Source: Minisyncoccia bacterium
GTDB taxonomy: Bacteria > Patescibacteriota > Minisyncoccia > Phycocordibacterales > UBA9973
Assembly (NCBI GenBank): GCA_049303835.1
Contig: JBAQNN010000002.1
Location: forward strand, 94,492-158,491
Direction of reading: 5' to 3'
Length of the DNA: 64,000 nt
Within the stretch, counting starts at the first letter, position 1, and each line of letters begins with the position of its first letter. The notes under the pieces are model-generated. The model was not told the DNA's origin, did no database searches, and was given only the letters and a program-made list of their open reading frames with translations. Positions 1 through 64,000 of the stretch are shown here, piece by piece. The position numbers were made by a program, and so were the translations under genes.

Positions 1-495
1 AAGCAGAAGTAAATCCGGGTCCTGGATAATAGCTGAAGCGAGAAGCAGTCGTGCTTGTTGCCCTCCGGAAAAAGTTTTGATTATTCTGTCGTGTACTTTG
101 GTATGACCCCTGAGATTTACCACTTCTAAAACATCGTCTATCCGGGGATCAATGTCATACACTTTCGCTGAAGTTTTATTTTGGAAGCATTTTAAAAAGA
201 ATTCTCTTACGGTCAGGTCAAGTTGGTCGCGAGGAATCACTTGTAAGGCTTGGGCGATGCTTATTCCATTCACTATATTTATAATCCCTGATTCCGGAGA
301 GAGTACCCCGGAAATCAAACCAAAGATAGTACTCTTGCCGGCTCCATTTTGACCCATTAAAGTGAATTTTGTACCTCGTCTTATGGTAAAGCTCACTCCG
401 TCCAAGATAGGCATATTAACCCCCCATTCATATGAGACATTATCAAAACGAACTATAGTTTCTTGGGTTTTTGGTGTTTCTTTAACTTCTTTCAT
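1..495 (-). CDS. ABC-F-type ABC ATPase, N-terminal part (gene runs off window start)
   Basis: Own translation of minus strand from ATG (complement of 493-495): MKEVKETPKTQETIVRFDNVSYEW... It has a Walker A (GQNGAGKST) and then FSGGQQARLLLASAIIQDPDLLLL at the window edge. It is absent from the ORF track because it has no stop inside the window. Confidence 0.8.
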   Translation of the reverse strand, partial: MKEVKETPKTQETIVRFDNVSYEWGVNMPILDGVSFTIRRGTKFTLMGQNGAGKSTIFGLISGVLSPESGIINIVNGISIAQALQVIPRDQLDLTVREFFLKCFQNKTSAKVYDIDPRIDDVLEVVNLRGHTKVHDRIIKTFSGGQQARLLLASAIIQDPDLLLL

Positions 496-539
496 TGGTG
501 TAGATTAACCTATTTAAGACAAAATAGCGAGTATTTTGC

Positions 540-569
540 TTGACAAATGGTGTATCTTTGTGATATACT
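540..569 (+). promoter_or_regulatory. sigma70-like promoter of cold-shock gene (TTGACA, 18 nt, TATACT), giving a ~75-nt 5' UTR
   Basis: TTGACA at 540-545 and TATACT at 564-569, read directly. A long leader is typical of csp genes. Confidence 0.45.
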
Positions 570-649
570 TACTACTGTACAAAGTAGGTGCGAAAAGAGT
601 CGATTTTAGAGCTATCTATTTGTAATTTAATAACTTAAATAAAAAATCA

Positions 650-847
650 ATGACTGGTACAATAAAAAGACTCACTGATAAAGGTTTCGGCTTTATAACC
701 GGAGAAGGCCTTGCGAAAGATTTATTCTTTCACAGCAATTCTTTGGTTGGCGTAACCTTTGATGAGCTCAAAGAAGGTGATGCTGTTTCTTTTGAAACTG
801 AAGAATCACCAAAAGGATTGAATGCTGTGAACGTACAACGCGCATAA
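650..847 (+). CDS. cold-shock protein (CspA family)
   Basis: 65 aa, GTIKRLTDKGFGFI... with RNP1-like KGFGFI and FFHSNSL motifs. Confidence 0.9.
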   Translation: MTGTIKRLTDKGFGFITGEGLAKDLFFHSNSLVGVTFDELKEGDAVSFETEESPKGLNAVNVQRA

Positions 848-860
848 TATTCTCTCTAAT

Positions 861-890
861 AAAAAACCACCCATCTCGGGTGGTTTTTTA
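861..890. terminator. bidirectional rho-independent terminator (csp / thioredoxin-like gene)
   Basis: A-run, stem CCACCC (867-872) / GGGTGG (878-883), 5-nt loop, then a T-run. It lies between convergent genes. Confidence 0.75.
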
Positions 891-900
891 TTTTGAGTTT

Positions 901-1164
901 TTATTTATCTTGTGCCCAAGCTTTTAGATTCTCGTAACTATCCTGCCCACAAATCCACTTTTCTGTTTTTGTATTATAAAAAAAAGGCACCCCTCCACAG
1001 AAATCTTTATCAAGGGCAATCAATCGTGCTTCATTCTCTTTATTGTGCCAAACTTCAATGGCTTCCACTTTTATTCCCTCTTCTTTTTCCAGTCGCCCCA
1101 CCAGCTCATGCATAGAAACACAGTGCGGACACTCGGTTCCATAAAATTCAAGTAGGTGTGACAT
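901..1164 (-). CDS. thioredoxin-fold / glutaredoxin-like protein
   Basis: 87 aa with a CPHC redox motif near the N-terminus and GGVPFF later. Confidence 0.7.
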   Translation of the reverse strand: MSHLLEFYGTECPHCVSMHELVGRLEKEEGIKVEAIEVWHNKENEARLIALDKDFCGGVPFFYNTKTEKWICGQDSYENLKAWAQDK

Positions 1165-1169
1165 AAAAA

Positions 1170-1421
1170 CTATTTAGTTAATCTTGATAAACGAGACTTT
1201 TTGTTAGCGGCGTTATTCTTCTTGATGACCCCTCTTTTAGCAGCTTTGTCTATCACCTGATAAGCGCCCGAGAGCATTTTTAATGCTTCAGCCTTGTCTG
1301 TCTTGGCAATTTTCTCAATCTTTTTGATTATTTCCTTCATCACCTTTTTTCTTTGGTCATTGAGGGCCTTTTTGCGAAGTGATCCGCGAATAGCTTTTTT
1401 AGCTGATTGTGTTATTGGCAT
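1170..1421 (-). CDS. rpsT: 30S ribosomal protein S20
   Basis: 83 aa, basic, MPITQSAKKAIR...; typical S20 N-terminus and length. Confidence 0.9.
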   Translation of the reverse strand: MPITQSAKKAIRGSLRKKALNDQRKKVMKEIIKKIEKIAKTDKAEALKMLSGAYQVIDKAAKRGVIKKNNAANKKSRLSRLTK

Positions 1422-1480
1422 ATATGTTAATTTAACAGAAAAACCTTAAAAATGCAACTCGTCCGTCCGTAAATGAAATA

Positions 1481-1489
1481 TGATATAAT
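1481..1489 (+). promoter_or_regulatory. extended -10 (TGATATAAT) 6 nt upstream of ruvA ATG; predicted leaderless mRNA
   Basis: Read directly: TATAAT at 1484-1489, ATG at 1496. Confidence 0.45.
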
Positions 1490-1495
1490 CAGCTT

Positions 1496-2086
1496 ATGAT
1501 TGGAAGTATCAGAGGGAAAATAGCGCTAAAAACAGAAAAATTTATCCTGGTAGAGACTGGCGGGGTGGGCTATAAAATAAGCATCTCCCCTGACACTTTA
1601 TCCAAGACCTCAAAAATTGGAGATGAAATTTTTCTTTTCATTCACACGCACGTGCGCGAAGACGCATTAGACTTATACGGATTTCTAAACCTTAGAGAAT
1701 TAGAGTTTTTTGAAATGCTCATTAATGTATCCGGCATAGGACCAAAAGGAGCACTCGCCATTTTGGGGATCGCTTCAATTGACACACTAGAGCACGCCAT
1801 AGGCACCGGAGATACGAGCTATCTCACAAAGATTTCCGGTATCGGCAAAAAAACAGCGGAAAAGATAGTAATTGAATTGCGAGACAAACTAGCCGAGAAG
1901 ATAAAAGGTTCTCATGAAGAAGGATCTCTACAAGGAGAGTTGGACGTTTTGGAGGCTCTAAAATCACTTGGCTATTCTCAAAACGAAGCTCGTGATGCCT
2001 TGAAAAAATGTGCCCCGGATACAAATACTAATACAAAAATCCGCGAAGCCTTGAAAATTTTAGGAGGCCATGCCAAAGGCAGGTAA
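1496..2086 (+). CDS. ruvA: Holliday junction helicase subunit RuvA
   Basis: 196 aa, MIGSIRGKI..., HhH motifs (ISGIGPKGA, ISGIGKKTAEKI), C-terminal domain III. Confidence 0.9.
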   Translation: MIGSIRGKIALKTEKFILVETGGVGYKISISPDTLSKTSKIGDEIFLFIHTHVREDALDLYGFLNLRELEFFEMLINVSGIGPKGALAILGIASIDTLEHAIGTGDTSYLTKISGIGKKTAEKIVIELRDKLAEKIKGSHEEGSLQGELDVLEALKSLGYSQNEARDALKKCAPDTNTNTKIREALKILGGHAKGR

Positions 2087-2096
2087 AAAATAAATT

Positions 2097-2939
2097 ATGC
2101 CAGAATTACCGGAAGTTGAAACTACCAAGAGAGGTCTAGAAAAGACCATTTTGGGGTTGGCAATAAAAGACGTGTGGACTGACTTATCTACAGCAGATAA
2201 ACGCAAAAGCGACACTGTCGCCAATCCAAAATATTTTAAAGTTTTTAAAAAAGAAATTCTAAATAAAAAAGTAACTTCTATAGAAAGAAGGGCAAAAAAT
2301 ATTTTGATAAACCTGTCCGGAGACAAAACCATTCTAGTCCACATGAAGATGACCGGGTATCTTTTTTACGGCAAAGACCCAAAAATTAAATTTGCGCACG
2401 TGATTTTTACTTTAAGTAACGGCTGCTATTTGGTTTTTTCCGACATGCGAAAGTTTGGAAAAATGACTTTACTGAGCCGTCGGCAGGAGGAAGTACTTTC
2501 AGGACTAGGCCCGGAACCATTGGAAAAACAATTCACGATTACAAATTTTAAATTACGAATTAGCAAAAAACCCAACGGTAAAATTAAAACTGTCCTGATG
2601 AATCAAAGTGTCCTCGCCGGTATTGGAAATATTTATTCCGATGAGATACTTTGGCGCGCCGGAGTATGTCCCGAGAGAAAAGTTTATAATCTAAAAGAAA
2701 CAGAAATTAAATTAATTTTTAAAGCCATTAAAGAGACACTCGCTAAGGGCATAGATTTTGGCGGAGATTCAATGTCGGATTATAAAAATATTTATGGCTT
2801 GCCGGGGAAATTTCAACTTCATCATCAGGCCTACAGACGTACGGGAGAAAAATGCCGAAAACCGCACTGTAAAGGCATCATAAAAAGAAAAGTCATAAAC
2901 GGTCGTAGCGCGCACTTTTGCTCAGTACATCAGAAATAA
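2097..2939 (+). CDS. mutM: formamidopyrimidine-DNA glycosylase (Fpg/MutM)
   Basis: 280 aa, N-terminal MPELPEVET, H2TH region, C-terminal zinc finger CxxC...C. Confidence 0.9.
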   Translation: MPELPEVETTKRGLEKTILGLAIKDVWTDLSTADKRKSDTVANPKYFKVFKKEILNKKVTSIERRAKNILINLSGDKTILVHMKMTGYLFYGKDPKIKFAHVIFTLSNGCYLVFSDMRKFGKMTLLSRRQEEVLSGLGPEPLEKQFTITNFKLRISKKPNGKIKTVLMNQSVLAGIGNIYSDEILWRAGVCPERKVYNLKETEIKLIFKAIKETLAKGIDFGGDSMSDYKNIYGLPGKFQLHHQAYRRTGEKCRKPHCKGIIKRKVINGRSAHFCSVHQK

Positions 2940-2984
2940 AAAAGATAAAATTCCTTAGACTATCATATATGATATACTAAAGAA

Positions 2985-3464
2985 TTAAATTTTTAGCATT
3001 CCAAAGAGTGCCACACCCAAGGCTACCGAGACATTTAGTGATTCCTTTTTTCCACGCATTGGAATCTCAGCAACAATATCGCACTTTTTTAAAATATTCT
3101 TTGGTATACCTGTCACTTCCGCCCCGACAATGAACGCGTTTCTATTTTGTAACTTTACTTTTTTGTAATCAATAGACTTTTTATCTTGTTCTATGCCAAT
3201 AATTAAATATTTTTCTTTCTTTAATTTAGTGAGTAATTGTAAAATATTTTTCTTCTGTTCCCATTTCACAAATTCTTCCGCCCCGAGCGCAGACTTTGCC
3301 AAGTCTCCTCTCTTCCTACCGAAACGATCCAGCGGCGTAGGCGTGTACCCCGTCAAATAAATCTTATCTATCCCCGCCGCATCCGCCGTGCGAAACATCG
3401 CTCCGACATTTTCCACACTTCGTATGTCATTTAATATTAAAATGTTTTTTTGATTCATAATCAT
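2985..3464 (-). CDS. SpoU/TrmH-family RNA 2'-O-methyltransferase
   Basis: 159 aa, NVGAMFRTADAAG and IPMRG..ESLNVSVA motifs of the SPOUT class. 4-nt overlap with uvrC. Confidence 0.8.
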   Translation of the reverse strand: MIMNQKNILILNDIRSVENVGAMFRTADAAGIDKIYLTGYTPTPLDRFGRKRGDLAKSALGAEEFVKWEQKKNILQLLTKLKKEKYLIIGIEQDKKSIDYKKVKLQNRNAFIVGAEVTGIPKNILKKCDIVAEIPMRGKKESLNVSVALGVALFGMLKI

Positions 3465-4690
3465 TTTAGAAAGTTTCTATTCCTCATATTTTTATGATAA
3501 GCGATAGCAAAGCGGTGAGATTCACTGTTTGCTAATAAAATTTCTTTTTTATATTTCAACCCAAACTCTCTATCCCCCATTATTGCTCTGGCTTTATGAT
3601 GTTCATCTTTTACAACTGAGACTACCGGGATATTTATTTTTAATTTATTTAAAATTTTTCTAGCAATATTTATTTGCGCCATACCGCCATCCACCACTAT
3701 CAAATTCGGGTAAGTCCATTCTGTGTGGGCAAGGCGTCTTTCCAATACTTCTTTCAAGGCTCCAGTATCGTTCGCATCAGTTTGCGTTCTAATTTTAAAT
3801 TTTTTATATTCATTTTTTACCACTTCCCCATCTTCCATCACCACCATGACCCCCACCATATTTTTGCCACCCATATGCGCAATATCATAAGCCTCTATAC
3901 GAGCTCCTGAAACAAGAAAATTTTTATTCGTGTGGGCCCCGCCCGGTACTCCGGGAAGGGAGGAACGAGAAAAATTTTCTTGTTTCAGGAGTGCCACATC
4001 GTTTATGTGCTTCAGTGCAAACATTTGTCTCTTTATTTCCCCCGCTTTCTCAAATTCCTGCTTTTTAGCATACTCTTGCATTTCTTTTTTAAGATTTTTA
4101 AAAATTCTTTTCTTTTTACCCTCAAAAAACAAAATAATATTTTTTATATTTTGTTTATATAATTTTTTATCGTTCAAATCAGGAACCAGGTTTATCTGTT
4201 TATAAAATTCCAAATAGTTCTTGCTTTTCTCGTCCAAAAATGGAAAAATCCTTCGTACTATTTTTAAAGCTTCTCTGAGTTGGGAGCCATTCGGGTAAGG
4301 TCCAAAAACGTTCTTTTCATTTTTTAAATTTTTTCCTCTAACAATAATTACTTTTGGAAGTTGTTCGTCTGTGACACAAACATAATTAAAACTTTTATCC
4401 GATTTTTCTTTAGTATTATACTTCGGCTGATGTTTTTTAATGAGTTTTGCTTCCAGAATAAGCGCTTCCAAGACACTGTCTGTGATCTGCCATTTTATTT
4501 TATCCGCCTTAAAAACCATATCCACTAAGATGGGTCCCCTCGTCTGTATCAAGTCTTTCCCAAAATAACTTCTCACCCTATCTTTAAGCGACGTAGCTTT
4601 GCCAATGTAAATGATTTTCCCTTTTTCTAAGAAAAAATAGACACCGGAATTATCAGGTATTTTAAATTTTTTTAGATTTTTACTATTCAT
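3461..4690 (-). CDS. uvrC: excinuclease ABC subunit C (short form, no C-terminal HhH)
   Basis: 409 aa, GIY-YIG (GVYFF...IYIGKA), UVR domain (EFEKAGEIKRQ), then the IEAYDIAHMGG endonuclease region. Confidence 0.85.
   Translation of the reverse strand: MNSKNLKKFKIPDNSGVYFFLEKGKIIYIGKATSLKDRVRSYFGKDLIQTRGPILVDMVFKADKIKWQITDSVLEALILEAKLIKKHQPKYNTKEKSDKSFNYVCVTDEQLPKVIIVRGKNLKNEKNVFGPYPNGSQLREALKIVRRIFPFLDEKSKNYLEFYKQINLVPDLNDKKLYKQNIKNIILFFEGKKKRIFKNLKKEMQEYAKKQEFEKAGEIKRQMFALKHINDVALLKQENFSRSSLPGVPGGAHTNKNFLVSGARIEAYDIAHMGGKNMVGVMVVMEDGEVVKNEYKKFKIRTQTDANDTGALKEVLERRLAHTEWTYPNLIVVDGGMAQINIARKILNKLKINIPVVSVVKDEHHKARAIMGDREFGLKYKKEILLANSESHRFAIAYHKNMRNRNFLK
3904..3991. repeat. in-frame hairpin insertion inside uvrC (22-bp perfect stem, GC-rich core)
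   Basis: 3904-3925 CTCCTGAAACAAGAAAATTTTT is the exact reverse complement of 3970-3991. The core contains CCCGG-TACT-CCGGG. Confidence 0.7.
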
Positions 4691-4691
4691 A

Positions 4692-7358
4692 TTATCTTCT
4701 TAAAACTTTTTTAAGGTATTTACCTGTATGAGATTTGCTATTATTGGCGACTTCTTCCGGAGTTCCTTTGGCTACAATATTTCCTCCTTTCACTCCACCC
4801 TCAGGTCCAATATCTATAATGTAATCTGAGCTTTTAATAATATCAAGGTTGTGTTCTATGAGAACAACGGTATTGCCTTTGGAAACCAGTTTATTTAAAA
4901 CTTCTAAAAGCTTTTGTACGTCATCATAATGAAGCCCGACTGTCGGCTCATCTAAAAGGTAAATAGTTTTTTCTAAATGCGGACGATAAAGTTCGCTTGA
5001 GATTTTTACCCTCTGTGCTTCCCCTCCGGATAGCGTCGTCGCTGGTTGTCCAATCTCAAGATATCCTAGACCCACATCCATCAAAGTCTGTAGCCTGTCA
5101 GAAACTGCTGGAATATCTTTAAAAAATTCCAATCCTTTTTCCACCGTCATACGAAGCACTTCATAAATATTTTTCTTCTTATATTTTACAGTAAGAGTTT
5201 CTTTATCAAAACGCTTTCCTCCACACACATCACAAGTCACATAAACCGTCGGCAAAAAATGCATCTCTACGGCAATTTCTCCATTACCCTCACAAGCTTC
5301 ACAACGTCCGCCCTTCACATTGAAAGAAAAACGGTTTGCTTTCCAGCCTCGCAATCGTGCTTCTTCTGTAGAAGCGAAAAGATCTCGAATATGCGTAAAA
5401 GCACCAGTATAAGTGGCTATATTTGATCTAGGAGTCCTGCCTATTGGTGACTGATCAATCAATATCGCGCGAGAAAGATACTCCGTACCAGAAAATGAAG
5501 AACAGTTAGATACCTGCGCTGTGCGATATTTTCTTTCATAACGCGCCTGTAAATTTTTATAAAGAATTTCATACATAAAAGAACTTTTACCAGAACCAGA
5601 AACTCCAGTGATGGATGTCATCACTCCGAGGGGCACTTCCACATTCATGTTGTTTATATTAAAAATTTTTCCCCCACTTACCCTAAGCGCACCCTTGGCT
5701 TGTCGTCTTTTTTCCGGAACTTCTATTTTTATTTCTTCCCGTAAATAAGCGAGAGTTCTAGAATTATTTACATTCTTTTTGGCAGTTAATAAATCCTCTA
5801 AATAACCGGAAGCTATCACCTCTCCACCGTGCACTCCTGCCTTAGGTCCGATATCCACAATATAATCAGAAGCATAGATAGTGTCTTCATCATGTTCCAC
5901 GATCAAAATTGTATTCCCTAAATCACGAAGATTTTGAAGAGTTTTAATTAATCTATCATTGTCTCGCTGGTGAAGACCTATCGTGGGTTCATCTAATACA
6001 TAAAGCGCACCGACCAACCTAGAACCAAGCTGGGAGGCCAGACGGATGCGTTGCGCTTCTCCCCCAGAGAGCGTGTTGGCCTTACGAGACAGTTGCAGAT
6101 AGTCCAAACCGACATCCAACATAAACTGGAGCCTAGCTTCTATCTCCCTCACCACCGGCACAGATATTTCTTTCTCTTGTGGGGAAAGTTTTAAATTCTT
6201 AAAGAAGTCATGCGCATCTTTAATGGAGAGCGAAGACAATTCCAAGATATTTATTTTTTTGTTTTTATCCGCTTCTAAAAATACATTGAGAGCTTCGGGA
6301 CGCAGTCTGGCACCATGACAAGTATCACACGGCTCATCTCCCATAAAATATTTTGAACCCAAACCATTACATTCCGGACAAGCCCCATAGGGAGAATTAA
6401 AAGAAAACAGCCTCGGCTCAACTTCCGGAAAAGAAAAGCCGTCATTTTTACAAGCAAATTTTGAGGACATAATAAATTCATTATCTCCGATCTTGATAGT
6501 AACCAGTCCGTCGGATTCAATAAGCGTTCGCTCTATCGCCTCGGATAAACGCATCCTACTTGCTTCTTTGTCATCAACAAACTCATGCACCGCAAAACTA
6601 TCTACTAGAATATCTATGTTGTGAGCTTTGTTTTTAGAGAGAGTAATTTGTTCTCGCAGTTTTTTCATCGCGCCATCCAAACGGATTTCGGCAAAACCTT
6701 TGCCAAGTAAATCATAAAGCATTTGGTAATATTCCCCTTTCCTCCCACGAACTACTGGTGAAAAAATACTAATTTCTGTTTCATCAAACTCCACCCCCAT
6801 CACTTTCCTCACATTCTTTTTTGGAGTTCGGGAAGAAGAATTTTGAACGGGAAAGGTTCCAGCCGGAGGCTGGAGTAATCCGGAAAAATTCTTCTTCCCG
6901 AACTCTCCCACTTTTTCCAAAACAAAATTCAAAATTTCTTCATTGGAAAGTTTTTTAATTTCCTCTCCACACAAAGGGCAATGCGGATGTCCGATGCGCG
7001 CATACATCACCCGCAAATAATCATAAATTTCTGTGATAGTAGCCACAGTGGAACGTGGGTTATTTGAACGAGATTTTTGGTCAATAGAAATTGCCGGTGA
7101 AAGACCGGTAATCTCATCCACATCTGGTTTCGGCATTTGATTTAAAAATTGTCGCGCGTAAGAAGACAGGGATTCCACATATCTCCTTTGCCCTTCCGCA
7201 AAGATAGTGTCAAAAGCCAAGGATGATTTTCCAGACCCGGAGACACCGGTAATAACCACCATCTTATTTCGTGGCATCTCCACGTTTATATTCTTTAAGT
7301 TATGGGTCCGCGCCCCCTTAACTACTATTTTATCTATATTTTTCTCTTGTTTTGTCAT
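4692..7358 (-). CDS. uvrA: excinuclease ABC subunit A
   Basis: Two ABC modules (GVSGSGKSS twice, LSGGEAQR twice) and zinc modules. I prefer the internal start [11 protein letters not shown] at 7358 over the track start at 7394. Confidence 0.9.
6824..6905. repeat. in-frame hairpin insertion inside uvrA (21-bp perfect stem, GC-rich core)
   Basis: 6824-6844 GAGTTCGGGAAGAAGAATTTT is the exact reverse complement of 6885-6905. Inner hairpin CCAGCC-GGA-GGCTGG at 6859-6873. Confidence 0.7.
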
Positions 7359-7438
7359 ATTTGTCCGCCCACTAGCGGATAACGCAATGCACACCCCGCT
7401 TTGTTCATAGGGGGTGTCTATCTCAATAATCTAACATA

Positions 7439-9577
7439 CTACTGTTTCTTTTCCAATTTCAACTTGAGTACTCCAATTTCATCCCTCAGTATCGCCGCTG
7501 TTTCAAAATCCAGCTCTTTCACCGCCTTATTCATTTCTTTCTCTTTGATTTTTATTATTTTTTCGTAAATTAGATCACCTATCTCTTCGTCCGAGAGATA
7601 CGATTGCCCTAGGCTAGTGTTTGGTATTCTACTTCTCGATTTTTCCTCTGTTTTTAATCTTTTTGAATAAGCTTTCTTAAAAATTTCCAGATCAAGACCG
7701 AGTTCTGTGTTAACCGTCTTGCCATGTTCGCTTTCCAATTCTTCCGTGATATCTTTTATCTTTTTCAAGATAGTCTTCGGGGTGATGCCATGTTTTTTAT
7801 TATAAGCAAGCTGAATATCTCTACGACGCTTCGTTTCATCAAGAGCGTATTTCATCGCTTTAGTAATGGAGTCGGCATAAAGAATGACTTTTCCTTCGCT
7901 GTTGCGGGCAGCACGACCAATGGTTTGAATCAGAGATGTCTCCGAACGTAAAAACCCTGCCTTGTCTGCATCTAAAATTCCTATTAATGCAACCTCGGGC
8001 AGGTCTAACCCTTCACGGAGAAGATTTACTCCCACCAAAACGTCAAATTCTCCTTTTCTAAATTGAGTCAGGATTTTAATCCTCTCTATGGTTTTTATAT
8101 CACTATGTAAATATTCTGCTTTTATTTTTTTACCCTCCTTGGCGGGTAAATCCTTCAAATAAAGAGAAAGGTCTTCCGCCATCTTTTTGGTAAGTGTCGT
8201 CGCTAAAACCCTGAAACCTTTTTTAATTGTTTTTTCTGTTTCTTCTATAAAATCTTGAATCTGACCTTTGTAGTCTCCTTTTTCATTTACGGGGCGCACT
8301 ACCGTCTCCGGATCTACCAGCCCCGTAGGGCGAATAATCTGCTCCACAATCTGTGTACTTTCTTTTCTCTCCACCTCACTCGGGGTGGCACTAGTGTAAA
8401 TCACCGAACCGATGCGTGCTTGAAATTCTTCATATCTAAGAGGCCTGTTGTCCTTGGCGGAAGGAAGCCGGAAGCCATATTCCACTAGAGTATTTTTACG
8501 AGAAGCATCCCCGGCGTACATACCGTTCAATTGAGGCAGAGTAACGTGCGATTCATCAATGATGGTAAGAAATCCGGTTTTAGGGAAATACGAAAGCAAC
8601 GTCTCCGGAGGCTCCCCTTCTTTCTTGCCGGACAAGTGTCTGGAATAATTTTCTATGCCATTACAATAGCCGACTTCTTTTATCATCGCCAGGTCGTAAT
8701 TTGTTCTTCTTTTGATTCTCTCCGCTTCTAAAAGCTTTTTTTCTTTCTCAAACTTTTTTAACTGGCTATTTAGTTCTTTTTTTATTTCCACTAAAGCTTT
8801 GTTTTTTTTGGTCTCTTCAGTAATAAAGTGTTTCGCGGGGAAAATAAACAAACTATCCTCTTCTTTTAAAATTCGCGAGGAGATTGGATCAACTTTTATT
8901 ATTTTTGAAATTTTTCCATTTTTAAACTCTATTTGATACATCGTGGTCTCGGACACGGGCATAAATTCCACTCGGGGGCCAACAGAACGAAAAGTCCCAG
9001 GGGTCAAATCCGCATTGGTTCGTTCAAAATGAATTTCAATCAATTTTTTCATCAAAACTAATCTGTCTAATTTCATTTCCAACTCTAATTTGAGATTTAC
9101 TTTTTCATATTCTTCTGGAGAACCCAATCCATAAATACAAGAGACCGATGCGACAATAATGACATCCGGCCTGGAGAGGAGAGCTTGCGTAGTAGCATGA
9201 CGCAGACGATCAATTTCTTTATTTATCTGCGCATCTTTTTCAATATACGTGTCCGTTGTCGGCATATAAGCTTCCGGCTGATAGTAGTCGTAATATGAAA
9301 CAAAATAATGCACCGCCGATTCCGGAAAGAATAATCTGAATTCTTGGGCAAGCTGGGCAGCCAGAGTCTTGTTGTGCGCTATTACCAATGTTGGTTTGTT
9401 GTACCCTGCTATGACATTTGCCATAGTAAAAGTCTTGCCCGTACCCGTTGCCCCGAGGAGGGTTTGTTTTTTCATCCCGCTCTCTAGCCCTTTCAATAAA
9501 GCAGAAATAGCCGCAGGTTGATCCCCTGCTGGTTTAAAAGGATTATGTAATTTAAAGACTGCCTTACTTTTCAACAT
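7439..9577 (-). CDS. uvrB: excinuclease ABC subunit B
   Basis: 712 aa, helicase motif I GATGTGKTF, DESH, C-terminal UVR domain (FETAAILRDEI). Confidence 0.95.
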   Translation of the reverse strand: MLKSKAVFKLHNPFKPAGDQPAAISALLKGLESGMKKQTLLGATGTGKTFTMANVIAGYNKPTLVIAHNKTLAAQLAQEFRLFFPESAVHYFVSYYDYYQPEAYMPTTDTYIEKDAQINKEIDRLRHATTQALLSRPDVIIVASVSCIYGLGSPEEYEKVNLKLELEMKLDRLVLMKKLIEIHFERTNADLTPGTFRSVGPRVEFMPVSETTMYQIEFKNGKISKIIKVDPISSRILKEEDSLFIFPAKHFITEETKKNKALVEIKKELNSQLKKFEKEKKLLEAERIKRRTNYDLAMIKEVGYCNGIENYSRHLSGKKEGEPPETLLSYFPKTGFLTIIDESHVTLPQLNGMYAGDASRKNTLVEYGFRLPSAKDNRPLRYEEFQARIGSVIYTSATPSEVERKESTQIVEQIIRPTGLVDPETVVRPVNEKGDYKGQIQDFIEETEKTIKKGFRVLATTLTKKMAEDLSLYLKDLPAKEGKKIKAEYLHSDIKTIERIKILTQFRKGEFDVLVGVNLLREGLDLPEVALIGILDADKAGFLRSETSLIQTIGRAARNSEGKVILYADSITKAMKYALDETKRRRDIQLAYNKKHGITPKTILKKIKDITEELESEHGKTVNTELGLDLEIFKKAYSKRLKTEEKSRSRIPNTSLGQSYLSDEEIGDLIYEKIIKIKEKEMNKAVKELDFETAAILRDEIGVLKLKLEKKQ

Positions 9578-9754
9578 TAATAGAGCTTACCTCATCAAAG
9601 ACATTATTGTAAGCATTGACCACTAAATAAAAAGCCAGACCCGAGCTTATAATAGTAAAAATAAACAAATATAAAAGCGAATGATTCAATTCTTTTATTG
9701 ACGACATAATAGACATTATACCACAAACAATTTTTCTGCTATAATATTCTGGCC

Positions 9755-10279
9755 ATGGAAAATTTTAAATTTATACTAATTTCAATAATTATTATCGCAG
9801 GCATGGGACTGCTCGGCTATTGGGCAATACGCACACTACCAACAGGAGACGTATATGTCAGCAAACAAAAACAACAAATACTTGAAGAAGAAAACAGAGA
9901 ACTCACAGAAGAAATCAACAGGTTAAAAAAAGAACTAACAGCATTACAACCAAAAGAAGAGGAAAAACCGGAAGTAACTACAACCACTCCAACCAAACCG
10001 ACAACTGTGACTTATAAACATCAAAGTCTGATCAATGATCTACAAAAACTTGTTACTGGTGGAATTTTTATGAAACAAGGATCACAAGGTACCAGAGTGG
10101 GCACTCTACAAACTTTCTTGAATATATATAATAATACTTCAAAAAAAGTGGACAACGACTATGGCGCGGGAATGAAAACAGACGTTATGAATTTCCAAAA
10201 AGCAGAAAAAATAACAGCGGATGGAGAAGCAGGGCCTACCACCTTCCAAAAAATGATAGATTGGCTCAAGAAACAATAG
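9755..10279 (+). CDS. membrane-anchored protein with C-terminal peptidoglycan-binding domain
   Basis: N-terminal TM helix, coiled-coil/Thr-Pro linker, PG_binding_1-like GSQGTRVGTLQTFLN...DGEAGPTTFQKM. Confidence 0.7.
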   Translation: MENFKFILISIIIIAGMGLLGYWAIRTLPTGDVYVSKQKQQILEEENRELTEEINRLKKELTALQPKEEEKPEVTTTTPTKPTTVTYKHQSLINDLQKLVTGGIFMKQGSQGTRVGTLQTFLNIYNNTSKKVDNDYGAGMKTDVMNFQKAEKITADGEAGPTTFQKMIDWLKKQ

Positions 10280-10290
10280 AATTCTATTTG

Positions 10291-10363
10291 TGCGCCCGCT
10301 CGGGATCGAACCGAGGACCTTATCCTTAAAAGGGATCTGCTCTACCAGCTGAGCTACGGGCGC
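10291..10363 (-). tRNA. tRNA-Lys (anticodon UUU), no encoded CCA
   Basis: Hand-folded cloverleaf: acceptor GCGCCCG/CGGGCGC, D arm GCTC-AGCTGGTA-GAGC, anticodon loop CTTTTAA, T arm CTCGG-TTCGATC-CCGAG. Confidence 0.9.
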
Positions 10364-10404
10364 ATATTTCTTTATGAATGTACAAATCTGATAGTACCAT
10401 ATTT

Positions 10405-11052
10405 CTAGAAAGCTTCAAGTAAAAATTGCTCAAAGGCGGATTCGGCGTCCAGACCTTTTTTTCGGGCCTCGGGCAAAAGGTAGGAAATTTTAGATACATA
10501 ATTTTTCAATTGTTCTTCGGAAAATTTACTAAAATTCTTTTTCAAAAGCATATCTTTAATTTTCCAAAAAAGCACACCGATTAACTCTTCCATTACAACT
10601 CCTTTGTCTACAGCCTGACGAAAATAAATCCAGGTGTTCAACTTGTCTTTGTTGGCAAACGCGTTTGCCAACAAAAAATTATCAAATTTTTCCTTTTTTT
10701 CTTTCGGTAATTCAAAAATATTCAGCTCTGCCCTCGCTTTTTTGAAAGCATCCAGAATCGGTTTGTTCAGTTTACTTTCCAAAAAAACAAAAATATTACC
10801 AGAACTACTCATCAGATCTAATTTTTCTAACACAAAATCACGCGTCTCTTCATGTTCAAATACGCCCAGAAAAATTACCGCCAATTTCGCAGAAAATAGA
10901 CTGGAGCCAGAATACAAACTCTCAACCTGGGCCCGGCTAAAATCATTCCTGTTCACAGAAAAAACTTCTGTACCTTCAGGTATAGATTTTATAAATTTTT
11001 CATAATTTAATATTTTATTTTGTGCATCATCACCCGAAAAGAGGTAAAGCAT
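10405..11052 (-). CDS. probable DNA polymerase III delta subunit (HolA-like, short)
   Basis: 215 aa, MLYLFSGDD...; N-terminus and overall pattern resemble short HolA proteins. No strong motif, weak call. Confidence 0.4.
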   Translation of the reverse strand: MLYLFSGDDAQNKILNYEKFIKSIPEGTEVFSVNRNDFSRAQVESLYSGSSLFSAKLAVIFLGVFEHEETRDFVLEKLDLMSSSGNIFVFLESKLNKPILDAFKKARAELNIFELPKEKKEKFDNFLLANAFANKDKLNTWIYFRQAVDKGVVMEELIGVLFWKIKDMLLKKNFSKFSEEQLKNYVSKISYLLPEARKKGLDAESAFEQFLLEAF

Positions 11053-11060
11053 AAAATTAA

Positions 11061-11555
11061 CTATAACTTAACAGATTTTTTATATTCTATATAAGGAGCC
11101 CCATATTTTATAGTCAAAATATCCTCCTCTTTTTTTAAAAAGAAAAATTTGGCTATAAAAAAATTAACAAAAGCAAAAACAACAATAAAAATTGCATTGC
11201 TTACCAAACCGAGCCCTAATGTTAGGAAAAATAATCCTAGGTGGGTAGGAGCGCGAGTAAAACGATATGGCCCATGAGTAAAGGTTTCTTTGTTGATATT
11301 TTCTTTGTTTAGCTTACGAGATGTTTTCTGTGCCCAAACAATCAAAAAAGTGGCAAAAATCAAAAACAAAAAACCTAGTAACACAACACTGTAACTATCA
11401 AAAACCCCTAGGCTGGAATTAAAAAACAAATCCAAGCAAATACTAATTAATAAAAGAAAAAAGAAAAAGAAATACGAGTGTGCTAAAACTTTATGTACAC
11501 TTTGTTTTGGAGGGCTAGTTTTATTGAAATCTTCCATACCCTTATCATACCACAA
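11061..11555 (-). CDS. isoprenylcysteine carboxyl / phospholipid methyltransferase-family membrane protein
   Basis: 164 aa, four predicted TM helices, GPYRFTRAPTHLG motif typical of the ICMT/PEMT family. Confidence 0.6.
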   Translation of the reverse strand: MWYDKGMEDFNKTSPPKQSVHKVLAHSYFFFFFLLLISICLDLFFNSSLGVFDSYSVVLLGFLFLIFATFLIVWAQKTSRKLNKENINKETFTHGPYRFTRAPTHLGLFFLTLGLGLVSNAIFIVVFAFVNFFIAKFFFLKKEEDILTIKYGAPYIEYKKSVKL

Positions 11556-11559
11556 AATG

Positions 11560-14016
11560 CTACTTTACTTCTCCCAAATTTTTCCCTGAACCAGAGTGCA
11601 CCAGAAGAGGGACATCTGTTTTAAAATGAAGATATGACCGCAAGAGTACCCCCTCCATGGCTTCTTTGATTATTTTATCGGCTGTATCCAATACACCGTC
11701 TTCGGTCTCATATACTAATTCGTCGTGAATTTGTAAAATCAAATGAACCTTATCCAACATACCGGCGTTTTTTAGATCCTCTTCCGCATACCTTATGGCT
11801 AATTTAATAATATCAGCTGCTGTACCCTGTATCGGTGCGTTTGTGGCCGTTCGCTCAGCCATATTTTTTAAAAAAGGAATTCTGGAGTTAATGTTTGGGA
11901 AATAACGCCTACGACCAAATAGAGTTTCCGTATAAGAATGTTTTTCGGCAAAAACTTTTACTCCATTTAAATAGTCCCTCACTCCCCTAAACTGATGAAA
12001 ATAATTATCGTAAAATTTTTGAGCTTCTTCGCGAGTACCTCCCAGATTTTTACGCAAGGCCGAAACCCCCATGCCATAAATAATACCGAAGTTTATAACT
12101 TTTGCCTTCCGACGCATCTCGCTGTCCACTTTCTCTATCGGAACTCCGAAAACAAATGAAGCGACCCCGGCATGAATATCTTTTTTTTCTTTAAAAACTT
12201 GGGTCATCTTTTCGTCCAAAGAAAGCATCGCTGCGACCCGCAATTCAATCTGGCTATAATCAAAAGCAATAAGTTTGTGCCCTTTTTCTGCGATAAAACC
12301 ATCCCTGATTTTTTTCCCCAATTCTGTTTTTATTGGTAAATTTTGTAGATTTGGATCCTGAGATGAAAATCTGCCGGTGGTAGAGCCATTTTGAATAAAC
12401 TTAGCGTGTAGGCGACCATCATCACCCGCCATTTTAGGGATAACATCAATATAAGTGGAAAGTAATTTCTGTAATTCCCGGTAAGCCATTATTTCTTTTA
12501 TTATTTCATTCTCTTCTTCCAATTCTTCCAATACCGAAATCTTGGTAGAAAAACCTCCACTGGCATTTTTCTTTGCCTTGTTTTTACCTGGAGATTTTAT
12601 TCCTAATTTATTAAAAAGTATTTCTCCCAGTTGTTTGGGAGAATTGATATTGAATTCTGTTCCGGCCTGCTGGTATATTTTTTTTGTTAAAATATCCAAT
12701 TCTCTGTGATATTCTTCTGATAACTTTTCAAAATATTTTTTATCTATCAAGACCCCATGGTCCTCCATTTTTTTTACGATGGGTATAATCGGTTTTTCTA
12801 TTTCTTCATAAACTTTTTCAAGATTTTGTTCTTTTAATTTTTTGAAAATATGCTCATAGGCTGTTTCAAAAGATTCGGTATGCGCATAAAGTAAAATATC
12901 TTCCAGATTTGGATTAGAAATATCAGAATTGATAATCCATAAAGCAATACTAGCTTCTTGTAGTTTTTTTGAGTCCACAGAATCCTGGCGAGAGTGCTCG
13001 GAGGAATCTTCGCTACTGGCAGAAAAACCTTGCTCCTCCAGGACAGATTGCGAATGACGGAGAGCATCTTCGCCAGGATTCTGACTTTCAAAAAAGTTTC
13101 TTAAACGTCCAAGCAAACTTCTGAATTCAAATTGGGCGAAAACTTCTTCAATTTTTTTGAAATCAGCATTTTCCCAAAAAGTCTTCTCTGGCAAAGAGAA
13201 ATTTATTGGCGCATCTGTACGGATGGTCGCCAGTGTTTTTGAAAATAAAGCTTCTTCTTCGTTATTTTTTAATAGCTCAATCATCCTAGGACTAATGCCC
13301 ACTTTTTTAAATTGTAATTCGTAATTTGTACTTCGTAATTGCTTATAAATTTCTTCTATGGTGCCAAAATTTACAATCAAGTTTTCAGCCGTCTTTTCAC
13401 CTATACCTTTGATACCAATAATATTGTCAGATGGATCTCCTCGTAATCCCTTGTAGTCTGGTAAAAGCTTTGGTTTAAAACCAAAACGTTTCACTACCGC
13501 ATCCTCATCATATAAAATAGTATCGTTGATTCCCTTCTTTAGGGTATATATTTGAACTTTCTTATCATCCACCAACTGCATGGTGTCCATATCTCCGGAA
13601 GCAATAACAATATTCAGACTTCTGTCTTTTTTGTATTTCTCAACGATAGTTCCCAACACATCATCCGCCTCAAACCCGGGAGCATCGTAAATAGGAATAC
13701 TGAAAGCCTCAAAAATCTTCCGAGAGTTTTGTAATTGCACAATGAGTGCTTCGTCGGCTTTTACCCGACCGGCCTTATACGCATCATAAGCTTCGTGTCT
13801 AAAGGTCTTTTGTGGCAAATCATAGCAAGCGACGATATAGTCTGGCTTTAGCTCGGTAATTATTTTCATCAACATGCTGGAAAGTCCGTATAGTGCCCCG
13901 GTAGGTTCACCTTTTCCAGACAAAAATTCCGGCAAGGCGTGGTAAGCACGATGAATGATGGCATGAGCATCCAACAGGACCAATTTTTTATTTTTCTGTT
14001 CTTCTGTTTTAGGCAT
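11560..14016 (-). CDS. polA: DNA polymerase I
   Basis: 818 aa, 5' nuclease domain (LLDAHAIIHRAYHA), pol motifs DYSQIELRV, RRKAKVINFGIIYG, QIHDELV. Confidence 0.95.
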   Translation of the reverse strand: MPKTEEQKNKKLVLLDAHAIIHRAYHALPEFLSGKGEPTGALYGLSSMLMKIITELKPDYIVACYDLPQKTFRHEAYDAYKAGRVKADEALIVQLQNSRKIFEAFSIPIYDAPGFEADDVLGTIVEKYKKDRSLNIVIASGDMDTMQLVDDKKVQIYTLKKGINDTILYDEDAVVKRFGFKPKLLPDYKGLRGDPSDNIIGIKGIGEKTAENLIVNFGTIEEIYKQLRSTNYELQFKKVGISPRMIELLKNNEEEALFSKTLATIRTDAPINFSLPEKTFWENADFKKIEEVFAQFEFRSLLGRLRNFFESQNPGEDALRHSQSVLEEQGFSASSEDSSEHSRQDSVDSKKLQEASIALWIINSDISNPNLEDILLYAHTESFETAYEHIFKKLKEQNLEKVYEEIEKPIIPIVKKMEDHGVLIDKKYFEKLSEEYHRELDILTKKIYQQAGTEFNINSPKQLGEILFNKLGIKSPGKNKAKKNASGGFSTKISVLEELEEENEIIKEIMAYRELQKLLSTYIDVIPKMAGDDGRLHAKFIQNGSTTGRFSSQDPNLQNLPIKTELGKKIRDGFIAEKGHKLIAFDYSQIELRVAAMLSLDEKMTQVFKEKKDIHAGVASFVFGVPIEKVDSEMRRKAKVINFGIIYGMGVSALRKNLGGTREEAQKFYDNYFHQFRGVRDYLNGVKVFAEKHSYTETLFGRRRYFPNINSRIPFLKNMAERTATNAPIQGTAADIIKLAIRYAEEDLKNAGMLDKVHLILQIHDELVYETEDGVLDTADKIIKEAMEGVLLRSYLHFKTDVPLLVHSGSGKNLGEVK
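12978..13083. repeat. hairpin-forming GC-richer segment inside polA linker
   Basis: 12978-12991 CAGAATCCTGGCGA is the exact reverse complement of 13070-13083. Stem extends by TGCTC/GAGCA; inner GGAGGA (13000-13005) pairs with TCCTCC (13034-13039). Confidence 0.55.
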
Positions 14017-14023
14017 TATCTTA

Positions 14024-14032
14024 ATTATACCA
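14024..14032 (-). promoter_or_regulatory. extended -10 (TGGTATAAT on minus strand) 7 nt upstream of polA ATG
   Basis: Read directly from the reverse complement of 14017-14032. Confidence 0.45.
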
Positions 14033-14060
14033 TTTAGAACGAAACCAATCTTTGAGTTAT

Positions 14061-14516
14061 TTATCTGAGTTTAAAATGCTTGTGTTCATTTTTATCCGTT
14101 AAAATATGGATTTTTTTGGCGTGTCCCGGTATTACCCCGGCTACATTTTCTGGCCATTCAATAAAAACCAAGTGCTCTTCGTTATTGATTATATCTTCCC
14201 ATCCCAGGTGTAATAATTCATTTTCATTTTTCAGACGATACGCATCCAGGTGAAACATAAATTTATGTTTTTTGTTTTTAAGAGAATATTTTTTTATTAT
14301 TACAAATGTCGGGCTGTTTACTTTATTTTTTACCCCGAGATGTCGGGCTATAGCCTGAACAAAAGTAGTCTTACCGGCACCCAAGTCCCCCGACAAACCG
14401 ACCACTAACGCTCCTTTTTTATTTCTTTTTTCTCCGAGTATTTTTTCAAGAAACATTTTCGCTATTTCCTTGGTTTCCCTGACGTTTTTTGAAATTTTTG
14501 TGGCATTTTTAGGCAT
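14061..14516 (-). CDS. tsaE: tRNA t6A biosynthesis ATPase TsaE
   Basis: 151 aa, GDLGAGKTTFVQ P-loop and SPTF...HLDAYR motifs. Confidence 0.85.
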   Translation of the reverse strand: MPKNATKISKNVRETKEIAKMFLEKILGEKRNKKGALVVGLSGDLGAGKTTFVQAIARHLGVKNKVNSPTFVIIKKYSLKNKKHKFMFHLDAYRLKNENELLHLGWEDIINNEEHLVFIEWPENVAGVIPGHAKKIHILTDKNEHKHFKLR

Positions 14517-14537
14517 ATAGGTTATACTTTACCATAA

Positions 14538-16235
14538 ATGGCTTCATTTGATGAAGAAAAACAAAATAAGCAGCTGGCAGAGTTGCACAAACAGGAAGAA
14601 GAGCAGTTGGTGGCTACTTTAGCTGAATCAAAATATGGCATTCCTTATATAAATCTATACCGCCTCGGTGTAGACAACGAAGCTCTGCGAGCAATATCCG
14701 AGCAAGATTCCAGAGAGATGAAGGTGGCCCCTTTTAAACTTTTTGGAAAAAATATTTTTATAGCCGTGCGCGCCCCTTCGGATAATCTTTTTGCCAGACT
14801 AAAAGAAGATATGGAAAGAAAAGGTCTCGTCCCTGTTTTTTATATGGCCTCCCTGGCGAGTCTAAATAAGGTCTGGGATAGATATAAAGAAATTTCCATG
14901 GCTGAGAGTTCTAGAATCGGAGGGTTGGATATCTCCGGAGAAGTTTTAAGGGATACAGCCAAGCAAATTGAAAAAATTCAAGACATAGAAAAAATGGTGG
15001 CAGAATCTCTGGAGGGAAATAAAATACATAAAATTTCTCGTTTGCTTGAAATAATCTTAGCTGGGGCTATAGCCATTAAGGCTTCCGATATCCACATAGA
15101 ACCAGAAAAAGATAGGGGCAGATTGCGACTACGCTTGGACGGAGTGCTTCAAGATGTAAACTTTTTCGGAACGGATGTATATAAACTACTAAACTCTCGC
15201 ATCAAACTCTTGTCTGGGATGAAACTGACCTCCACTGTGGCACAAGATGGGCGTTTTAATATTATAGAGGGAGATGAAGAAATAAGTATTCGTTGTTCCC
15301 TAATTCCAGGCTCTTACGGTGAATCAATAGTGATGCGTATCTTGGATCCAAAATCACTGCAAGTAGAACTAGAAGAACTTGGTATTGAATCTCGTCTTTT
15401 TGGAATTATAAAAGAAGAAATCGTGAAACCAAACGGCTTGATTCTGGTCACAGGTCCTACCGGATCCGGAAAGACGACCACTCTTTATGCTTTTTTGCGA
15501 AGAATATATTCTCCAGATATAAAGATAATAACCATAGAAGATCCAGTAGAATATCATCTTACGGGGGTAACTCAGACCCAAGTAAACATGGAGAGGGGTT
15601 ATACTTTTCCGGAGGGATTACGCTCCACCTTGCGCCAAGACCCGGACGTGATCATGGTCGGAGAAATTCGCGACGGAGACACTGCCTCTATTGCCGTGCA
15701 GTCTGCCTTGACGGGACATATGGTCTTCTCTACTCTCCACACCAACAACGCAGCCGGAGTCATCCCCCGTTTAATTGACCTCGGAGTCAATCCAAAAATT
15801 CTGGTATCTGCTTTATCTATCTCCATAGCCCAACGCTTGGTACGCAAACTTTGTACTTTTTGTAAAAAAGAAAGAGAGCTTACTCCAGCAGAAATAAAAA
15901 CAATGAAAATAATTACCGACGGAATGACTGAAGAGAAAAAACAAATTTCAAATTACAATATAAACCCTGACGGACCTTTCAAAACTTTTGAGGCTGTCGG
16001 TTGCGATAAATGTAACAGTACCGGATTTAAAGGACGCATCGGAATTTTTGAAGCGATAAAAACAGACGAAGAGATAGAAAAAATAATCCCAGAAAATCCG
16101 AGTGAGCGTGAAATCAAAAAAGTAGCCAAGACCCAAGGGATACTCTCTATGAGACAAGATGGATTGATAAAAATATTAAATGGAGTTACTTCTTTCTCGG
16201 AAGTACAAAGCGTCGTGGATCTAAATGAAGAGTAA
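14538..16235 (+). CDS. pilB: GspE/PilB-family type II/IV secretion (type IV pilus assembly) ATPase
   Basis: 565 aa, Walker A GPTGSGKTTT, Asp box, Walker B VIMVGEIRD, His box, C-terminal CxxC...CxxC. Confidence 0.9.
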   Translation: MASFDEEKQNKQLAELHKQEEEQLVATLAESKYGIPYINLYRLGVDNEALRAISEQDSREMKVAPFKLFGKNIFIAVRAPSDNLFARLKEDMERKGLVPVFYMASLASLNKVWDRYKEISMAESSRIGGLDISGEVLRDTAKQIEKIQDIEKMVAESLEGNKIHKISRLLEIILAGAIAIKASDIHIEPEKDRGRLRLRLDGVLQDVNFFGTDVYKLLNSRIKLLSGMKLTSTVAQDGRFNIIEGDEEISIRCSLIPGSYGESIVMRILDPKSLQVELEELGIESRLFGIIKEEIVKPNGLILVTGPTGSGKTTTLYAFLRRIYSPDIKIITIEDPVEYHLTGVTQTQVNMERGYTFPEGLRSTLRQDPDVIMVGEIRDGDTASIAVQSALTGHMVFSTLHTNNAAGVIPRLIDLGVNPKILVSALSISIAQRLVRKLCTFCKKERELTPAEIKTMKIITDGMTEEKKQISNYNINPDGPFKTFEAVGCDKCNSTGFKGRIGIFEAIKTDEEIEKIIPENPSEREIKKVAKTQGILSMRQDGLIKILNGVTSFSEVQSVVDLNEE

Positions 16236-16244
16236 AATAAAAAA

Positions 16245-16387
16245 ACATTAATCTCTAAACAATCCTTTCAGGGCTGAGCCCCAAAAGTAACAAAGTATTA
16301 TAGGATAGTACCAGCAAACTAATTAAAGCGCCAAAACGTCCTATGCAAATTCGTATAACCTGTGGCTGATTGCTTAGAGATTAATGT
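16245..16387. ncRNA. candidate structured RNA or MITE-like element closed by a 20-bp inverted repeat
   Basis: 16245-16264 ACATTAATCTCTAAACAATC versus the reverse complement of 16368-16387 (19/20 match), enclosing a 103-nt GC-richer core. No family recognised. Confidence 0.3.
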
Positions 16388-16539
16388 CTTCTTCTCTCAC
16401 CATGGTGGTGACTTCTCTCAAAAAACTCTGAGAGAATTATACTATATGTAAAAGTGCACAAGTGCTATAATGTCAATAAGTATGTGTATACCCTGTTGAT
16501 AAATGCACTATGGATACAGTATAGCATACTATAAATGTA

Positions 16540-17550
16540 ATGTCAAGTAAAAAAGGTGAAAAAATAGAAGAGTCTATCTTAGACCAGACCTTGCGTCCTG
16601 GTAGCTGGGAGGAGTATATAGGCCAAAAACACATAAAAGACAATGTTAAAATCCTACTACGGGCAGCCGAAGAACGTGGACACATACCCGAACACATCCT
16701 TTTTTACGGCCCCCCAGGTCTAGGTAAAACCACCCTGGCTCATTTGATTGCCAAAGAAACTGGCAGACAAATGAAAGTGACTTCCGGTCCAGCGATAGAG
16801 AAAGTAGGCGATTTAGCTTCTATCCTGACAAATTTGACTGCTGGCGACATTCTTTTTATAGATGAGATACACAGACTCAATAAAATGGTTGAGGAAATAC
16901 TTTACCCGGCGATGGAATCCGGGGTCCTAGATATCATCATCGGCAAAGGACCTTCGGCGCGGACAATTCAGCTTGATTTACCACCATTTACTTTGATTGC
17001 AGCGACCACTCGCGTGGCCCTCGTTTCCTCCCCTCTTCGTTCTCGTTTCTCAGGTGGAGTCTTTCGTTTGGAATTTTACTCTAACGAAGAAATTGCAAAA
17101 ATTATTGAACGCTCAAGCAAACTTTTAAAAACAAAACTGGAGGTTGAAGCTTTAAAAGAAATTGCCAAGAGAAGCAGATTTACTCCGCGCACTGCCAATT
17201 ACTTTTTGAAACGTTGCCGAGATTTTGCCCAAGTACACAAGAAAGACTTAGATCAAAAGACAGTCCGGGAAGCACTCAACATGCTCGCCATAGATGACAT
17301 TGGACTAAATTCATCCGATAGAAAATTCTTGGAAATATTGATAGAAAAATTCAATGGTGGGCCAGTGGGATTAAAAACAATAGCAGCAGCAATGTCCGAA
17401 GAAGAAGCCACAGTAGAAGAAGTAATAGAGCCATATTTAATACAGCTCGGACTACTTGAACGTTCCCCTCGCGGACGCATCGCCACCCCTAAAGCATACG
17501 AACATTTAGGATTTGATATACCAGAAAATTTACAAAAAAAATTACTTTAA
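16540..17550 (+). CDS. ruvB: Holliday junction helicase RuvB
   Basis: 336 aa, Walker A GPPGLGKTT, Walker B FIDEIHR, sensor regions. Confidence 0.95.
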   Translation: MSSKKGEKIEESILDQTLRPGSWEEYIGQKHIKDNVKILLRAAEERGHIPEHILFYGPPGLGKTTLAHLIAKETGRQMKVTSGPAIEKVGDLASILTNLTAGDILFIDEIHRLNKMVEEILYPAMESGVLDIIIGKGPSARTIQLDLPPFTLIAATTRVALVSSPLRSRFSGGVFRLEFYSNEEIAKIIERSSKLLKTKLEVEALKEIAKRSRFTPRTANYFLKRCRDFAQVHKKDLDQKTVREALNMLAIDDIGLNSSDRKFLEILIEKFNGGPVGLKTIAAAMSEEEATVEEVIEPYLIQLGLLERSPRGRIATPKAYEHLGFDIPENLQKKLL

Positions 17551-17553
17551 ATT

Positions 17554-18090
17554 ATGTCAGGCCATAACAAATGGGCGCAGATAAAACACAAGAAAGCCAT
17601 CACCGACGCAAAAAAGAGTAAGATCTTCTCCAAGCTTGTGCGTTTCATTTCTGTAGAAGCAAAACTTTCTGGTGGAAAAGAGTCACCCGGGCTTCGCGCG
17701 GCCATTGAAAAGGCCAAGAAAGTGAATATGCCGGCGGACAATATTGAAAGAGCTATTAAGAAAGCGAGTGAGCCTGGGGCACATATGGACGCCATCACTT
17801 ATGAAGCTTATGGCCCGGGTGGAGCAGGAATAATTATTGAAACGTTGACTGATAGTAAAAACAGAACGGCACAAGATATAAAACACATTCTTACAAAAAA
17901 CGGTTTTTCCTTGGGAGGTATCGGCTCTGTCACTTGGGCGTTTAAAAAAGAAAAAAGCCCCGAGGGGCTCATCTGGACACCGACTAGCACTACTTCTCTT
18001 TCAGATACAGACTTGGAACTTTTAGATAAACTCGTGGAGGACTTGGAAGAAAATGATGATGTGCAGGATGTGTACACGAATGCCGAATAG
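17554..18090 (+). CDS. YebC/PmpR-family regulator (short, 178 aa)
   Basis: MSGHNKWAQIKHKKA... canonical YebC N-terminus. Shorter than the usual ~240 aa. Confidence 0.8.
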   Translation: MSGHNKWAQIKHKKAITDAKKSKIFSKLVRFISVEAKLSGGKESPGLRAAIEKAKKVNMPADNIERAIKKASEPGAHMDAITYEAYGPGGAGIIIETLTDSKNRTAQDIKHILTKNGFSLGGIGSVTWAFKKEKSPEGLIWTPTSTTSLSDTDLELLDKLVEDLEENDDVQDVYTNAE

Positions 18091-18108
18091 AAGTGTTAAA
18101 ATAACATT

Positions 18109-18588
18109 ATGCGAATTTTAGGAATAGATCCGGGATATGAAAGACTTGGGGTCGCTATATTAGAAAAAAATAAAAACGGTGATAAGGAAAAAGTACTTTT
18201 TTCCGAATGTTTTAAAACTTCTGTTAAATTAGAATTTGCGGAACGATTAAATTTAATTGGCGAAGAAGTCAGAATGATTATAAAAAAATTCAAGCCGGAA
18301 GTTCTTTCCGTAGAAACTTTATTTCTAAATACCAATCATAAAACAGTCATGCGGGTGGCCGAAGCCCGCGGAGTAATAATTTATGAAGCTTCTCGTGCTC
18401 ATCTTAAAATATTTGAAGCCTCTCCCCCGCAAATAAAAATAGCGACTACCGGTTATGGTAAATCAGACAAGGCACAAATAATTAAAATGGTAAAAATGCT
18501 CGTAAAAATGGACAATTCTAAAACCTCAGATGATGAGTTGGATGCTATTGCTATAGCCATCACCGCTTTCGCACATACAAAAATTTAG
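18109..18588 (+). CDS. ruvC: Holliday junction resolvase RuvC
   Basis: 159 aa, MRILGIDPGY..., catalytic D/E pattern, DELDAIAIA near the C-terminus. Confidence 0.9.
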   Translation: MRILGIDPGYERLGVAILEKNKNGDKEKVLFSECFKTSVKLEFAERLNLIGEEVRMIIKKFKPEVLSVETLFLNTNHKTVMRVAEARGVIIYEASRAHLKIFEASPPQIKIATTGYGKSDKAQIIKMVKMLVKMDNSKTSDDELDAIAIAITAFAHTKI

Positions 18589-18597
18589 TTATCCACA
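18589..18597 (+). promoter_or_regulatory. perfect DnaA box TTATCCACA (extended TAGTTATCCACA, TAG = ruvC stop)
   Basis: Read directly. Confidence 0.5.
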
Positions 18598-18711
18598 CGA
18601 TATATCTATTTGCTATTGCCAAGCGTTTTTTATTTTGTTACAAAGTAGGAAATTATTAGTAGGTCGCTTTCCCGCGAGAGCGGGGTAAAAATAAAATATT
18701 AAATTTTATAT

Positions 18712-18840
18712 ATGCACGACGAGGACGAAGAAATAGAAGAAGGAGGGTTTAAGGTGGGTGATGACGAAGAACTTGATTTACCTCCAGAAGGGTTAGACGA
18801 CTTTGGGTTGGATGAAGAAGACCCTGATAAAGACAGATAA
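18712..18840 (+). CDS. possible 42-aa highly acidic micro-protein
   Basis: Own translation: MHDEDEEIEEGGFKVGDDEELDLPPEGLDDFGLDEEDPDKDR. It is followed immediately by a strong terminator and is below the track size cutoff. Confidence 0.3.
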   Translation: MHDEDEEIEEGGFKVGDDEELDLPPEGLDDFGLDEEDPDKDR

Positions 18841-18845
18841 AAACT

Positions 18846-18871
18846 AAAAAACGCCCACTCGGGCGTTTTTT
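18846..18871. terminator. bidirectional rho-independent terminator
   Basis: A-run, ACGCCC (18851-18856) / GGGCGT (18861-18866), 4-nt loop, T-run. Abuts the tyrS stop. Confidence 0.75.
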
Positions 18872-20045
18872 AGTTTTGTGTAACTTTCACGAATCTTTTT
18901 TTGCCGATTTTAAGCGTTAAGTTTTCTGAAACTTTTAAATTTACATCTGTAATATTAGTATTATTGCCTAAATCATGGATGGCGTTTTCTAAAACAAGTC
19001 TGCGCCATTCCCCTTTTGAAGACAACACTTTGCTCTTTACTAAAACTTCACTCAACAATTCTCCCGCGCCGGCTTTTATCTCTTCCATTTCATCCGGAAT
19101 TTCTTTTTTCTGAAAAGTTTTTACAAAGTTTTCCTCGGCCTCTTTCGCTTTTTTCTCCCCATGATAGATTTTCACAATTTCAAAAGCCAGACGCATTTTT
19201 GCATCCCGTGGGTTTTCATTTTGAGGGATTTCTAAATCAGAAATATTTGTGCAAAGTTTAAAGTATTTAGGAATAAGCTCATCACGCAAAGCCATAATCT
19301 TACCAAACATATCATTTGGTTCATCGGTTATGTTTACGACATTTCCCCAAGAAGTGGACATTTTTCTTCCGTCCGTTCCCTCCAGCATTGAAACCGTCAA
19401 AATATCCTGTTCCGGCATCCCATAGTGTTTTTGAACTGTTCTACCGGCTTTCAAATTAAACAATTGATCAAAACCCCCTATTTCCACATCTGCTTTTACA
19501 ACAACACTATCATATCCTTGCATTAGCGGATACAAAAACTCACGCAGAGATATTTCTTCTTCTTTGTCAATTCTATCTTTGAAATTACGCCTATTGGACA
19601 TTTGTTGAACAGAAAAACTCTCAGCTAGTTCTGAGATTTCTTTAAATCCTAGTTTTCCCAACCATTTACTATTGTATTTAAATTCCGTTTTCTTTAAGTC
19701 TATAATCATGCCTAGTTGTTTGGCATAATTTTTCATATTTATTTTTATTTGTTTAGCTGTGAGCATCGGACGTTTTTCCAATTTATCTGATGGGTCTCCT
19801 ATCGTGGCCGTAAAATCTCCAACTATTAAAACGACCTTATGCCCCAGGTCTTGAAATTGTTTTAGTTTTTGCAATGGCACCGCTCTTCCTAGGTGAATTT
19901 TGGGTCCGGTTGGGTCAATACCTAGTTTTACCCGAAGAACTTTTCCTGAAAGAAGCTGTTTTTTGAGGTGTTCTTTTACAAAGACATCTTCCACTCCTCG
20001 GTTTAAAATTTCATCTATTTTTTTCTCATCCGTTATCACTTTCAT
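18870..20045 (-). CDS. tyrS: tyrosyl-tRNA synthetase
   Basis: 391 aa, GIDPTGPKIHLGRAV (HIGH-type), GDFTATIGDPS, KMSTS, C-terminal S4-like region. Confidence 0.85.
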   Translation of the reverse strand: MKVITDEKKIDEILNRGVEDVFVKEHLKKQLLSGKVLRVKLGIDPTGPKIHLGRAVPLQKLKQFQDLGHKVVLIVGDFTATIGDPSDKLEKRPMLTAKQIKINMKNYAKQLGMIIDLKKTEFKYNSKWLGKLGFKEISELAESFSVQQMSNRRNFKDRIDKEEEISLREFLYPLMQGYDSVVVKADVEIGGFDQLFNLKAGRTVQKHYGMPEQDILTVSMLEGTDGRKMSTSWGNVVNITDEPNDMFGKIMALRDELIPKYFKLCTNISDLEIPQNENPRDAKMRLAFEIVKIYHGEKKAKEAEENFVKTFQKKEIPDEMEEIKAGAGELLSEVLVKSKVLSSKGEWRRLVLENAIHDLGNNTNITDVNLKVSENLTLKIGKKRFVKVTQN

Positions 20046-20052
20046 AACTCGA

Positions 20053-20061
20053 ATAATACCA
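20053..20061 (-). promoter_or_regulatory. extended -10 (TGGTATTAT on minus strand) 7 nt upstream of tyrS ATG
   Basis: Read directly. Back-to-back with the PBP promoter in a 39-bp spacer. Confidence 0.4.
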
Positions 20062-20068
20062 CATTTTC

Positions 20069-20077
20069 TGCTATAAT
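20069..20077 (+). promoter_or_regulatory. extended -10 (TGCTATAAT) 7 nt upstream of PBP ATG
   Basis: Read directly. The same TTTTCTGCTATAAT string recurs at 9732-9745. Confidence 0.45.
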
Positions 20078-20084
20078 TCTATTA

Positions 20085-22607
20085 ATGCTTAAAATATTTC
20101 AAAACAAAAAATTATTGAAAAATCTGGCCTTATTGTTGGTTAGTCTTTTTGTTTTAATCTCCGGAATAGTGCTTGTTCTACTTTTTTCCTTAAAAATTCC
20201 GGATTTTCATTCTATAGAAGAAAGAAGGGTGGAAAACTCTACCCAGATTTTTGATCGTACTGGAGAAGTTTTGCTTTTTGATATACACCAAGATGTAAAA
20301 AGAACTGCCATCCCATTTGAACAAATGGGTATAAACATTAAGAATGCCACTGTGGCTATTGAAGACTCGGAATTTTATAACCATAGTGGAATACGCATAA
20401 CTTCTATAATCCGTGCAGTTTTTTCAAATATTTTTGGTGTCGGCATTGGTGGAGGCGGATCAACCATAACTCAGCAGTTAGTAAAAAATACCCTGTTGAC
20501 TCAAAGTAGTGGCCTGGGAAGATATGTCAGAAAAATAAAAGAATGGTTTTTGGCGGTAAAAATAGACAGCTCCATCCCGAAAGAAAAAATTTTGGAAGCC
20601 TATTTGAATGAAATTCCTTACGGAGGAAATATTTACGGCATCCAGGCCGCCAGCAAAACCTACTTCAATAAAAATGCAGAGGGTCTCTCTTTGGCAGAGG
20701 CAGCGTATTTGGCAGCTATCCCCCAATCTCCAACCGTTCTTTCTCCATACGGAAAAAACAAAGAAAGATTGGAAACTAGAAAAAATTTAGTACTTTCTAG
20801 AATGTTGGAACTTAAATTTATTTCTGAAGATGAATACAAAAAGGCAAAGAGTGAGGTGGTGGCTTTCATCCCCCAAGCGACGATGGGTATCCGAGCGGCA
20901 CACTTTGTTTTTTATATTAAAGATTACATAGAACAAAAATATGGGCAATTGGCCACCGGGGGTGGACTCAAGGTGACTACGACAATTGATGCAGAACTAC
21001 AGGCAAAAGCGGAAGAATTTGTAAAAGAGGGAGCTCTAAAAAACGAGAGAGATTGGAACGGTAAAAATGCCGGTCTGGTAGCCATAGACCCAAAAACGGG
21101 ACAAATTTTAACGATGGTTGGTTCAAGGGATTATTTTGATAAAGAAATTGACGGTAACTTCAATATAACCACCGCCAACAGACAACCTGGATCCTCTTTT
21201 AAGCCTTTTATTTACGCTACGGCCTTCAATAAAGGCTTTACTCCTGACACCGTGCTGTTTGACTTACCTACGGAATTTCAAACAACCTGTGACGCATCAG
21301 GCAGAGCCTTGCCTGGACGTAGTCAGAGCAACTGCTATATGCCGGACAACTATGATGGAAAGTTTCGTGGTCCAATGAGTCTAAAGGATGCCTTGGCCCA
21401 ATCAATCAACATTCCAGCGGTAAAACTTCTTTATTTATCTGGTTTGTCTGATTCACTCAAAACAGCCGAGAGTATGGGAATAAGTACTTTGGGAGATGTC
21501 GGCCAGTATGGGCTTACTCTCGTCATCGGAGGTGGTGAGGTTTCACTTCTTGATATGACTTCCGCTTATGGAGTTTTTGCCAACGAGGGAATAAAAAATC
21601 AACACACTGGAATTTTAAAAATTGAAGATTTAAAAGGAAATGTTTTAGAAGAGTTTAGGCCAAACGCGCAAGAAGTTCTGCCTAAAAACACAGCCTTAAC
21701 CATTTCCAATATTTTGTCCGACGAAGAAGCTCGTGTGCCCACCTTTGGATCTCATTCCTCTTTATATATTCCAAACAAAAATGTAGCGGTAAAAACAGGA
21801 ACGACAAACAACAACAAGGATGCTTGGATCATCGGATACTCCCCATCTATCGCAGTGGGTGTCTGGGCTGGAAACAATGACAACACGCCAATGAAAAAAG
21901 GAGGAGCTGCAATGGCGGGACCTATTTGGAACAAATTTATGAGTGAAGCATTAAAAAACCTACCAAATGAAAGTTTTGAAGAACCAAACTTAGAAATTGA
22001 TCCAACTCAAGTAAAACCTGTTCTTCGTGGATTTTGGCAAGGAAACGAAAACTTTTTTATAGATAAAATTTCCGGTAAGTTGGCTACGGAAAACACCCCC
22101 AAAGAAACTTTGATAGAAAAAGTTGTTACTAATGTGCACTCAATTTTATATTGGGTGGACAGAGATGACATTTTGGGTCCTCCTCCCCTCGGTAAAGACA
22201 ACCCGGTACAGTTTAACCACTGGGAAACACCCGTACAAAACTGGTGGGCACAAAACAAAAATAAATACCCCACCACAACCTGGAGCGACAAGCCAACCTC
22301 ATCAGACGACATACACACCGATTCTTCAAGTCCTTCAGTTTTAATTACTGAACCAAACAATGTAAAGGTTTATTCTCCTAATCAAAAAATAAATCTTGAA
22401 ATTCTTACTTCTGGCCCGTTTCCTTTACAAAAAATAGATATTTTTATAAATAATATTTATTACGAAACAGTGGAAACTCCTTTCAACTTTTCCTTCCTAC
22501 CTAGAGAGTTGGAAAACCTAGAAAATAACAATGAATTAAAAATAATTTCTTACGACACAGCATTTAATCGTAGTGAGGTAAGTGTAATTTTTAGAGTGGA
22601 TCTGTAA
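20085..22607 (+). CDS. class A penicillin-binding protein (transglycosylase + transpeptidase)
   Basis: 840 aa, GT51 motifs (EDSEFYNHSGI, GGSTITQQL), transpeptidase SxxK (GSSFKP), SxN, KTGT. Confidence 0.9.
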   Translation: MLKIFQNKKLLKNLALLLVSLFVLISGIVLVLLFSLKIPDFHSIEERRVENSTQIFDRTGEVLLFDIHQDVKRTAIPFEQMGINIKNATVAIEDSEFYNHSGIRITSIIRAVFSNIFGVGIGGGGSTITQQLVKNTLLTQSSGLGRYVRKIKEWFLAVKIDSSIPKEKILEAYLNEIPYGGNIYGIQAASKTYFNKNAEGLSLAEAAYLAAIPQSPTVLSPYGKNKERLETRKNLVLSRMLELKFISEDEYKKAKSEVVAFIPQATMGIRAAHFVFYIKDYIEQKYGQLATGGGLKVTTTIDAELQAKAEEFVKEGALKNERDWNGKNAGLVAIDPKTGQILTMVGSRDYFDKEIDGNFNITTANRQPGSSFKPFIYATAFNKGFTPDTVLFDLPTEFQTTCDASGRALPGRSQSNCYMPDNYDGKFRGPMSLKDALAQSINIPAVKLLYLSGLSDSLKTAESMGISTLGDVGQYGLTLVIGGGEVSLLDMTSAYGVFANEGIKNQHTGILKIEDLKGNVLEEFRPNAQEVLPKNTALTISNILSDEEARVPTFGSHSSLYIPNKNVAVKTGTTNNNKDAWIIGYSPSIAVGVWAGNNDNTPMKKGGAAMAGPIWNKFMSEALKNLPNESFEEPNLEIDPTQVKPVLRGFWQGNENFFIDKISGKLATENTPKETLIEKVVTNVHSILYWVDRDDILGPPPLGKDNPVQFNHWETPVQNWWAQNKNKYPTTTWSDKPTSSDDIHTDSSSPSVLITEPNNVKVYSPNQKINLEILTSGPFPLQKIDIFINNIYYETVETPFNFSFLPRELENLENNNELKIISYDTAFNRSEVSVIFRVDL

Positions 22608-22610
22608 AAT

Positions 22611-22868
22611 CTACTTTATGTCTCGTGGAGTTTTTTTTCCAAAAGATTCTTCTAGTTTAGATAGAATTAAATTCTGTTTTAAAAAAACTTCATTTTTGTA
22701 GATAGGTTTTATGTTTAAATAAAGTATATTATCTTTTATCTTAATATCTTCAGATGATATACTTATCTTAACAACTTCAGATATAATCTTCTTTATCACT
22801 TCTTTTTTTTCTTCCTCTCTAAAAAGAATTTTATTAAACCTAGCCAGCAAGTCCTTAATTTCAATCAT
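22611..22868 (-). CDS. small protein downstream of dnaN, possibly DUF721/DciA-like
   Basis: 85 aa. The call rests on position after dnaN and a loose pattern (ILYLNIKP...EVFLKQNLILSKLEESFG). Weak. Confidence 0.3.
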   Translation of the reverse strand: MIEIKDLLARFNKILFREEEKKEVIKKIISEVVKISISSEDIKIKDNILYLNIKPIYKNEVFLKQNLILSKLEESFGKKTPRDIK

Positions 22869-22875
22869 ATGAGTT

Positions 22876-23973
22876 TTATCTATTCATTGGCATAATGAGA
22901 TAGGTAAAAGAAGAATCAGAGACCGGGGATACAACCATAGGACTTCCTGTGCCGGAGAGTTTTATAGAAACACTATCAGTGACAATTGACTGAAAACAGT
23001 CCAAAAAGTATTTATAGTTGAAAGAAAGTTCTATGTTTTCACCGTTTATAACGGCATCTAAATAAGTTTTATTTTCTCCCACATCGTTGTTGGAAGATGA
23101 AAACTCTAAAATCTTTTCTTTTGGAATAATCTTTAAATTAACTTGATTAAACTTGTCTGAAAAGATATTAGACAACTTTAAGGCATTCAATAAATCTTGT
23201 TTGAGAACCACTACCTCCGTAGTTGTGTTTTTGGGAATAATTTGACGATAATCTGGAAAAATACCGTCAATTATTCGTGAAGTTAAGTAAATGTTATCAG
23301 AAGAAAGTGAAATTTGATTTTTATTAAAACAAACCTTTAGGACCCCCTGAAATTCCCCAAAAACCTTCAAAATTTCAGCTATGTTTTTATAAGGAACAAG
23401 AATACCTGAAATTTCCTCAACCCCCTTCGCTTTTACCTTTTTTTCGGCCAACCTAAAAGAATCTGTTGAAACAAAAACCAAATTATCTCCGTTGGTATAT
23501 ATAAAAACACTTGAAATTTCTGGCTTTATATCGGAAACAGAGGAGCTATAATAAACTGATTTAATTCCCTCAATAAGTTTTTTTGATTCTATTTCAAAAC
23601 TTGTTCCCGTCACAGTGGGAATGGTTGGAAAATCTTCGTGAGGCTGACATTTTAATCTTATTTGACTTTTTTTTGTTTTAATTAAAAGATTTTCATCCTT
23701 TTTTTCCAACTGAACATTTTCATTTTGAGAAACGTTGGAAAAAATAGCGTTTAGCACCGAACCTGAGATAGCCAAAGTTCCTTCTTTTTCTATTTTAGCT
23801 GAAATTTCAACTTCAATACCCAAGTTTAAGTTGGTGGATCTCATTTTTAATGATTTACCCGAAGCAATCAATAAAATTGAGCTTAAAACGGGAAGGGTTA
23901 GATTTTTGCCGGTAATTCTCTCTACTTGAGATATTCCATTTTTGAGTTTTTCAACCGAACATTCTATTTTCAT
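22876..23973 (-). CDS. dnaN: DNA polymerase III beta sliding clamp
   Basis: 365 aa, three-domain clamp pattern, MKIECSVEKL..., position next to dnaA. Confidence 0.9.
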   Translation of the reverse strand: MKIECSVEKLKNGISQVERITGKNLTLPVLSSILLIASGKSLKMRSTNLNLGIEVEISAKIEKEGTLAISGSVLNAIFSNVSQNENVQLEKKDENLLIKTKKSQIRLKCQPHEDFPTIPTVTGTSFEIESKKLIEGIKSVYYSSSVSDIKPEISSVFIYTNGDNLVFVSTDSFRLAEKKVKAKGVEEISGILVPYKNIAEILKVFGEFQGVLKVCFNKNQISLSSDNIYLTSRIIDGIFPDYRQIIPKNTTTEVVVLKQDLLNALKLSNIFSDKFNQVNLKIIPKEKILEFSSSNNDVGENKTYLDAVINGENIELSFNYKYFLDCFQSIVTDSVSIKLSGTGSPMVVSPVSDSSFTYLIMPMNR

Positions 23974-24212
23974 ATATTTGTTTATATCTTATATAAATAA
24001 ATTATTAGTAATATTAGTGTTGTTAATAAGTGGATAATTATTTTTATATTTATTAAATATACTTATTTTTAATTTATAAACTGAACTTAAATCTAATAAC
24101 TTTTTGTCTTATGTTTATGAAAATATTTTTTATTTTTAATTTTTCTTTTTATTCGCGTTAATTAACAGATTTTGTCTGGTTTGTTATATTGTTTTTCCCT
24201 ACTTATAAACAG
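23974..24212. other. candidate oriC / DNA unwinding region (very AT-rich dnaA-dnaN spacer)
   Basis: 239-bp spacer, by eye >80% AT with A/T tracts. One near-consensus DnaA box at 24029-24037 (TTATCCACT on the minus strand). Confidence 0.5.
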
Positions 24213-25556
24213 CTATTTAAACATAATTCTTATTTGTTCCAACTCTTGCAGCAACGAAGAATCATTTTTTAAGTCAGTTTTTATTTTTAAACAAGAGTGG
24301 ATGACTGTCGTGTGATCCTTTCCCCCCAATTTTTGTCCAATTAGCGGATAAGATACATTAAAGTCTTCTCGGAGTAGATACATGACTACTTGTCTTGCTC
24401 TGACTATTTCCTTTTTTCTTGTTTTCTCATAAATTGAAGATTCTTCCAATTTATAATATTCACTCACTATCTTTACTACATCCTTTATGGCCATGTTTTT
24501 CTTTGGTCTAAGGTTGTTTTTGAGTAGATTTTTTACCTCTACAAGCGTCAATGGTTTGTTTTTTAGTTTATATTGGCAAACAATAAGGTTAAGACTTCCT
24601 TCCAGCTCCCTGATGTTTCCCTGAACTGCCCCCGCCACGTAATCTATCACCTCCTCAGCCAAATCAACATTTAATTCACGGAGTTTAACCTTTAAAATAG
24701 CCAGACGTGACTCATATTCAGGCTCAGATATGTCAACGATCATACCAGCAGCAAAACGAGACTTTAGTCTATCCGCCAGCTCTGGAATGTAGTTTGGGTG
24801 TTTGTCTGAAGAAAAGATAATCTGTTTGTTGTTTTCATAAAAAGTGTTAAATGTGTGAAAAAGTTCTTCTTGAATTTTTTCCATTTTTCCAATGAATTGG
24901 ATATCGTCTATTATTAACAGGTCGTATTTACGATATTTTTCTTTAAAAGAATTTGCTTTGTTGTTTTGGAGTGAATTTACAAAATCTGTGGCAAATTTTT
25001 CCAAGGTCATATAGTGTACCTTTTTATTTGGATATTTTTCTTTTATTGAGTTTCCCACCGCCTGAATCAAGTGTGTTTTTCCTAGTCCAGTACCTCCATA
25101 AATAAAAAATGGGTTATATTTTGTTCCAGGAGAGTCTATTATTGCCTGGGCTGCAGCATAAGCGAGCTCATTGAAAGTTCCGACGATAAACGAATTGAAT
25201 TGATAGCGTGGATTTAGGTTGTCTTCCAGATTTATGTATAAATCTTTTAGGGGTAGTTCTTTTTCTATGGTTATTTCATTTATTGGCGCTGGTTCTTGTT
25301 TTACATTTTCTGTTTTAACAATAGTATATTCTACGGCACGCATATTTTCATAGGCATCGGCAATGGTTTTGGTTATCAATTTGTGATATTTATTGATAAG
25401 CCAGTCGCGGACGAACTCGTTTGGCACCCCAATATAAACAATACCGGTATCTTCTTTTATGATGGATGTGTTTTTAAACCAGGTACTAAAATTTGCTTTT
25501 GATATACCAGATTCTATTTCCATTAGACAACTTTTCCACAACTCTTTTGTATTCAT
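24213..25556 (-). CDS. dnaA: chromosomal replication initiator DnaA
   Basis: 447 aa, AAA+ Walker A GGTGLGKTH, Walker B LLIIDDIQF, C-terminal DNA-binding HTH (GGKDHTTVIH). Confidence 0.95.
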   Translation of the reverse strand: MNTKELWKSCLMEIESGISKANFSTWFKNTSIIKEDTGIVYIGVPNEFVRDWLINKYHKLITKTIADAYENMRAVEYTIVKTENVKQEPAPINEITIEKELPLKDLYINLEDNLNPRYQFNSFIVGTFNELAYAAAQAIIDSPGTKYNPFFIYGGTGLGKTHLIQAVGNSIKEKYPNKKVHYMTLEKFATDFVNSLQNNKANSFKEKYRKYDLLIIDDIQFIGKMEKIQEELFHTFNTFYENNKQIIFSSDKHPNYIPELADRLKSRFAAGMIVDISEPEYESRLAILKVKLRELNVDLAEEVIDYVAGAVQGNIRELEGSLNLIVCQYKLKNKPLTLVEVKNLLKNNLRPKKNMAIKDVVKIVSEYYKLEESSIYEKTRKKEIVRARQVVMYLLREDFNVSYPLIGQKLGGKDHTTVIHSCLKIKTDLKNDSSLLQELEQIRIMFK

Positions 25557-25624
25557 TGTTTTTATCTTACACTATTTATAAAACAGGGGGTATATGTAAT
25601 ATCTTATTAACTATGTTGATAAGC

Positions 25625-25633
25625 TGTGGATAA
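25625..25633 (-). promoter_or_regulatory. perfect DnaA box (TGTGGATAA on + strand) in dnaA-rpmH spacer
   Basis: Read directly. Lies in the dnaA upstream region. Confidence 0.6.
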
Positions 25634-25710
25634 GTTTGTTGCCGGCATGATTTGTTTATCACACAAGACTTGGATTTGATAAAAACCGGATGATGTTATA
25701 TACTACCTGT

Positions 25711-25845
25711 ATGTCACAAACATATCAACCTAAAAAGAGAAAAAGAGCAAAAGCCCATGGATTTTTAGTTAGATCTAAGACCAAAACAGGCCAAAAGGTT
25801 CTTTTAAGAAGAAGAAGAAAAGGACGAGCGAAGCTCTCTGTTTAA
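25711..25845 (+). CDS. rpmH: 50S ribosomal protein L34
   Basis: Own translation (44 aa, below track cutoff): [44 protein letters not shown]. Confidence 0.9.
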
Positions 25846-25868
25846 AACACACTAGAAGCCGAAAAAGT

Positions 25869-26192
25869 ATGCTCAAAAAAATAAATAGGGCTGACAGAAA
25901 GACGGTGGAGAACATCTTCAAGAAAGGAAAATTCCTCAATTCTTTAAATTTGACCTTTAAATTTTTAAAAATTACCCAAGAAGACAAAAAAATCTCTATT
26001 TTAGTTCCTAAAAGTGTAGCAAAGTCGGCAGTAAAAAGAAATTTATTGAGGCGTTTAGGGTATAGAGCCATGGAAAAACAAATAAAGAGCTCCCCTTCTG
26101 GAATTATAGGGGTTTTTATATTTAAGAAGTATCAGGAGGATGTTTTGGTATTAGAAAATGAAATTAAAGACATTTTTTCTAAAATTAATTGA
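25869..26192 (+). CDS. rnpA: RNase P protein component
   Basis: 107 aa, basic, position after rpmH, AVKRNLLRRRL-type RNR motif (AVKRNLLRRLGY). Confidence 0.85.
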   Translation: MLKKINRADRKTVENIFKKGKFLNSLNLTFKFLKITQEDKKISILVPKSVAKSAVKRNLLRRLGYRAMEKQIKSSPSGIIGVFIFKKYQEDVLVLENEIKDIFSKIN

Positions 26193-26373
26193 TTTTTATC
26201 AAAAAAAGGTTTCAATTTTTAAAAAACCGAGTTGTGTTTTTTATCCGACTTGTTCCGAGTACACAAAACAAGCTATAGAAAAATATGGACTCCCTAAAGG
26301 AGTTCGTTTAGGATTTTTGCGTATTTTACGATGTCACCCCTGGCAAAAAAATCATATTGATCCACTACTTTGA
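26158..26373 (+). CDS. yidD: membrane protein insertion efficiency factor YidD
   Basis: 71 aa, CVFYPTCSEY...RCHPW motifs. Confidence 0.85.
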   Translation: MKLKTFFLKLIDFYQKKVSIFKKPSCVFYPTCSEYTKQAIEKYGLPKGVRLGFLRILRCHPWQKNHIDPLL

Positions 26374-26403
26374 TTTTTTTGTGTTTTCATATAGAATGAA
26401 TTA

Positions 26404-27138
26404 ATGCTTAGTAATATTTGGAATGTTGTTTTATATCAACCACTACTAAACGCCCTAGCTTTTCTCGTTTCCATTATCCCTGGTGGGGATGTGGGGATAG
26501 CTGTTATTCTCCTTACTATTCTTGTAAAAGTTATTCTTTTTCCTCTTTCTCAAAAATCCATAGAAAGTCAGGCTCAAATGAGCGTTTTAACCCCAGAACT
26601 CAATAAAATCAAAGCGAGCGGGGCAAGCAAAGAAGAACAAGCCAGGCAGACCTTTGAGCTCTATAAACAACACAAAACCAACCCTTTCTCTGGGTGTCTT
26701 TTGGTTTTAATTCAAATTCCCATTATTTTTGCCCTATACTATGTATTTTTGAAGGGAATAAATTTTGAAGGTGGGCACCTGTACTCCTTCATTCATATAC
26801 CAGAGCATAGTAATATGCTTTTCTTGGGTCTCCTAGACATTACTCAAAAAAGTCTGATTTTGGCTGTTTTGGCGGGCCTTTCCCAATACTTACAAGCACA
26901 TTTTGTACCAAAACCACCTGTTCCTTCTGTTGTAAGTGGTACTTCCCCCTCTTTCTCCGATAGTTTTGCCAAAAGTATGAACATGCAGATGAAGTACATC
27001 TTTCCTTTCATTGTCGCCTTTATCGCTTATAGTATTTCTGGCGCGGTTGCATTGTATTGGATTACGAGTAACCTATTTATGGTAGGACAACAGATTTATG
27101 TAAAAAAGAAGGAGTTTACAACATTAGTTATAAAGTAG
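26404..27138 (+). CDS. yidC: membrane insertase YidC (short Gram-positive-like form)
   Basis: 244 aa, five TM helices, conserved order after yidD. Confidence 0.85.
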   Translation: MLSNIWNVVLYQPLLNALAFLVSIIPGGDVGIAVILLTILVKVILFPLSQKSIESQAQMSVLTPELNKIKASGASKEEQARQTFELYKQHKTNPFSGCLLVLIQIPIIFALYYVFLKGINFEGGHLYSFIHIPEHSNMLFLGLLDITQKSLILAVLAGLSQYLQAHFVPKPPVPSVVSGTSPSFSDSFAKSMNMQMKYIFPFIVAFIAYSISGAVALYWITSNLFMVGQQIYVKKKEFTTLVIK

Positions 27139-27164
27139 AAAGTCATAAAGTTTATAAAGAATAG

Positions 27165-27650
27165 ATGGATAAAAACGAGATACAAAAATTAATAACAGAA
27201 TTGATTGAAAAAACTACAGTGAAATTAAATGATGTTTCTGTGGTAGAAGACGGGCCCAAAAACATCTGGGTTGCAGTAGAGGTGAGTGAACCACACTTCT
27301 TTATTTCACACGACGGTGAAGGTTTGCAAGCCCTAAACCATATTGTTCATAGAATTATTGAAGCTAAAAACCCTTCCCCCGCACCTGGTTTAGGAGAAAA
27401 AGCAGGGCTGGGAATCCTGGTGGATGTAAATGGTTTTCAAAAAAAGCACGTGGAGAATGTCCGAGCCATAGCTCATATGATGTCTGAGAGAGCGAGATAT
27501 TTTAAATCAAACATAGAAGTTGATCCGATGTCAGCCTTTGAGCGTAGAATTGTACACGAATTTTTATCCGATGCGCCTGATCTCAAAACCGAATCCATGG
27601 GTATGGGGCGTGATCGCCGAGTAGTTATCAAATATATCGGCTCTATTTAA
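27165..27650 (+). CDS. jag: Jag/SpoIIIJ-associated RNA-binding protein (KH + R3H)
   Basis: 161 aa, C-terminal R3H (ERRIVHEFL), position after yidC. Confidence 0.75.
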   Translation: MDKNEIQKLITELIEKTTVKLNDVSVVEDGPKNIWVAVEVSEPHFFISHDGEGLQALNHIVHRIIEAKNPSPAPGLGEKAGLGILVDVNGFQKKHVENVRAIAHMMSERARYFKSNIEVDPMSAFERRIVHEFLSDAPDLKTESMGMGRDRRVVIKYIGSI

Positions 27651-29007
27651 GTTCCAATTCCCAAAGGAAAGAGTCTTTTTTGTTTACAAAAAATAGATAA
27701 TTTTCCTCTGTATCAAGCGCGAGTTTTATGCTATCTGTCTCCTCTCCTCCTTCCACAGTGGTTGGGTCTAAAAGAAGAGTCGCATTTCCGGTAGTTAAAT
27801 CTATTTTCCAGAATTGATCTCCGAAAGATACTTCTCCACGATACCAAATATCCGGATATCCCGCTCCGGTAATTACTTTAGGAACTCCACAGTAGATGAC
27901 ATCGCTCACACTTCCCCAGACACATTTTTCCGGTAAAGTCCTTACCCCAAGAACTTCTGATGTCTTTGTGTCTGTATGGTAGATACCGAGAGCTAGGTTG
28001 TTGTTTCCATAAAGAATAGATTTTCCATCTGGACTAGTGAGGGTGGTCAATCCATTTATATTGCCGAAAATTTGGTGCAAGTTTTTATTATTTATTGGGT
28101 CCACGCCATATACAAATCCGGGGACAGAAGCGGCAGGTTTTGTGGTTAAAGTCATGAGTTTGTTGTTTGGCCACTCGGGCAACCACTCGGTGAATGGTGA
28201 ATCAAAGATTTGAGATTTTTTGTTGGTGGTCAGGTTTAAAGTTGTACCCACAATATTTTCTCCGACCTCAAACAGATAAAGAATACTTCCTTTGTCTCCC
28301 GACAGGCTCACATCCCTTATGTCTTCTGGCAAGAATGTTCCAGTTATTTCATTTTCTCCTGTAGTGTCTCCCCCCAAGACTTCTTTTGGCAAATTACCGA
28401 CAAAAGTAATGATGATGTTTCCATCTTCTTTTAAATATCTCATTATCACAGACTCTCCTTTGTTGCCAAAGAATGCTTCATATACTTTAGGAATCATTGT
28501 TCCGGAAAACTTCCTTTCTTCTATTTTATCCGCGAAAGTCTGATAGATGTTTCCTGTAGCTCTATCCACATACCTTAGAGCCGACACGAATTCTGTCGCC
28601 GGTGGGGTTGGTTTTGTGGTGGTCGTTGTTTTTGGAGTTGTTTCTTCCGGGGTGGTGGTATTTTCAGCAGGAGGAGTTGTCGGCGCTACCACAGGAGGAA
28701 TTTCTACTAGTCTTTCTTTAGTATAAACAGTAAAACCAGCCACGGGCATACTGGAGACCTTTTTAAGTTTTACTTCTTCCTGCTCGGGTCCTGGCTCGTA
28801 ACCGGAGACATCAGTAGGAGTGTCTCCTTTGGGCGTCGTCGGTGATTTGCCTCCCGTTCCAAATGGATTGAATTGTGAGATAAAGTTTGTCCCCTCTCCT
28901 TCTTCTCCTAGTGTCCCCGTGCCTTGTTGTAAATATAAAAATCCAAACACTACCAGGATAGTGATGATCAGAATTATTATTAAAAGTATAAAATTTCTTT
29001 TTGACAT
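27643..29007 (-). CDS. membrane-anchored protein with Thr/Pro linker and PD40/TolB-like beta-propeller repeats (last gene of T4SS-like operon)
   Basis: 454 aa, N-terminal TM helix, TTPPAENTTTPEETTPKTTTTTKPTPP linker, SPDGKSILY-type repeat. Confidence 0.5.
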   Translation of the reverse strand: MSKRNFILLIIILIITILVVFGFLYLQQGTGTLGEEGEGTNFISQFNPFGTGGKSPTTPKGDTPTDVSGYEPGPEQEEVKLKKVSSMPVAGFTVYTKERLVEIPPVVAPTTPPAENTTTPEETTPKTTTTTKPTPPATEFVSALRYVDRATGNIYQTFADKIEERKFSGTMIPKVYEAFFGNKGESVIMRYLKEDGNIIITFVGNLPKEVLGGDTTGENEITGTFLPEDIRDVSLSGDKGSILYLFEVGENIVGTTLNLTTNKKSQIFDSPFTEWLPEWPNNKLMTLTTKPAASVPGFVYGVDPINNKNLHQIFGNINGLTTLTSPDGKSILYGNNNLALGIYHTDTKTSEVLGVRTLPEKCVWGSVSDVIYCGVPKVITGAGYPDIWYRGEVSFGDQFWKIDLTTGNATLLLDPTTVEGGEETDSIKLALDTEENYLFFVNKKDSFLWELELK

Positions 29008-29016
29008 ATGTTTTTA

Positions 29017-29994
29017 TTATCTGCCATCCACTGACCAATGCCAAGGTTCGGATGGTAAGTTAGAAAGACCGTATTTACCGGCATTTGCTTGTAGCCACAC
29101 AAAGCACTTATTATCGCGGGTTTGAATAAATTTTCCATCACACTGTAGATCAAATGCCTTGCCATGGTTGTGATTTGATTGACCTGGAAGAGCTGTGGGT
29201 GGATTACATTTTGCACTTGCGTTTTCGTAGTCTCCATTACAATATTTTATTCTTAATTGTTTCTGTTGTTCTGTAGATCTATATCCCCCACCTGTTATGT
29301 TTAATCCGGCACTTTTTGATGCAACTAGCATGGCGTTAATGTTTGAAACAATATCTTTACATGCAAACATGCTAATTTGGGTTTTTACCACTCCGGCGCT
29401 ACATCCAGATGTAACTCCTGGGGGGTTCCCAGAATCGCTTGCTATTGCGTCTGCTAGTGTTACCTCTACTGTTATTTTTTCTAAACTACTCAGATCAGTC
29501 TTTAGAATATCTGGATTTATTTGGTTTAAGATTGTCCAAGCGCCCAAAGCGAGCACAAGTCCAAAAATAGCGCCAGTGATTCTATGTTTACCGTTTTCTT
29601 TATTAGATATCAGTTCACTAGTCATATACTCCAAACCACCCACCACTATCATTATCACAGCCAACACAGCGCATATACCGATGAAAATACGTATCATTAT
29701 GTTCAAATACTCACCTATTTTGGAATTTTCTCCCTCTGCGCTTGTCGGGTCAAAGGTTTTTAGTTGTCCATCTTCACACCCAGGAGTACCTTTTTCACAA
29801 GGCAGAGGGGCTAAAAAATTATATTTCAAATCATTTTCTTGTGTAGCATTTACGCAGGACACCCCATCAGGAGCAAGTATTTTATCTCCTGTGCATTCAA
29901 CTGCCAAAACAGAGTTGGTGGAGACAAAAAAACTAAAGATTAAAAAAACCAATTGTAATGAGACTATTATCTTTTTAAGCATATCTTTTTTCAT
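29017..29994 (-). CDS. fusion protein: VirB2/TrbC-like T4SS pilin domain + C-terminal M15 (VanY-like) peptidoglycan peptidase
   Basis: 325 aa: signal peptide, YNFLAPLPC motif, two hydrophobic helices (IRIFIGICAVLAVIMIVVGG, ITGAIFGLVLALGAWTILNQI), then GYRSTEQQ...SNHNHGKAFDL...EPWHWS. Confidence 0.6.
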   Translation of the reverse strand: MKKDMLKKIIVSLQLVFLIFSFFVSTNSVLAVECTGDKILAPDGVSCVNATQENDLKYNFLAPLPCEKGTPGCEDGQLKTFDPTSAEGENSKIGEYLNIMIRIFIGICAVLAVIMIVVGGLEYMTSELISNKENGKHRITGAIFGLVLALGAWTILNQINPDILKTDLSSLEKITVEVTLADAIASDSGNPPGVTSGCSAGVVKTQISMFACKDIVSNINAMLVASKSAGLNITGGGYRSTEQQKQLRIKYCNGDYENASAKCNPPTALPGQSNHNHGKAFDLQCDGKFIQTRDNKCFVWLQANAGKYGLSNLPSEPWHWSVDGR

Positions 29995-30980
29995 TAAAAT
30001 TCTACTCTTATTTCTTTACTTGTACCACCGAAAATTTTAAAGGTATCCTCAATCTCCAATTTTATTATAGATGTTCCCGACTGGCCCGACTGGACTGCGA
30101 GGGGCATAATATTCTTTTTATAAGCTGGCACAGCGACTTGATAATCGTTGATAAACCAATTAAATACGAGAGTCGGTATTCGTATTTCTTTAGGTGAGAT
30201 AAAATAAGGTACAGCCTCTATAATTTCATTTCCTTGTATCTTGTGTCCATCAGACAGAATCGTCTCCCAGACAGTTCCCGTAGTCGGGTTCTTTCTGTAA
30301 AATAGAATTTTTGGTTCTACTGTCCCCACAGTAATATTTGCAGCAGAAGAATATTTTTGATCTGTGGTGGAGGCCGTCACTCCTATAGTGCTAGTATCTT
30401 CCAGGTAATCATCTACATAGCTAAAAGAGTTTTTGCCATAACCGGAGGCATCTTGTTTGTTTGTATAGTCTCTCTTCCAAGCATAAACGAGGTTTTTAGA
30501 ATTTACTGTTTGGGTTCCATTTCTAATTTCTGGCATGGCCACTATTTTTATCTCGCTTCCGGTCGTCGGCATAGCCTTGCCACGATAAAAAGGTGGCACA
30601 TGAGAATCGTTTGCTTGCCAAAGGAGAGTCATAATGGATGGGCGGATCGTTATTCTCTTGTCTATAGTTCCGTCCGGTAGAGAGATAGAAGCTACGATGC
30701 TGGTCTCTTTTCCTGCCTCCGGAGCTGTAAGAGAAAAAGACTTTTTACCGATTCCAGACAAAACATTTTTCCCGTCCACAGACCATACGATGAGGACACT
30801 ATCCAGATTGCTGACATAGCTATTCAAGTTGATATTTACATTTTCATTTGGGCCAGGATTTTCCGGAGAGATGTCCACCAAGATACTACTTGAAGAAACA
30901 GCGGTTACTTCGGAAGGGAGAAAAATCCCTGTCAATAAAAGTGTTACTATTAAATATGAAAGTAAAAATCTTAATTGCAT
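29994..30980 (-). CDS. secreted protein of unknown function (T4SS-like operon)
   Basis: 328 aa, N-terminal signal/anchor. Its stop overlaps the start of the next gene by 1 nt. No motif recognised. Confidence 0.6.
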   Translation of the reverse strand: MQLRFLLSYLIVTLLLTGIFLPSEVTAVSSSSILVDISPENPGPNENVNINLNSYVSNLDSVLIVWSVDGKNVLSGIGKKSFSLTAPEAGKETSIVASISLPDGTIDKRITIRPSIMTLLWQANDSHVPPFYRGKAMPTTGSEIKIVAMPEIRNGTQTVNSKNLVYAWKRDYTNKQDASGYGKNSFSYVDDYLEDTSTIGVTASTTDQKYSSAANITVGTVEPKILFYRKNPTTGTVWETILSDGHKIQGNEIIEAVPYFISPKEIRIPTLVFNWFINDYQVAVPAYKKNIMPLAVQSGQSGTSIIKLEIEDTFKIFGGTSKEIRVEF

Positions 30981-31012
30981 AACTCAGCCTAATTATATCA
31001 TATCTGCTTTAC

Positions 31013-31047
31013 AACTTTATAACTTTCAACTTTTGAACTTTATAACT
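31013..31047. repeat. five degenerate 7-8-nt direct repeats AACTTTNN (AAAGTT in mRNA sense)
   Basis: acAACTTTatAACTTTcAACTTTtgAACTTTatAACTa directly after the virB4 stop. Followed in mRNA sense by TGATATAAT. Confidence 0.6.
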
Positions 31048-32893
31048 ATTGTTTACCCTCAGTTTCCGCTCTCTCCTGCTCCTCCTTGGCTTTTCTGTTT
31101 GAAAGTATTTGGGAAGGGTCGGAAGTGATTATCTGGTCTTCAGTATAAGAAGAAATGACTTTTATGGCTACATGCTTTAGGCCGGCAAAGAATATTCCCT
31201 CCCCGAGGCCTGACTCCAAAAGCAGATATTTTTCTTCATCCGTCAGGTTGAAGGTTTTTTGTAAAATATCTATAGTGGTCGGTGATTGTTTAAGGAGAAG
31301 TTGAATAGAAGAGTTTGTAATGATGGGGACACCATAAGGAGATTTCATAAAGTCGGCGGCGTCTTGGGTGATGGTGGAAAGACCGAGATAATATTTTCTA
31401 CCTCTTTTGGCGATAGAGTATAAGAATGAAGCGGTGTCTTCAGATTTCATCATCCACCAAGCCTCATCTACTACCAAGAGGCGCTTTTTCAAATTTTTTC
31501 GTACGGTATTCCAGATATAATGCATGATGATATACATGGCGACGGGTTTTAACTCGTCTTCCATGTCGCGGACGGAAAATACTACGAATTTTTTATTGAT
31601 ATCCACATTGGACGGTCTGTTTAAGAATGTCGCCCAAGAACCCCTCGTATATTTGGCTAGTCTGGTGACGATTGAATCACTTCCATCCATCCCTCCGAGC
31701 ACCATTTCAAAATCTGACAGAAGAGGAGGTTCAATGTTTGAGAAATCAGATTCAGGAGTGATATCTTTCATCGCATAAGTTTCGGAAATAGCTCGGTCTA
31801 CCATTGAATCTTCTTCAGGGGTGAGTCCGCCTAGCATCAATCTGAAAAGCCCTACCAAGTTTATGATATTTGAACGGAGGACATCTTCGGCTGTTTCGCC
31901 TTCGTGAGGAATAGGTAAATCAAAAGGATTGATGTGGTGATCGGAAGAAAGAGAAATATTGAAATATCTTCCACCGACCGCCTCTGACAAGAACTCGTAT
32001 TCCCTTTCCGGATCTATCACTATGACATCAACATCAAACATTAAAGATCTCAAAATTTCTAGCTTAGTGGCATACGATTTTCCGGAGCCGGACTTGGCAA
32101 AGGTCACGGAGTTGTAATTCTCTAGTGAAAATCTATCAAAGATGACTAGGCTGGAATTGTGCCTGTTGATGCCGTAAAGTATTCCTTTGTTGGAAGTCAG
32201 GTCAAAAGAAATAAATGGGAATACACTACTAAGTGGTTCAGAATTCAACTTCTGATGAATACCAAGTATGTCTGTATTTATGGGTATGACGCTCTTAAAA
32301 CCGTCTTCTTGTTGGAAGAGAGCCGGTTTGATATAGATGAGTTTTGATTCAAGGATTGATTTTATCTCATTTTCTATTTTGAAAAGTTCCAACTCGTTGT
32401 CGGCATAAATGGTGATGTAAATACCCACATCAAACATTTTTTCTTGCGCTTGGATCAGATTATTGCGCAGGCCCTCTAGGTCTTGGTAGGCAGTATCAAG
32501 CATAGGGTCGCGCACCATACCCTTACTCTCTCGTACACTTATCTGACTCTGCACCTCGGCGACTTTTTTCTGAAATTGTCTCAAGACCAGAGAAGTGTCT
32601 ATCGGATGAATAAAAATTGAAATATCAAAAACTTTATCCAGATTGATTATAGGAGAGAACCAATTGTCTGTCAGAAATCTAGGATAGGAAATGATGAAAA
32701 AAGTACGAGCGATTTTATCTCCCAAGCTTATGGATTTAGACGATATTTTCAGAGCTGAAGGAGCGATGACATCTTGGAGCTCCAGGGTGGCGGATTGGTA
32801 GATTTCTTCCGGCATCACTGCCAAGACGGAAGCTCTCACTTCCTTTTCCTCCCCTCCTTTTTGTCCACCTAATAATTTTTTTAAAAAGTCCAT
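31046..32893 (-). CDS. virB4: VirB4/TraE-type T4SS ATPase, C-terminal 3/4 (split gene, part 2)
   Basis: 615 aa, Walker A AKSGSGKSY, Walker B LLVVDEAWWMM, ITQDAADF. The N-terminus matches the DxIAPS...yP region that sits at about aa 215 of single-chain Gram-positive VirB4 homologues. Confidence 0.85.
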   Translation of the reverse strand: MDFLKKLLGGQKGGEEKEVRASVLAVMPEEIYQSATLELQDVIAPSALKISSKSISLGDKIARTFFIISYPRFLTDNWFSPIINLDKVFDISIFIHPIDTSLVLRQFQKKVAEVQSQISVRESKGMVRDPMLDTAYQDLEGLRNNLIQAQEKMFDVGIYITIYADNELELFKIENEIKSILESKLIYIKPALFQQEDGFKSVIPINTDILGIHQKLNSEPLSSVFPFISFDLTSNKGILYGINRHNSSLVIFDRFSLENYNSVTFAKSGSGKSYATKLEILRSLMFDVDVIVIDPEREYEFLSEAVGGRYFNISLSSDHHINPFDLPIPHEGETAEDVLRSNIINLVGLFRLMLGGLTPEEDSMVDRAISETYAMKDITPESDFSNIEPPLLSDFEMVLGGMDGSDSIVTRLAKYTRGSWATFLNRPSNVDINKKFVVFSVRDMEDELKPVAMYIIMHYIWNTVRKNLKKRLLVVDEAWWMMKSEDTASFLYSIAKRGRKYYLGLSTITQDAADFMKSPYGVPIITNSSIQLLLKQSPTTIDILQKTFNLTDEEKYLLLESGLGEGIFFAGLKHVAIKVISSYTEDQIITSDPSQILSNRKAKEEQERAETEGKQ

Positions 32894-32900
32894 AATTGTA

Positions 32901-32975
32901 TTTAGGCTTTAGCTTTTAGGCTCTAGGCTCTAGCTTTTGAGTTTGCTAATGCCTAAGGCCTAGTTGCCTAGCGCC
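32901..32975. repeat. heptad hairpin element copy A, (NNTAGGC)n - loop - (GCCTANN)n
   Basis: TTTAGGC TTTAGC TTTTAGGC TCTAGGC TCTAGC / ttttgagttt / GCTAAT GCCTAAG GCCTAGT TGCCTAGC GCC. It fills the gap between the two virB4 parts. Confidence 0.8.
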
Positions 32976-33614
32976 CTACTCTATTTTAATCTTACCCTCC
33001 AATTCTCCGGGGTTGAAAACTTTATAAAATACTTCCACTACTTCTTCGGTATTCAGCTGGGCCGAATTTATTCCACAACGAGACAATCCTTGCTGGATGA
33101 CAGCTACCCTCTCTTCTAGTTGAGATCTCTTCTCTTCAAAATCTATCTGTTTTGCGGCTCGCACTTCTTCTGAATTCTTTTTGGAAAATAGCTTTCCCAA
33201 TATCCCGGAATCTGATTTTAAAGTTGTACGTGAATATGGTATTACAATAAAGAAGTTTTTTGTCATGATACTGACAGATTCAGTAAAGCTTCTTATAAAC
33301 TCTATATATTCCCTAGTTTGCAACTTGATCAACGGCTCATTTTGCACTTTTACTCTGTTTTCTAAAAGGAGTAAATAAGGTCTGATGTCCAGCCTTCTGG
33401 ATTGGACTGATATCTGTACCGGAAAATCCAAGGTGTTTAAAAAATTTTGAAATTGAAGAATGGTCGCATGTTGTTCATCGGAAGATTTCAAGGATAGGTT
33501 GACCGAGTTTGCGAGTACGATGGCTCGGAGCTCACCTTCTTTTAGCACGATGATGCCATCGCGTATCTCTTTGATTGGTATAAATTCTTGTGTTGCTTTT
33601 GCTTTTAATGCCAT
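32976..33614 (-). CDS. virB4: VirB4 N-terminal domain (split gene, part 1)
   Basis: 212 aa, ATQEFIPIKEIRDGIIVL...NLSLKSSDEQHATILQFQNFLNTLDFPVQI resembles the N-terminus of Tn916 Orf16/PrgJ-type VirB4 (recalled from memory). Confidence 0.65.
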   Translation of the reverse strand: MALKAKATQEFIPIKEIRDGIIVLKEGELRAIVLANSVNLSLKSSDEQHATILQFQNFLNTLDFPVQISVQSRRLDIRPYLLLLENRVKVQNEPLIKLQTREYIEFIRSFTESVSIMTKNFFIVIPYSRTTLKSDSGILGKLFSKKNSEEVRAAKQIDFEEKRSQLEERVAVIQQGLSRCGINSAQLNTEEVVEVFYKVFNPGELEGKIKIE

Positions 33615-33623
33615 AAATTTTTT

Positions 33624-33700
33624 CTAGGGCTTTAGGCTCTAGGCGTTAGGCTTTAGCTTTTGTTTCGCTAGAGCCTAGTGCCTAAGGCCTAGCTGCCTGC
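33624..33700. repeat. heptad hairpin element copy B
   Basis: CTAGGGC TTTAGGC TCTAGGC GTTAGGC TTTAGC / ttttgtttc / GCTAGA GCCTAGT GCCTAAG GCCTAGC TGCCTGC. The last 12 nt supply the end of the prgI-like ORF. Confidence 0.8.
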
Positions 33701-34129
33701 ATTTTTCTTTTTACTCAAATCAAGCACGTCCAAGCTCCAGGCCAAATCTCGCAACCTACTTCCATCCAATTTTGAACTGACATTTGGCAGTACTTCATTT
33801 TTATTTTCATCCATGTTTGTAGTTTGCGATTTATTATTTGCTACCCTACCGGTCTTCTTCTTCCAAATATAAAGTTTGTTTTGAGAAAAATATTTAAACC
33901 CTGCTTCAATCATGTTTATAAAAGGCTTATTGTTTGGTTTATAGAAAGTAAGAGCTAAAGAAAACCCGGCGATAATCAAAATAGGGATGGCGCTAAAGAC
34001 GAGCCCTAATAATTTATAAAGCACAAAACACAAACCTGCTCCGCCGGCCAAATAAGCAAACTCCCTAAAAGTAAAAGGGCCGAATATTTTATCTTCTATT
34101 TCTAAAAATTGTGGAACCTTGAATTGCAT
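33689..34129 (-). CDS. PrgI-family (VirB3-like) two-TM T4SS protein
   Basis: MQFKVPQFLEIEDKIFGPFTFREFAYL then two TM helices. I prefer the ATG at 34129 over the track GTG at 34141. Confidence 0.65.
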   Translation of the reverse strand: MQFKVPQFLEIEDKIFGPFTFREFAYLAGGAGLCFVLYKLLGLVFSAIPILIIAGFSLALTFYKPNNKPFINMIEAGFKYFSQNKLYIWKKKTGRVANNKSQTTNMDENKNEVLPNVSSKLDGSRLRDLAWSLDVLDLSKKKNAGS

Positions 34130-34140
34130 AAATACAGGCA

Positions 34141-34542
34141 CTAGGCTTTAGGCGCTAGGCTCTAGCTGAGAAATTAGTTTATTCAACATTTTCATAATTT
34201 CTTCTAATAAAGAACCCACTTTATTATAATCTAATTTTGCAGTTTTGGGTAATTTTTTAGATATTATTAGCTGAGTTTCTAGCTCCGCACCAGAAGCAAA
34301 GGCAATAAGTAAGAATCTTTTGAATTCTGGAATTCCTCCTCGCATTTTCCCTTCTGCAATATTAGAAGGTATGGATACTGCCGCCCTACGAATTTGTGAG
34401 GTTAAACCATAAATTTCTTCCTTCGAAAATTTGTCTGTGAGTTCATAAACTGCTATTACAAGCTCTATCGATTTTTGCCACACGACTAAATCTCTATATG
34501 TTTTCATGTGTTTTTTACTAGCGCCTAATGCCTAGAGCCTAG
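34141..34542 (-). mobile_element. heptad hairpin element copy C carrying a four-helix-bundle (IVS-type) gene in place of the loop
   Basis: Left arm 34141-34166: CTAGGC TTTAGGC GCTAGGC TCTAGC. Right arm 34518-34542: CTAGC GCCTAAT GCCTAGA GCCTAG. By hand pairing the arms form a ~26-bp helix around the ORF. Confidence 0.55.
34148..34507 (-). CDS. four-helix-bundle protein (23S rRNA intervening-sequence protein family)
   Basis: 119 aa, MKTYRDLVVWQKSIELVIAVYELT...SIPSNIAEG...AELETQLIIS, the signature pattern of this family. The last codons (LEPSA) are encoded by the repeat arm. Confidence 0.85.
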   Translation of the reverse strand: MKTYRDLVVWQKSIELVIAVYELTDKFSKEEIYGLTSQIRRAAVSIPSNIAEGKMRGGIPEFKRFLLIAFASGAELETQLIISKKLPKTAKLDYNKVGSLLEEIMKMLNKLISQLEPSA

Positions 34543-34548
34543 AAAATA

Positions 34549-35100
34549 TTACTCCGGTATCTCCCTATACGGATCAATTTTAGGAACATCTGCTCTATTT
34601 CCACTGGTCTTTTCTTCTTTAGTAATATTTTCTATTGAGTGGTCCGTCTCTACAACAGGATTTTTTACAAGGCCGGATAGTTTTTGGGCCAAAATGGGAT
34701 GTGGAGAATCTATCTCCAGTTTTTCCGGCACAATCTCAATCCCAGCGGATTTTAGTATCTCTGTGTCGTTCTCCTCTTCTTTTATCTTTGATGAATCTAT
34801 TAATTTTTCTCGGATTTCCTTCAATATTTTTTCATTAACGTCATTTACTATGGTGTGGATTTTTTCCTCCGGCAGTTTTAGACTGTTTCTGACCGACTCT
34901 TCAAATTTATCCGGATGAGTAAACCCAAACATCACCATGTGTGTCTCAAGTGACAATTGACCCATCTGTTCTACGTTTAGATTTTCTTTTTGACCTATTT
35001 CTATAATGTTATCGTCCACATTGGCCGCCATGATTGACCATTTTAGGTCTTCCGGCAAGCTCTCAAATTTTTTTTGTATTTCTTCTAATGATATTTCCAT
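34549..35100 (-). CDS. acidic hypothetical protein (T4SS-like operon)
   Basis: 183 aa, no TM helix, no motif recognised. Confidence 0.55.
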   Translation of the reverse strand: MEISLEEIQKKFESLPEDLKWSIMAANVDDNIIEIGQKENLNVEQMGQLSLETHMVMFGFTHPDKFEESVRNSLKLPEEKIHTIVNDVNEKILKEIREKLIDSSKIKEEENDTEILKSAGIEIVPEKLEIDSPHPILAQKLSGLVKNPVVETDHSIENITKEEKTSGNRADVPKIDPYREIPE

Positions 35101-35127
35101 AATATTTTTTATTAGAGCTGATAATTA

Positions 35128-38127
35128 CTAGTGTCCTCCGTGTCCCGCATCGTGTCCAGCATCATGTCCCCCACCAGAAGGCGCTTCCGGAGGATGTTCG
35201 TGTTTTGGTTCGGCAGATGCCTTTGGTGTGGCGTGTCCTCCGCCTCCCTTTCCTTCTTTCTTGTGGCCACCTTCTTTGTCGTGCTCTTCCTTATGGAACA
35301 CATCTTTATCTTTTCCTAGATCATATTTTTCTTTTTCAAGTCTCCTCATTTGATCTGGTGCGGTTTTTAGCCTATTTAATTGACCCAGTTCTGTTGTGGC
35401 TTTAAACGCAGCATTCTTTATTGCAGTCATTCTAGGATCGTTATCAGGAACGTTCTGCTTGACAAGCTCTTGAAGTTTTAAATCTTCCCTCTTCATAGTA
35501 AACGTGAGTTGGGCTATTCTCTTTTCTACCCCTTTCAGATTGACTTCATCTTTACCGTTTTTATTTTTTTCAACCAGTTTAGTGATTTCTCCCGAAATGT
35601 CGTCTTTTACCTCCATATTTTTTCCTTCTTCCATTATTGTAGTTAAATTTTCTAACGCCACAGTATTCTCTGTCAACCTGTCTTCTATCTTTTGTAGTTT
35701 TTTATGCCCTTTTTCAATATCAGTGGCGAATGATCCCTGGGCCGCTTCTCCCGTGCCTTTTACTCCCGTAGCTTCCTTGAATTTTCTGGTCACTCCAAAC
35801 GCTGCTGCTCCGGCTGTTGTGACCTTTGCCGCCGTAGCTATACCCGCTATACCCGCGATACCACCGATTCCAGCAAGTGCTGCTGCCACCCCAGCTTTCA
35901 TTACAACCTTCTGGGTTCTTCCTTTGTTTATATCGTCTATTGTGGGTTCTTTGTGTGCTTCTTTAAACATTCTCTCAAATCTTTCTTTGTCGAATCCACT
36001 TCCTTCTCTTGTTTGTGCTTCTTTTTCTGCATCCTTTTTTTCTTCAGCCCAGTTCTTATATTCTTTTGAATCTTTGTAATTGTTTTGGTCAACCATTCCA
36101 CCACTTGCTTTCAACAAAGAACGCGCGAGAGAAGCCGTTAATCCATTTTGTCCGAAGTTATTTATAAATTCTTTCATTCTGTCGTGATTGAGTTCATCCG
36201 CCGATTTGTATCCCTTTGGTCGCTCACCGTTTTTCTTCTTAAATTCTTCCTCACTAATTCCATTCTTCTTTGCTATCGCAAGATTACTGTCGTATTCATC
36301 TTGTTTTTTCTTTGACCATGCTTTTACTTCGTCACCACTCATACTTGTTTTATAGAGCTTTGATTCTTCTTCTAATTTCTTCTTTTGCTTTTCTTTTCGT
36401 CCTTGGTATCCTCCCTCATTTGCAGAACCCAAATTTATGCCGGTTCCGCTTACAAATTTCTTTCCAAGACCAGTGGCCCGAATATCGAAGGATGCCTTTG
36501 ATCCATAATCTGCTGTTTTTAGCATCTTTCTTGCTGCCCAACCAGTGAACCCCCTTTCTTTATTGTTTGCGGCGGTTTTTAGACCCTCACTGCTTGCAAC
36601 TTTACTCGATATCGCGCCTATTGCTTGTGTTGCCATAAGCGATGTACCTCCTGTAGCAGCACCCAAGGCGAGTCCCCCAATTAGTTTTGCACCAGTCATC
36701 AATTTTTCTCCCAAGGCGCCGGAACCCTTTTTGGCATATTCTGTAGCTTTGAGTAAGAGAATTAGAATTACTAAGGCAGGAATTATGATGAGCAAGATAG
36801 TTTCTATGAAGCTCGCGTTTGATTTAGAAATAATTTGGTCAAATATCTTTGCTTGAATCAGCATAAATATAAAATACATAAAGAACATGAAAATCGGCGC
36901 CATAAAAGCGGTTTTAAGCAAACGTTTGAACCAAGCATCCCAACCCAAATATTCAACACTACTTAAAATTGGAATGGTTGAAGACATAAAAGCAAAAGGA
37001 GAGAATATAATTAGAACAAAAAGTTCAATCATACGGCCCACAAAGCTGATGCCGGCAACAAAAAAACAATATGCGGCAAAAAACATGAGCACTCCAGCGA
37101 TGATTGTGATTCCAATCAACATACCCCCAGAAACTTCAGTTGAAGCTTTAACTCCTCCTATTTCTTGGGTTTTAAGTTTTGCAAAAAAATCTGGGGTTAA
37201 TAAACTAGTTGGATTGAATGCGTTTACCATACCACCAGCGACATCCTTTTCTCCATTTGCCGTGTTTTGATATTCCCGTACTTTACCATCTGCGTTTACT
37301 GTGTTGACTTCCATTTTATTGTAAAAAACCAAAGCCAAAACATTAGAAGTATCAATAATTACTTGAGTAAAGAACATAGAAAAGTTTATCAAGAGAGCAA
37401 TAACGATGACTTTCACTATCATTTTTTTTGCATCGTGTCCCGCTAAATCTAAAATTATTTTTATAGCGATAAAAAGGAGAATGAGTATAAAGAAAATATT
37501 TGAAAGATCTCGAACTACACCCCAAGCAGTAGGGATGAATGTAGAATTAGCAAACAATTTGCCACTAAGTGTGATGAATATTAAAACATTAAAAAAATAA
37601 GCTGATAACCACAACAAGAAAGAAGGAATAACATAAAAAAGACCATAAGATGCCTGCACAAAACATCCGGGATAAAAGGAAGAGTCACTTCCTCCTAGCC
37701 CGGTTACTCCAAATCCGCAAATATTTTTTCCAATTTCATTCTCAAATGCAGTTTTTGGGCTATTTGTATTTTGTACATCTGTTCCATCTGCCGCTGCATC
37801 AGATGCTTTTGGTCTCCACTGCCCCCCTCCAGCTTCACAAACACTTTTTGTCTTTTCAGTTACTACACTATTTGTGGTACAAATTCCGGTTACTTCGTCT
37901 TTATTGTCTGGAACCCATCTTTTAGTAAAACCCTCAAGTAGTTCAAGATCCGTACATTTTTGTTGTGTTTCAAACTTTTCTCTTCGTATTATATCGCCAT
38001 TCCTATTTGAAACTTCACAGGTTCCTGTTCCTGTTTGTGCCTCTACTTTCTCAGCCATCCCAAATACCCCGCCCAGTACGATGAGTATCAATAAATATGG
38101 TATTATTTTTTTTACTCTATTTTTCAT
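35128..38127 (-). CDS. polytopic membrane protein, VirB6/TrbL-like, with Cys-containing N-terminal ectodomain, long coiled-coil tail and His/Gly-rich C-terminus
   Basis: 999 aa: signal peptide, about 8 TM helices between aa ~150 and 480, charged coiled-coil region. Ends with GGGGHATPKASAEPKHEHPPEAPSGGGHDAGHDAGHGGH. Confidence 0.5.
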   Translation of the reverse strand: MKNRVKKIIPYLLILIVLGGVFGMAEKVEAQTGTGTCEVSNRNGDIIRREKFETQQKCTDLELLEGFTKRWVPDNKDEVTGICTTNSVVTEKTKSVCEAGGGQWRPKASDAAADGTDVQNTNSPKTAFENEIGKNICGFGVTGLGGSDSSFYPGCFVQASYGLFYVIPSFLLWLSAYFFNVLIFITLSGKLFANSTFIPTAWGVVRDLSNIFFILILLFIAIKIILDLAGHDAKKMIVKVIVIALLINFSMFFTQVIIDTSNVLALVFYNKMEVNTVNADGKVREYQNTANGEKDVAGGMVNAFNPTSLLTPDFFAKLKTQEIGGVKASTEVSGGMLIGITIIAGVLMFFAAYCFFVAGISFVGRMIELFVLIIFSPFAFMSSTIPILSSVEYLGWDAWFKRLLKTAFMAPIFMFFMYFIFMLIQAKIFDQIISKSNASFIETILLIIIPALVILILLLKATEYAKKGSGALGEKLMTGAKLIGGLALGAATGGTSLMATQAIGAISSKVASSEGLKTAANNKERGFTGWAARKMLKTADYGSKASFDIRATGLGKKFVSGTGINLGSANEGGYQGRKEKQKKKLEEESKLYKTSMSGDEVKAWSKKKQDEYDSNLAIAKKNGISEEEFKKKNGERPKGYKSADELNHDRMKEFINNFGQNGLTASLARSLLKASGGMVDQNNYKDSKEYKNWAEEKKDAEKEAQTREGSGFDKERFERMFKEAHKEPTIDDINKGRTQKVVMKAGVAAALAGIGGIAGIAGIATAAKVTTAGAAAFGVTRKFKEATGVKGTGEAAQGSFATDIEKGHKKLQKIEDRLTENTVALENLTTIMEEGKNMEVKDDISGEITKLVEKNKNGKDEVNLKGVEKRIAQLTFTMKREDLKLQELVKQNVPDNDPRMTAIKNAAFKATTELGQLNRLKTAPDQMRRLEKEKYDLGKDKDVFHKEEHDKEGGHKKEGKGGGGHATPKASAEPKHEHPPEAPSGGGHDAGHDAGHGGH

Positions 38128-38176
38128 CTCTTTTACTATTCCAGCAACCTCTTAACTTAAAAAACCTTAAACATAT

Positions 38177-40564
38177 TTAAAACGTATCCTCTCCCGCATG
38201 TGTATAGTCCGTCTTATTAGATCTAAAGACAGAGTTGCAATCTATGTCTGCACTGATTCTTTTATCTGTTTCACCTCCACCCAACCAGCTACAAATTCCA
38301 GTACAGGTAATATCTCCGTAAATATTTTTTGCATTGACTATAGGAAGATCTTTGTAGCCTTCTTCTCCCTCGTCATTGTTTTCGTTTCTGAAGGTGAAAG
38401 ATTGCCCTTGGTTAGAGGAATCTGATCTTATTATCTCTCCATGGCTATATCCAGAAACTATCGGAATGCTACAGAACTTTGCAAGTTCCGTCATTTGTCC
38501 ATGTTGTTTGCTTTCTCTTCCTCCAATTTTGTCCCAGTCAGCATTTTCTCTCTGTCCTTCACATTCTGTAGCCATATTCTTTATACTATTCCTTTTGTCG
38601 TTTAGTGAGTCCACATCTGATCTAGCGTTTTCTATTGTTATAGAAGATGAAACTGAAGATTTTATTGAATTATATTGTTTCTTTAACAGAACCATAGTTT
38701 TTTCCTGGGCAGAACCAGCTTCTGGTTGTGTCGCTATCGCCGCTAAGCCTGTTTTTTGTGCCGCTTTTTCGTTTCCTGCTATCGCCTTTAACCTTGCAAG
38801 CGCCTGAGCTTTTTCTCTTTTTATTCTTATAGCTTCGTCCATTTTTTCTGGAAAACCATCCATATTACTTATCTCCTCTAAATACAATATTGAGTTAGGA
38901 AGTTCATTTATCATTCTCATTATCACCCAATCCTTAAAGGAATCTACTGCAAACTTTAATTCTCTAACAGCATCAGTCGCTGCTTTTATTTTTAGATCAT
39001 CATCCCCAGCCTGATCTTTTTGTAGTTTATTTACAATTCTTCCCTGTTCTTCTTTTAATCTTTTTTCCCAGTTTTTGTCTGGTCCAGGAATACACTGGTC
39101 TAGTTTTTCAGCAAGTTGAGAGATCCCAAGACTTTCTGGATTAATATTATTTATTAGTTTCGGTATTATTTCTAGAAGAATTATTTCAGTTTCTGTGTTT
39201 GCTATGTCCCCAGGTATATAGGTACCATTACCAGTATTTCCTATTTCCTCGATCGTTTCTTCAGCACCTGTTTCTGGATTGATTTTTGTAACAATAGTTT
39301 TTCCATGCAATTGTTTTTTAAATTTATCTAATATGATTTCTTCGTCAGGCCCGGAGTCCCAGGACGAGTTAGCTCCTCCCTCATCAGGGCTTCCAAGAGT
39401 TAGCCCATTATAGCTCCAATCGTCCACTACAGGCTCAGGGTTTTTCTTGCTTGCTAGGCTATTTAGCCCGTCTCCTATGAATTTATTTAATAAAGCATCA
39501 AAAATGGTTGAAAGACTATTCCCCATAGCTGCTCCGAGTTCACTTTGGCGAAAGTTTGATCCTAGGGCATTTGTTATCTGGCTTGATACGACAGCGCCAG
39601 GAGTTGTACTTACTAATCCTCCTGGACAAGTATTTTCTTCTTGCCAATCTTGTTTTTCAGTTGCAACCCCATTTTGATAATCCATGTTGTAATTATCACA
39701 CCGCGTCTTTTCTTCTGGTGTTGGTTGTCCGTCGATGTTAAACTGACAAAAACTCTCATCATATTTTTGTGATGGCTTGAAGCTCGGTCTCTGAAATTCG
39801 TTCACTCCATTATTGTAGGATGGATTTGATGGACAAGTTTGTGGAGACAAGAACCCCATTCCCTGTTGTAGGGTTGTTTGTACCTTCTGTGCAGCTGTTT
39901 GAGTGGTTCCTTGTACTCGTCTAGCGAGTTCTTCTGTAGCGAGCATTTGGAAGCCTAGATAATTGTTTTGTGGATATTGAGTGTTTATGAGGAAAGCATC
40001 CCAGCCCCCTACATTGAAATTATTTTGATAGTTGCGAAGTTGTACTGGGTCAGTCATGACCTTACTCAAAGAATATGCTGCGTTATCACTGAGTTGTCTT
40101 TTATATGCGTTTATTGTGTTTAAAGCAAAATCTTTACCAAAAGGATATTTTAGATTGTCATAACCGAATGTGTCTACTAAATTTTTTACTTCTGATTTAG
40201 CGATGTCTTCAAAAAATGATTGTGGGTTTTCTAAAAAGAGAGGGCTTCCATGAAAACCCGAATTTATCCAGTTTACAGTACTTTTTGTTATCTCTTGTAG
40301 GGCTTTTCGGGCTACGGCTTGCAAAACTTGCTTCAAGATTTCTTGATACCATGTTTGTACAGCCTTTGAGGCAGTTATAGCGTTGGAGGCATTTCCTTGT
40401 ATTCCCAACGCAACCTTTATTCCACTCCATATCCCCCCCAAGATATCCATTACAGTAACTGCCTCAGCCTTCCTTGGTTCAATAAATAAAAAAGAGGGGA
40501 CAAGAATCATAATTAGCAGGAAAAGAGAGATTAACTTTTGAATTTTTGGGTTCTTAAAAATCAT
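38177..40564 (-). CDS. large secreted/anchored protein of unknown function (T4SS-like operon)
   Basis: 795 aa, N-terminal hydrophobic anchor ending ...PRKAEA, several Cys pairs, no motif recognised. Confidence 0.55.
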   Translation of the reverse strand: MIFKNPKIQKLISLFLLIMILVPSFLFIEPRKAEAVTVMDILGGIWSGIKVALGIQGNASNAITASKAVQTWYQEILKQVLQAVARKALQEITKSTVNWINSGFHGSPLFLENPQSFFEDIAKSEVKNLVDTFGYDNLKYPFGKDFALNTINAYKRQLSDNAAYSLSKVMTDPVQLRNYQNNFNVGGWDAFLINTQYPQNNYLGFQMLATEELARRVQGTTQTAAQKVQTTLQQGMGFLSPQTCPSNPSYNNGVNEFQRPSFKPSQKYDESFCQFNIDGQPTPEEKTRCDNYNMDYQNGVATEKQDWQEENTCPGGLVSTTPGAVVSSQITNALGSNFRQSELGAAMGNSLSTIFDALLNKFIGDGLNSLASKKNPEPVVDDWSYNGLTLGSPDEGGANSSWDSGPDEEIILDKFKKQLHGKTIVTKINPETGAEETIEEIGNTGNGTYIPGDIANTETEIILLEIIPKLINNINPESLGISQLAEKLDQCIPGPDKNWEKRLKEEQGRIVNKLQKDQAGDDDLKIKAATDAVRELKFAVDSFKDWVIMRMINELPNSILYLEEISNMDGFPEKMDEAIRIKREKAQALARLKAIAGNEKAAQKTGLAAIATQPEAGSAQEKTMVLLKKQYNSIKSSVSSSITIENARSDVDSLNDKRNSIKNMATECEGQRENADWDKIGGRESKQHGQMTELAKFCSIPIVSGYSHGEIIRSDSSNQGQSFTFRNENNDEGEEGYKDLPIVNAKNIYGDITCTGICSWLGGGETDKRISADIDCNSVFRSNKTDYTHAGEDTF

Positions 40565-40594
40565 TTGAAGTATTTTAATTATATAATTTTTTAC

Positions 40595-41476
40595 TTAATC
40601 ATTCAATTTATTATACACTTCCTCACTCAGATTCTTGATTGTTTCCTCTAAAGAAACGCTATTTTTTTCGTACTGACTTATTCCTATAAGCGAAACGATT
40701 GCATCCGTGTCATACATCTTGATGTCTTCTATGTTTTCTGCAATTCTTTCCATCCCGTTTATAAAACTCAAATGAAGTGGAACCAAAGATTTTGGTACTC
40801 CTATTTTTAATATTTCGTCTATCAAACTTCTCGTTTGTTTTATTATTGGGTCTAAGTCTTTTAAAACACTTGTGTCCACATTATTTTCATCTATTACAAA
40901 TTTACCCAGCACCTCGATAACGCTTCCCTTTATGGGGTTTTTGGCATAAGCACTGTTTAGCTCATCGTTGTATGTCCTTATTGTTGCGTATTGATTTTCG
41001 TCCAGGATTTTTATATCCGCTTGGGTAAACACCTTTCTAGGTAAGATATTTTGCATTTTTTCGGAAAGAGAGGTAGTTATGCTGTCCACTGTCTTTTCAT
41101 CTACATTTCCTTGCTGATTAAGAGTTGCTACTGTTGAGAACAGTTCCCTTGAAAATTTCTCTGTCTCTGTGAGATTTTCAGTGTAATCTGGGCTGTCTTC
41201 AGTTGTAATGTTTGTGTCAAAACCTTGTTCAGCTTTCAATTTTTTTATTACCGAACTATCTGGGGCTCCGGGAGTAGTTTCTTTTGTTGTCGGGTCTAGA
41301 CCCCACAATGGCTCCTCCCAATCCAAAATTCCATCCCCATCTGTATCTTTATTTACTAGGTCTCCTATCGCCACAGTGTCATAAGTCAGTCCATCTTGTC
41401 CGCCCTTAACAAAATCTACAGTATTTTGAAACACAGAAGTGTTTTTCGCCAAAAAAAGGATGACGAGAAAAACCAC
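40595..41476 (-). CDS. membrane-anchored protein with one thrombospondin-type-3-like Ca-binding motif; first gene of T4SS-like operon (true start probably upstream, see findings)
   Basis: 293 aa from GTG. Contains DTDGDGILDWEE. The reading frame stays open 5' to 41562. Confidence 0.55.
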   Translation of the reverse strand: MVFLVILFLAKNTSVFQNTVDFVKGGQDGLTYDTVAIGDLVNKDTDGDGILDWEEPLWGLDPTTKETTPGAPDSSVIKKLKAEQGFDTNITTEDSPDYTENLTETEKFSRELFSTVATLNQQGNVDEKTVDSITTSLSEKMQNILPRKVFTQADIKILDENQYATIRTYNDELNSAYAKNPIKGSVIEVLGKFVIDENNVDTSVLKDLDPIIKQTRSLIDEILKIGVPKSLVPLHLSFINGMERIAENIEDIKMYDTDAIVSLIGISQYEKNSVSLEETIKNLSEEVYNKLND

Positions 41477-41562
41477 TGCCGAGCAGATTAAAATTACTCT
41501 TTTGTGTTTTGACCAAAATTCTTTAATTATGCTTTTATTGTACCACTTCTTTTGGAAGTAAA

Positions 41563-42417
41563 CTAGTTTTTAGCAAGCATTGACCAGTCTGATAGTGACA
41601 AATCTTCCGCTCTTTTATCTCCCAAGTTTGCCGAAGACAATTTTTCGGTAGAAATCAACCCTTTTAGGTTTGAAGAAAGCTTTTTGCGCTTGTGGGCAAA
41701 GCCATTTTTCACTATTTCCCAAAATTTTTCTTCATTTATTTTATTTTTATAAAAAAATTGACGAGAAATATTTTTTATCTCAATGATTGCCGAATCAACC
41801 TTGGGCTCGGGAGAAAAATACCTCTTATTTACCTTCATAACCATTTTCGGTTCCCCATATGCCTTCACGGAGATAGAAAGGATACTCTCCTTCCCGTCTC
41901 TGGCGACTATTCTAGACGCCACCTCGTGCTGAACCATGAGCACCATACGCTCTGGCTGATTTTCTGCTGTCAAAAATTTTTTTAAAATAGCGCCAGTGAT
42001 GTTGTAAGGAATGTTGGCAATTAGCTTATAGCTACACAAAATATTCTCGGACTCACCACGCATATTCACCTGCTGGTGAATTGCTTTTCTCGCGCCGTCG
42101 CGCTGCGAAGAGGTTCGCTCTAGAACATTTTGTTTCAGGTTAAAGTTCAAAATATCTTCATTTATTAACACAAAAGCACCTAACTGAATTTGTGTGGCAA
42201 ATTTGGTTTTTAAAAACTCAAAAAGTTCTCTATCTTTTTCTACTGCTACTACAGTGGCTCCGGTCTGTAGAAGTTTTTCTGTTAGCGCTCCCTTGCCCGG
42301 ACCAATCTCTAGGACAACATCACCAGGTTTTATTTCTCCCGCCTCGATAATCTTCTTGAGAGCTAGCTCAGATTTCAAAAAATTCTGTCCAAGTGATTTT
42401 TTTGCTTTGTGTATCAT
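41563..42417 (-). CDS. rsmA: 16S rRNA (adenine1518/1519-N6)-dimethyltransferase RsmA/KsgA
   Basis: 284 aa, SLGQNFL, VLEIGPGKGALT, ANIPYNIT motifs. Confidence 0.9.
   Translation of the reverse strand: MIHKAKKSLGQNFLKSELALKKIIEAGEIKPGDVVLEIGPGKGALTEKLLQTGATVVAVEKDRELFEFLKTKFATQIQLGAFVLINEDILNFNLKQNVLERTSSQRDGARKAIHQQVNMRGESENILCSYKLIANIPYNITGAILKKFLTAENQPERMVLMVQHEVASRIVARDGKESILSISVKAYGEPKMVMKVNKRYFSPEPKVDSAIIEIKNISRQFFYKNKINEEKFWEIVKNGFAHKRKKLSSNLKGLISTEKLSSANLGDKRAEDLSLSDWSMLAKN
42036..42133. repeat. in-frame GC-rich hairpin insertion inside rsmA (homologous to the pcrA copy)
   Basis: Closing stem ACAAAAT.TTCT / AGAA.ATTTTGT. Hairpin ATTCACC-TGCT-GGTGAAT (42064-42081) and hairpin GCGC-CGTC-GCGC (42092-42103). 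Confidence 0.7.
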
Positions 42418-43955
42418 ATTGAAAGAATATTTTTAAGTTCATACAAATTTTTTGGGAAGTAACTTTTTATGGTTGGATCCATTAATTTTTCTACTGGAGA
42501 AAAATTATCTGTTAGAATTATATGATTTTCCTCTTTTAAAGATTGGGTAGAAATTATTTTGTCTGATAAAAAGTTATTTTCTCCCGACAACAATTTTTGT
42601 CTGAGCTCTGTTTCATTTATCGGAAGTTTTCCGTTTATACCAACCAACACTATGTTTTGTGGAAGTTCTCTCTCTGCACCAAAAGCGAATATGTAAAAAT
42701 TTGGGAAACTAGTTTTAAAAGTATTTAGTACACTATGAGTAAAAATAGATTTTTCTCCCGAGATTGAGCCGATAAAATTTATTGCATAGATTCCACCCTC
42801 ATTTAGTCTTTCTTTTACCTTACTATTCCATTCTTTTGTTAATAAATACCAAGGTACAGATATAAATGAATTATATGCATCACCAAATATTACATCATAT
42901 TTTTCTGTGTTTTTATTTATGACATTTTTTGCATCTCCTACGATTGTTTTTATATTGTATTTTTTTAGATCAAAAAAAGCATTGCCGATATTGATCATTT
43001 CTGGGTCTATTTCAACAACCGAAACACTCGCATCTTTATAATAATTCTCAAAATGTTTTGGCATTGTATATGCCCCAGCACCAATGACGAGAATATTCTT
43101 TATTTTTTCTTTTAAGCTAGCAAAGACAGGATATATTTCCGGGTAATATTCAATTTTTTTTTGGGGTTCAATGCTGTGAAAATCAAAATCCAAAACTAAA
43201 ATCCTAGAATCCCCATATGAAGAAAAATTGGTATCAACGACTTTTGCATCGTAATAGTTTGTTTCTTTTTCAAATACTATCTTAGGGTTTGATGTCTCCC
43301 GCTGTGTGAAATATAAAATTGTTGGCACTAGAATTATTGTCAAAATAAAAATCAAAAGCACTTTTCTATTTTTAAAGGCAAAAATTCCTCCTACCAAAAA
43401 TAATATGATAGACATCAACCAAATTGCTTCCTTGCTTCCGATATGAGAGATAAAGAAAAATCCGGTCAAAAATACACCGAGGATGCCACCGAATGACCAA
43501 GCAAAGGATAATGTGCCGTACTCGCTGCCGATTTTTGAAAAGTCGTTGGCGAATCTTTTTAAAATTATCGGCTGGATGAGTCCTATCGCCAGTGTCGGAA
43601 GCAGGAAGAGATATATAGATAAATATAAATTTAATTTTAAGATAGAATCCGAAGAATTTGTGATAAAATCTGTATTTTTTGCCAATAGTGGAATTATAGA
43701 AACTAGTATTGCCGAAGCGAGGAATGCCAAAGGAAGTGATTTGTCCCCGTCTGTTTTGTCTGCTATCTGCCCGCCGACATAACTACCAAAGGCTAGGCCA
43801 AGTAGAGTTATACCTATAACCGATGTCCAAGTAAATACCGAGGAACCGATGATAGGGGCGACTATTCTGCTTGAAATTAATTCAACTACCATCACCGAAA
43901 ATCCAGCAAGAAAAGAACTTAGTACGTAGAGTGATTGTTTGTTGAGAATTTGCAT
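42414..43955 (-). CDS. fused polytopic membrane domain + spermidine synthase-like methyltransferase-fold protein
   Basis: 513 aa, about 7 N-terminal TM helices. C-terminal VLVIGAGAYTMPK...VVEIDPEM...GDA pattern of spermidine synthase-like proteins. Confidence 0.65.
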   Translation of the reverse strand: MQILNKQSLYVLSSFLAGFSVMVVELISSRIVAPIIGSSVFTWTSVIGITLLGLAFGSYVGGQIADKTDGDKSLPLAFLASAILVSIIPLLAKNTDFITNSSDSILKLNLYLSIYLFLLPTLAIGLIQPIILKRFANDFSKIGSEYGTLSFAWSFGGILGVFLTGFFFISHIGSKEAIWLMSIILFLVGGIFAFKNRKVLLIFILTIILVPTILYFTQRETSNPKIVFEKETNYYDAKVVDTNFSSYGDSRILVLDFDFHSIEPQKKIEYYPEIYPVFASLKEKIKNILVIGAGAYTMPKHFENYYKDASVSVVEIDPEMINIGNAFFDLKKYNIKTIVGDAKNVINKNTEKYDVIFGDAYNSFISVPWYLLTKEWNSKVKERLNEGGIYAINFIGSISGEKSIFTHSVLNTFKTSFPNFYIFAFGAERELPQNIVLVGINGKLPINETELRQKLLSGENNFLSDKIISTQSLKEENHIILTDNFSPVEKLMDPTIKSYFPKNLYELKNILSI

Positions 43956-43962
43956 ACATTCA

Positions 43963-45990
43963 TTATAAGTAAATCGTTTTTATTCCGCTAGTTTCGCCTT
44001 CTTTTTCTAATAAATCTGCTGGGATGTCGGAAATAAATTCCGAAGGAGCGTTTATTTGGCGTGAGCCGAAAATGGTGCGGAAATTTGCAAAGGATAAAAA
44101 TAATTTTTCTTTCGCGCGAGTAAGGGCTACATAAAATAGTCGGCGTTCCTCTTCTCTATCCTCGCCTGTTTGTCTCTCGTTCTGTCTTTCGTGCGGAAAG
44201 AGTCCGTCTTCCAGCCCTGTGACAAAAACGTATTTAAACTCAAGGCCCTTTGAAGCATGGACAGTCATGAGTTTGACGGCATTTATCGTTTCTTTTTTTT
44301 CTGTTTGGATCATTAACGAATCTTGGTCACTCGCCAGAGCTCCATCTTCTAAAAGCTTTTCTATGCCTGCACCGTTTTCTAAATTATCGTATTTCAAAGC
44401 CAAGGTAGCAAGCTCTTTGATGTTTTCCAGTCTTTCTATGTCCTCCTCTCCCCCACCCAAAAGCTCTTGTTCAATGCCGGATTTTTTGACCACAAACTTT
44501 ATCACTTCACTCGCTTTGGCGGTTTTTATTTTTTCTTTTATTTCTTCCAGAATTTGATAAAAATTGTTTATTTTCACTCTGACTTTTATTGGTAGCCCCC
44601 CGATTTCATTAGCAAAAATTTTTACTAAAGTGACCTTACCTATTCCTCGCGCCGGGAAATTGATAATTCTTTTTATATCCGAGAGGCTGTCAGGGTTTAA
44701 GGCGGCACGTAAATATGCGAGGGTGTCTTTGATTTCTTTTCTTTCAAAAAACTTTACTCCGAGGACCTGATAAGGAATATTGTAGCGGAGCATCGCTTCT
44801 TCCAGTGCGCGGGATTGAAAGTTTGCGCGATACAAGACCGCAATCTCTGAGTGTGAGCCTAGAGAAGAATGTTGATCCATAATTTCTAAAATTTTTGTCG
44901 CCACAAACTCTGCTTCGTCGGTTTCATCCAACGCTTCGTAGAGTCCTATTTTATCGCCCACTACATTTTCAGTAAATAAATTTTTATCCGGGCGGTATTT
45001 GTTTTTTTTGATTATCTCATTGGCCGCTTCCAAAATATTCTTTGTAGAACGATAATTTTGTTCTAGTAAGATTATTTTTGCATTCGGATAATCTTTTTCA
45101 AAACTCAAAATATTTTTTAAATTTGCTCCGCGCCAGGAATAAATATTCTGATCCGCATCTCCCACTACGCAGATATTTTTGTTGTTTTCGGAAAGCAGTT
45201 TGGACATCAAATATTGCACTTCGTTGGTGTCTTGATATTCGTCTACATGGATGAAGTCCCATTTTTCTTGATAAATTTTCCTAATTTCTGCATTTTCTTT
45301 TAATAATTTTGTCGCTTTCAAAAGCAAGTCGTCAAAATCAAGCGAATTTTCCTTCATCTTTTGTTTTTCATACAAATTCCACACCTGGGCCACTATTTTC
45401 CCTAGAGTGTCACTAGCCCCTTCCGCATAATCGGATAAGTGCACGAATTTCCCCTTTTCGCGCGAGATTATATTTTTTATTTTTTTTGGATCGTATTGTT
45501 TCGGATCTATGCCAAGCTCTTTTAAGATATTTTTTATCAAAGTCGTCGCATCGCCCTCATCTAAAATTGTGAAATATTTTGTGAGTCCGAGCAATTTAGC
45601 ATTTTGTTTTATTATATAAACTCCGAGTGAGTGAAATGTAGAAACGAAAGGCGCAGAAAATACTTCTCGCCTGGGGTCGCTGTCTCCACGTGCTCGTGGA
45701 GCGCTCCCTCTCGGCTCGTCAGCCTGCGAGAGACCCCACTCAAGAAGATTTTCTGCGCCCAGGGCAGACATGATTCTCTCCCGCATTTCTTTCGCTGCTT
45801 TGTTTGTGAAAGTCACAGCCAAAATCTTCTCCGGAGCGATTCCATTTTTTATCAAATTTACGATTCTGTGGGTGATAGTCTTGGTTTTTCCTGCTCCTGC
45901 TCCGGCGACGACAAGAAGCGGACCGTCCATATGAAGCGCCGCCTCTTTTTGTTCGTTATTTAGCCCCGCCAAGTGCTCCAAATTAGTCAC
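43963..45990 (-). CDS. pcrA: ATP-dependent DNA helicase PcrA/UvrD (GTG start)
   Basis: 675 aa, motif I AGAGAGKTKT, Ia, II VDEYQDTN, TFHSLG, VHASKGLEF. Confidence 0.9.
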   Translation of the reverse strand: MTNLEHLAGLNNEQKEAALHMDGPLLVVAGAGAGKTKTITHRIVNLIKNGIAPEKILAVTFTNKAAKEMRERIMSALGAENLLEWGLSQADEPRGSAPRARGDSDPRREVFSAPFVSTFHSLGVYIIKQNAKLLGLTKYFTILDEGDATTLIKNILKELGIDPKQYDPKKIKNIISREKGKFVHLSDYAEGASDTLGKIVAQVWNLYEKQKMKENSLDFDDLLLKATKLLKENAEIRKIYQEKWDFIHVDEYQDTNEVQYLMSKLLSENNKNICVVGDADQNIYSWRGANLKNILSFEKDYPNAKIILLEQNYRSTKNILEAANEIIKKNKYRPDKNLFTENVVGDKIGLYEALDETDEAEFVATKILEIMDQHSSLGSHSEIAVLYRANFQSRALEEAMLRYNIPYQVLGVKFFERKEIKDTLAYLRAALNPDSLSDIKRIINFPARGIGKVTLVKIFANEIGGLPIKVRVKINNFYQILEEIKEKIKTAKASEVIKFVVKKSGIEQELLGGGEEDIERLENIKELATLALKYDNLENGAGIEKLLEDGALASDQDSLMIQTEKKETINAVKLMTVHASKGLEFKYVFVTGLEDGLFPHERQNERQTGEDREEERRLFYVALTRAKEKLFLSFANFRTIFGSRQINAPSEFISDIPADLLEKEGETSGIKTIYL
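45650..45759. repeat. in-frame GC-rich hairpin insertion inside pcrA (about 29 extra codons between motif Ia region and TFHS)
   Basis: 12-nt perfect terminal inverted repeat GGCGCAGAAAAT / ATTTTCTGCGCC, extended by CTTCT/AGAAG and TGGGGTC/GACCCCA. Hairpin CTCCACG-TGCT-CGTGGAG (45684-45701) and hairpin GGCT-CGTC-AGCC (45713-45724). Confidence 0.75.
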
Positions 45991-45996
45991 TTATCA

Positions 45997-46005
45997 AATA
46001 TAACA
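45997..46005 (-). promoter_or_regulatory. extended -10 (TGTTATATT on minus strand) 6 nt upstream of pcrA GTG
   Basis: Read directly. Confidence 0.4.
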
Positions 46006-46010
46006 CAGAT

Positions 46011-46316
46011 TTAGTTTCCTATTTGATTCATTATTCCGGAAGCTTTATCTTTAAATTTTAAAGCCTCTTCTTCTATTATTTTTTCAAAGTCTTTTACTTT
46101 TTCTTTTAAAAACATAAAAATATCTTCCGGCCCCGCATTTCTGTCTAGAAGTTTTTCAAATTCATCTTGATCTTCTTCTTTCATCACTTCCATCACGCGC
46201 ATTAGAACGTTTTGATAAATCAAAGCCCCGACACGAAGGATAATTTCTTGACGTTCTTCTGGCGGAAGATTCTCTAGTTCAAGCACACTGCTGATATTTT
46301 TTTGAATTGGGTTCAT
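46011..46316 (-). CDS. small acidic hypothetical protein
   Basis: 101 aa, helical, no motif recognised. Confidence 0.5.
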   Translation of the reverse strand: MNPIQKNISSVLELENLPPEERQEIILRVGALIYQNVLMRVMEVMKEEDQDEFEKLLDRNAGPEDIFMFLKEKVKDFEKIIEEEALKFKDKASGIMNQIGN

Positions 46317-46341
46317 AATTTTTTGTTATTAGTGATAAAAA

Positions 46342-48669
46342 CTACTCTTTAATTTTTAATTGGTCTAATTTTCCAATCTCCGCTGCTTTTTGTAATGCCC
46401 GCGCCATATACTCTCCGTTTGTTTCAGCCCTGAGGTGGAGAGAGGCCAAACCTCTTGGTTTGATGCCCGTGATTGTGGCGAGTTTATTAAGATAAATTAA
46501 TTTAGGATCGGAATCTTCACCTATCTTACCAAAATGAACCCAGTTTTTAGCCTTTAAATTACTGAAGCTTTCCCATTCGTCTCTGTCTTTAAATATATGT
46601 TCTACGTTGTGTCCGTGAACTTTCAAAGCCCGAACCAAAGTTTCTCCATCTAGATGAAAAGGGTTGTTTGCAAACTCTGGATGATGATTCAAAAAGTCAT
46701 TCTCGTCTGGAGAAAGTCCTGGGAAGTAGTACTGTGGGCCACCCATATTCATACCAGGGAATCTAGAATCATAATAATAATTTGTTCCACCTGGTCCGCG
46801 TCCTGGTTCTACCGCTCCTCCGACGCCTATCCTTGTGCCTGTCCTGATTGTGTTGTTTGGTGTGCTCATTTTTTCTAGTACTTTTGCCCTGGTGGCTTCA
46901 ACGTCAGTATGCGTATCTACACGAGATACTTCTACTTTTTCTGGAAAATTTTCCGTTTCAAATTTGTGTACTGGAGGGTAGGCTTTGTCTCCCAAGTGAA
47001 AAGATTCTGGCGTTTCAGAGTATGGGTTTCCTTTAATATTAAAAGGTGAACTTGTGGTCTCGGGATGAGAAGCTGAAGCTACTGTCTCAACTGTGGGTGA
47101 CTTCGGATGTTTATATTCGTATTTTTCTGTGTCTTCCTCAAATTGTGACCCAGAACCATGTTCTTCTACCAGTCCACTTCCGACTTTTAGTTCATCAACT
47201 TTTAATTCTCCATTTTCTAATTTAAGCTGATATGCCACTTCATTTGCCGGCCTTACCCATATCTCTTCACCCGTAACCTTATCTACGTAACCATGTTCTA
47301 AGGCGACTCTGTGCGCTGCTCCACCAGAAAATTCGTACAAAGCTTTTGTGTCATTCACATCTCCTTTAAAACCTAGGCTCTTTGCGAGCTCTGTATTTTC
47401 CACTATTTGTCTTCTAAACGCGTGTTCTATTCCTTCCCCTTTTTGTATAATTGCTGTCTCGTCTGGTTTGATAGTTTCTGTTGCGCCAGTCGTGGCGGAT
47501 TCAGTCTTTATGCTTTCCGGTGTTTCGGTGTCAATTTCTGTTTTTAGATGTCCGGGCTTTGTTTCAGGAGTATCCAAGTGACCAGCGGAGGGATGTAATA
47601 TTTGACCCATTCCATAACCTGTTCCTATTGATGCCGCTCCGCCGACTACCATACTAGCCATAGCTTTTCCTATTAATCTGTTTCTTTTGCTTTTTTGTTC
47701 CTTCTCTAATATGTCAGCGTAAGTTTTTTTAACTTCAGATAAATTTCCTTCTCCAAAGAACTCTGCCAGCTTTTGTTTTGCGAGTTCTCTTTCTTCTTCT
47801 GATTTGTCTTTAAAAATTAAATCATAAAGTTTTGCTGTTCCTTGTCCGGCACCTAGCCCGACGAACGTACGTGTTGTTTTTATACCTAAATAAGCAAGAC
47901 TTCCTCCAGCTGCGGCTACTGAGCTAGGTAAAACTGTAAAAGCAAATCCCGCTGATAATGCGAAAGACATAGCAATTTTTGTGGGTCTTTTTTGCACCAT
48001 ATACCAATCCAAAAGTTTTTTTGCTAGATTTTTTTCTTTTGGTGGCAGATTTTCTGCTTTTAAAGCATTTAGTTTTGTTTGCTCATCAATTATAACTTTA
48101 GTGAAAATTTCATTTTTTGTCTTTTTTGCTGAGAACATTGCGTTTCCGTATTCTACTGTAGCTTTTTCGTATTCTTTTTCTAACTCTTTTAACTCCGGAG
48201 GAATTTCAGAGTCTTCTATTTTCGCTCCGAAAATAAATCTTTTAGCACGAGTAAATTTTTCAGCTCCGGCCAAAAACTTCTTGTATTCTTCCGCATATTT
48301 TGCTCTAGCATCATCTAGTCTTTTTTCTACATCTAATATTGGGGTGGGTGCTACTTCTGTTGGGGTAATTTTTAAACCTTCTTTTTTCTCCCGGATTGTA
48401 TCTTTTAAGACGCTTATTTTATTATCAACAGTTTCTTTTGCGGAGGAGAAAACTTCAGTTAGATCAGAAAAAGACTCAAATTTTGATGATTGGACGTTCA
48501 TTTCTTCCACTATTTTTTTTACCTCTTCCGTACCGGCACCTCTGGTCAAAGCCTCATTCATTTGATCTAAAACATATAGGTAGTGTCTCGTTACGTCATC
48601 AAACTCAATCAGCCTTTTAATAAGTAAGTCCTTATCTTCCCCGACCCCCGCACTTGTTTCTTGTTTCAT
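46342..48669 (-). CDS. large hypothetical protein with central TM segments
   Basis: 775 aa: coiled-coil N-terminal part, 2-3 TM helices around aa 225-350, unknown C-terminal domain. Confidence 0.55.
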   Translation of the reverse strand: MKQETSAGVGEDKDLLIKRLIEFDDVTRHYLYVLDQMNEALTRGAGTEEVKKIVEEMNVQSSKFESFSDLTEVFSSAKETVDNKISVLKDTIREKKEGLKITPTEVAPTPILDVEKRLDDARAKYAEEYKKFLAGAEKFTRAKRFIFGAKIEDSEIPPELKELEKEYEKATVEYGNAMFSAKKTKNEIFTKVIIDEQTKLNALKAENLPPKEKNLAKKLLDWYMVQKRPTKIAMSFALSAGFAFTVLPSSVAAAGGSLAYLGIKTTRTFVGLGAGQGTAKLYDLIFKDKSEEERELAKQKLAEFFGEGNLSEVKKTYADILEKEQKSKRNRLIGKAMASMVVGGAASIGTGYGMGQILHPSAGHLDTPETKPGHLKTEIDTETPESIKTESATTGATETIKPDETAIIQKGEGIEHAFRRQIVENTELAKSLGFKGDVNDTKALYEFSGGAAHRVALEHGYVDKVTGEEIWVRPANEVAYQLKLENGELKVDELKVGSGLVEEHGSGSQFEEDTEKYEYKHPKSPTVETVASASHPETTSSPFNIKGNPYSETPESFHLGDKAYPPVHKFETENFPEKVEVSRVDTHTDVEATRAKVLEKMSTPNNTIRTGTRIGVGGAVEPGRGPGGTNYYYDSRFPGMNMGGPQYYFPGLSPDENDFLNHHPEFANNPFHLDGETLVRALKVHGHNVEHIFKDRDEWESFSNLKAKNWVHFGKIGEDSDPKLIYLNKLATITGIKPRGLASLHLRAETNGEYMARALQKAAEIGKLDQLKIKE

Positions 48670-48779
48670 ATGTCTTCATATTATATGACTTTTAATTTTT
48701 TTAGACCAATTTTTACTCAAAAAGCTACCAAAATTATTCAGTTTAGTAGCTTTTTTGTCAAATTTTAACCCCCAAATAG

Positions 48780-48788
48780 TTATCCACA
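48780..48788 (+). promoter_or_regulatory. perfect DnaA box (extended TAGTTATCCACA)
   Basis: Read directly. Intergenic. Confidence 0.5.
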
Positions 48789-49043
48789 GACCCCCCTTGT
48801 CGGATTGACTTTTGACCCTTTTTGAGCTATTCTATATCTCGTAGTCCTGGAGAGAAGTTGGGCGCGAACTGGCTGTAAGACAGAAGAGATTGTAACCATC
48901 GTGAGAACCTTTGTTTACAGAACCTATTGGTCGTCCTGTAATTCTACCCTTATTCTAAAAGGCTAGAAAAGGAAATCTCGCGAAATTTAGTTTGTTTTAT
49001 AAAACCTACAAAAAAAACAGTTAGTAAAATATTAAGGTCTATC

Positions 49044-50159
49044 TTGACGTCCTCCCTGCTATTTGGGGCCCTTTTTGTGCCTACTCGGGGGGTAGAGGCT
49101 GGAATCCTTTCCTCCCTCTCTTCTATGTTTGTGGGGGATCCAGTGTATGCACAATCTGATCCAAATATAATAAAGCCACCCCAGCCAGGCAGTAATTCTC
49201 AGAATATTGCTCTCTTGCAAGCCAACGTCTCTTCTGCCTCTGTTTTGGAAGATAAAAGTATTAATAAAGATGAGGTTTTAGATATGATAACAATAGACAC
49301 CACAAACAGTATTATTTCTGATAATGCTCTTTTGCCATCTCTGGCCGGCTTTGTCGGGGCTGATGGCATGGATGCAAATACAGATGTTTCTTTTGAAGAT
49401 ATCAGTGTTTATGTAGTAAGAAAGGGTGATTCCTTGTCCCAAATAGCTGATATGTTTGAAGTTTCTGTAAATACCATACTTTGGGCCAATGATATGAAAA
49501 AAGGCGATAAATTAGTAGAGGGAGACACACTTTTTATATTACCCGTCTCTGGACTAAAACATGTTGTAACTAAAGGACAAACCCTGAAGAGTATCGCCCA
49601 GAAATACAATGCGGATATTGGGGATATAGTCAGTTTCAATGGAATTACAGAGGATACTAAATTGGTAATTGGAGATGAATTGATCATTCCAGGCGGAGAA
49701 ATGTCTGTGGATGGGCCAGTCAAAACGACCACCGCGAAAGGTGTTGTGGCTACTGCCAAGACTTCACTGAAGAGTATTGCAGGGTACTTTATAAATCCGG
49801 TTCTAGGGGCCATCAAAACCCAAGGACTACACGGCAAAAATGCTGTTGACCTGGCTGCTCCGATAGGTACGCCGATACGTGCGGCAGCTTCCGGGACAGT
49901 TCTTCTTGCTCGTATGGGATGGAATGGAGCTTACGGAAACATGGTCATCATTCAACACCCAAATGGTACTAAAACTCTTTACAGTCATTTATCCAAGATT
50001 GCAAGCACGACAGGACAAAGTGTTTCTCAGGGAGACACTATCGGCTATGTCGGGAATTCAGGAAGAGTCAGAGCGGCCAAAGGAGGAAATGGTGCGCACT
50101 TGCACTTTGAAGTTTATAACGCCAAAAATCCCGGGGCTGATCGCTCCTGGAAGCAATAA
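49044..50159 (+). CDS. secreted LysM-LysM-M23 peptidoglycan endopeptidase (TTG start)
   Basis: 371 aa, two LysM repeats (YVVRKGDSLSQIA..., HVVTKGQTLKSIA...). M23 motifs HGKNAVDLAAPIGTPI and GAHLHFEV. Confidence 0.85.
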   Translation: MTSSLLFGALFVPTRGVEAGILSSLSSMFVGDPVYAQSDPNIIKPPQPGSNSQNIALLQANVSSASVLEDKSINKDEVLDMITIDTTNSIISDNALLPSLAGFVGADGMDANTDVSFEDISVYVVRKGDSLSQIADMFEVSVNTILWANDMKKGDKLVEGDTLFILPVSGLKHVVTKGQTLKSIAQKYNADIGDIVSFNGITEDTKLVIGDELIIPGGEMSVDGPVKTTTAKGVVATAKTSLKSIAGYFINPVLGAIKTQGLHGKNAVDLAAPIGTPIRAAASGTVLLARMGWNGAYGNMVIIQHPNGTKTLYSHLSKIASTTGQSVSQGDTIGYVGNSGRVRAAKGGNGAHLHFEVYNAKNPGADRSWKQ

Positions 50160-50166
50160 AAGATTT

Positions 50167-50919
50167 TTATTCTAAATACAAAAGCGCAGTCATTGCGAGA
50201 ACTCCGATGATGACAGCTACTATCTGCAAAGCTGAATGCTCTGCTTTTTTTGTTTTATGAAGTTCTGGAATCAAATCTGCCACAGCTACATAGATAAATC
50301 CACCGGCGGCAATTGGCAGAATCCACAAACTGAAAGCCTCTCCTGCTTCTCCTAAAACAAAAGCCAAAATCATTCCCAAGATGGCGCAAAGTCCAGAAAG
50401 AAAATTAAGAAAGAGTGCACGTGATTTGGTGTAGCCAGAATGAAGCAACACAGCAAAGTCCCCTATCTCTTGCGGAATCTCGTGCAAGATCACTGCAATG
50501 GTAGTAGCTATACCCACTGGTACGCTTACAAGGAAACTAATTCCAATGATGATGCCGTCTATAAAATTGTGAACCCCGTCAGAAAAAAGAATGAGCTTTC
50601 CTACCGGATGAATTTCTTCCGTATCTTCGCCGTGGTGGTGCCAGTGGAGAAATTTTTCCAAGATAAAAAATATTAAGACCCCGACGATTACGAGGATACT
50701 CACGTGGGTGGCGTTGGCGATATGTTCAAAGGCTTCCGGAATGAGATGAATAAAAGCATCTCCTAGAAGTGCGCCGACGGCCAGGGAAATAAAAACAAAA
50801 ATATATTTTCGCAAGAGATCTTCTCTGATTGAAAGTGCAAAAACTCCAATCAAGGAAATTAAGCTCACTATCACCACACTGACAAAAGAATAAATGTATG
50901 TGCTTATCATGCTATTCAT
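50167..50919 (-). CDS. ZIP-family divalent metal transporter (ZupT-like)
   Basis: 250 aa, 8 TM helices, HNFIDGIIIG and HEIPQEIGDF motifs. Confidence 0.85.
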   Translation of the reverse strand: MNSMISTYIYSFVSVVIVSLISLIGVFALSIREDLLRKYIFVFISLAVGALLGDAFIHLIPEAFEHIANATHVSILVIVGVLIFFILEKFLHWHHHGEDTEEIHPVGKLILFSDGVHNFIDGIIIGISFLVSVPVGIATTIAVILHEIPQEIGDFAVLLHSGYTKSRALFLNFLSGLCAILGMILAFVLGEAGEAFSLWILPIAAGGFIYVAVADLIPELHKTKKAEHSALQIVAVIIGVLAMTALLYLE

Positions 50920-50968
50920 CGTATATTAAATAAAAATAGTTTGCAAAAAAATTAAGAGAAATTAGAAA

Positions 50969-51002
50969 GGGGCGGGGTGTCGATTTCTCGACTCCCCGCC
51001 CC
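50969..51002 (-). terminator. GC-rich rho-independent terminator of the small GC-rich ORF
   Basis: GGGGCGGGGtGTCGA-tttc-TCGACtCCCCGCCCC. In minus-strand sense it is followed by a U-rich tract (CTTTCTAATTTCTCTTAATTTTTTTT). Confidence 0.7.
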
Positions 51003-51026
51003 GATGGGTGGCTGTGGCGTGTCAGA

Positions 51027-51188
51027 TCAGAAGAGCTTCTTGACGATCTCCCTGAAGCTCTCCAGGTTGGAGAGCGCGAGAAGGGTCGCGACGACGATGG
51101 TGAGCACCCCGAGCGAGATGCCCAGCATGGTCTTGGTGGGGTTTCGCTTCGGTGAAGGGTTGTCTTCATCCAGTCCGAGCATGGTCAT
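51027..51188 (-). CDS. 53-aa single-pass membrane protein encoded by a ~58% GC ORF (compositionally foreign)
   Basis: Own translation: MTMLGLDEDNPSPKRNPTKTMLGISLGVLTIVVATLLALSNLESFREIVKKLF. SD AAAGGAG lies 6 nt upstream, with its own promoter and terminator. It is below the track cutoff; the track shows only two long out-of-frame ORFs here. Confidence 0.55.
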   Translation of the reverse strand: MTMLGLDEDNPSPKRNPTKTMLGISLGVLTIVVATLLALSNLESFREIVKKLF

Positions 51189-51210
51189 GTTTTTCTCCTT
51201 TCCGAATTTG

Positions 51211-51238
51211 ATACTACAATAAAGACGCCTTTTGTCAA
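51211..51238 (-). promoter_or_regulatory. sigma70-like promoter (TTGACA, 16 nt, TAGTAT on minus strand) of the GC-rich small ORF
   Basis: Read from the reverse complement: ccTTGACAaaaggcgtctttattgTAGTATc. Confidence 0.45.
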
Positions 51239-51252
51239 GGATAGATTTTTTG

Positions 51253-51323
51253 TGCGGGATGGGAGAATCGAACTCCCAACCTCAGTTTGGAAAACTGACG
51301 TTTTACCATTAAACTAATCCCGC
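51253..51323 (-). tRNA. tRNA-Gly (anticodon UCC), no encoded CCA
   Basis: Hand-folded: acceptor GCGGGAT/ATCCCGC, anticodon arm TCAGT-TTTCCAA-ACTGA, T arm GGGAG-TTCGATT-CTCCC. Confidence 0.9.
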
Positions 51324-51377
51324 ATCTGTCTTCTAACTATATCTTTTATTTTATATTTTTTCAACCAAACTTCAGTA

Positions 51378-52307
51378 TTATTTATTTACTATAAATTCCA
51401 CCAGAACGAAAATCAGCCAGAAAATAAATAGTAGATATCCTTCTTTTTTTGAAATGGTACGGCCCGAGCGCATAAACCGAAACAAAATAAAAGAAGCTAC
51501 CACCATAAATATTCCGGTTACATAAATTATTTTTTGAGGAAAGAAAAATGGTCTTACCAATGCGAGGATTCCGACGACGATAGTCGCGTCCGCCAATACT
51601 GTTCCTAGCAAGTCCCCGACTGCCAGAGAATCATCATTTTTACGTAGAGACTTTAAAGAAAAGAAAAATTCCGGCATAGTGGTTCCCAGTCCTACGATAA
51701 ACATTCCTACTAGTATCGGACTTATTCCCAAATAATAAGCGAGAGAGGATGCCGAAGATACTGTAAAATGAGAACCAATCAACAAGATAGACATGCTAAA
51801 TATTAGCATTAATGAATTTTTACGGTAATTATTTGTTTTGTCTGAAGGAGTCTCTCCGTCAATTCCATTTTTTAAAGCTAAATAGTAAAATATTCCTCCA
51901 GTAATGATGAGCGTCAGGCCCTCAATGCGGGAAAAATATCCGTCTAAACCCAATATGAGTGGCAACAAAAGTAAAAATGGATAGACATTGTAATTTTTGA
52001 GAATTTTACTTTCAATTTTTAATCCCCTTCCGGTTAGTAAAATTAATAGAGCAAAAATCAAAGTTAGGTCCGCCACATTTGAACCAAAAAGTACGCCGAG
52101 ACCGAAAGACGGTATTCCTTCTAGTGCAGAATTTATGGCTATAAAAGTCTCAGGTAGAATTGAGATGATAGCGATGATGATAAACCCTACCGTGTATTTA
52201 GAGAGTCTAAAACTCTCTGCTAATTGTGCAGCGTACCTGGTAGCCATAGTCGCACCTTTTATAACCATAAAAAGGGCTACCGTGAAAATAAAGATATTGT
52301 TAAGCAT
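51378..52307 (-). CDS. Ca2+/Na+ antiporter (CaCA/YrbG family)
   Basis: Two alpha-repeat regions (GLGVLFGSNVADL, GDLLGTVLADAT), about 10 TM helices. The track start at 52376 overlaps tRNA-Pro, so I use the internal ATG MLNNIFIF at 52307. Confidence 0.8.
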   Translation of the reverse strand: MLNNIFIFTVALFMVIKGATMATRYAAQLAESFRLSKYTVGFIIIAIISILPETFIAINSALEGIPSFGLGVLFGSNVADLTLIFALLILLTGRGLKIESKILKNYNVYPFLLLLPLILGLDGYFSRIEGLTLIITGGIFYYLALKNGIDGETPSDKTNNYRKNSLMLIFSMSILLIGSHFTVSSASSLAYYLGISPILVGMFIVGLGTTMPEFFFSLKSLRKNDDSLAVGDLLGTVLADATIVVGILALVRPFFFPQKIIYVTGIFMVVASFILFRFMRSGRTISKKEGYLLFIFWLIFVLVEFIVNK

Positions 52308-52336
52308 AAAATTGTGCGTATTGATCCTCTCTTCGT

Positions 52337-52407
52337 TCGGGCCGCTGGGAATTGAACCCAGTCTAAATGCTCCCAAAGCACTTGTACTACCGGTATACTA
52401 CGGCCCG
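52337..52407 (-). tRNA. tRNA-Pro (anticodon UGG), no encoded CCA
   Basis: Hand-folded: acceptor CGGGCCG/CGGCCCG (C1-G72), anticodon arm AGTGC-TTTGGGA-GCATT, T arm CTGGG-TTCAATT-CCCAG. Confidence 0.9.
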
Positions 52408-52433
52408 GATTACTTAAAAACTAAATGAGTATA

Positions 52434-52862
52434 TCATAAAATGATGTCGCTGACCACCTTTACTCTGGCTTTTTTATTTTTTAAATCCAGATATACAACC
52501 AGGAGATCCACTTGCCACTCTTTACCTTCGGAGATTTTTTCGGACAAAAGATATGTTTGAATTGTCCGTGACATTCGTTTTAGTTTCCAGGGATGCATAT
52601 TATCTTCTGGTCTGTAGTTGTTGTCTGTTGTTACATGTGAAACATTGTCTAGCGTTACACGGGAAACACTCTTTACTTCTATAAAATACAGCCTGTTATT
52701 TTTTTCAGCTATTATGTCTATCTCCCCCCATTTTTTAGTATAATTTCTTTCCAATATTGAAAAACCGTGTTTCACGAGAAACTTTTCAGCTATGTTTTCC
52801 CCAATTTCTCCTATCTTTTGGGTTTCTGATGTAAATTTTTTAGGCATTTTAATAAGTTTCAT
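52434..52862 (-). CDS. YraN-family (UPF0102) endonuclease with an internal 2 x 24-nt tandem repeat
   Basis: GEIGENIAEKFLVKHGFSILERNY...GEIDIIA...YFIEVKS. Start ambiguous (GTG 52871, ATG 52862 or ATG 52847). Confidence 0.75.
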   Translation of the reverse strand: MKLIKMPKKFTSETQKIGEIGENIAEKFLVKHGFSILERNYTKKWGEIDIIAEKNNRLYFIEVKSVSRVTLDNVSHVTTDNNYRPEDNMHPWKLKRMSRTIQTYLLSEKISEGKEWQVDLLVVYLDLKNKKARVKVVSDIIL

Positions 52863-53003
52863 GTGTAACACGTTTCACGTGAAACACTTTACTAAATTTT
52901 AGTGTCTTTTATCATAAAACCCTTACTTTTCAACGTATTTTTGATAAAAATGATCCCAAAAGACAGTTTTGAAATGTGTCCTTTATAAACATTACTAACA
53001 TAG

Positions 53004-53012
53004 TTATCCACA
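53004..53012 (+). promoter_or_regulatory. perfect DnaA box (extended TAGTTATCCACA)
   Basis: Read directly. Intergenic between yraN and tRNA-Gly. Confidence 0.5.
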
Positions 53013-53075
53013 TTTCGCAGTCTTTTTGAGTAATATCCTTTATCTGATGAGGTTTTTGATAAAGGACAAAATTTG

Positions 53076-53146
53076 TGCGGCCAGAGAGAATCGAACTCTC
53101 GTCTCATCCTTGGCAAGGACGTGTTCTACCACTAAACCATGACCGC
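53076..53146 (-). tRNA. tRNA-Gly (anticodon GCC), no encoded CCA
   Basis: Hand-folded: acceptor GCGGTCA/TGGCCGC, anticodon arm CGTCC-TTGCCAA-GGATG, T arm GAGAG-TTCGATT-CTCTC. Confidence 0.9.
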
Positions 53147-53249
53147 TCTTTGTTTGTGAACAAGAACCAGGGATTAAAAATACTGTTTGATTATAATATT
53201 TTATTGATACTAAAGCAATTACAAAAATAGCTTGAAAAATAAGCACTAT

Positions 53250-53278
53250 TTGCCAATATTTTCTGAATAGTGTAAAAT
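53250..53278 (+). promoter_or_regulatory. sigma70-like promoter (TTGCCA, 17 nt, TAAAAT) upstream of tRNA-Arg
   Basis: Read directly. About 25 nt upstream of the mature tRNA 5' end. Confidence 0.4.
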
Positions 53279-53302
53279 AACAGTGTATTATTAGATAATT
53301 CT

Positions 53303-53374
53303 GCACCCGTAGTGAAATGGATATCACAACAGTCTTCGGAACTGTCGTTGGGGGTTCGAGTCCCTCCGGGTGCA
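53303..53374 (+). tRNA. tRNA-Arg (anticodon UCG), no encoded CCA
   Basis: Hand-folded: acceptor GCACCCG/CGGGTGC, anticodon arm ACAGT-CTTCGGA-ACTGT, T arm GGGGG-TTCGAGT-CCCTC. Confidence 0.9.
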
Positions 53375-53440
53375 CAAAGTGCGGGGTACTTTGTGCAAGG
53401 CGGAGCGCGACGGCGCGAGCCAGGGTCGTGCAAATTTTCA
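53371..53440. repeat. GC-rich structured segment between tRNA-Arg and cca, sharing a 16-nt exact match with the rsmA insertion
   Basis: Hairpin TGCACAAAGT-gcggggt-ACTTTGTGCA uses the last 4 nt of the tRNA. 53404-53419 AGCGCGACGGCGCGAG equals the reverse complement of 42089-42104. Confidence 0.65.
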
Positions 53441-53450
53441 GTAGAAAATT

Positions 53451-55079
53451 ATGCCTGACCACAATAATGTTATGGAACAAGATCTAAAAAATTTAATACA
53501 AAAAATACCCAAGGAGGTTTCACATGTAACAAGTACACTAGAAGAAGCTGGTTTTGAAGTGTACCTAGTCGGCGGCTGTGTTCGCGATTTACTGATGAGC
53601 AGAGAGCCCAAAGATTGGGATGTCACTACCAATGCCAAACCGGATCAGATTATTGGTCTTTTTGAGAAAACTATTTACGAAAACACCTTTGGAACCGTAG
53701 GAGTAGTTGTTCCACGCCTGTCCGCCAAAGCCTTGGCGTCGGAGGATGAAACAACAGAAAAAGAGGTTTCACATGAAACTATGATTATTGAGGTCACTCC
53801 ATACAGAATTGAGGCAAAATATAGTGATTTTAGGCATCCAGATGAAGTAAAATTTAGTCAAAAACTAGAAGATGATCTAAAAAGACGCGATTTTGGTGTT
53901 AACGCGATGGCCCTAAGTCCTAAAGGACATCTGGTTGATTTGTTTGATGGTCTAAAGGACATCAAAGATAAGATACTTAAGGCTGTCGGAAACCCAGATG
54001 ACCGATTTGAAGAGGATGCTCTCAGAATGTTGAGAGCTGTCCGTTTTGCTTGTCAACTTGATTTTTCTGTGTCGTATGAAACAACGGAAAGTATTTTGAA
54101 AAATGCGGAATTAATAAAAAAAATTTCTGCCGAAAGAATTCGTGATGAGTTTGTAAAAATGGTTATGTCGCCGAATTCTGCGAGTGGAATGGTGATGTTG
54201 CAAAAATTTAATTTGTTAAAAAATATAATTCCGGAATTAGAAGAGGGGATAGGGTGCGAACAATCGGGCGAACACATATACGATGTTTGGAATCATTTAC
54301 TGGCCGCCCTTCAGCATGCTTCAGACAAGAATTGGCCTTTAGAAATAAGGCTTTCTGCACTTTTTCATGATATCGGGAAACCTCGTTCTAGACGAAGCAT
54401 AACTTCACCTGATGCTTTTGCTCAGTCGCTCGGTCCCTCGTTTCACTCAGCCACTCCTTCACAAAAGCATACAGGTTCAGTTTCTAAATCTAAGAAAAAA
54501 TTTACTTTTTATGGTCATGAAGTTGTCGGCGCACGGATGACAAAAAAAATAATGGAACGGTTAAAATTTTCAAACAAAGAAATTGAAGCTGTGGAAAAAC
54601 TCGTACGCAACCACATGTTCTTCTCGGACACGGAATTGATCACCCTCTCGGCGGTGCGAAGAATCATCACCAAGGTTGGGAAAGAAAACATCTGGTCTCT
54701 AATGGACGTCCGTGAGTGTGACAGGGTCGGGATGAAGAAAAAAGAAGCGCCATATCGCCTGCGGAAGTACTTTGCGATGATAGAAGAGGCACTGAGGGAC
54801 CCAATATCTGTAAGCCAATTAAAGATAAACGGCGAATTTATGCAAAAAGAGCTCGGAATTGTTCCTGGTCCCAGAATGGGGTGGATTTTGAGTGCTCTTC
54901 TAGAGGAAGTCTTAGACGCTCCGGAGAAAAATACTGTGGAACATCTCTCGGAATTAGTGAAATCTCTGAATATGCTAGGAGATGCTGAACTCAAAACTCT
55001 TGGTCTTCGTGGAAAAGAAAAAAAAGAAGAGCTTGAAGAAGAAGAAGTTGCCAAACTTCATAAAAAACACGGAGTCTAA
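53451..55079 (+). CDS. cca: CCA-adding tRNA nucleotidyltransferase with HD domain
   Basis: 542 aa, GGCVRDLL, DWDVTT, RRDFGVNAMA, HDIGKP...YGHE. Carries two apparent insertions (aa ~90-115 and ~312-345). Confidence 0.85.
   Translation: MPDHNNVMEQDLKNLIQKIPKEVSHVTSTLEEAGFEVYLVGGCVRDLLMSREPKDWDVTTNAKPDQIIGLFEKTIYENTFGTVGVVVPRLSAKALASEDETTEKEVSHETMIIEVTPYRIEAKYSDFRHPDEVKFSQKLEDDLKRRDFGVNAMALSPKGHLVDLFDGLKDIKDKILKAVGNPDDRFEEDALRMLRAVRFACQLDFSVSYETTESILKNAELIKKISAERIRDEFVKMVMSPNSASGMVMLQKFNLLKNIIPELEEGIGCEQSGEHIYDVWNHLLAALQHASDKNWPLEIRLSALFHDIGKPRSRRSITSPDAFAQSLGPSFHSATPSQKHTGSVSKSKKKFTFYGHEVVGARMTKKIMERLKFSNKEIEAVEKLVRNHMFFSDTELITLSAVRRIITKVGKENIWSLMDVRECDRVGMKKKEAPYRLRKYFAMIEEALRDPISVSQLKINGEFMQKELGIVPGPRMGWILSALLEEVLDAPEKNTVEHLSELVKSLNMLGDAELKTLGLRGKEKKEELEEEEVAKLHKKHGV
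54407..54476. repeat. hairpin-forming segment within the insertion between HDIGKP and YGHE of cca
   Basis: ACCTG.ATGCTTTTG (54407-54420) pairs with CAAAAGCAT.CAGGT (54462-54476): 14 bp with a one-nucleotide bulge, 41-nt GC-richer loop. Confidence 0.5.
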
Positions 55080-55080
55080 G

Positions 55081-55089
55081 TTATCCACA
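55081..55089 (+). promoter_or_regulatory. perfect DnaA box (TAAGTTATCCACA, TAA = cca stop)
   Basis: Read directly. Confidence 0.5.
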
Positions 55090-55150
55090 TTCCTATCCTT
55101 AGGATAGAGATGGGCTTTTTAATTTTTTGTTTCTATTGTAGTATTTAGAT

Positions 55151-55696
55151 ATGAAACATCACACTATGCCAACCGAGATGCCGGAGATTGTTCTTCGTCT
55201 TGAGCACTACAATGATATATTTTCTGATTTTGACATCCGGCCGTACTCCAAAAGAGCTCTTTCTATAGATTTCTTAGATGAAATAAAACGGGCTACTTCT
55301 GACAAAGAAAATGGGGCAGTAGAGCTCATCTTTCATGTGCCCGAAAAAGATAGAGACGAATCAAGAGAAATAACAATAAGGGAACGTCTAATTGAGCATT
55401 TCAGACGTCACCACCATCTATTGGAAGTAGAAAAAAAACGAATTATGAAGCTCGGAACATGGATGGTTATTATGGGAATTATTTGTATGGTCGCTGCGAC
55501 CTTTGTGATTTTTGAAGATCCTTCACAGAATCTACTTTTATCTTTTTTGGTGGTGTTTTTGGAACCGGCTGCTTGGTTTTTGCTCTGGGAGGGAATGGAC
55601 CAAATTATTTTTAACTCAAAAAGTTTGAATTCTGAACTAAATTTTTACCGTAAAATGTCTAGTCCACACGGAAATATACATTTTAAATCATATTAA
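55151..55696 (+). CDS. hypothetical membrane protein
   Basis: 181 aa, two TM helices near aa 100-150, no motif recognised. Confidence 0.55.
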   Translation: MKHHTMPTEMPEIVLRLEHYNDIFSDFDIRPYSKRALSIDFLDEIKRATSDKENGAVELIFHVPEKDRDESREITIRERLIEHFRRHHHLLEVEKKRIMKLGTWMVIMGIICMVAATFVIFEDPSQNLLLSFLVVFLEPAAWFLLWEGMDQIIFNSKSLNSELNFYRKMSSPHGNIHFKSY

Positions 55697-55698
55697 AA

Positions 55699-56505
55699 AT
55701 GAAAATTGGTATTTTTGATTCCGGACTGGGAGGGCTGATCATCGCGAAAGCTGTGAAAAAAGTGCTGCCAGAGTATGACTACGTATATTTGGGCGACACC
55801 AAGAGGGTGCCGTACGGCAATCGTTCTTATGATGCTGTCTTTGAATTTACCCGAGAGTGTGTGGACTATCTTTTTCACAAAGAAAATTGTGCAATTGTTA
55901 TAATTGCCTGTAATACTGCTTCGGCGCGTGCGTTGCGAAAAATTCAACAAGAATATTTACCTCAAAATTTCCCCAAAAATAAATTTCAGCGAAAAGTTCT
56001 AGGTGTTTTGATTCCCGCGGCAGAAGAATGCACAAAATTTGAAAAAATTGGAGTACTGGGGACGAGGGGAACTGTGGATTCAAATACCTTTCCAGTAGAG
56101 ATACGAAAATTTAACAGACGGGCAAGCATTTTTCAGAATTCGGCGCCGATGCTCGTGCCTTTGGCCGAAGAAGGGGAGACAAAAAATGTCTTGCCGTTTA
56201 TTAAAAAATATTTACAACCTTTCAGAAACAAAAAATTGGATGCTTTGGTTCTCGGTTGTACCCATTACCCAATATTTAAAAGCCAAATTAGGAAGTTGTT
56301 GCCCAGGGGTGTAAAAGTGATTTCTCAAGATGAGATTATCCCAAAAAAATTGAAAAATTATCTAAAAAGACACCAAGAAATCACCCAAAAACTTTCCAGA
56401 AATCACACAGCCAAAATCTTGGTGACTGATATGACAAAAAGTGTAGAAAAATTAACTCAAAAGTGGTTTGGAAAAGATATCAAACCAAAACTAATCAATC
56501 TCTAA
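55699..56505 (+). CDS. murI: glutamate racemase
   Basis: 268 aa, IGIFDSGLGGL, IIACNTAS, LGCTHYP motifs. Confidence 0.9.
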   Translation: MKIGIFDSGLGGLIIAKAVKKVLPEYDYVYLGDTKRVPYGNRSYDAVFEFTRECVDYLFHKENCAIVIIACNTASARALRKIQQEYLPQNFPKNKFQRKVLGVLIPAAEECTKFEKIGVLGTRGTVDSNTFPVEIRKFNRRASIFQNSAPMLVPLAEEGETKNVLPFIKKYLQPFRNKKLDALVLGCTHYPIFKSQIRKLLPRGVKVISQDEIIPKKLKNYLKRHQEITQKLSRNHTAKILVTDMTKSVEKLTQKWFGKDIKPKLINL

Positions 56506-57290
56506 ACCAAAGTAATCCAAAGTGGGCAATGGTCTGAGCCATAATAGTCGTTTAGCATTCCCGAGTCTTTGATTTTTGGCAGGATTTTTTTGTCGGCGAA
56601 AAAATAATCAATTCTCCAGCCGACGTTCCTGTCTCGTGCGCGGGTTTTCTGGTCCCAGTAGGTGTAGACATCTTTTTTGCCTGGGTTTAAATTTCTCCAA
56701 ACATCTATAAAATTATTTTTTACTACTTTATCCAGCCAAGCGCGTTCTATCGGCAAGAATCCCGTATTTTCTTCATTTTCTTTTGGCCGAGCCAGGTCTA
56801 TCGCTTCGTGGGCAGTGTTTACATCTCCGCAGAAGATTACATTTTCGCCATTTTTGCGGAGTTTTGAAATAAATTTTAAAAAAGCATCATAAAATTCAAG
56901 TTTGTATTTTAATCTTTCCGGGCCTTGTCCACCGTTCGGGAAATAGCAGGTTATTATTGTATAATTTTTTAATTTTATACCAATTAGTCTACCCTCATCA
57001 TCTAATTTTTCCACACCCATGCCGTAGAAAACCTTCGTGGGCTTTTCTTTGGTGTAAATAGCGACTCCGCTGTAACCCTTTTTAGTTTTGGGATGCGAAA
57101 AATAAGAAAAATATCCGGGAACGTTCCGTACATCTTCCGGTAATTGTTCTGGTTCTGCTTTTGTTTCCTGTAGGCACAAAACATCTGGACTTTTATCAAA
57201 AAGGGGAGTAAAAAATCCTTGCTTTGCTGTCGCCCGGAGTCCATTTGTGTTCCAAGAAATTATTTTTACCTGTTCTTTGGTATGGTTCAT
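56502..57290 (-). CDS. xth: exodeoxyribonuclease III
   Basis: KIISWNTNGLRA, LCLQETK, GSDHCPL motifs. I use the ATG at 57290 (MNHTKEQ), which removes the overlap with the xer gene given by the track start at 57329. Confidence 0.9.
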   Translation of the reverse strand: MNHTKEQVKIISWNTNGLRATAKQGFFTPLFDKSPDVLCLQETKAEPEQLPEDVRNVPGYFSYFSHPKTKKGYSGVAIYTKEKPTKVFYGMGVEKLDDEGRLIGIKLKNYTIITCYFPNGGQGPERLKYKLEFYDAFLKFISKLRKNGENVIFCGDVNTAHEAIDLARPKENEENTGFLPIERAWLDKVVKNNFIDVWRNLNPGKKDVYTYWDQKTRARDRNVGWRIDYFFADKKILPKIKDSGMLNDYYGSDHCPLWITLV

Positions 57291-57294
57291 ATTT

Positions 57295-58212
57295 TTATTT
57301 TTGATTATGAAATTTTTTATGGATCTCACGGAGATGTTTGTCGGTCACGTGAGTATATATCTGAGTGGTGCCTATGTTCGCATGACCCAACATCACTTGG
57401 ACCGACCTTATGTCCGCGCCGTTGTTTAATAAATCAGTGGCAAAAGAATGTCTGATGACGTGAGGGGTGACTTTTTTGGTGATGCCGGCCTTGATAGCGT
57501 GTTGCTTTACGATTCTTTCAACAGATCTGCGAGTAAGGGGCGCTCCTGTGCCAGGTGTAGGGGAATCTCCGACTTGGATAAATAATGCGTCGCTCATATC
57601 TTTGCGCACGTCCAAATATTTTTTTACCGCTTTTTTTGCTTCATCGGATATAAAGACTACTCGTACCTTGCCTCCTTTTCCTCGGATGGATATCTCATCT
57701 CTTTTAAAATCAAAATCATTGGTGAGGGAACAGAGTTCGGATACGCGCAAGCCGGTGGAAAATAATAATTCAAGGATGGCTTTGTCTCGCAAATCTTTCA
57801 AGGTGTTTCCACTTGGGGAATTTAGAAGCCTCACTAGTTCGTCTGGAGAGATGAGGTCAAGCGATCGTTCGGGAGTTTTGGCCAATTCTATCTGATCTCT
57901 TGGCATGGATTTTATCTCTCTCTTGGTTAAGTATTTCAAAAAAACCCGGAGAGCGATCAGATAATAATTTTGAGTTTTTTTGGAAACAGTATTTCCATTT
58001 TGTCTGTTGTTGCCGGTACTTTGTCTGTTTAACCAGAGGCGAAATTCTCGTACGGAGGCATCATTGATATCGCTCGGACTTTTTATTTTAGCAAATTCAA
58101 AAAAACAAGTGAGATAATGCTCGTAGTTTTCTACTGTCCTTATCGCCCGGCCTTTTTCTATTTCCAAATATTCCAAGAATTCACGTTTGAGTTTGTCTAT
58201 CTCTGTCGCCAT
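57295..58212 (-). CDS. tyrosine recombinase XerC/XerD family
   Basis: 305 aa, ...RHSFATDLLNNGADIRSVQVMLGHANIGTTQIYTHV catalytic region. Confidence 0.85.
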   Translation of the reverse strand: MATEIDKLKREFLEYLEIEKGRAIRTVENYEHYLTCFFEFAKIKSPSDINDASVREFRLWLNRQSTGNNRQNGNTVSKKTQNYYLIALRVFLKYLTKREIKSMPRDQIELAKTPERSLDLISPDELVRLLNSPSGNTLKDLRDKAILELLFSTGLRVSELCSLTNDFDFKRDEISIRGKGGKVRVVFISDEAKKAVKKYLDVRKDMSDALFIQVGDSPTPGTGAPLTRRSVERIVKQHAIKAGITKKVTPHVIRHSFATDLLNNGADIRSVQVMLGHANIGTTQIYTHVTDKHLREIHKKFHNQK

Positions 58213-58218
58213 GACCCA

Positions 58219-58227
58219 ATTTTAACA
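58219..58227 (-). promoter_or_regulatory. extended -10 (TGTTAAAAT on minus strand) 6 nt upstream of xer ATG
   Basis: Read directly. Confidence 0.4.
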
Positions 58228-58281
58228 TAATTTACGAAAATATTGTGCGACACCCAATGGGTTGCATTTTTACGCAGTTTA

Positions 58282-58290
58282 TGCTAATAT
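58282..58290 (+). promoter_or_regulatory. extended -10 (TGCTAATAT) 7 nt upstream of rpsO ATG
   Basis: Read directly. Confidence 0.4.
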
Positions 58291-58297
58291 ATTGAAC

Positions 58298-58561
58298 ATG
58301 TTAGCTACAAAGAAAAAACAAGCAGTTATAAAAAAGCACCAGATTCATGATAAAGACACAGGCTCTCCGGAGGTGCAGGTGGCCGTTTTGTCTACGCAGA
58401 TTGACGCCTTGGCAAAACACTTAAAGAAACATAAAAAAGATAATCACTCTCGTAGAGGTCTGATAAAGATGGTTGCCGACAGACGCACTCATTTGAAATA
58501 TTTGGAACGCAAAGACAAGTCTCGCTACGCTGCTCTGGTAAAGAAAATGGAACTCGCCTAG
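58298..58561 (+). CDS. rpsO: 30S ribosomal protein S15
   Basis: 87 aa from the internal ATG: [35 protein letters not shown]...HSRRGL. The track start at 58262 is a TTG extension. Confidence 0.9.
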
Positions 58562-58593
58562 TTTGTCTCTAAAATAGCCAAACTTTTTTACAG

Positions 58594-58602
58594 TGCTATA
58601 CT
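58594..58602 (+). promoter_or_regulatory. extended -10 (TGCTATACT) 6 nt upstream of NYN-domain gene ATG
   Basis: Read directly. Confidence 0.4.
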
Positions 58603-58608
58603 ATATAT

Positions 58609-59118
58609 ATGACAGTTATAAAACATAAAGAACAAAGAGTCGGGGTTTTTATTGATACTCAAAATTTATATCACTCAGCTCGCAATTTGTATCAAGCGCG
58701 AGTAAATTTCGGTGCGGTTTTGAAAGATGCAGTCGCCGGCAGAAAGCTCGTGCGTGCTGTCGCTTATGTCATCACGACAGAGGCAGGAGATGAAAAGAAT
58801 TTTTTTGAAGCTTTGTCCAAACTCGGCATTGAAACGAAGACGAAAGATTTGCAAATATTTGCCGGTGGCGCCAAGAAAGCGGATTGGGATGTGGGGTTAG
58901 CAGTGGATGCCATCAAGATGTCTCCTCGTCTGGACTCGGTGGTCATAATCTCCGGGGACGGAGATTTTATTCCCCTTGTGGAATATTTACAGACTATCGG
59001 AGTGCAAGTAGAAGTAGTTTCGTTTGGTAAATCAACTTCAGGGAAACTGCGTGAAGCAGTGGACGACTTCGTGGACCTTTCCCTCAACCCTAGAAAATAT
59101 TTAATGAGTTCAAATTAA
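58609..59118 (+). CDS. NYN-domain (LabA-like) predicted RNase
   Basis: 169 aa, VGVFIDTQNLYHSARN..., ...VVIISGDGDFIPLVEYLQ motifs. Confidence 0.8.
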   Translation: MTVIKHKEQRVGVFIDTQNLYHSARNLYQARVNFGAVLKDAVAGRKLVRAVAYVITTEAGDEKNFFEALSKLGIETKTKDLQIFAGGAKKADWDVGLAVDAIKMSPRLDSVVIISGDGDFIPLVEYLQTIGVQVEVVSFGKSTSGKLREAVDDFVDLSLNPRKYLMSSN

Positions 59119-59302
59119 TTTTGAAAACTTTTTGCTTTTTTGTCCCAAAATGCTAAGATAAATCCGAAGTCGTGAGTCTTTTAAAAAGTTTATCAGTTAA
59201 CTAACAAGTTCGTCTTTAGATAGAGATAGTGTCTCACTTTTTTGTGAAACAGTACTTTATTCTGAAGATGAGCCCTGCTCGCTTAGGCGGGTAAACCCAT
59301 AA

Positions 59303-61438
59303 ATGGGGCAAAATATGCAAAAAAAAGAATATAGTGTGGAGATTGGGGGTAAGACGATGACCGCTATTTTTAGTGATTTGGCGGAACAAGCGCATGGTTC
59401 GGTAATATTAAAATATGGAGAGACTATCGTCCTAGCTACCGCTTGTATGTCCAAAGACAGTCAGGCAGGGTTGGGATTTTTTAATTTGACGGTTGACTAT
59501 GTAGAAAAATTTTATGCGGCCGGAAAAATTTTAGGTTCGCGTTTTGTCAGGAGAGAAGGCAAACCTTCGGAAGAAGCGGTCTTGGGAAGTAGGGTGATAG
59601 ATCGTACCTTGCGTCCTTTGTTTGATCAGTCAGTGCGCCATGCCGTGCAAGTGATAGTGACGGTCTTGTCGGTAGATGAAAATGACCCGACGATTTTGGC
59701 TATCAATGCGGCCTCTCTCGCCCTCCTTGTATCGGATATTCCTTGGAACGGACCCGTTGGTTGCGTGCGTATCGGGAAATACGATAGTGAAGATTTGAAA
59801 ATTAATCCCGCACAATCTCTCCGAGTGAATGAAGAAACACAATACAAATTTGATATGACTGTCTGTGGGAAGAATGGGCACATCAATATGATTGAAGCTT
59901 CCGCTCGTCAAGCGAAAGAAGCGGAACTGGAAGAAGCACTCCAAGTCGCGAGTGCGGAGATAGTCAAGTTGGAAGATTTTCAGAAAAAAATAGCGTCGGA
60001 AATCGGTAAAGAAAAGAGAGTGATAGAAAAAGGAACAATCTCTCCGGAAGCGGTTGCCTTGTTTAACGAAAATATTTTACCGAAAATGGAGGATGCTATA
60101 TTTGAAGGTCCGGGCAAAACAAAGATTGATGCCCTCCATACTACTTGGAATAATTTGGTGAAAGAAAAGTTTCCTGATAGAGAAGATTTTAGTTTGGAAG
60201 ATAATTTGTTTGATGATACAGAAAATGAAATTCTGCACAAAAAAGCGATAGACGAAGACAAGCGCGCCGACGGCAGGAAAATGGATGAGCTTCGTGACTT
60301 ATATGCGCAAGCAGGAGGGCTCTCTAGTCAGCTTCACGGGTCCGGAATTTTTTATCGCGGAGGGACTCACGTGCTCTCAGTGTTGACACTTGGTGGTCCG
60401 GAAGAAAGAAATTTAGTGGATGGTTTACAATTGAAAGTAGAAAAAAGATTTATGCATCACTATAACTTTCCACCGTATTCATCAGGAGAAGTGGGAAGAT
60501 TTGGCACGACCAATCGCCGAGAAGTGGGGCACGGAGCACTCGCCGAAAAAGCACTTGCGATGGTATTGCCTTCGGTTTCGGAATTTCCTTACACGATGAG
60601 AATCGTCTCCGAATCAATGGCGTCCAATGGTTCCACTTCTCAGGCTTCTATTTGCGCCGGTGTGCTTGCGCTCATGGATGGAGGAGTTCCCATCAAAGCT
60701 CCAGTCGGTGGTATCGCCATGGGGCTGATGTATGAGGATGACAAAAAATATAAAATACTTACTGACATTCAGGGTCCGGAAGATCATCATGGTGATATGG
60801 ATTTCAAAATTGCAGGAACTAGAGAGGGAGTCACTGCTATCCAATTGGACGTAAAGGTAGAAGGAGTGCCGATAAAGATATTGGGTGAAGCGATGATTCA
60901 ATCAAAAAAAGCCAGGGTCACCATCATAGACAGAATTGAAAAAGAAATTGCCAAACCTAGGGAAAATATTTCTATTAATGCTCCAAAAATATTGATCATT
61001 AAAATCAATCCGGAGAAAATAGGATTGGTCATCGGCGGAGGAGGAAAGACCATCAAAGAAATAAAAGAAAAATCTGGCGCGGAGATAACCATAGAAGATG
61101 ACGGTACAGTATATCTGACAGGGAAGGATGGTTCTGCGGAGAAGGCCAAAATGATAATAGAAGAAATGACCCACGAATTTAAAGTGGGAGAAATGCTGAA
61201 GGGTGAGATTGTAAAGATAGCTGATTTTGGAGCTTTTGTGAGACTAAATGATTTCTCTGACGGCATGGTGCATATCTCTGAGATTGCCCCATTTCGTGTG
61301 GAGCGTGTTTCGGATATAATAAAGGAAGGAATGATAGTCCCTGTCAAAGTCATAAATATTGATCCTGAACGTGGACGTATCGGGCTCTCAATCAAAGAAG
61401 CGGATAAAGACTTTTTCAAAAACAATGGATCCCGTTAG
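59303..61438 (+). CDS. pnp: polynucleotide phosphorylase
   Basis: 711 aa, two RNase PH domains, KH (GLVIGGGGKTIKEI) and S1 (GEIVKIADFGAFV). The alternative ATG at 59315 is also possible. Confidence 0.95.
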   Translation: MGQNMQKKEYSVEIGGKTMTAIFSDLAEQAHGSVILKYGETIVLATACMSKDSQAGLGFFNLTVDYVEKFYAAGKILGSRFVRREGKPSEEAVLGSRVIDRTLRPLFDQSVRHAVQVIVTVLSVDENDPTILAINAASLALLVSDIPWNGPVGCVRIGKYDSEDLKINPAQSLRVNEETQYKFDMTVCGKNGHINMIEASARQAKEAELEEALQVASAEIVKLEDFQKKIASEIGKEKRVIEKGTISPEAVALFNENILPKMEDAIFEGPGKTKIDALHTTWNNLVKEKFPDREDFSLEDNLFDDTENEILHKKAIDEDKRADGRKMDELRDLYAQAGGLSSQLHGSGIFYRGGTHVLSVLTLGGPEERNLVDGLQLKVEKRFMHHYNFPPYSSGEVGRFGTTNRREVGHGALAEKALAMVLPSVSEFPYTMRIVSESMASNGSTSQASICAGVLALMDGGVPIKAPVGGIAMGLMYEDDKKYKILTDIQGPEDHHGDMDFKIAGTREGVTAIQLDVKVEGVPIKILGEAMIQSKKARVTIIDRIEKEIAKPRENISINAPKILIIKINPEKIGLVIGGGGKTIKEIKEKSGAEITIEDDGTVYLTGKDGSAEKAKMIIEEMTHEFKVGEMLKGEIVKIADFGAFVRLNDFSDGMVHISEIAPFRVERVSDIIKEGMIVPVKVINIDPERGRIGLSIKEADKDFFKNNGSR

Positions 61439-61491
61439 AAATTTAACTGACGGGAGTAGTGGTAAAAATTAGCATATTAATTTCTAACGGG

Positions 61492-62385
61492 ATGGAGGAA
61501 AATAAAACACAATCCACCGCAAATGAAGAAAGTAATAAACTGGTAAAGACCTATGCCGAAGATATGGCGAGGGTTCTTGAAAATGATAAAGAAGGTTTAG
61601 TAAAAAAGATAATTCATGGAGACGAACAACACGAACAAGAGAAGAAAAATCTATCTCCTGAGTCAAAAAAGAATAAACTCTTTATGCTTATCGGCCTTAT
61701 CCTCATCTTCCTAGCTTTGTTAATTTTGTCGTATTTTCTTTTAAAGAAAAAGGAGATCAATACAGCCGCGGTACAAGAACAATTTATTCCCATCATTTTC
61801 AATGACAAGAGCACCTTTGTGGAAGTCGGAACTTTCAACAAAGAAGAGATAGTGCAGACCATCCTAAGTCATGTAAATAACACCGAAGTAAAAATCGGAG
61901 GTATAGAGGGAATTTATCTTACGGAGAACAAAAAGATTGTCGGGTTGCGGAGATTTATTTCCCTTATTAAGGGAAATTTGATCCCTGTTGAAAACAAGCT
62001 TCTGGTAGATGATAATTTTTTAATGGGTTCAATGCTGACAGGACTCAGATCTTCCTCGCCTACAGGCGGAGACTTTTTTATCTTGCTCAAGACTCGTTCT
62101 CTCTCGGATATTTTTGATTCTATGCGCGCTTGGGAAGAAAAAATGCTTACCGATTTGCACAAATTTATGGGAATCAGTTTGTCAGCAGAGACAAACTATC
62201 TTTTCACAAAAGATTTTGAAGACGGCATAGTAGAAAACAAAAACGCGCGCATCCTTCGCAATAAAGAAGGGGGGATAGTGTTGATGTATGTTTTTGCAGA
62301 TGAAAATTCTGTCATCATCACTAGTTCGGAACCCGTCACTCACGAAATAATCCTCCGCCTAGCCTCTGCCGGGAAGAAGCAGTAA
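61492..62385 (+). CDS. hypothetical single-pass membrane protein
   Basis: ORF open from 61459 (GTG). I prefer the ATG at 61492 (MEENKTQ...). TM helix LFMLIGLILIFLALLILSYFLL. Confidence 0.5.
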   Translation: MEENKTQSTANEESNKLVKTYAEDMARVLENDKEGLVKKIIHGDEQHEQEKKNLSPESKKNKLFMLIGLILIFLALLILSYFLLKKKEINTAAVQEQFIPIIFNDKSTFVEVGTFNKEEIVQTILSHVNNTEVKIGGIEGIYLTENKKIVGLRRFISLIKGNLIPVENKLLVDDNFLMGSMLTGLRSSSPTGGDFFILLKTRSLSDIFDSMRAWEEKMLTDLHKFMGISLSAETNYLFTKDFEDGIVENKNARILRNKEGGIVLMYVFADENSVIITSSEPVTHEIILRLASAGKKQ

Positions 62386-62393
62386 AAAATAAA

Positions 62394-63068
62394 ATGCCAG
62401 AAAAATTTAACATAAATCAACAAGAATATTGGGACAGGCAACACAAAAAAAGAGAAGCGGAATCTTTAGAGTTAATAAATGTACCAAACGAATTTGCCAA
62501 GAATTGTTTGAAATATATAAAACCAGAAGGAAAAGTTTTAGAAATTGGTATTGCTAATGGAAGAGATTCTAGATATTTTGTTAAGCAAAATAAAAATAAA
62601 ATAGTTGGGGTTGATATTTCAACAGAAGCGATTAGACAACTCATTGATGCTGCTATTTCTGATGGTACAATAAGTAGTATATTACCAGTTGTTGCTGAGG
62701 CTAGTGAAATTCCAGAATTATTAGAAGATCAAGAATTTTATGATGCCTTTTATTCTCGTTCAGCATTGCACTTAGACGATAAAAAAATTATTTTATTTTT
62801 TGAATATGTGGTATCTCATTTAAATAAAGATGGTATATTAATGGTTGAGGGAAAGCCAAAAGAAGATCAAAAAATAGAGAGGTCTATAGAAGTTGATAAA
62901 AATTGTTTTGAAGATATTGATGGTCATATTCGTCGTGTTTGGTCAGAAGATAATATAAAATCTTTATGTGATTCTTTTAATCTTGAAATAGTTGAGATAG
63001 GAAGAACTACAGAAGTTTGGCAAGGGAAAGAAACTAAATTTATTCATTTTATCGCAAAGAAAAAATAA
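62394..63068 (+). CDS. class I SAM-dependent methyltransferase
   Basis: 224 aa, VLEIGIANGRDS (motif I-like), VGVDIS, methyltransferase-fold pattern. Confidence 0.7.
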   Translation: MPEKFNINQQEYWDRQHKKREAESLELINVPNEFAKNCLKYIKPEGKVLEIGIANGRDSRYFVKQNKNKIVGVDISTEAIRQLIDAAISDGTISSILPVVAEASEIPELLEDQEFYDAFYSRSALHLDDKKIILFFEYVVSHLNKDGILMVEGKPKEDQKIERSIEVDKNCFEDIDGHIRRVWSEDNIKSLCDSFNLEIVEIGRTTEVWQGKETKFIHFIAKKK

Positions 63069-63069
63069 T

Positions 63070-63588
63070 ATGATAAACGAACAACCAAGAGCAATAATTT
63101 CTGCAATTCTTTTAAAAAATCAAGGTAATGAAAAAAAGATTTTTCTTCAAACTAGATGGAAGCCAAAAACAAGTCCGACTTATTCTGGAATGCTGGAAAT
63201 CCCTGCTGGTGGTATCGATTCTTATGAAAATGTTTACAATTCCTTAAGGAGAGAAGTAAAAGAAGAAACTAACTTAGATATAGTTAAAATTTTAAATGAT
63301 TATCAAGGAGAAATTTTTGAACCCAGGAAGAATGACAAAGCTTTTATTTTTAGGCCTTTTATCTGCCAGCAAGCCCTTGAAACAAACAATGGTTTACCAT
63401 GGATTGGTTTTGTTTTTTTGTGTGAAGTTACTGGTGAATTAAAAATCAACGAAGGTGAAGCAAAAGATCCAATTTGGGTTTCGATTAAAGAGTTAGAAAA
63501 TATTGTAAACAATAAACCAGAAAGTGTTTTTCCATTACAATTACCCGTGCTTAAATATTTTGTTGAAAATTTTTATAACTTTATATGA
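63070..63588 (+). CDS. NUDIX hydrolase
   Basis: 172 aa, Nudix box GGIDSYENVYNSLRREVKEETNL. Confidence 0.8.
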   Translation: MINEQPRAIISAILLKNQGNEKKIFLQTRWKPKTSPTYSGMLEIPAGGIDSYENVYNSLRREVKEETNLDIVKILNDYQGEIFEPRKNDKAFIFRPFICQQALETNNGLPWIGFVFLCEVTGELKINEGEAKDPIWVSIKELENIVNNKPESVFPLQLPVLKYFVENFYNFI

Positions 63589-64000
63589 AATCAGAAATAG
63601 AAGTAAAAGCGAAAGTAAAAAATAAAGATGTTTTAGTATCCAAACTTAGAGAAATTGGATGTGTCTTGAATGAACCGGTTGTCCAGGATGACTGCATTTA
63701 TAATAAAAAGGGAATTGATTTATCAAGTCATAGTCATGGCACCCCAGTTTTGCGTATTAGAGAACAAAAGGGGCGAATAGTTTTTACTCTGAAAAAGAAT
63801 AGGAGTAATGATCTTGATTGTATAGAAAAAGAAATTGAGATAACTGATAAAAATACCTTGGAAGAAATTATAGAGTTACTCGATTATGAAAAAACAGTGG
63901 AAGTCCATAAAAAAAGACAAAGAGGAAAGTATAGTGATTATGAAATCTGTCTTGATGAAGTAGAGGGGCTCGGTTTTTTTATAGAAGTGGAAAAAATGTC
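63585..64000 (+). CDS. CYTH-domain protein (class IV adenylate cyclase / triphosphate tunnel metalloenzyme), runs off window end
   Basis: Own translation: MKSEIEVKAKV... (ExExK motif) ...LRIRE...FTLKK...ICLDEVEGLGFFIEVEK. ATGA overlap with the NUDIX stop. Confidence 0.75.
   Translation, partial: MKSEIEVKAKVKNKDVLVSKLREIGCVLNEPVVQDDCIYNKKGIDLSSHSHGTPVLRIREQKGRIVFTLKKNRSNDLDCIEKEIEITDKNTLEEIIELLDYEKTVEVHKKRQRGKYSDYEICLDEVEGLGFFIEVEKM

Follow-up and report, generated by a model that had tools for sequence, protein, structure and literature searches.

Small membrane proteins of the KdpF, MgtS, AcrZ, MntS and MgrB type modulate transporters or sensors, and rpsU/bS21 in Flavobacteriia is a Shine–Dalgarno (SD)-led exception in SD-poor bacteria. 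Little is known of the rules by which candidate-phyla (CPR) bacteria, which are uncultured, express their genes. Here we describe a locus from a Minisyncoccia bacterium in which a small GC-rich gene lies directly upstream of a ZIP-family metal transporter gene, in a slot that measures only ~340 bp from the 3′ end of a tRNA-Gly(UCC) gene to the ZIP ATG. The window, as used below, is the whole 64,000-nucleotide stretch of DNA that was analysed. The best explanation overall, to which we assign a probability of roughly 60%, is an autonomous, SD-led membrane micro-gene that occupies a hypervariable slot and whose G+C is maintained.

The GC-rich patch and its expression signals

The features of the locus, listed in the direction of transcription, are as follows.

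51252..51323, minus strand: tRNA-Gly(UCC) gene, the upstream boundary of the slot (ARAGORN; Rfam RF00005, 73.7 bits)
51233..51238, minus strand: −35 hexamer TTGACA of the predicted micro-gene promoter (promoter scan)
51211..51216, minus strand: −10 hexamer TAGTAT of the predicted micro-gene promoter (promoter scan)
51195..51201, minus strand: Shine–Dalgarno sequence AAAGGAG, 6 nt ahead of the ATG at 51188 (read from sequence)
51027..51188, minus strand: open reading frame of 53 codons plus stop, MFZ3011611.1 (WA060_01255), GC3 0.85
51069..51128, minus strand: single predicted transmembrane (TM) helix, codons 21-40 (MLGISLGVLTIVVATLLALS), Kyte-Doolittle 17-residue maximum 2.43
50969..51002, minus strand: predicted intrinsic-terminator hairpin GGGGCGGGGAGTCGA-GAAA-TCGACACCCCGCCCC (folding), preceded by a conserved CATCG (51002-51006)
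50945..50968, minus strand: T-rich terminator tail TTTCTAATTTCTCTTAATTTTTTT (sequence)
50918..50946, minus strand: putative promoter of the ZIP gene itself, TTGCAA-17 nt-TACGAT, 7 nt to the ATG in a leaderless layout (read from sequence)
50167..50910, minus strand: ZIP-family metal transporter gene, which bounds the slot downstream and is always next to it (Pfam PF02535, E = 2.9e-50)

The open reading frame at 51027-51188(-), 53 codons and a stop with the product MTMLGLDEDNPSPKRNPTKTMLGISLGVLTIVVATLLALSNLESFREIVKKLF, contains 94 G+C in 162 nt (58.0%; 52, 37 and 85% at codon positions 1, 2 and 3), in a window of 38.1% G+C. The patch is the top single GC peak in the 64 kb at both the 162-nt and the 220-nt scale and reaches 0.636 at the former, ~4.3 sd over the window mean, which bears out the original prediction of a GC-rich patch in AT-rich DNA. 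Further GC peaks (5998-6167, 15562-15794, 35113-35305, 35718-35904 and 45617-45843) lie inside ordinary long window genes and were rejected as further members. Codon usage also sets the gene apart: GC3 across 50 long window ORFs averages 0.349 (sd 0.055) with a maximum of 0.447, so the value of 0.85 falls outside their range, and when the same ORFs were cut into 54-codon chunks, 0 of 1,646 reached GC3 0.70 (top 0.685). Both C-ending codons (81% vs 33% in window genes) and G-ending codons (73% vs 29%) are preferred. The two long overlapping ORFs (50912-51169 minus and 50977-51222 plus) are by-products of the high GC3, as had been proposed, and several frames are open in every allele. The gene had also been described as missed by the ORF track, which holds for the track then consulted; however, the mechanical ORF list contains it and NCBI already annotates it as a hypothetical protein (WA060_01255 / MFZ3011611.1) of a Minisyncoccia MAG.

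The promoter, SD, ATG at 51188, 53 codons and terminator hairpin that the original prediction had read on the minus strand are all present, as is the nearby tRNA-Gly(UCC) gene (51252-51323(-)), which lies 63 nt upstream of the ATG and is 100% identical in the related assemblies L002, L003 and L066. The predicted promoter (TTGACA-16 nt-TAGTAT, 51238..51211(-)) matches the consensus at 10 of 12 positions; this 28-nt element occurs once in the window, is conserved in L001, L002, L003 and L083, and has near-identical versions in L011/L012 and L066. The hairpin at 50969-51002 consists of 9+5 bp flanking one A/A mismatch with a GAAA loop, folds at −31 kcal/mol (z = −4.6; 0/200 shuffles fold as well) and is followed 3′ by an interrupted U-tract, UUUCUAAUUUCUCUU, as in rho-independent terminators; a simple terminator scan skipped it because of the internal mismatch but calls the copy in L003. 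The full-length transcript folds strongly (z = −4.4), with a minimum-free-energy (MFE) structure that pairs the SD region with the terminator tail, and the significant folding signal stems from the terminator. ORF-only folding z-scores lie mostly between −1.9 and +0.6 across alleles, and a specific mRNA structure within the ORF was rejected, the scores being within composition expectation for most alleles. Downstream, the putative ZIP promoter falls under the 9-of-12 threshold of the promoter scan and hence was not called by it; it is conserved in all carriers, as we term the assemblies with a filled slot. The ZIP start at 50910 is an ATG common to L001 and L002, and the window ZIP protein shares 94% amino-acid identity with that of L002 and 87% with that of L001. 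The other neighbours of the slot are a Na/Ca exchanger gene and an M23/LysM peptidase gene, the latter a conserved chromosomal neighbour that is also present in non-carriers. Judged from these sequence signals, the patch is an autonomous protein-coding transcription unit with a predicted promoter of the sigma-70 type, an SD and a terminator, and the terminator may keep strong transcription of the micro-gene and the tRNA from reaching the ZIP promoter downstream.

We predict that the gene encodes a single-pass membrane micro-protein, and our best guess at its topology is N-in. AlphaFold2 modelled a single long helix and nothing further (residues 17-52; pLDDT ~80 over 21-40), with the short C-tail as an extension of the TM helix and a non-helical, low-confidence N-terminus (pLDDT 50-57); the N-terminal ~20 residues are polar and carry an acidic-x-P-x-P-K motif. 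A TM segment was found in every allele, and in 11 of 13 its Kyte-Doolittle maximum lies at 2.3-3.4. Searches of 10 alleles against Pfam-A, NCBIfam and PADLOC profiles gave no match above curated cut-offs and only sub-threshold noise in the TM segment, while in PHROGs no family matched the window peptide and other alleles had weak hits (E at least 0.003) to PHROGs of unknown function. The product would most likely act in the cytoplasmic membrane with its N-terminus inside, perhaps as a weakly constrained envelope or transporter-associated micro-protein.

A hypervariable slot in related genomes

We found the slot filled, directly upstream of the ZIP gene, in at least 10 independent related Nomurabacteria-like assemblies. 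The carriers' cassettes have a common layout, in which a promoter and SD lead into one to three single-TM ORFs that are GC-rich, and a GC hairpin and the ZIP promoter come after them. An equivalent GC hairpin with a T-run behind it can be folded in all 10, from stem sequences that differ and compensate each other. Two orthologues, P0002 (67% identity) and P0004 (46% identity), sit between tRNA-Gly and ZIP; their indels relative to the window ORF are all in frame, and SD and start codon are conserved. GC-rich single-TM ORFs with a matching promoter, SD and hairpin are also present in L003, L083, L066, L004, L084, L011/L012 and L091, the same slot arrangement occurs in L163 and L164, and some carriers (L003, L066) have two or three small TM ORFs in tandem. 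By HHalign, the L003 allele is linked to the window family through its N-terminus (E = 2.9e-4); the alleles of L012, L083, L004 and L084 share the architecture of the window peptide with undetectable sequence similarity, so the assignment of all alleles to one family partly follows from position and shared flanks. The linkage of micro-gene and ZIP is kept despite a rearranged other flank (L083, L084, L011/L012). When 922 kb of sequence from relatives was scanned stringently for small TM ORFs that are GC-rich and SD-led, none turned up beyond the slot; one extra match was an antisense artefact within a GC-rich gene of L083.

In the non-carriers L005/L006, L016 and L018, tRNA-Gly(UCC) ends at 3000 and ZIP starts at 3001, and this direct abutment of the tRNA 3′ end and the ZIP ATG upholds the proposal of an insertion beside the tRNA gene, here between it and ZIP. 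Carriers were not monophyletic in a single-gene NJ tree of ZIP, and L002 and L003, whose ZIP sequences are equally close to that of the window, have micro-alleles that differ greatly in their similarity to the window allele. The history of the slot thus appears to include losses, lateral exchange or both, and since non-carrier relatives keep ZIP without the slot, the linkage between micro-gene and ZIP may be purely historical. On these comparisons, the slot is hypervariable and confined to a subset of Nomurabacteria-like Parcubacteria, and the window gene is one of its alleles.

Substitution rates revealed that the micro-gene (dN 0.25-0.50, dS 0.34-0.81) has a dN ~10 times that of ZIP (dN 0.03-0.08, dS 1.0-1.4), and some alleles are unalignable. 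Its dN/dS of 0.6-0.7, a noisy value from ~52 codons, is compatible with very weak protein-level constraint. The flanks (promoter and 5′UTR, terminator tail, ZIP promoter) are conserved around these fast-diverging small TM ORFs, with the terminator tail and ZIP promoter 82-95% identical among carriers. GC3 is 0.55-0.87 in all slot alleles vs 0.31-0.44 in ZIP, period-3 G+C is strong with GC3 far above GC2 in all alleles, and 16 of 19 lineage-specific third-position changes are G↔C. Because third-position changes are almost all of this kind, G+C itself seems to be maintained and A/T filtered out, and we infer that the composition of the slot reflects selection or biased gene conversion acting on synonymous sites and is not left over from recent transfer.

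Translation initiation sets the slot apart as well. A GGAG core 5-10 nt ahead of the start codon was present in 13/13 distinct slot ORFs, and SD use thus contrasts sharply with that of window genes (1/50) and of genes of relatives (9/277). The original prediction had described the neighbouring genes as leaderless and SD-less, and the counts agree: a strong SD 5-mer precedes 1/50 window ORFs (chance ~4%), and in 20/50 the start codon has a −10-like box whose end lies 4-10 nt ahead of it (chance ~10%). The SD is a conserved property of slot ORFs amid otherwise SD-less, apparently largely leaderless genes. A structured GC-rich mRNA may be unable to use the leaderless/AU-rich initiation of the other genes and would therefore depend on SD/anti-SD pairing. 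The anti-SD motif is reportedly absent in about half of Parcubacteria (PMC9297842), so this reading of the slot SD fails if the 16S rRNA of the lineage is one of those without it, in which case the conserved slot SDs would become a real puzzle. A 16S rRNA 3′ end was looked for in all sequences of the analysis, and none was detected.

The micro-protein gene may be one of a few GC-rich envelope genes with an SD, as seen in relatives. We detected GC-rich signal-peptide genes at L083 4129-4929, L099 2206-3447 and L021 2342-2862, each with an SD-like purine-rich motif ahead of its start; those of L083 and L021 have a readable promoter and a GC hairpin, and that of L021 shares a CATCG-hairpin-TTTCAATTT ending with the slot cassette. 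When the GC-rich protein of L099 was used as a tblastn query, plasmid and phage collections returned no match. Relatives also have GC-rich genes that lack an SD (L007), and their genomes therefore do take up GC-rich DNA. We tentatively suggest, while regarding it as doubtful, that two regimes exist side by side: a bulk of AT-rich, SD-less and largely leaderless genes, and a few GC-rich, SD-dependent envelope genes with a strong promoter and GC hairpin, whose G+C is maintained at synonymous sites while their proteins turn over rapidly. On this suggestion the second set would comprise the micro-protein slot and signal-peptide proteins such as those of L083, L099 and L021. Maintained G+C with rapid protein turnover is in keeping with diversifying pressure at the surface of the cell or where it meets its host; tuning of the SD and the GC-rich codons to expression in a high-GC host cell, and not in the symbiont, is far less likely.

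Alternative origins and functions

Recent horizontal acquisition from a high-GC donor beside tRNA-Gly, an origin raised in the original prediction, would turn the GC-rich codons and the SD into unameliorated donor traits. The codon usage is indeed atypical (GC3 0.85 vs 0.35 ± 0.055 in window genes), the SD is foreign to the usual initiation style of the genome, the cassette is an insertion between tRNA and ZIP relative to non-carriers, other GC-rich genes are present in relatives, and the distribution over the ZIP tree is patchy. We nevertheless consider this origin quite improbable: at least 10 related assemblies have a filled slot and a saturated ZIP dS (1 or more), repeated changes at third positions have left them G or C, and conservation extends to the promoter, 5′UTR, tail and ZIP promoter, which are AT-rich and of native style. 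Uniformly high GC in all related AT-rich genomes had been named as the mark of an ancestral gene, and homologues or slot-equivalents with high GC3 do stand at the same place in such genomes, although the slot is not filled in every relative. Homologue searches, proposed with high-GC taxa in mind, returned slot alleles only and no donor, and nor did viral, phage and plasmid collections yield one. An exhaustive phmmer search of 1.84 billion representative proteins found two true relatives, none outside the slot (P0003 and P0005 were low-complexity false positives), a k-mer homologue search of 5.8 billion clustered sequences with the peptide returned itself alone, profile searches with 3 and 10 alleles returned slot alleles alone, and a genome-contig scan with the window peptide found no relative; its exact sequence, looked up in the contig index, gave no hit either. 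Viral contigs scanned with the promoter pattern and the A1 allele profile gave no match, and neither did blastn of the patch against plasmid and phage records; within 50000-52500 we found no direct repeat of the tRNA 3′ end, no att-like repeat and no integrase. A transfer long ago, at the root of the carrier lineages, is still conceivable. GC-biased gene conversion at a recombination hot-spot, with alleles swapped via the conserved flanks and composition unselected, would account for the hypervariable core between conserved flanks, for L002 and L003 alleles unequally similar to the window allele despite equally close ZIP, and for the patchy phyletic pattern, and the tolerance of S↔S changes with removal of W is predicted equally by conversion and selection. 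However, the shift in GC3 that GC-biased conversion brings about in bacteria is one of a few percent, well short of a rise from 35% to 85%, and neither the strict co-occurrence with an SD nor the SD-like motifs of the GC-rich signal-peptide genes in L083, L099 and L021 would be explained, so we give it only a slim chance. A chimeric assembly, raised in the original prediction and suggested by sharp GC boundaries in a metagenome-assembled source genome, has a negligible probability, since independent assemblies of Logan, ENA, JGI and NCBI samples show this architecture again and the borders of the patch coincide with functional signals.

As to function, the locus could instead be a type I toxin-antitoxin-like module, in which a membrane-damaging peptide is encoded by a stable GC-rich mRNA and curbed by antisense or 5′/3′ fold-back RNA. 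With 53 aa and one TM helix the product is a small hydrophobic peptide of the appropriate kind, and it is lineage-specific, fast-evolving and encoded in an intergenic slot, with two or three small TM ORFs in tandem in L003 and L066; the full-length transcript (z = −4.4) pairs the SD region with the terminator tail in its MFE structure, and toxin-antitoxin modules occur in genomes of the group (e.g., ParE/YafQ in L163). An unrepressed toxin would be lethal, however, given the near-consensus promoter and the strong SD at canonical spacing, and no conserved antisense promoter was found: a consensus scan, itself a weak negative, detected no opposite-strand site in or beside the cassette in the window, L001 and L003, and the one weak 9-of-12 site in L002 is not conserved. 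The T-run of the hairpin lies on the sense strand only, ORF-only folding is no better than composition predicts, and PADLOC, NCBIfam and Pfam gave no match, so that a toxin seems rather unlikely. The holin that had been offered as another possibility finds no backing in the PHROG search with the window peptide, in the genomic context, which is not phage-like, or among viral contigs. GC-rich islands in AT-rich genomes are a classical signature of noncoding RNA, and a structured RNA or cis-regulatory leader (riboswitch or attenuator) of ZIP with an incidental ORF would place a GC island immediately 5′ of a metal transporter gene, a terminator hairpin at its end and a transcript that folds as a whole (z = −4.4). 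We regard this as highly improbable, as the G+C of all alleles is periodic, with GC3 far higher than GC2, a conserved SD keeps its canonical distance from a conserved start codon, indels are in frame, a TM helix is encoded by each allele, the significant folding signal can be traced to the terminator and ORF-only z-scores are not significant, and the conserved putative promoter of ZIP itself sits 3′ of the terminator. Rfam 15, including metal riboswitches, returned the tRNA alone above the gathering threshold, with other best matches at 12-24 bits vs the 40-70 bits required.

Comparison with known systems

If it is read as an SD-led membrane micro-gene in a hypervariable slot, the locus offers a compact case in which synonymous-site G+C stands ~45-50 points over the genomic level across lineages with saturated ZIP dS, coupled to SD sites in an otherwise near SD-less, leaderless gene set. 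It would also caution that a GC island in an AT-rich genome is not always a recent horizontal transfer. If the pattern is general, it would suggest a specialised translation regime for fast-evolving envelope proteins, which are plausible players in symbiont-host contact.

The slot resembles tRNA-adjacent genomic islets in its atypical composition and in being inserted directly 3′ of a tRNA gene when compared with relatives without it. Unlike such islets, it spans only ~340 bp with no integrase, no tRNA-end repeat and AT-rich native-style signals, and it is present in many related lineages with no donor and with composition that is unameliorated despite saturated ZIP dS. The product is like type I toxin peptides of the Hok, Fst, TisB and TxpA/BsrG type, which have fewer than 60 aa, one TM helix, their own promoter and terminator, an intergenic position, a narrow phylogenetic range, poor sequence conservation, occasional tandem copies and a stable mRNA. 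It differs from them in that the slot gene has no antisense RNA promoter in a consensus scan and a strong SD that is not consistently sequestered, and to our knowledge conserved GC3 enrichment and a fixed place beside ZIP are not features of type I toxin families.

Proteins of the KdpF/MgtS/AcrZ/MntS/MgrB type are likewise single-pass micro-proteins of 30-60 aa with genes beside a transporter, and the slot gene keeps its adjacency to ZIP. Unlike the KdpF/MgtS/AcrZ genes, the slot gene is divided from ZIP by a strong terminator and a separate putative promoter, its sequence is hardly conserved (dN/dS 0.6-0.7), and the ZIP orthologues of non-carriers work without it. With rpsU/bS21, the slot shares a strong SD kept on very few genes of an SD-poor genome, which implies a dedicated initiation regime; the two differ in phylum and in their unrelated products, and the slot SD is coupled to a GC-rich coding sequence.

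Composition, signals and coding capacity of the micro-gene

The original prediction described a GC-rich 53-codon open reading frame (ORF) with its own promoter, Shine–Dalgarno (SD) sequence and terminator next to tRNA-Gly, and every one of these details was present (the downstream ZIP gene is listed with them):

51252-51323, minus strand: tRNA-Gly(UCC)
51238..51211, minus strand: promoter TTGACA-16-TAGTAT, from a promoter scan
6 nt upstream of the ATG at 51188, minus strand: SD AAAGGAG
51027-51188, minus strand: ORF of the micro-gene
50969-51002, minus strand: terminator hairpin (-31 kcal/mol, z = -4.6), then a U-rich tail
50167..50910, minus strand: gene for a ZIP-family metal transporter (ZIP)

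The ORF has a G+C content of 58% (94 of 162 nt; 52/37/85% at codon positions 1/2/3) in a window of 38.1% GC, and its patch is the top GC peak of the entire window at both the 162-nt and 220-nt scales. Across the window's 50 long ORFs, third-position GC (GC3) averaged 0.349 +/- 0.055 and peaked at 0.447, and none of their 1,646 54-codon chunks had a GC3 of 0.70 or more. The micro-gene is a real gene, previously annotated as hypothetical; its product in NCBI is hypothetical protein WA060_01255 / MFZ3011611.1 of a Minisyncoccia (Parcubacteria) MAG.

Several features point to a translated ORF, including strong period-3 structure in G+C, canonical spacing between SD and start codon, exclusively in-frame indels between the window peptide and two orthologues, P0002 (62 aa, 67% identity) and P0004 (54 aa, 46% identity), a hydrophobic transmembrane (TM) segment in all versions of the ORF (alleles) from relatives, and an AlphaFold2 model of the window peptide with a single helix at residues 17-52. 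Folding of the coding region showed no excess over dinucleotide-shuffled sequence (z of -1.7 in the window and -1.9 to +0.6 in most alleles), and the significant folding of the full transcript is due to the terminator. Rfam gave nothing at gathering score on the patch, and an E-value scan gave far-sub-threshold matches only. Several frames are open across all alleles, bearing out the view that the two longer overlapping ORFs are an artefact of GC-rich DNA.

A 15-nt direct repeat lies within the micro-gene (51121-51135 and 51175-51189; CAAGACCATGCTGGG and CATGACCATGCTCGG on the coding strand), so that 'TMLG' appears at residues 2-5 and again at 20-23; the allele at locus L002 of a relative carries this duplication too. 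This hints at an origin of the N-terminal segment from a duplicated beginning of the TM segment, or else at Met21 as an alternative start without an SD.

A variable slot between tRNA-Gly and ZIP

We gathered 160 loci from relatives with the ZIP protein as query, and L163 and L164 were added later. The P0002 and P0004 loci have the order tRNA-Gly(UCC), same promoter, SD, GC-rich ORF, GC hairpin and ZIP, and the same cassette occurs in L003, L083, L066, L004, L084, L011/L012, L091, L163 and L164; L085, an incomplete locus, is probably a further carrier. The promoter (TTGACAAAAGGCnTTTTAnTTGTAGTAT), 5′UTR, 'CATCG' with hairpin and T-tail, and ZIP promoter (TTGCAAA..TTTTTATTTAATATACGAT) are kept among carriers, but the ORFs between these flanks are not conserved. 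There are two small TM ORFs in the L003 slot and three in that of L066; the L003 allele has only its N-terminal 24 residues in common with the window family (hhalign E = 2.9e-4), and the L012, L083, L004 and L084 alleles have architecture alone in common with the window allele. Hairpin sequences differ among alleles yet pairing is kept in all, so the changes are compensatory.

In non-carriers L005/L006, L016 and L018, the last base of tRNA-Gly directly precedes the ZIP ATG, and thus the cassette is an insertion between the two, of ~340 bp in the window and longer where alleles have several ORFs. In a single-gene neighbour-joining tree of ZIP, carriers grouped in one main clade, with L011/L012 and L091 as two outliers. 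The slot has a history of loss, of lateral exchange or of the two combined.

Rates were compared among the window, L002 and L001. The micro-gene had dN of 0.25-0.50, dS of 0.34-0.81 and dN/dS of 0.6-0.7, versus dN of 0.03-0.08, dS of 1.0-1.4 and dN/dS of about 0.03-0.06 in the adjacent ZIP. The 13 distinct slot ORFs all had a GC3 of 0.55-0.87, versus 0.31-0.44 in ZIP, and of 19 lineage-specific third-position changes, 16 were G<->C, two GC->AT and one AT->GC. Third positions in the slot thus change freely yet are held at G or C, which points to selection or biased conversion for G+C itself; C-ending and G-ending codons are favoured alike, unlike the pattern of tRNA-adaptation bias.

Beside a ZIP with saturated synonymous sites, this G+C pattern is not that of a decaying foreign gene. 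True relatives among 1.84 billion representative proteins comprised only the two slot orthologues, profile searches added further slot alleles only, and neither revealed a donor. Searches of viral contigs and of phage and plasmid records gave no match, and no att-like repeat or integrase was found at the locus. With the slot shared by relatives and its G+C kept, the recent foreign acquisition proposed originally is not supported.

Translation initiation and other GC-rich genes

The neighbouring genes do lack SDs, as had been claimed: a strong SD 5-mer preceded one of 50 window genes, at or below the ~4% chance rate, and 9 of 277 ordinary genes of related loci. A -10-like TAnn(A/T)T box, often TGnTATAAT, ended 4-10 nt upstream of the start codon in 20 of the 50 long ORFs (~10% by chance), and this excess indicates that leaderless mRNAs are widespread. 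Most window genes appear to be leaderless judging from these boxes, with example starts at 1496, 9755, 11560-14016(-), 18870-20045(-), 20085, 42414-43955(-), 46342-48669(-), 55151 and 58609. A full-text literature search returned no paper naming 'leaderless' together with Parcubacteria or Patescibacteria.

A GGAG core lay 5-10 nt upstream of the start in 13/13 slot ORFs, also where the ORF is an internal one of the L003 or L066 operon or starts with TTG or GTG. The GC-rich, structured slot mRNA would be excluded from the initiation route of AT-rich genes and would hence need SD/anti-SD pairing. Tsurumaki et al. (PMC9297842) report that around half of the 16S genes of Parcubacteria show no anti-SD motif; if the slot mRNA depends on this pairing, the lineage is predicted to retain CCUCC.

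Three relatives have larger GC-rich genes for signal-peptide proteins amid AT-rich surroundings:

L083, 4129-4929, plus strand: GC3 0.85, 266 aa
L099, 2206-3447, plus strand: GC3 0.80, 413 aa, protein 32% identical to that of L083
L021, 2342-2862, plus strand: GC3 about 0.76

An SD-like purine-rich motif precedes each start (GAAAGGAAGGA in L083, AGAGG in L099 and AGAGAGGAAACC in L021). The ends of the L083 and L021 genes were inspected, revealing a readable promoter and GC hairpin terminator at both, and the L021 gene ends with CATCG-hairpin-TTTCAATTT, as the slot does. The L099 protein had no match in phage and plasmid collections, and the L083 protein matched no Pfam family above cut-off. 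Because L007 has GC-rich genes without these signals, a wider GC-rich, SD-led class is a lead, not a result; no second member was found within the 64-kb window.

Function and tRNA-linked arrangements

Slot peptides matched no curated protein families. As read from the allele sequences, charges in most of them are distributed in favour of an N-in topology, and the C-tails of some are rich in Thr/Pro/Ala. The slot product is most likely a weakly constrained, N-in envelope membrane micro-protein. Its main functional rival is a type I toxin, a less probable reading suggested by the short peptide with a TM helix, the tandem copies and the stable mRNA, but an antisense promoter scan gave no conserved site.

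The adjacency of cassette and ZIP survives upstream rearrangement (a putative IS in L083, inverted tRNAs in L011/L012 and L084). Micro-gene and ZIP are separated by a terminator and by ZIP's own conserved promoter, and non-carriers have ZIP alone; the cassette would also insulate ZIP and supply its promoter anew. At L083, an ORF resembling an IS transposase by eye (200-1160, with a run of N) stands upstream of the cassette in place of the tRNA genes. At L086 and L087 (~2600-3000), the frame directly upstream of ZIP (75% identity) encodes HHHHFVC..C, Fur/Zur-like by eye, which suggests possible Zur control of ZIP in this group.

The Na/Ca-exchanger ORF (51378-52376, minus strand) has its mechanical start, a TTG, inside tRNA-Pro(UGG) (52337-52407); translation probably begins at an ATG further downstream (MLNNIFIF...), so the overlap is probably an ORF-calling artefact. 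Some relatives have an element of about 90-130 nt directly 3′ of tRNA-Gly(UCC), tRNA-Pro(UGG) or tRNA-Val(UAC):

L004, ~121-245
L005/L006, ~2758-2880
L010, ~2674-2820

It has a conserved core (GAAAGGnTTTTCG...CGAAAAnCACCTGGCTAYGTARTAGCC), terminates in a second copy of the adjoining tRNA's final 17-20 nt, matches no Rfam family and does not occur in the window; candidate identities are a small insertion element that targets tRNA ends and an unknown RNA.

What remains unusual at the locus is the active maintenance of synonymous G+C, inferred as selection or biased conversion, the SDs on slot ORFs in an otherwise SD-poor, apparently leaderless gene set, and a hypervariable slot with conserved flanks. 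In relatives without the cassette, tRNA-Gly(UCC) ends 0-2 nt upstream of the ZIP start codon:

L005/L006, 2929-3003
L016, 2929-3003
L018, 2929-3003
L090, 100-176

There, tRNA 3′ processing would yield a leaderless ZIP mRNA, a layout that resembles 'tRNA punctuation'. The micro-gene itself falls among lineage-specific small membrane-protein genes.

Follow-up and report, generated by a model that had tools for sequence, protein, structure and literature searches.

The 64-kb window (the whole stretch of DNA analysed, 64,000 nt) carries, on the minus strand, yraN (52434–52862), which encodes a UPF0102 protein predicted to be a nuclease, with a variable loop after IEVKS, and, on the plus strand, cca (53451–55079), which encodes a CCA-adding enzyme with an HD domain. 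Comparison with the closest relative, L081, points to the minus-strand ATG at 52847 as the probable yraN start, and the true start of cca is probably the ATG at 53472. Between the two genes lie tRNA-Gly(GCC) (53075–53146, minus strand) and tRNA-Arg(TCG) (53303–53375, plus strand), together with two AT-rich spacers, the first (52887–53074) of 73% AT and the second (53147–53302) of 76% AT. A palindrome is repeated on both sides of this interval, so that the tRNA genes lie inside the cluster it forms.

Seven sites with at most two mismatches to GTTTCACGTGAAAC are present in the window, where 0.28 are expected, and all of them fall between 52629 and 53780; none of 100 shuffles attains this number. 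Exact matches to GTTWCAYRTGWAAC number five, against 0.01 expected, and a 16-mer scan of the window that allows three mismatches (0.45 expected) returns the same seven sites and no others. The initial annotation counted eight 14-mers and listed seven; each of the seven lies where it was reported, and the eighth does exist, as a split site (53708–53753). Only half-sites were said to occur elsewhere, and indeed GTTTCAC is found 13 times against 7.8 expected, a background level, with six of the 13 inside the cluster. The 14-mer is perfect at just one of the seven sites, site 5, and the central CACGTG is altered in five of them. The spacings are regular, at 16, 24 and 27 nt.

Six of the eight sites are intragenic, reaching 330 nt into cca, and the remaining two are non-coding. 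Site 1 (TGTTACATGTGAAACA, 52629–52644, two mismatches to the 16-mer), whose orthologue in the closest relative is at L081:3136, and site 2 (CGTTACACGGGAAACA, 52653–52668, three mismatches) lie 24 nt apart in the hypervariable loop of yraN, where they read VSHVT, on the minus strand, and VSRVT. The 24-nt tandem repeat to which they belong (52620–52667) was recounted at 18/24 identical positions, 6/10 outside the site, and its 24-nt spacing was also recovered as a repeat family. Site 3 (TGTTTCACGAGAAACT, 52768–52783, two mismatches) falls in a helix that is conserved in YraN and yields K-F-L-V-K-H in the other open frame; the 115-nt spacing between sites 2 and 3 is seen again in 24 clusters. Site 4 (AGTTTCATGTGTAACA, 52855–52870, three mismatches), directly upstream of the probable yraN start, and site 5 (CGTTTCACGTGAAACA, 52871–52886) are non-coding, and the 16-nt tandem repeat described at the yraN start region is borne out at 52856–52887. 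In cca, site 6 (GGTTTCACATGTAACA, 53516–53531, three mismatches) is in the N-terminal leader and encodes VSHVT, residues 23–27 counted from the ATG at 53451, and site 8 (GGTTTCACATGAAACT, 53765–53780, three mismatches to the 16-mer and one to the 14-mer) encodes VSHET in an insertion of the CCA head domain. Repeat analysis agrees that GAGGTTTCACATG is common to the two cca copies, and alignment confirms the cca segment as an insertion, 18 residues longer than in solved CCA-adding enzymes. The YraN segment after IEVKS, also taken for an insertion, is better called a hypervariable loop, as homologues have a short segment too; against 3FOV the gap is merely 2 residues.

Site 7 is cut at its centre. 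It consists of TGTTCCACG (53708–53716), a 30-nt palindromic module, CCTGTCCGCCAAAGCCTTGGCGTCGGAGGA (53717–53746), and TGAAACA (53747–53753), encoding VPR, LSAKALASED and ET, respectively. The intact site, GTTCCACGTGAAAC, is found in L081, L001 and L002, which provides an empty counterpart to the filled site of the window; in L081, site 8 begins 27 nt past the intact site 7. The CGCCAA-AGCC-TTGGCG hairpin pointed out in the initial annotation folds at −11.4 kcal/mol (z = −3.45). The behaviour of a dispersed in-frame repeat belongs to this module, which had been noticed merely as a hairpin. Its copies number 43 against 0 in a shuffled control, and 85 of 121 are within open frames of at least 100 aa. 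The genome is AT-rich but the module GC-rich, and genes tolerate it in both orientations without loss of frame. Being multi-copy and frame-preserving, with filled and empty sites, it behaves like an in-frame palindromic selfish element (RPE-like; RPEs are the Rickettsia palindromic elements), and in the literature searched we found no description of this “AKALA” module. It sits repeatedly on the dyad of the palindrome in this clade. A general specificity for such sites was considered and rejected, since just 1–2 of 120 metagenome copies interrupt one.

The cluster is kept at syntenic positions in about 80 related Nomurabacteria/Paceibacteria genomes; the 80 loci share synteny and ancestry and are therefore non-independent observations. 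The density of sites in these relatives is 2.73/kb inside the cluster versus 0.0106/kb in the flanks, a difference of about 256-fold. There is no 14-mer outside the cluster in the 64 kb, and there are only 11 in 1.03 Mb of the relatives’ flanks. The 60 complete clusters have a median of five sites (range 3–8) over about 1.1 kb, and the perfect 14-mer occurs in 44 of them.

When the flanking bases are left unselected, the consensus of 371 sites from the 80 loci is tGTTTCACGTGAAACa. The published parS consensus is TGTTTCAC-GTGAAACA / TGTTNCACGTGAAACA. Site 5 agrees with the 16-bp palindrome TGTTNCACGTGAAACA at 15 of 16 bases, all seven intact sites are within three mismatches of it, and the variants in the window depart from the parS consensus chiefly at its known degenerate N position. 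Two positions of the 14-mer distinguish parS from the Noc-binding site (NBS), G1/A6 in the former versus A1/C6 in the latter. The sites have G1 in 98% and A6 in 88% of the 371 cases; identification as the NBS, TATTTCCCGGGAAATA, was accordingly rejected. Judged by this 16-bp identity, the repeated palindrome is most likely chromosomal parS, the site of ParB/Spo0J, and we refer to the sites as parS (parS-like for site 3).

The sites within cca and yraN occupy hypervariable, lineage-specific loops, and there they always read V-S-x-E-T. It could be argued that this is a peptide motif under selection at the protein level and that the palindrome is its by-product, given that the cca units keep one reading frame in 87/87 cases and that KEVSHVT is conserved at the CCA N-terminus. 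However, the single frame, GTT TCA CGT GAA AC (V-S-R-E-T), is explained by a TGA in one of the two other frames together with common descent, and the synonymous positions are near-fixed to an extent that far exceeds codon bias. In units defined by their peptide, GTT is used in 86% versus a baseline of 27% and ACA in 70% versus 26%, and the third base preceding the unit is T in 74% versus 31%. At the cca N-terminal site, which was anchored independently, TCA is present in 69 and GTA in 71 of 77 loci, and the in-site Thr codon is ACA in 56% versus 23% for a neighbouring Thr. Moreover, the unselected flanking bases complete the 16-bp palindrome, the same DNA occurs in non-coding sequence, as FLVKH in another frame and in the genes, on opposite strands, for two unrelated proteins, and no relative was seen in which V-S-x-E-T persists while its codons vary freely. 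The near-fixation of synonymous positions means that the constraint acts on the DNA and not on the peptide, so a protein-level origin of the palindrome is extremely unlikely. As expected of parS, the sites are conserved as DNA across related genomes beyond what coding explains. Site 3, the likeliest of all, and the cca N-terminal site may be held in part by protein constraint, since both are in conserved peptide segments. The relatives also bear on an outcome that the initial annotation had named in advance, conservation of the YraN and CCA segments where the palindrome is lacking: what they retain is the palindrome, while the loop sequence around it changes.

The loops differ greatly between species. 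Among relatives the YraN loop is 13–234 aa long, and its length tracks the number of units (r = 0.82), with a V..ET density of 3.0 per 100 aa in the loop versus 0.04 in the remainder of the protein; up to 7 units are found in the loops of YraN relatives, and 0–3 in the hypervariable cca loop. Such variation, with the regular 24-nt and 27-nt spacings and the residual identity outside the site in the yraN pair of the window, is what could be expected if the 14-mer were a very small mobile repeat, able to insert copies of itself into coding sequence without shifting the frame, as the initial annotation had suggested. That suggestion stands insofar as V-S-x-E-T units multiply locally in two tolerant loops; it fails in that the 14-mer is not dispersed. 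MITE- or REP-like elements would be scattered, whereas the 14-mer has zero copies elsewhere in the 64 kb, stays at the background rate in the 1.03 Mb of flanks, and keeps syntenic positions over some 80 species. The spacers of 27-nt neighbours are no closer to each other than those of random pairs (4.84/13 versus 4.88/13 positions alike), on which ground recent tandem duplication in cca was also rejected. Local gain and loss of units fits a centromere equally well and does not compete with it. We therefore regard a mobile 14-mer as very unlikely.

The position of the cluster in the chromosome is that expected of origin-proximal parS, at a skew minimum and a change of skew sign. The cumulative G−C minimum spans 49–53 kb of the window, and in 29 of 31 relatives GC skew is negative to the left and positive to the right of the cluster. 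A regression that controls for coding strand gives a side effect of +0.059 (95% interval 0.052–0.068), which rules out the skew as a by-product of gene orientation. The interval 52887–53302, between the cluster halves, lies at the skew switch; its spacers are of 73–76% AT, and it has one conserved consensus DnaA box, a perfect TTATCCACA at 53004–53012 in the first spacer. A perfect box is at a fixed 116–118 nt in 58 of 67 loci (1.235/kb versus 0.051/kb elsewhere). The first spacer is conserved at the nucleotide level, and an Rfam search of it returned only tRNAs and no structured RNA family. The genes dnaA and dnaN are in the same window, at 22.9–25.6 kb; dnaA is 27 kb from the cluster, and in 0 of 27 relatives is it within 10 kb. 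An oriC beside dnaA was considered, as the dnaA–rpmH spacer has 2–3 boxes, but the skew switch is absent there. It is thus probable that the cluster straddles the replication origin, and the 52887–53074 spacer is a candidate for the oriC core, a placement that leans mainly on skew given the distance to dnaA and the single conserved consensus box.

The coincidence with a skew-defined origin could also be taken to mean that the sites are iterons recognised by some replication protein and not by ParB, non-canonical initiator boxes being one example; for Bradyrhizobiaceae, TGTTTCACG was put forward in the Ori-Finder paper as a species-specific DnaA box. Against this, the DnaA encoded in the window is canonical, with a C-terminal DNA-binding domain, and a canonical box is conserved in the spacer, while the 16-mer is the ParB site in every phylum studied in the literature. 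Origin iterons are, in our judgement, a highly improbable alternative to parS.

Alternatively, the palindromes could be operators for a dimeric regulator, as suggested in the initial annotation, a transcription factor that would control yraN, cca or the tRNA genes. In favour of this are the palindromic sequence, the overlap of two sites with the yraN start region, and the fact that local repression can be exerted by chromosomal ParB proteins themselves. But operators would be placed at promoters, whereas six of the eight sites are within coding sequence; the HTH regulator that was to be sought beside the cluster is not encoded among the neighbouring genes; and neither the identity of the 16-bp consensus with parS nor the coincidence with the skew switch is explained. 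For these reasons (the parS consensus, the intragenic sites and the lack of an adjacent HTH regulator), duplicated operators are given very little weight and are replaced by a ParB centromere. What survives of the suggestion is a binding site for a dimeric protein, that protein being most likely ParB.

We propose that the locus is very probably the chromosomal centromere of an ultra-small, uncultivated bacterium of the Nomurabacteria/Paceibacteria (CPR), comprising seven intact parS sites and an eighth that is split, in about 1.15 kb, and straddling a probable origin. The mechanism we envisage is drawn from established ParB–parS systems. Dimers of a Spo0J-type ParB, a CTP-dependent clamp, would nucleate on the 16-bp palindromes and slide onto adjacent DNA to build a partition complex, which would segregate the origin once it has been replicated and, in genomes with SMC, load condensin. 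Most sites are inside genes as a consequence of the compact genome, accommodated in tolerant places: a loop in YraN and, in CCA, the leader and a hairpin at the surface. Their number shifts between species through gain or loss of 8- or 9-codon units in the loops, and one site of the window was lost when the 30-nt palindromic module inserted at its dyad.

A search for ParB or ParA genes covered the whole window, flanks of ±10 kb from 80 relatives and 0.76 Mb of other contigs, and found none there. Queries with Spo0J and Soj in phmmer gave no match in these sequences (the Spo0J probe was checked and is 100% identical to P0121), nor did ParB signature regexes in the window and the relatives’ loci; Pfam scans of all sizeable window ORFs revealed no ParB, and the hits of a ParB profile search were all proteins of Bacillus or Caulobacter. 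Southlakia, a cultivated CPR bacterium of another class, has canonical ParA and ParB that score as growth-defect/essential (supplement, PMC10633639). Apart from this gene table, the literature searched contained no paper that links parS or ParB to Patescibacteria.

If correct, the assignment places a centromere, and probably an origin too, for a large uncultivated clade, at a distance of about 27 kb from dnaA, which is not the first place for origin finders to look. According to a review, the reason for the variable number of parS sites and the cause of their clustering are both unsettled. The clade offers a natural series of some 80 species with 3–8 sites in one syntenic 1-kb array that bears on both, and in which births and deaths of sites can be read as gain or loss of loop units, a 10-nt spacing indel and insertion at a dyad. 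The locus also illustrates clearly how constraint on a DNA-binding site shapes protein sequence. In practice it cautions that, in the YraN and CCA of these bacteria, loop insertions and V-S-x-E-T “motifs” stem from DNA and not from protein function. It is tempting to go further and to suppose that in CPR bacteria the centromere is a coding array, in which V-S-x-E-T units that come and go in the yraN and cca loops tune the number of ParB sites over evolution, and that the AKALA module inserts preferentially at the parS dyad, although we consider this doubtful and offer it tentatively. Were it true, DNA-level selection for parS would create and size protein insertions, up to 234 aa and 7 units in YraN relatives, and the 30-nt module would be either a centromere-targeting selfish element or a switch-off for individual sites.

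The element is of a known kind, a parS centromere, that is unusual in its compaction and in its embedding in coding loops. For the module, the closest analogues are the Rickettsia palindromic elements (RPEs), which Ogata et al. are said to have described in 2000 as selfish palindromes inserted in frame in protein-coding genes. Both are multi-copy palindromes, in frame in genes, with filled/empty polymorphism. However, RPEs are about 100–150 nt long, whereas the module is 30 nt, GC-rich and repeatedly at the parS dyad in this clade; as it has no sequence relationship to RPEs, the likeness is one of behaviour only. The NBS is likewise a 16-bp palindrome, recognised by a ParB paralogue, but its sites are scattered and excluded from the terminus, unlike the origin-clustered sites described here. 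Plasmid centromeres also iterate ParB-type sites at short regular spacing (here 16, 24 and 27 nt); in sopC of the F plasmid, a 43-bp repeat that contains a 16-bp inverted repeat occurs twelve times. In contrast to this locus, which has the chromosomal consensus, diverged spacers and partly coding sites, sopC is non-coding and plasmid-specific, with near-identical repeats.

The centromeres of chromosomal ParB (Spo0J) consist of the same 16-bp palindrome, TGTTNCACGTGAAACA, in several origin-proximal copies with degenerate variants, and chromosomal parS sites are often inside genes. Bacillus subtilis has 10 parS sites, 8 of them in the ori domain, Corynebacterium glutamicum 10 and Mycobacterium smegmatis 3, and Streptococcus pneumoniae has 4 and no ParA. 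The parS sites of these chromosomes are spread over tens to hundreds of kb, whereas the cluster described here occupies about 1.15 kb straddling the skew switch, adjoins neither parAB nor dnaA, and has its coding sites in hypervariable, lineage-specific loops that lengthen with site number. Several parS close together near the origin are likewise found in Myxococcus xanthus (22 sites), Pseudomonas aeruginosa (four near oriC) and Caulobacter crescentus (near parAB). The clusters in these three species extend over several to tens of kb and are for the most part next to the par operon, whereas here the two halves of the array, each shorter than a kb, flank a conserved spacer that contains a DnaA box, and sites are gained and lost unit by unit and in frame.

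The cluster of palindromes in and between yraN and cca is very probably a parS centromere array, situated where GC skew places the origin in a CPR clade. We read the region 52200-54600 directly. Pattern searches of the 64-kb window found the seven 14-mers exactly where the initial annotation had placed them, all within 52630-53779. The degenerate pattern GTTWCAYRTGWAAC has 5 matches against 0.01 expected, and GTTTCACGTGAAAC, with up to two mismatches, has 7 against 0.28 expected, a number reached in 0 of 100 shuffles; the 16-mer TGTTTCACGTGAAACA, with up to three mismatches, finds the same seven sites only. GTTTCAC half-sites number 13 (7.8 expected), with six inside the cluster, so elsewhere they are at background, as had been noted. 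A repeat search recovered both direct repeats, of 24 and 16 nt, along with the GAGGTTTCACATG common to the cca copies. The cluster is real and highly non-random, but the interpretations first offered for it, the operator of a dimeric regulator or a very small repeat spreading in frame, were only partly right.

The best copy with its flanks, cGTTTCACGTGAAACa, is, judged by its sequence, the chromosomal parS. Experimental work has used the consensus TGTTTCAC-GTGAAACA, and one review describes parS as "mainly TGTTNCACGTGAAACA"; the binding site (NBS) of the ParB paralogue Noc is TATTTCCC-GGGAAATA. Variants in the window depart from parS mostly at the N position (GTTACA... or ...TGTAAC) or at the central CG. 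The logo over the relatives' sites, including two flanking positions that were not used in selecting them, reads tGTTTCACGTGAAACa. At the positions that discriminate parS from NBS, the 371 sites have G (98%) and A (88%), that is, they are of the parS type.

The source is a 232-kb MAG contig of the Minisyncoccia (Nomurabacteria/Paceibacterota, CPR). The cluster extends from within yraN (UPF0102, - strand), past tRNA-Gly and tRNA-Arg, into cca (+ strand); genes to its left lie predominantly on the - strand, genes to its right predominantly on the + strand. Scanning genomes with the CCA protein as query yielded 80 loci in different species (69-83% protein identity). Wherever a locus covers the region, parS-like sites recur in the same positions: within yraN and at the yraN start, upstream of cca, and at about +55-65 and +220-330 within cca. 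Their density is 2.73 per kb in the clusters (371 sites in 136 kb) versus 0.0106 per kb in the flanks (11 in 1.03 Mb), a difference of about 256-fold. Complete clusters number 60, with 3-8 sites each (median 5) and a median span of 1.1 kb; 44 of them contain the perfect 14-mer, and the commonest spacings are 27, 115, 16, 192, and 24 nt. Apart from the cluster, the window carries a set of conjugation/type IV-like genes at 29017-34507 on the - strand (VanY plus a T4SS-pilin-domain protein, a TraG-like P-loop ATPase, and a member of the PrgI family), after which comes a homologue of the 23S rRNA intervening-sequence protein. Three very large ORFs, at 35128-38127 (999 aa), 38177-40564 (795 aa), and 46342-48669 (775 aa), had no Pfam match even at E = 0.1.

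Since most sites lie in reading frames, is it the peptide or the DNA that is constrained? Among units defined by their peptide, GTT is used in 86% (baseline 27%) and ACA in 70% (baseline 26%), and the preceding codon has T as its third base in 74% (baseline 31%). The N-terminal cca site, located independently in 77 loci through the downstream YLVGGCVRD motif, has Ser as TCA in 69/77 and Val as GTA in 71/77, and its Thr within the 16-mer is ACA in 56%, versus 23% for the Thr two codons later. Thus, selective constraint acts on the 16-bp palindrome.

All 87 cca sites examined are read in the frame GTT TCA CGT GAA AC, giving V-S-x-E-T. Of the two other frames, one contains TGA; the second, F-H-V-K, is open and serves the third yraN site, encoding K-F-L-V-K-H within a conserved helix. 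Aligned to solved CCA-adding enzymes, the conserved CCA domain begins near residue 25-26; the first cca site thus falls in the leader, and an 18-residue insertion in a head-domain hairpin carries the second. In both length and sequence, the insertion is hypervariable between species, yet 1-3 units are kept. The YraN segment between IEVKS and PEDNMH is likewise a variable loop, with 0-2 units in the clade. Among 150 representatives of the wider YraN group, the loop ranges from 13 to 234 aa, its length correlates with the number of units (r = 0.82; maximum 7), and the density of V..ET units is 3.0 per 100 aa inside it versus 0.04 in the remainder of the protein. In five YraN proteins (P0313, P0250, P0331, P0320, and P0356), the loop after EVK(S/T) is 91-234 aa long with 5-7 V-x-x-E-T units, which suggests that other lineages may carry much larger parS arrays embedded in yraN. 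An 87-nt GC-rich segment (53386-53472; 55% GC in a genome otherwise at 38%) follows tRNA-Arg and has no counterpart in L081, the closest relative. It contains GGCGGAGCGCGACGGCGCGAGCC and overlaps the annotated cca start, so that translation probably begins at ATG 53472 (MEQDLKN...).

The 13-nt spacers of neighbors 27 nt apart are alike at 4.84/13 positions versus 4.88/13 for random pairs; the cca units are therefore old, or the spacing itself is conserved. The yraN pair in the window has 6/10 identities outside the site. In L081 (92% CCA identity), the cluster is 84.5% identical and all eight sites are orthologous, with a 10-nt indel accounting for a spacing of 26 vs. 16 nt between the fourth and fifth.

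One of the eight, at 53708-53753, is split. The hairpin described in the initial annotation was confirmed and proves to be a 30-nt insert (53717-53746) between TGTTCCACG and TGAAACA. Alignment shows an empty site, the intact GTTCCACGTGAAAC, at the same place in L081 and two other relatives (L001 and L002); in L081, it lies 27 nt before the next site. The split site folds into one long imperfect hairpin (-11.4 kcal/mol, z = -3.45). The module, approximately CTTGCCCGCCAAAGCTTTAGCGTCGGCGGG, has 43 copies in the window and relatives' loci versus 0 in shuffled sequence. Besides the window copy, these include L011:4362, L021:10255, L026:1583, L028:9232, L041:8383, L043:4626, L048:2881, L055:10237, L064:10258, L073:4422, and L078:10303, and, outside parS, L030:11153 and L077:6751. 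Excision in silico restores parS in 9 copies at up to two mismatches and in 12 at up to three, compared with 8/20,000 for random positions. The cut is mostly on the parS dyad, and such copies are in different cca units and in the yraN loop; the module is found repeatedly on the dyad of parS units in this clade. Copies elsewhere are situated immediately 5′ of tRNA genes or within other ORFs.

When metagenomes were scanned with the module core, at least 120 contigs matched (L083-L202; 33-60% GC). Among the matches listed, 1-2 copies are inside parS and 85/121 are in open frames of at least 100 aa; the module encodes ...AKALA... in both orientations. It is a dispersed GC-rich palindrome, in frame in ORFs and widespread in groundwater-type metagenome contigs, and neither of its DNA strings occurred in the literature searched. 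A variant with a CCGAAGCTTTAGCGAAGG core abuts tRNA genes on their 5′ side, some 300-1200 nt left of yraN in relatives (e.g., L008:8978, L010:7390, L022:8878 and 8995, and L033:4847 and 4965). Its terminal GGCGGG overlaps the start of the tRNA acceptor stem, and a GCGGGC-TT-GCCCGC hairpin lies ahead of it.

The cumulative G-C curve of the window has a flat minimum at 49-53 kb. In 29 of the 31 relatives with at least 6 kb on each side, GC skew is negative to the left of the cluster and positive to the right, the direction expected of an origin, not a terminus. To allow for the shared synteny of the flanks and the predominance of - strand genes on the left, we regressed per-ORF skew (814 ORFs) on side and coding strand. 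The side effect, +0.059 (bootstrap 95% interval 0.052-0.068), is as large as that of coding strand (+0.057); on the left, skew is negative even in + strand genes, and on the right it is positive even in - strand genes.

The cluster halves are separated by an AT-rich spacer (73-76% AT) with strong nucleotide-level conservation, in which an Rfam search matched no family except tRNAs. A perfect DnaA box, TTATCCACA, lies 116-118 nt from the last yraN-side site in 58/67 loci (53004-53012 in the window), and such boxes are 24 times denser in the spacer than elsewhere. With moderate confidence, we infer that oriC is in the spacer region, flanked by the parS array. The non-coding stretch 52887-53074 is conserved as DNA between species whose CCA proteins are only ~75% identical; a TCCTTTAT/ATAAAGGA motif recurs there at ~52979 and ~53036 and, inverted, at ~53058, and TTTTTGATAAA occurs twice, 115 nt apart. 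Further perfect boxes are at 18589-18597, directly after the ruvC stop (ending at 18588), at 55081-55089, directly after the cca stop (ending at 55079), and at 48780-48788. For a 9-mer, five perfect matches in 64 kb would seem a high number.

An origin beside dnaA would be the alternative. The dnaN-dnaA pair (22.9-25.6 kb, - strand) is divergent from rpmH-rnpA-yidD, recognized by reading the sequence, and yidC-jag, a classical arrangement at 25557-25712 with a spacer of only ~155 nt, in or near which DnaA boxes occur at 25532, 25614, and 25625. There is no GC-skew switch at this spacer, so these boxes look like dnaA autoregulation rather than oriC. In 0 of 27 relatives is dnaA within 10 kb of the cluster.

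The 64-kb window encodes no ParA, no ParB, and no HTH regulator. The cognate ParB was not found: a ParB profile search gave only Bacillus and Caulobacter proteins, and ParB probes were negative across 2 Mb of DNA from the window, its relatives, and other contigs. Support for its existence is indirect. In Southlakia, a cultivated CPR bacterium of another class, ParA (K03496) adjoins ParB (K03497, PF02195 + PF17762), and both are growth-defect/essential by Tn-seq (PMC10633639). Published reviews also describe strong conservation of the parS consensus in the bacterial groups examined to date. Three features set the array described here apart: its compaction, on a sub-kb scale, around a conserved spacer that carries a DnaA box and lies far from dnaA; the hosting of parS sites by hypervariable in-frame loops; and the insertion of a dispersed 30-nt palindrome at the parS dyad.

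Follow-up and report, generated by a model that had tools for sequence, protein, structure and literature searches.

Rickettsia palindromic elements (RPEs) are short palindromic repeats dispersed through a small AT-rich genome, and we know of no transposase associated with them. They are found between genes and, unusually often, in frame within unrelated housekeeping genes, to which they add a peptide segment (PMC10969869). Bacterial MITEs (Correia/CREE, ERIC, RUP, Nezha) are non-autonomous, hairpin-folding, multi-copy sequences of <300 bp that are sometimes co-transcribed with their neighbours and occasionally give in-frame fusions (PMC10969869, PMC3184786). REP, BIME and REPIN sequences, served by RAYT (Y1/HUH) transposases and recognised as folded single-stranded DNA, are small GC-rich hairpins with conserved short tags, and CGTC/GACG-type tags are known among the REP superfamilies (PMC3733652). 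In placozoan mitochondria, GC-rich hairpin modules have spread in a very AT-rich small genome, coding regions included (PMC7813641). Here we find that the spacer between tRNA-Arg and cca in the window (the whole 64,000-nt stretch of DNA analysed) belongs to a repeat family not described before, whose small hairpin-forming copies are scattered in Nomurabacteria (candidate phyla radiation, CPR) genomes and whose closest analogue is the RPEs. The locus comprises the following features:

53250-53278, plus strand: promoter-like site TTGCCA-17-TAAAAT upstream of tRNA-Arg, with 10 of 12 consensus matches

53303-53374 (Rfam, 65.3 bits) or 53303-53375 (ARAGORN), plus strand: tRNA-Arg gene, anticodon TCG

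53371-53397, plus strand: hairpin H1, 12 pairs and a GGG loop, its 5' arm being the tRNA end plus flank and its 3' arm (GTACTTTGTGCA) part of the insertion

53373-53377, plus strand: left direct repeat CACAA, resembling a target duplication, at the tRNA-Arg end

53378-53464 (equivalently 53373-53459, given the CACAA repeat), plus strand: inserted element of 87 nt, absent at 69 of 74 related tRNA-cca junctions

53399-53421, plus strand: hairpin H2, GGC-gga-GCGC-GACG-GCGC-ga-GCC, holding the 16-mer at 53404-53419 that is the hallmark motif of the family

53424-53460, plus strand: hairpin H3, GGTCG-t-GCAAATTTTC-AGTA-GAAAATTaTGC-c-TGACC, taking in GGGTCGTGCAAA and the ATG at 53451

53451-53471, plus strand: seven-codon 5' extension of the cca ORF (MPDHNNV), supplied by the element and not conserved

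53460-53464, plus strand: right direct repeat CACAA

53472-55079, plus strand: cca (CCA-adding enzyme), with the conserved start MEQDLKNLI and PolyA_pol, PolyA_pol_RNAbd, HD and tRNA_NucTran2_2 domains

The contents that an earlier note on this DNA had described for the spacer are all present where it placed them, although it drew the feature too short, the true end being 53464, and missed CACAA, which is a real target repeat. The tRNA-Arg(TCG) gene carries no encoded CCA, and judging from its sequence the promoter-like site upstream probably drives a tRNA-Arg/cca co-transcript; we found no promoter-like or terminator-like site between tRNA-Arg and cca, and no terminator-like site in 53100-53600. 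The sequences directly 3' of H1 (AAGGCGG) and of H3 (ACAATAATG) do not complete the GC-rich hairpin plus U tract of an intrinsic terminator. Against Rfam 15 only tRNAs reached gathering scores, and besides the tRNA nothing credible appeared at E<=10 in 53290-53500. Relatives start cca with GTG or ATG followed by GAA CAA, and the counterpart of the ATG at 53451, within H3, is out of frame in L037, where it runs into a stop, while L050 has ATT in its place (L numbers denote related loci); the start of cca is likely 53472 rather than 53451. The cca protein had no exact match in the assembly collection.

The spacer copy folds into three hairpins. H1, which reads TGCACAAAGT(GC)-GGG-(GT)ACTTTGTGCA and has 10 Watson-Crick pairs, or 12 if G-U and C-G are counted, begins with TGCA, the last three acceptor-stem bases and the discriminator of tRNA-Arg, and so bears out the earlier proposal of a hairpin overlapping the tRNA 3' end. 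Complementarity of its 3' arm to the tRNA end plus flank, likewise proposed, holds in 7/7 tRNA-site copies with changes on both sides, a tRNA C pairing with an arm G in L037 and AAAA with TTTT in L051 and L127. The stem pairs of H2 covary as well (GCGC, GGCC, GCCT/AGGC, GGAC/GTCC). When the spacer region (115 nt) was folded with DNA parameters it gave -28.4 kcal/mol (z = -5.0), and 0/200 shuffles did as well. The string GGGTCGTGCAAA does lie at 53424-53435, but it is the conserved 5' half of H3 and not the second tRNA-end-like string that it had been taken for; because it is also present in copies unrelated to any tRNA (L075, L009, L037:1110 and L047), we regard it as an intrinsic motif of the element.

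The link to protein-coding genes was made through the 16-mer AGCGCGACGGCGCGAG at 53404-53419, whose reverse complement at 42089-42104 in rsmA we confirm. These are its only two matches in the window, even at up to 3 mismatches (0.04 expected), and 0/100 shuffles gave two matches. The 16-mer is the commonest form of H2, and at <=1 mismatch it occurs 9 times in 1.25 Mb of window and related DNA. Since every occurrence falls within a family copy located independently by the core model described below, it is not the common GC-rich word that the earlier note had considered fatal to its claim. The two further copies in the window are:

42036-42133 (core 42050-42113), minus strand: second family copy, in frame in rsmA, with closing inverted repeat ACAAAATGTTCT / AGAATATTTTGT

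45650-45759 (core 45670-45734), minus strand: third family copy, in frame in a uvrD/pcrA-like helicase gene, with closing inverted repeat GGCGCAGAAAAT / ATTTTCTGCGCC

Homology between the spacer and the rsmA insertion extends past the 16-mer to the second hairpin, H3 being GCAA-TTCACC-AGCA-GGTGAA-TATGC in rsmA and GCAA-ATTTTC-AGTA-GAAAAT-TATGC in the spacer, so that the stem changes are compensatory. The insertion accounts for the extra residues ~98-122 of RsmA relative to B. subtilis KsgA, while the helicase has 35 residues where PcrA has 5, and across relatives the uvrD loop measures 27 aa in empty alleles and 49-70 aa in filled ones. With the third copy in the uvrD-like gene, the proposed tie between a non-coding copy and in-frame gene insertions now rests on three window copies. 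Every coding copy found leaves the host frame open and is presumably translated, and RNA-level removal or ribosomal bypass is unlikely for that reason. Searching with a 40-aa query from the in-frame uvrD insertion brought up no candidate with three 5-residue words in common, which probably stems from the workings of the word index and is uninformative about spread. The window also holds 29 short GC-rich islands; one GC-rich region past tRNA-Gly(TCC), at 50920-51250, was considered and proved to be a small GC-rich ORF plus terminator and not a family copy.

To delimit the family we used covariance models, as the earlier note had advised. The first (R1), built from tRNA-site copies only and including the tRNA-specific H1, recovers the rsmA copy (24.6 bits) plus copies at other loci and thus serves as an independent test of membership; it was too specific, missing most uvrD copies, and a core model (R2) was used instead. 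R2 has three matches in the window, at 73.6 (spacer, 53395-53464), 68.8 (rsmA) and 61.9 bits (uvrD-like), all three of which sit in its seed alignment and match by construction, and the next score is 6.5. In related loci totalling 1.19 Mb it finds 85 further matches, a number that includes 16 seed copies and several of their orthologues, and none in 350 kb of distant bacteria. The conserved core consists of H2 as GAG-4 bp-GACG-4 bp-GAG, with a GC stem, and H3 as a 10-bp, AT-rich stem that has a bulged A and is capped by an AGYA loop. In the core alignment 95.8% of cells are paired, compared with 64% in shuffles and 31-54% with partners slid, and 12/14 core pairs show changes on both sides. The 88 copies divide into 52 in long open frames (36 sense, 16 antisense) and 36 intergenic, though many are orthologous and independent events are therefore far fewer, with roughly 8-10 distinct sites recognised. 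Antisense placement of the 16 led us to reject a sense-only RNA function for the family. Near-identical 64-nt cores stand at no fewer than 6 different sites. Several independent, non-orthologous hotspots, for each of which some relatives have an empty allele, lie in the uvrD loop, the rsmA loop, the xerD-xth junction and the cca 3' end. By these searches the family appears confined so far to Nomurabacteria-like Patescibacteria. No family copies were found in viral contigs (pattern scan) or GenBank phages (blastn), and no such elements in the literature on CPR/Patescibacteria. The sole phage match was a chance 29-nt GC-rich stretch in a Gordonia phage.

Comparing the tRNA-Arg/cca junction among relatives, another check that had been suggested, revealed an insertion polymorphism. 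At 69/74 related Nomurabacteria loci the junction is of the ancestral type, a tRNA gene and a short A-rich spacer with cca starting ~10-20 nt past the tRNA, while ~87 extra nt are present in the window and in four relatives (L003, L037, L050 and L051), or 5 of 75 tRNA-cca junctions. Two further loci (L056 and L127) have the element 3' of tRNA-Arg without cca downstream. The core lies exactly 20 nt past 6/88 tRNA-Arg(TCG) genes and past 0/86 tRNA-Gly(GCC) and 0/80 tRNA-Pro genes, and all seven tRNA-site copies share one orientation and one 20-nt offset. The filled loci are spread over the cca tree, their nearest relatives being empty, and the element is 97% (L003), 93% (L037) and 90% (L050) identical to the window copy even though cca third codon positions are saturated among these loci (44-52% identical) and the L037 tRNA is just 74% identical. 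Because of this patchy distribution, together with 90-97% element identity despite saturated third positions, the comparison favours recurrent site-specific insertion at tRNA-Arg.

In the window the direct repeat is just 5 nt and lies in A-rich sequence, in relatives it reaches 7-8 nt (CACAAAG in L050, CACAAAAT in L127, CACAAAA in L051), and GTGAGA is repeated at the cca 3' end; such repeats of 5-8 nt are documented for a-type copies only, and we could establish none where inverted repeats close the copy. Closing inverted repeats that are specific to the site occur in 67% of copies versus 0.6% of random windows, and in several cases one of the arms belongs to the ancestral host DNA. Members of a subfamily share sub-terminal repeats such as ATGTTCTCG...CGAGAATAT, and the outermost 7-25 bp vary by site. 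Since the xerD-xth junction of L008 and L060 has hairpins without the core, the outer stems at some sites between genes could be older than the insertion. The same hotspots also show simple hairpins resembling local inversions (L126) and a deletion footprint (L097). A flank origin for the 25-bp perfect stem of the L107/L079 xerD-xth copy was considered and is unconvincing, as the upstream flank shares just a 7-mer. Insertion itself may generate inverted flank copies, as the earlier note hinted, and template switching or post-insertion selection would explain the arms equally well.

Similar to RPEs, the Nomurabacteria family is made of short palindromic repeats dispersed in a small AT-rich genome, with in-frame copies in unrelated protein-coding genes (here rsmA, uvrD-like and cca), all frames being open. 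RPEs differ in host (Alphaproteobacteria rather than Patescibacteria) and in size (~100-150 bp, against a ~65-nt core and about 87-110 nt in total for the window copies), and what sets the present family apart is a conserved GC-rich apex of two hairpins with fixed loops on a site-specific basal closing stem, and precise, repeated occupation of two places, the tRNA-Arg 3' end and the cca stop region. Given the host (Candidatus Nomurabacteria), common descent is unlikely. A classical MITE takes its terminal inverted repeats, constant throughout the family, from a parent IS and duplicates a fixed length of target, whereas here the outermost repeats vary by site, the direct repeats range over 5-8 nt in a-type copies only, and no parent IS was found in the scanned parts of the window or by tblastn over 1.6 Mb. 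REPs are extragenic, 20-40 nt long and carry the tag at the stem foot; here GACG forms the loop and 52/88 copies are intragenic, and a tblastn search of the 1.6 Mb with an approximate IS200 TnpA query, a weak test, found no RAYT-like gene. Yeast mitochondrial GC clusters and 'byp' elements are mobile GC-rich hairpins in an AT-rich organelle genome. Beyond the difference between organellar and bacterial context, byps break the frame and the ribosome skips over them, whereas the Nomurabacteria coding copies keep it open.

Taken together these observations suggest, with a probability of roughly 0.7, that the spacer is a non-autonomous 87-nt hairpin-forming element that was inserted at the DNA level right after the discriminator/+1 of tRNA-Arg(TCG). 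The ancestral target would have been a spacer of ~10-20 nt before cca, and the family would copy itself into intergenic junctions and loops of housekeeping genes, where only in-frame, stop-free copies would survive. Repeated site-specific insertion could be the work of a putative trans-acting enzyme that recognises folded hairpins, and the flank-complementary arms may arise at or soon after insertion via intrastrand template switching. At the tRNA site the element would be a tolerated passenger in the tRNA-Arg/cca co-transcript, lengthening the tRNA 3' trailer and cca leader and, in this genome, adding an upstream in-frame ATG. Pfam scans of parts of the window revealed neither a transposase nor any other gene that could mobilise the element, and the TnpA query, weak as a negative, gave no significant match. 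Mobility is deduced from comparing loci and not from insertion or excision events witnessed directly, and the conserved unpaired GAG, the GACG and AGYA loops and the extreme conservation at the tRNA site count against it in that they also fit a selected function. A more specific and undescribed mechanism, which we consider doubtful, is that the folded two-hairpin core is inserted where an element arm base-pairs with the target, or that insertion primes an inverted copy of the flank. If true, each new copy would be closed by a site-specific stem, subfamilies would 'home' to the tRNA-Arg(TCG) 3' end or the cca stop codon, and the spacer arm ACTTTGTGCA would be a guide or footprint for the tRNA end.

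We think it unlikely that the spacer is instead a selected cis-acting RNA, a tRNA-Arg 3' trailer and cca 5' leader in which either the tRNA 3' end is hidden by H1 or the ATG by H3, tuning RNase Z processing or cca translation, for instance through feedback by the CCA-adding enzyme on a minihelix-like hairpin. A tRNA without CCA that is probably co-transcribed with cca, from the upstream promoter-like site and with no terminator between, would suit such a role, as would the pairing of H1 with the acceptor 3' end that covaries with the tRNA in L037, conservation far better than that of cca silent sites, and the shared orientation and offset of the 7/7 tRNA-site copies. However, the element is present at only 5/75 tRNA-cca junctions and lacking in the closest relatives, the L056 and L127 copies have no cca downstream, the ATG in H3 is not conserved, and the same core recurs at unrelated places between genes and, in either orientation, within coding genes.

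Templated insertion by replication or repair, with no transposon, is similarly improbable. GC hairpins would stall synthesis, and the nascent strand would take another copy, or its own complementary arm, as a new template, pasting core and inverted flank at microhomologies. Template switching at quasipalindromes is an established source of mutations, by which the arms of inverted repeats become longer and more alike (PMC7202029, PMC8604942), and it would agree with closing repeats that are site-specific and involve ancestral flank, with junctions bearing short A-rich microhomologies or direct repeats, with the inversion-like hairpins of L126 and the deletion footprint of L097 at the same hotspots, and with the absence of a transposase among our matches. 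The precise recurrent position (the tRNA-Arg offset and the cca stop region) is nevertheless more typical of enzyme-guided insertion, the conserved loop bases suggest protein recognition, and near-identical cores at so many sites require an efficient copying route.

It is very improbable that the spacer is the att-site scar of an integrative element, its tRNA-like strings being duplicated tRNA ends. In favour of it, integration classically takes place at tRNA 3' ends, tRNA-proximal flank is briefly repeated at both ends and the window has a XerD-like recombinase gene (57295-58212). However, the repeat is 5-8 nt of flank and not 15-50 nt of the tRNA 3' half (at least 15 nt would be expected), GGGTCGTGCAAA is found away from tRNAs, and the insert is just 87 nt with its core also inside genes. 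Chance likeness of GC-rich palindromes in an AT-rich genome, in spite of the 29 islands and the greater tendency of such palindromes to share words than random sequence, is negligible, being refuted by the 16-mer statistics, the covariation, scores of 60-75 bits against a background of 6.5 and the clean distant-bacteria control.

To our knowledge CPR bacteria, with their tiny genomes, are not known for repeat families. As a non-autonomous inserted element, the family would re-shape essential proteins (RsmA, the UvrD/PcrA-like helicase and the CCA-adding enzyme) by in-frame peptides and would also alter tRNA and mRNA leaders, which by analogy with RPEs suggests that 'selfish DNA in coding genes' has evolved convergently where genomes are reduced and AT-rich. 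On the annotation side, it would account for the GC-rich islands, overlong loops and displaced start codons of these MAGs, and its site-specific closing stems, recurrent precise use of the tRNA-Arg 3' end and near-identical cores at different sites would offer a tractable comparative data set on how hairpin elements select their targets and modify them.

The GC-rich spacer between tRNA-Arg(TCG) and cca is, we judge with a probability of roughly 0.7, a copy of a new hairpin repeat family of Nomurabacteria that resembles the Rickettsia palindromic elements and inserted site-specifically after the tRNA. The window has a GC content of 38% with short GC-rich islands, and its cca homologues of top identity (69-83%) come from MAGs of Candidatus Nomurabacteria (Patescibacteria/CPR). 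Both the hairpin at the tRNA end and the 16-mer matching rsmA, as described in the earlier note, are present.

Features of the tRNA-Arg/cca locus and rsmA (window positions)
53303-53374: tRNA-Arg(TCG), no encoded CCA
53371-53397: hairpin H1, TGCACAAAGTGC-GGG-GTACTTTGTGCA, its first four bases being the tRNA's last four
53378-53464: insert
53404-53419: 16-mer AGCGCGACGGCGCGAG, with its reverse complement at 42089-42104
53451-55079: longest ORF of cca
53303-53480: tRNA-cca synteny (at about 2900-3010 in related loci L001-L080)
41563-42417, minus strand: rsmA

Among 80 related cca loci, 74 have an adjacent upstream tRNA (mostly Arg-TCG, with Gly-GCC in 20 loci and Arg-CCG in 2), and at 69 of these 74 junctions just ~10-20 A-rich bases separate the tRNA from the start of cca (GTG/ATG GAA CAA...). 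The window, three relatives (L003, L037 and L050) and the diverged L051 have an additional ~87 bases precisely at that junction. The right flank in L003 (AACAATGCCATGG) is the entire spacer of the empty, element-free locus L028 (AACAATGCCGTGG), which fixes the boundaries of the insert, and in the window the direct repeat CACAA flanks it (53373-53377 and 53460-53464), the same repeat being 7-8 nt long in L050, L051 and L127. Given the synteny, a CCA-less tRNA gene ~10-20 nt 5' of cca in nearly all 74 relatives, cca probably shares a transcript with a substrate of its own product, the CCA-adding enzyme, and is freed from it by tRNA 3' processing; the exchange of places between Arg and Gly tRNAs in different genomes suggests that the tRNA pair was inverted. 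ATG 53472 (MEQDLKNLI) is where the conserved part of cca starts; ATG 53451 belongs to the element, its equivalent being out of frame and followed by a stop in L037 and ATT in L050. We found a promoter-like site upstream of tRNA-Arg and no terminator between it and cca, which makes it probable that the element is transcribed, forming the trailer of the tRNA and the leader of cca. As DNA, the spacer region folds far more stably than its shuffles (z = -5.0).

The five tRNA-site copies each form three successive hairpins (H1, H2 and H3), with compensatory changes in seven pairs. A covariance model from tRNA-site copies alone (R1) recovers the rsmA site at 24.6 bits, and in the alignment the rsmA-spacer homology reaches past the 16-mer into H3 (GCAA-TTCACC-AGCA-GGTGAA-TATGC in rsmA, GCAA-ATTTTC-AGTA-GAAAAT-TATGC in the spacer), confirming that the spacer is a relative of the rsmA insertion. 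R1 also matches after a tRNA-Arg not adjoining cca (L056), at the cca 3' end of five loci (empty allele ...GGAGTGAGAAAATAA) and at several intergenic sites of related loci. We aligned 19 diverse copies over the core, namely H2 (GACG loop) and H3 (AGYA loop); 95.8% of cells pair, whereas column shuffles give 64% and sliding the partners gives 31-54%, and 12 of 14 pairs show changes on both sides. The core model (R2) has three matches in the window (spacer 73.6, rsmA 68.8 and uvrD-like 61.9 bits), which match by construction along with the 16 related copies also used to build it; the informative evidence is the remaining matches among 85 in 1.19 Mb of related DNA, the clean window background (next match 6.5 bits) and the negative control, with zero matches in 350 kb of DNA surrounding uvrD homologues in distant bacteria. 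The 16-mer has no other match in the window even allowing 3 mismatches (0.04 expected), and all 9 occurrences at up to 1 mismatch in 1.25 Mb lie within R2 matches: it represents H2 in its most frequent form rather than the general GC-rich word that would have undone the earlier proposal. The string GGGTCGTGCAAA (53424-53435), previously taken for a second tRNA-end copy, is instead the conserved 5' half of H3 and is also found in copies far from any tRNA; the true target repeat is the short CACAA(AG) at the element's right end. No matching family was found in Rfam, nor copies in viral contigs and phage records.

In the DNA compared, the core lies exactly 20 nt downstream of 6/88 tRNA-Arg(TCG) genes on the same strand, with L051 a diverged seventh case, and downstream of none of 86 tRNA-Gly(GCC) or 80 tRNA-Pro genes. 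In the cca tree the filled loci are dispersed and their closest relatives are empty (L003 and empty L006 share 90% protein identity). The window element is 97%, 93% and 90% identical to those of L003, L037 and L050; identity at the third codon positions of cca is only 44-52%, and the tRNA-Arg of L037 is only 74% identical to the window's. Vertical inheritance is possible, with many precise losses and near-total constraint, but the simpler reading of these comparisons is that elements inserted recently and repeatedly at a single precise position.

Across the family, 52 of 88 copies lie within long open frames (36 sense and 16 antisense to the host gene) and 36 are intergenic. The frame stays open in all coding copies, which are presumably translated, and this counts against RNA-level removal or ribosomal bypass. 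The occurrence of both orientations favours a DNA-level element over a role of the family as sense-strand RNA, and a dedicated regulatory role for the spacer copy is a minority view that we consider improbable. One hotspot is a loop of the uvrD-like gene (EMRERI to PFVSTFH), whose length is 27 aa in the 16 empty loci and 49-70 aa in filled ones, where there are at least four insert types; here PcrA has 5 residues and the window protein 35. Another is the rsmA loop (I.DDIL to ANIPY; 22-29 aa empty, 49-61 aa filled), where residues ~98-122 of the window RsmA have no counterpart in B. subtilis KsgA. At the xerD-xth junction the window has the empty allele (57267-57293), while L107/L079, L019, L009 and L120 have different cores there, and the cca stop region likewise has empty and filled alleles. 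In one subfamily the 64-nt core is 95-100% identical across at least six different sites, which points to recent activity. At least two other core families, GGTCCTCGGTTCTCCGGGTC...CCGGCCAGACC and a 'SLRPSRNTEWDP'-type, occupy the same hotspots, both capping long AT-rich closing stems.

Loci with other core families
L099, L101, L102, L106, L113, L118, L132: uvrD loop
L092, L128, L089: rsmA loop
L120: about 1270-1340
L008: downstream of cca

In-frame GC-rich hairpins of a second, simpler family lie inside cca in seven relatives (L064, L026, L015, L011, L018, L030 and L078) and in the window (53712-53745, CTGTCCGCCAAAGCCTTGGCGTCGGAG, peptide LSAKALASE); a related hairpin, CCCGCCGACGCTAAAGCTTTGGCGGGCAAG (PADAKALAGK), varies in cca position between genomes. 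Separately, the uvrD homologues of L125, L128, L131 and L135 carry, after the GD.DQ motif, a ~367-aa insertion absent from the window, which starts with C, ends with THN then C, and looks like an intein.

The earlier suggestion of inverted flank copies stands as regards complementarity, and creation at insertion becomes one option only. The H1 3' arm is complementary to the tRNA end and flank in 7/7 tRNA-site copies: in L037 the tRNA has C for the window's T and the arm G for the window's A, and L051 and L127 pair AAAA/TTTT for AAAG/CTTT in the window. This arm can alternatively pair with the right-hand direct repeat, closing the core. An enclosing inverted repeat scoring at least 10 is found in 67% of copies against 0.6% of 2000 random windows, and closing stems vary between sites, even where the cores are nearly identical. 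Several copies have one arm that can be recognised as ancestral host sequence: conserved DILKF codons in the L086 rsmA copy, GQEKIP codons at the uvrD hotspot, a terminator T-tract in L075 and, in L019, the stop region of xerD, AAAAACTAA, with its inverted copy TTAGTTTTT past the core. L086 has copies in uvrD and rsmA of one genome (11202-11265 and 14018-14081) with a common core and sub-terminal stems (AGGATGTTGTTTTGAAAAGC...GCGGTTTTCAAAATAATATCCT), their inverted repeats each running 8-10 nt further into differing host flanks.

Such arms could arise at insertion, or afterwards through quasipalindrome template switching, which is established as a way in which the arms of inverted repeats are lengthened and made uniform (PMC7202029, PMC8604942). 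Signs of it occur at the same hotspots: the uvrD loop of L126 (about 7546-7632) holds a perfect 9-bp hairpin within coding sequence (ATGTCAAAG-ATGCC-CTTTGACAT) resembling a local inversion of ancestral AATGCCAAAGG, and that of L097 resembles the deletion footprint of a larger element, which suggests frequent template-switch mutation in these genomes. Possibly the element inserts into loops of hairpins already there, and hairpins without a core do occur at intergenic sites (L008, L060). A guide-like or flank-copying mobilisation mechanism we regard as doubtful.

Genes for DNA repair and recombination are unusually dense in the window (ruvA, fpg, uvrC, uvrA, uvrB, polA, yebC, ruvC, uvrD/pcrA-like, xth and xerD-like; 1496-14516, 17554-18588, 43963-45990 and 56502-58212), and no transposase was found among the ORFs scanned in it. 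Directly downstream of tRNA-Gly(TCC) is a small GC-rich ORF (50969-51187, minus strand; MTMLGLDEDNPSPKRNPTK..., about 50 aa) of composition unlike its surroundings, with a hydrophobic segment, a Shine-Dalgarno-like GGAAAGGAG and a strong GC-rich terminator (GGGGCGGGG...CCCCGCCCC + TTTCT); Pfam gave no match for the longer overlapping ORF searched.

The family falls outside the REP/REPIN definition since its copies are intragenic and carry GACG in the loop instead of the stem foot. As to MITEs, its outermost inverted repeats vary and direct repeats occur at some copies only; we found no parent IS, nor, in literature searches, any description of such elements in CPR bacteria. In its behaviour the Nomurabacteria family most resembles the Rickettsia palindromic elements, small palindromic repeats often in frame within housekeeping genes (PMC10969869), from which it differs in host phylum and size, in its conserved GC-rich apex and site-specific basal stems, and in re-using precise targets. 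Although not a categorically new kind of element, the family is well supported and previously undescribed, belongs to a phylum that has been little explored, and is unusual in its targets and stems.
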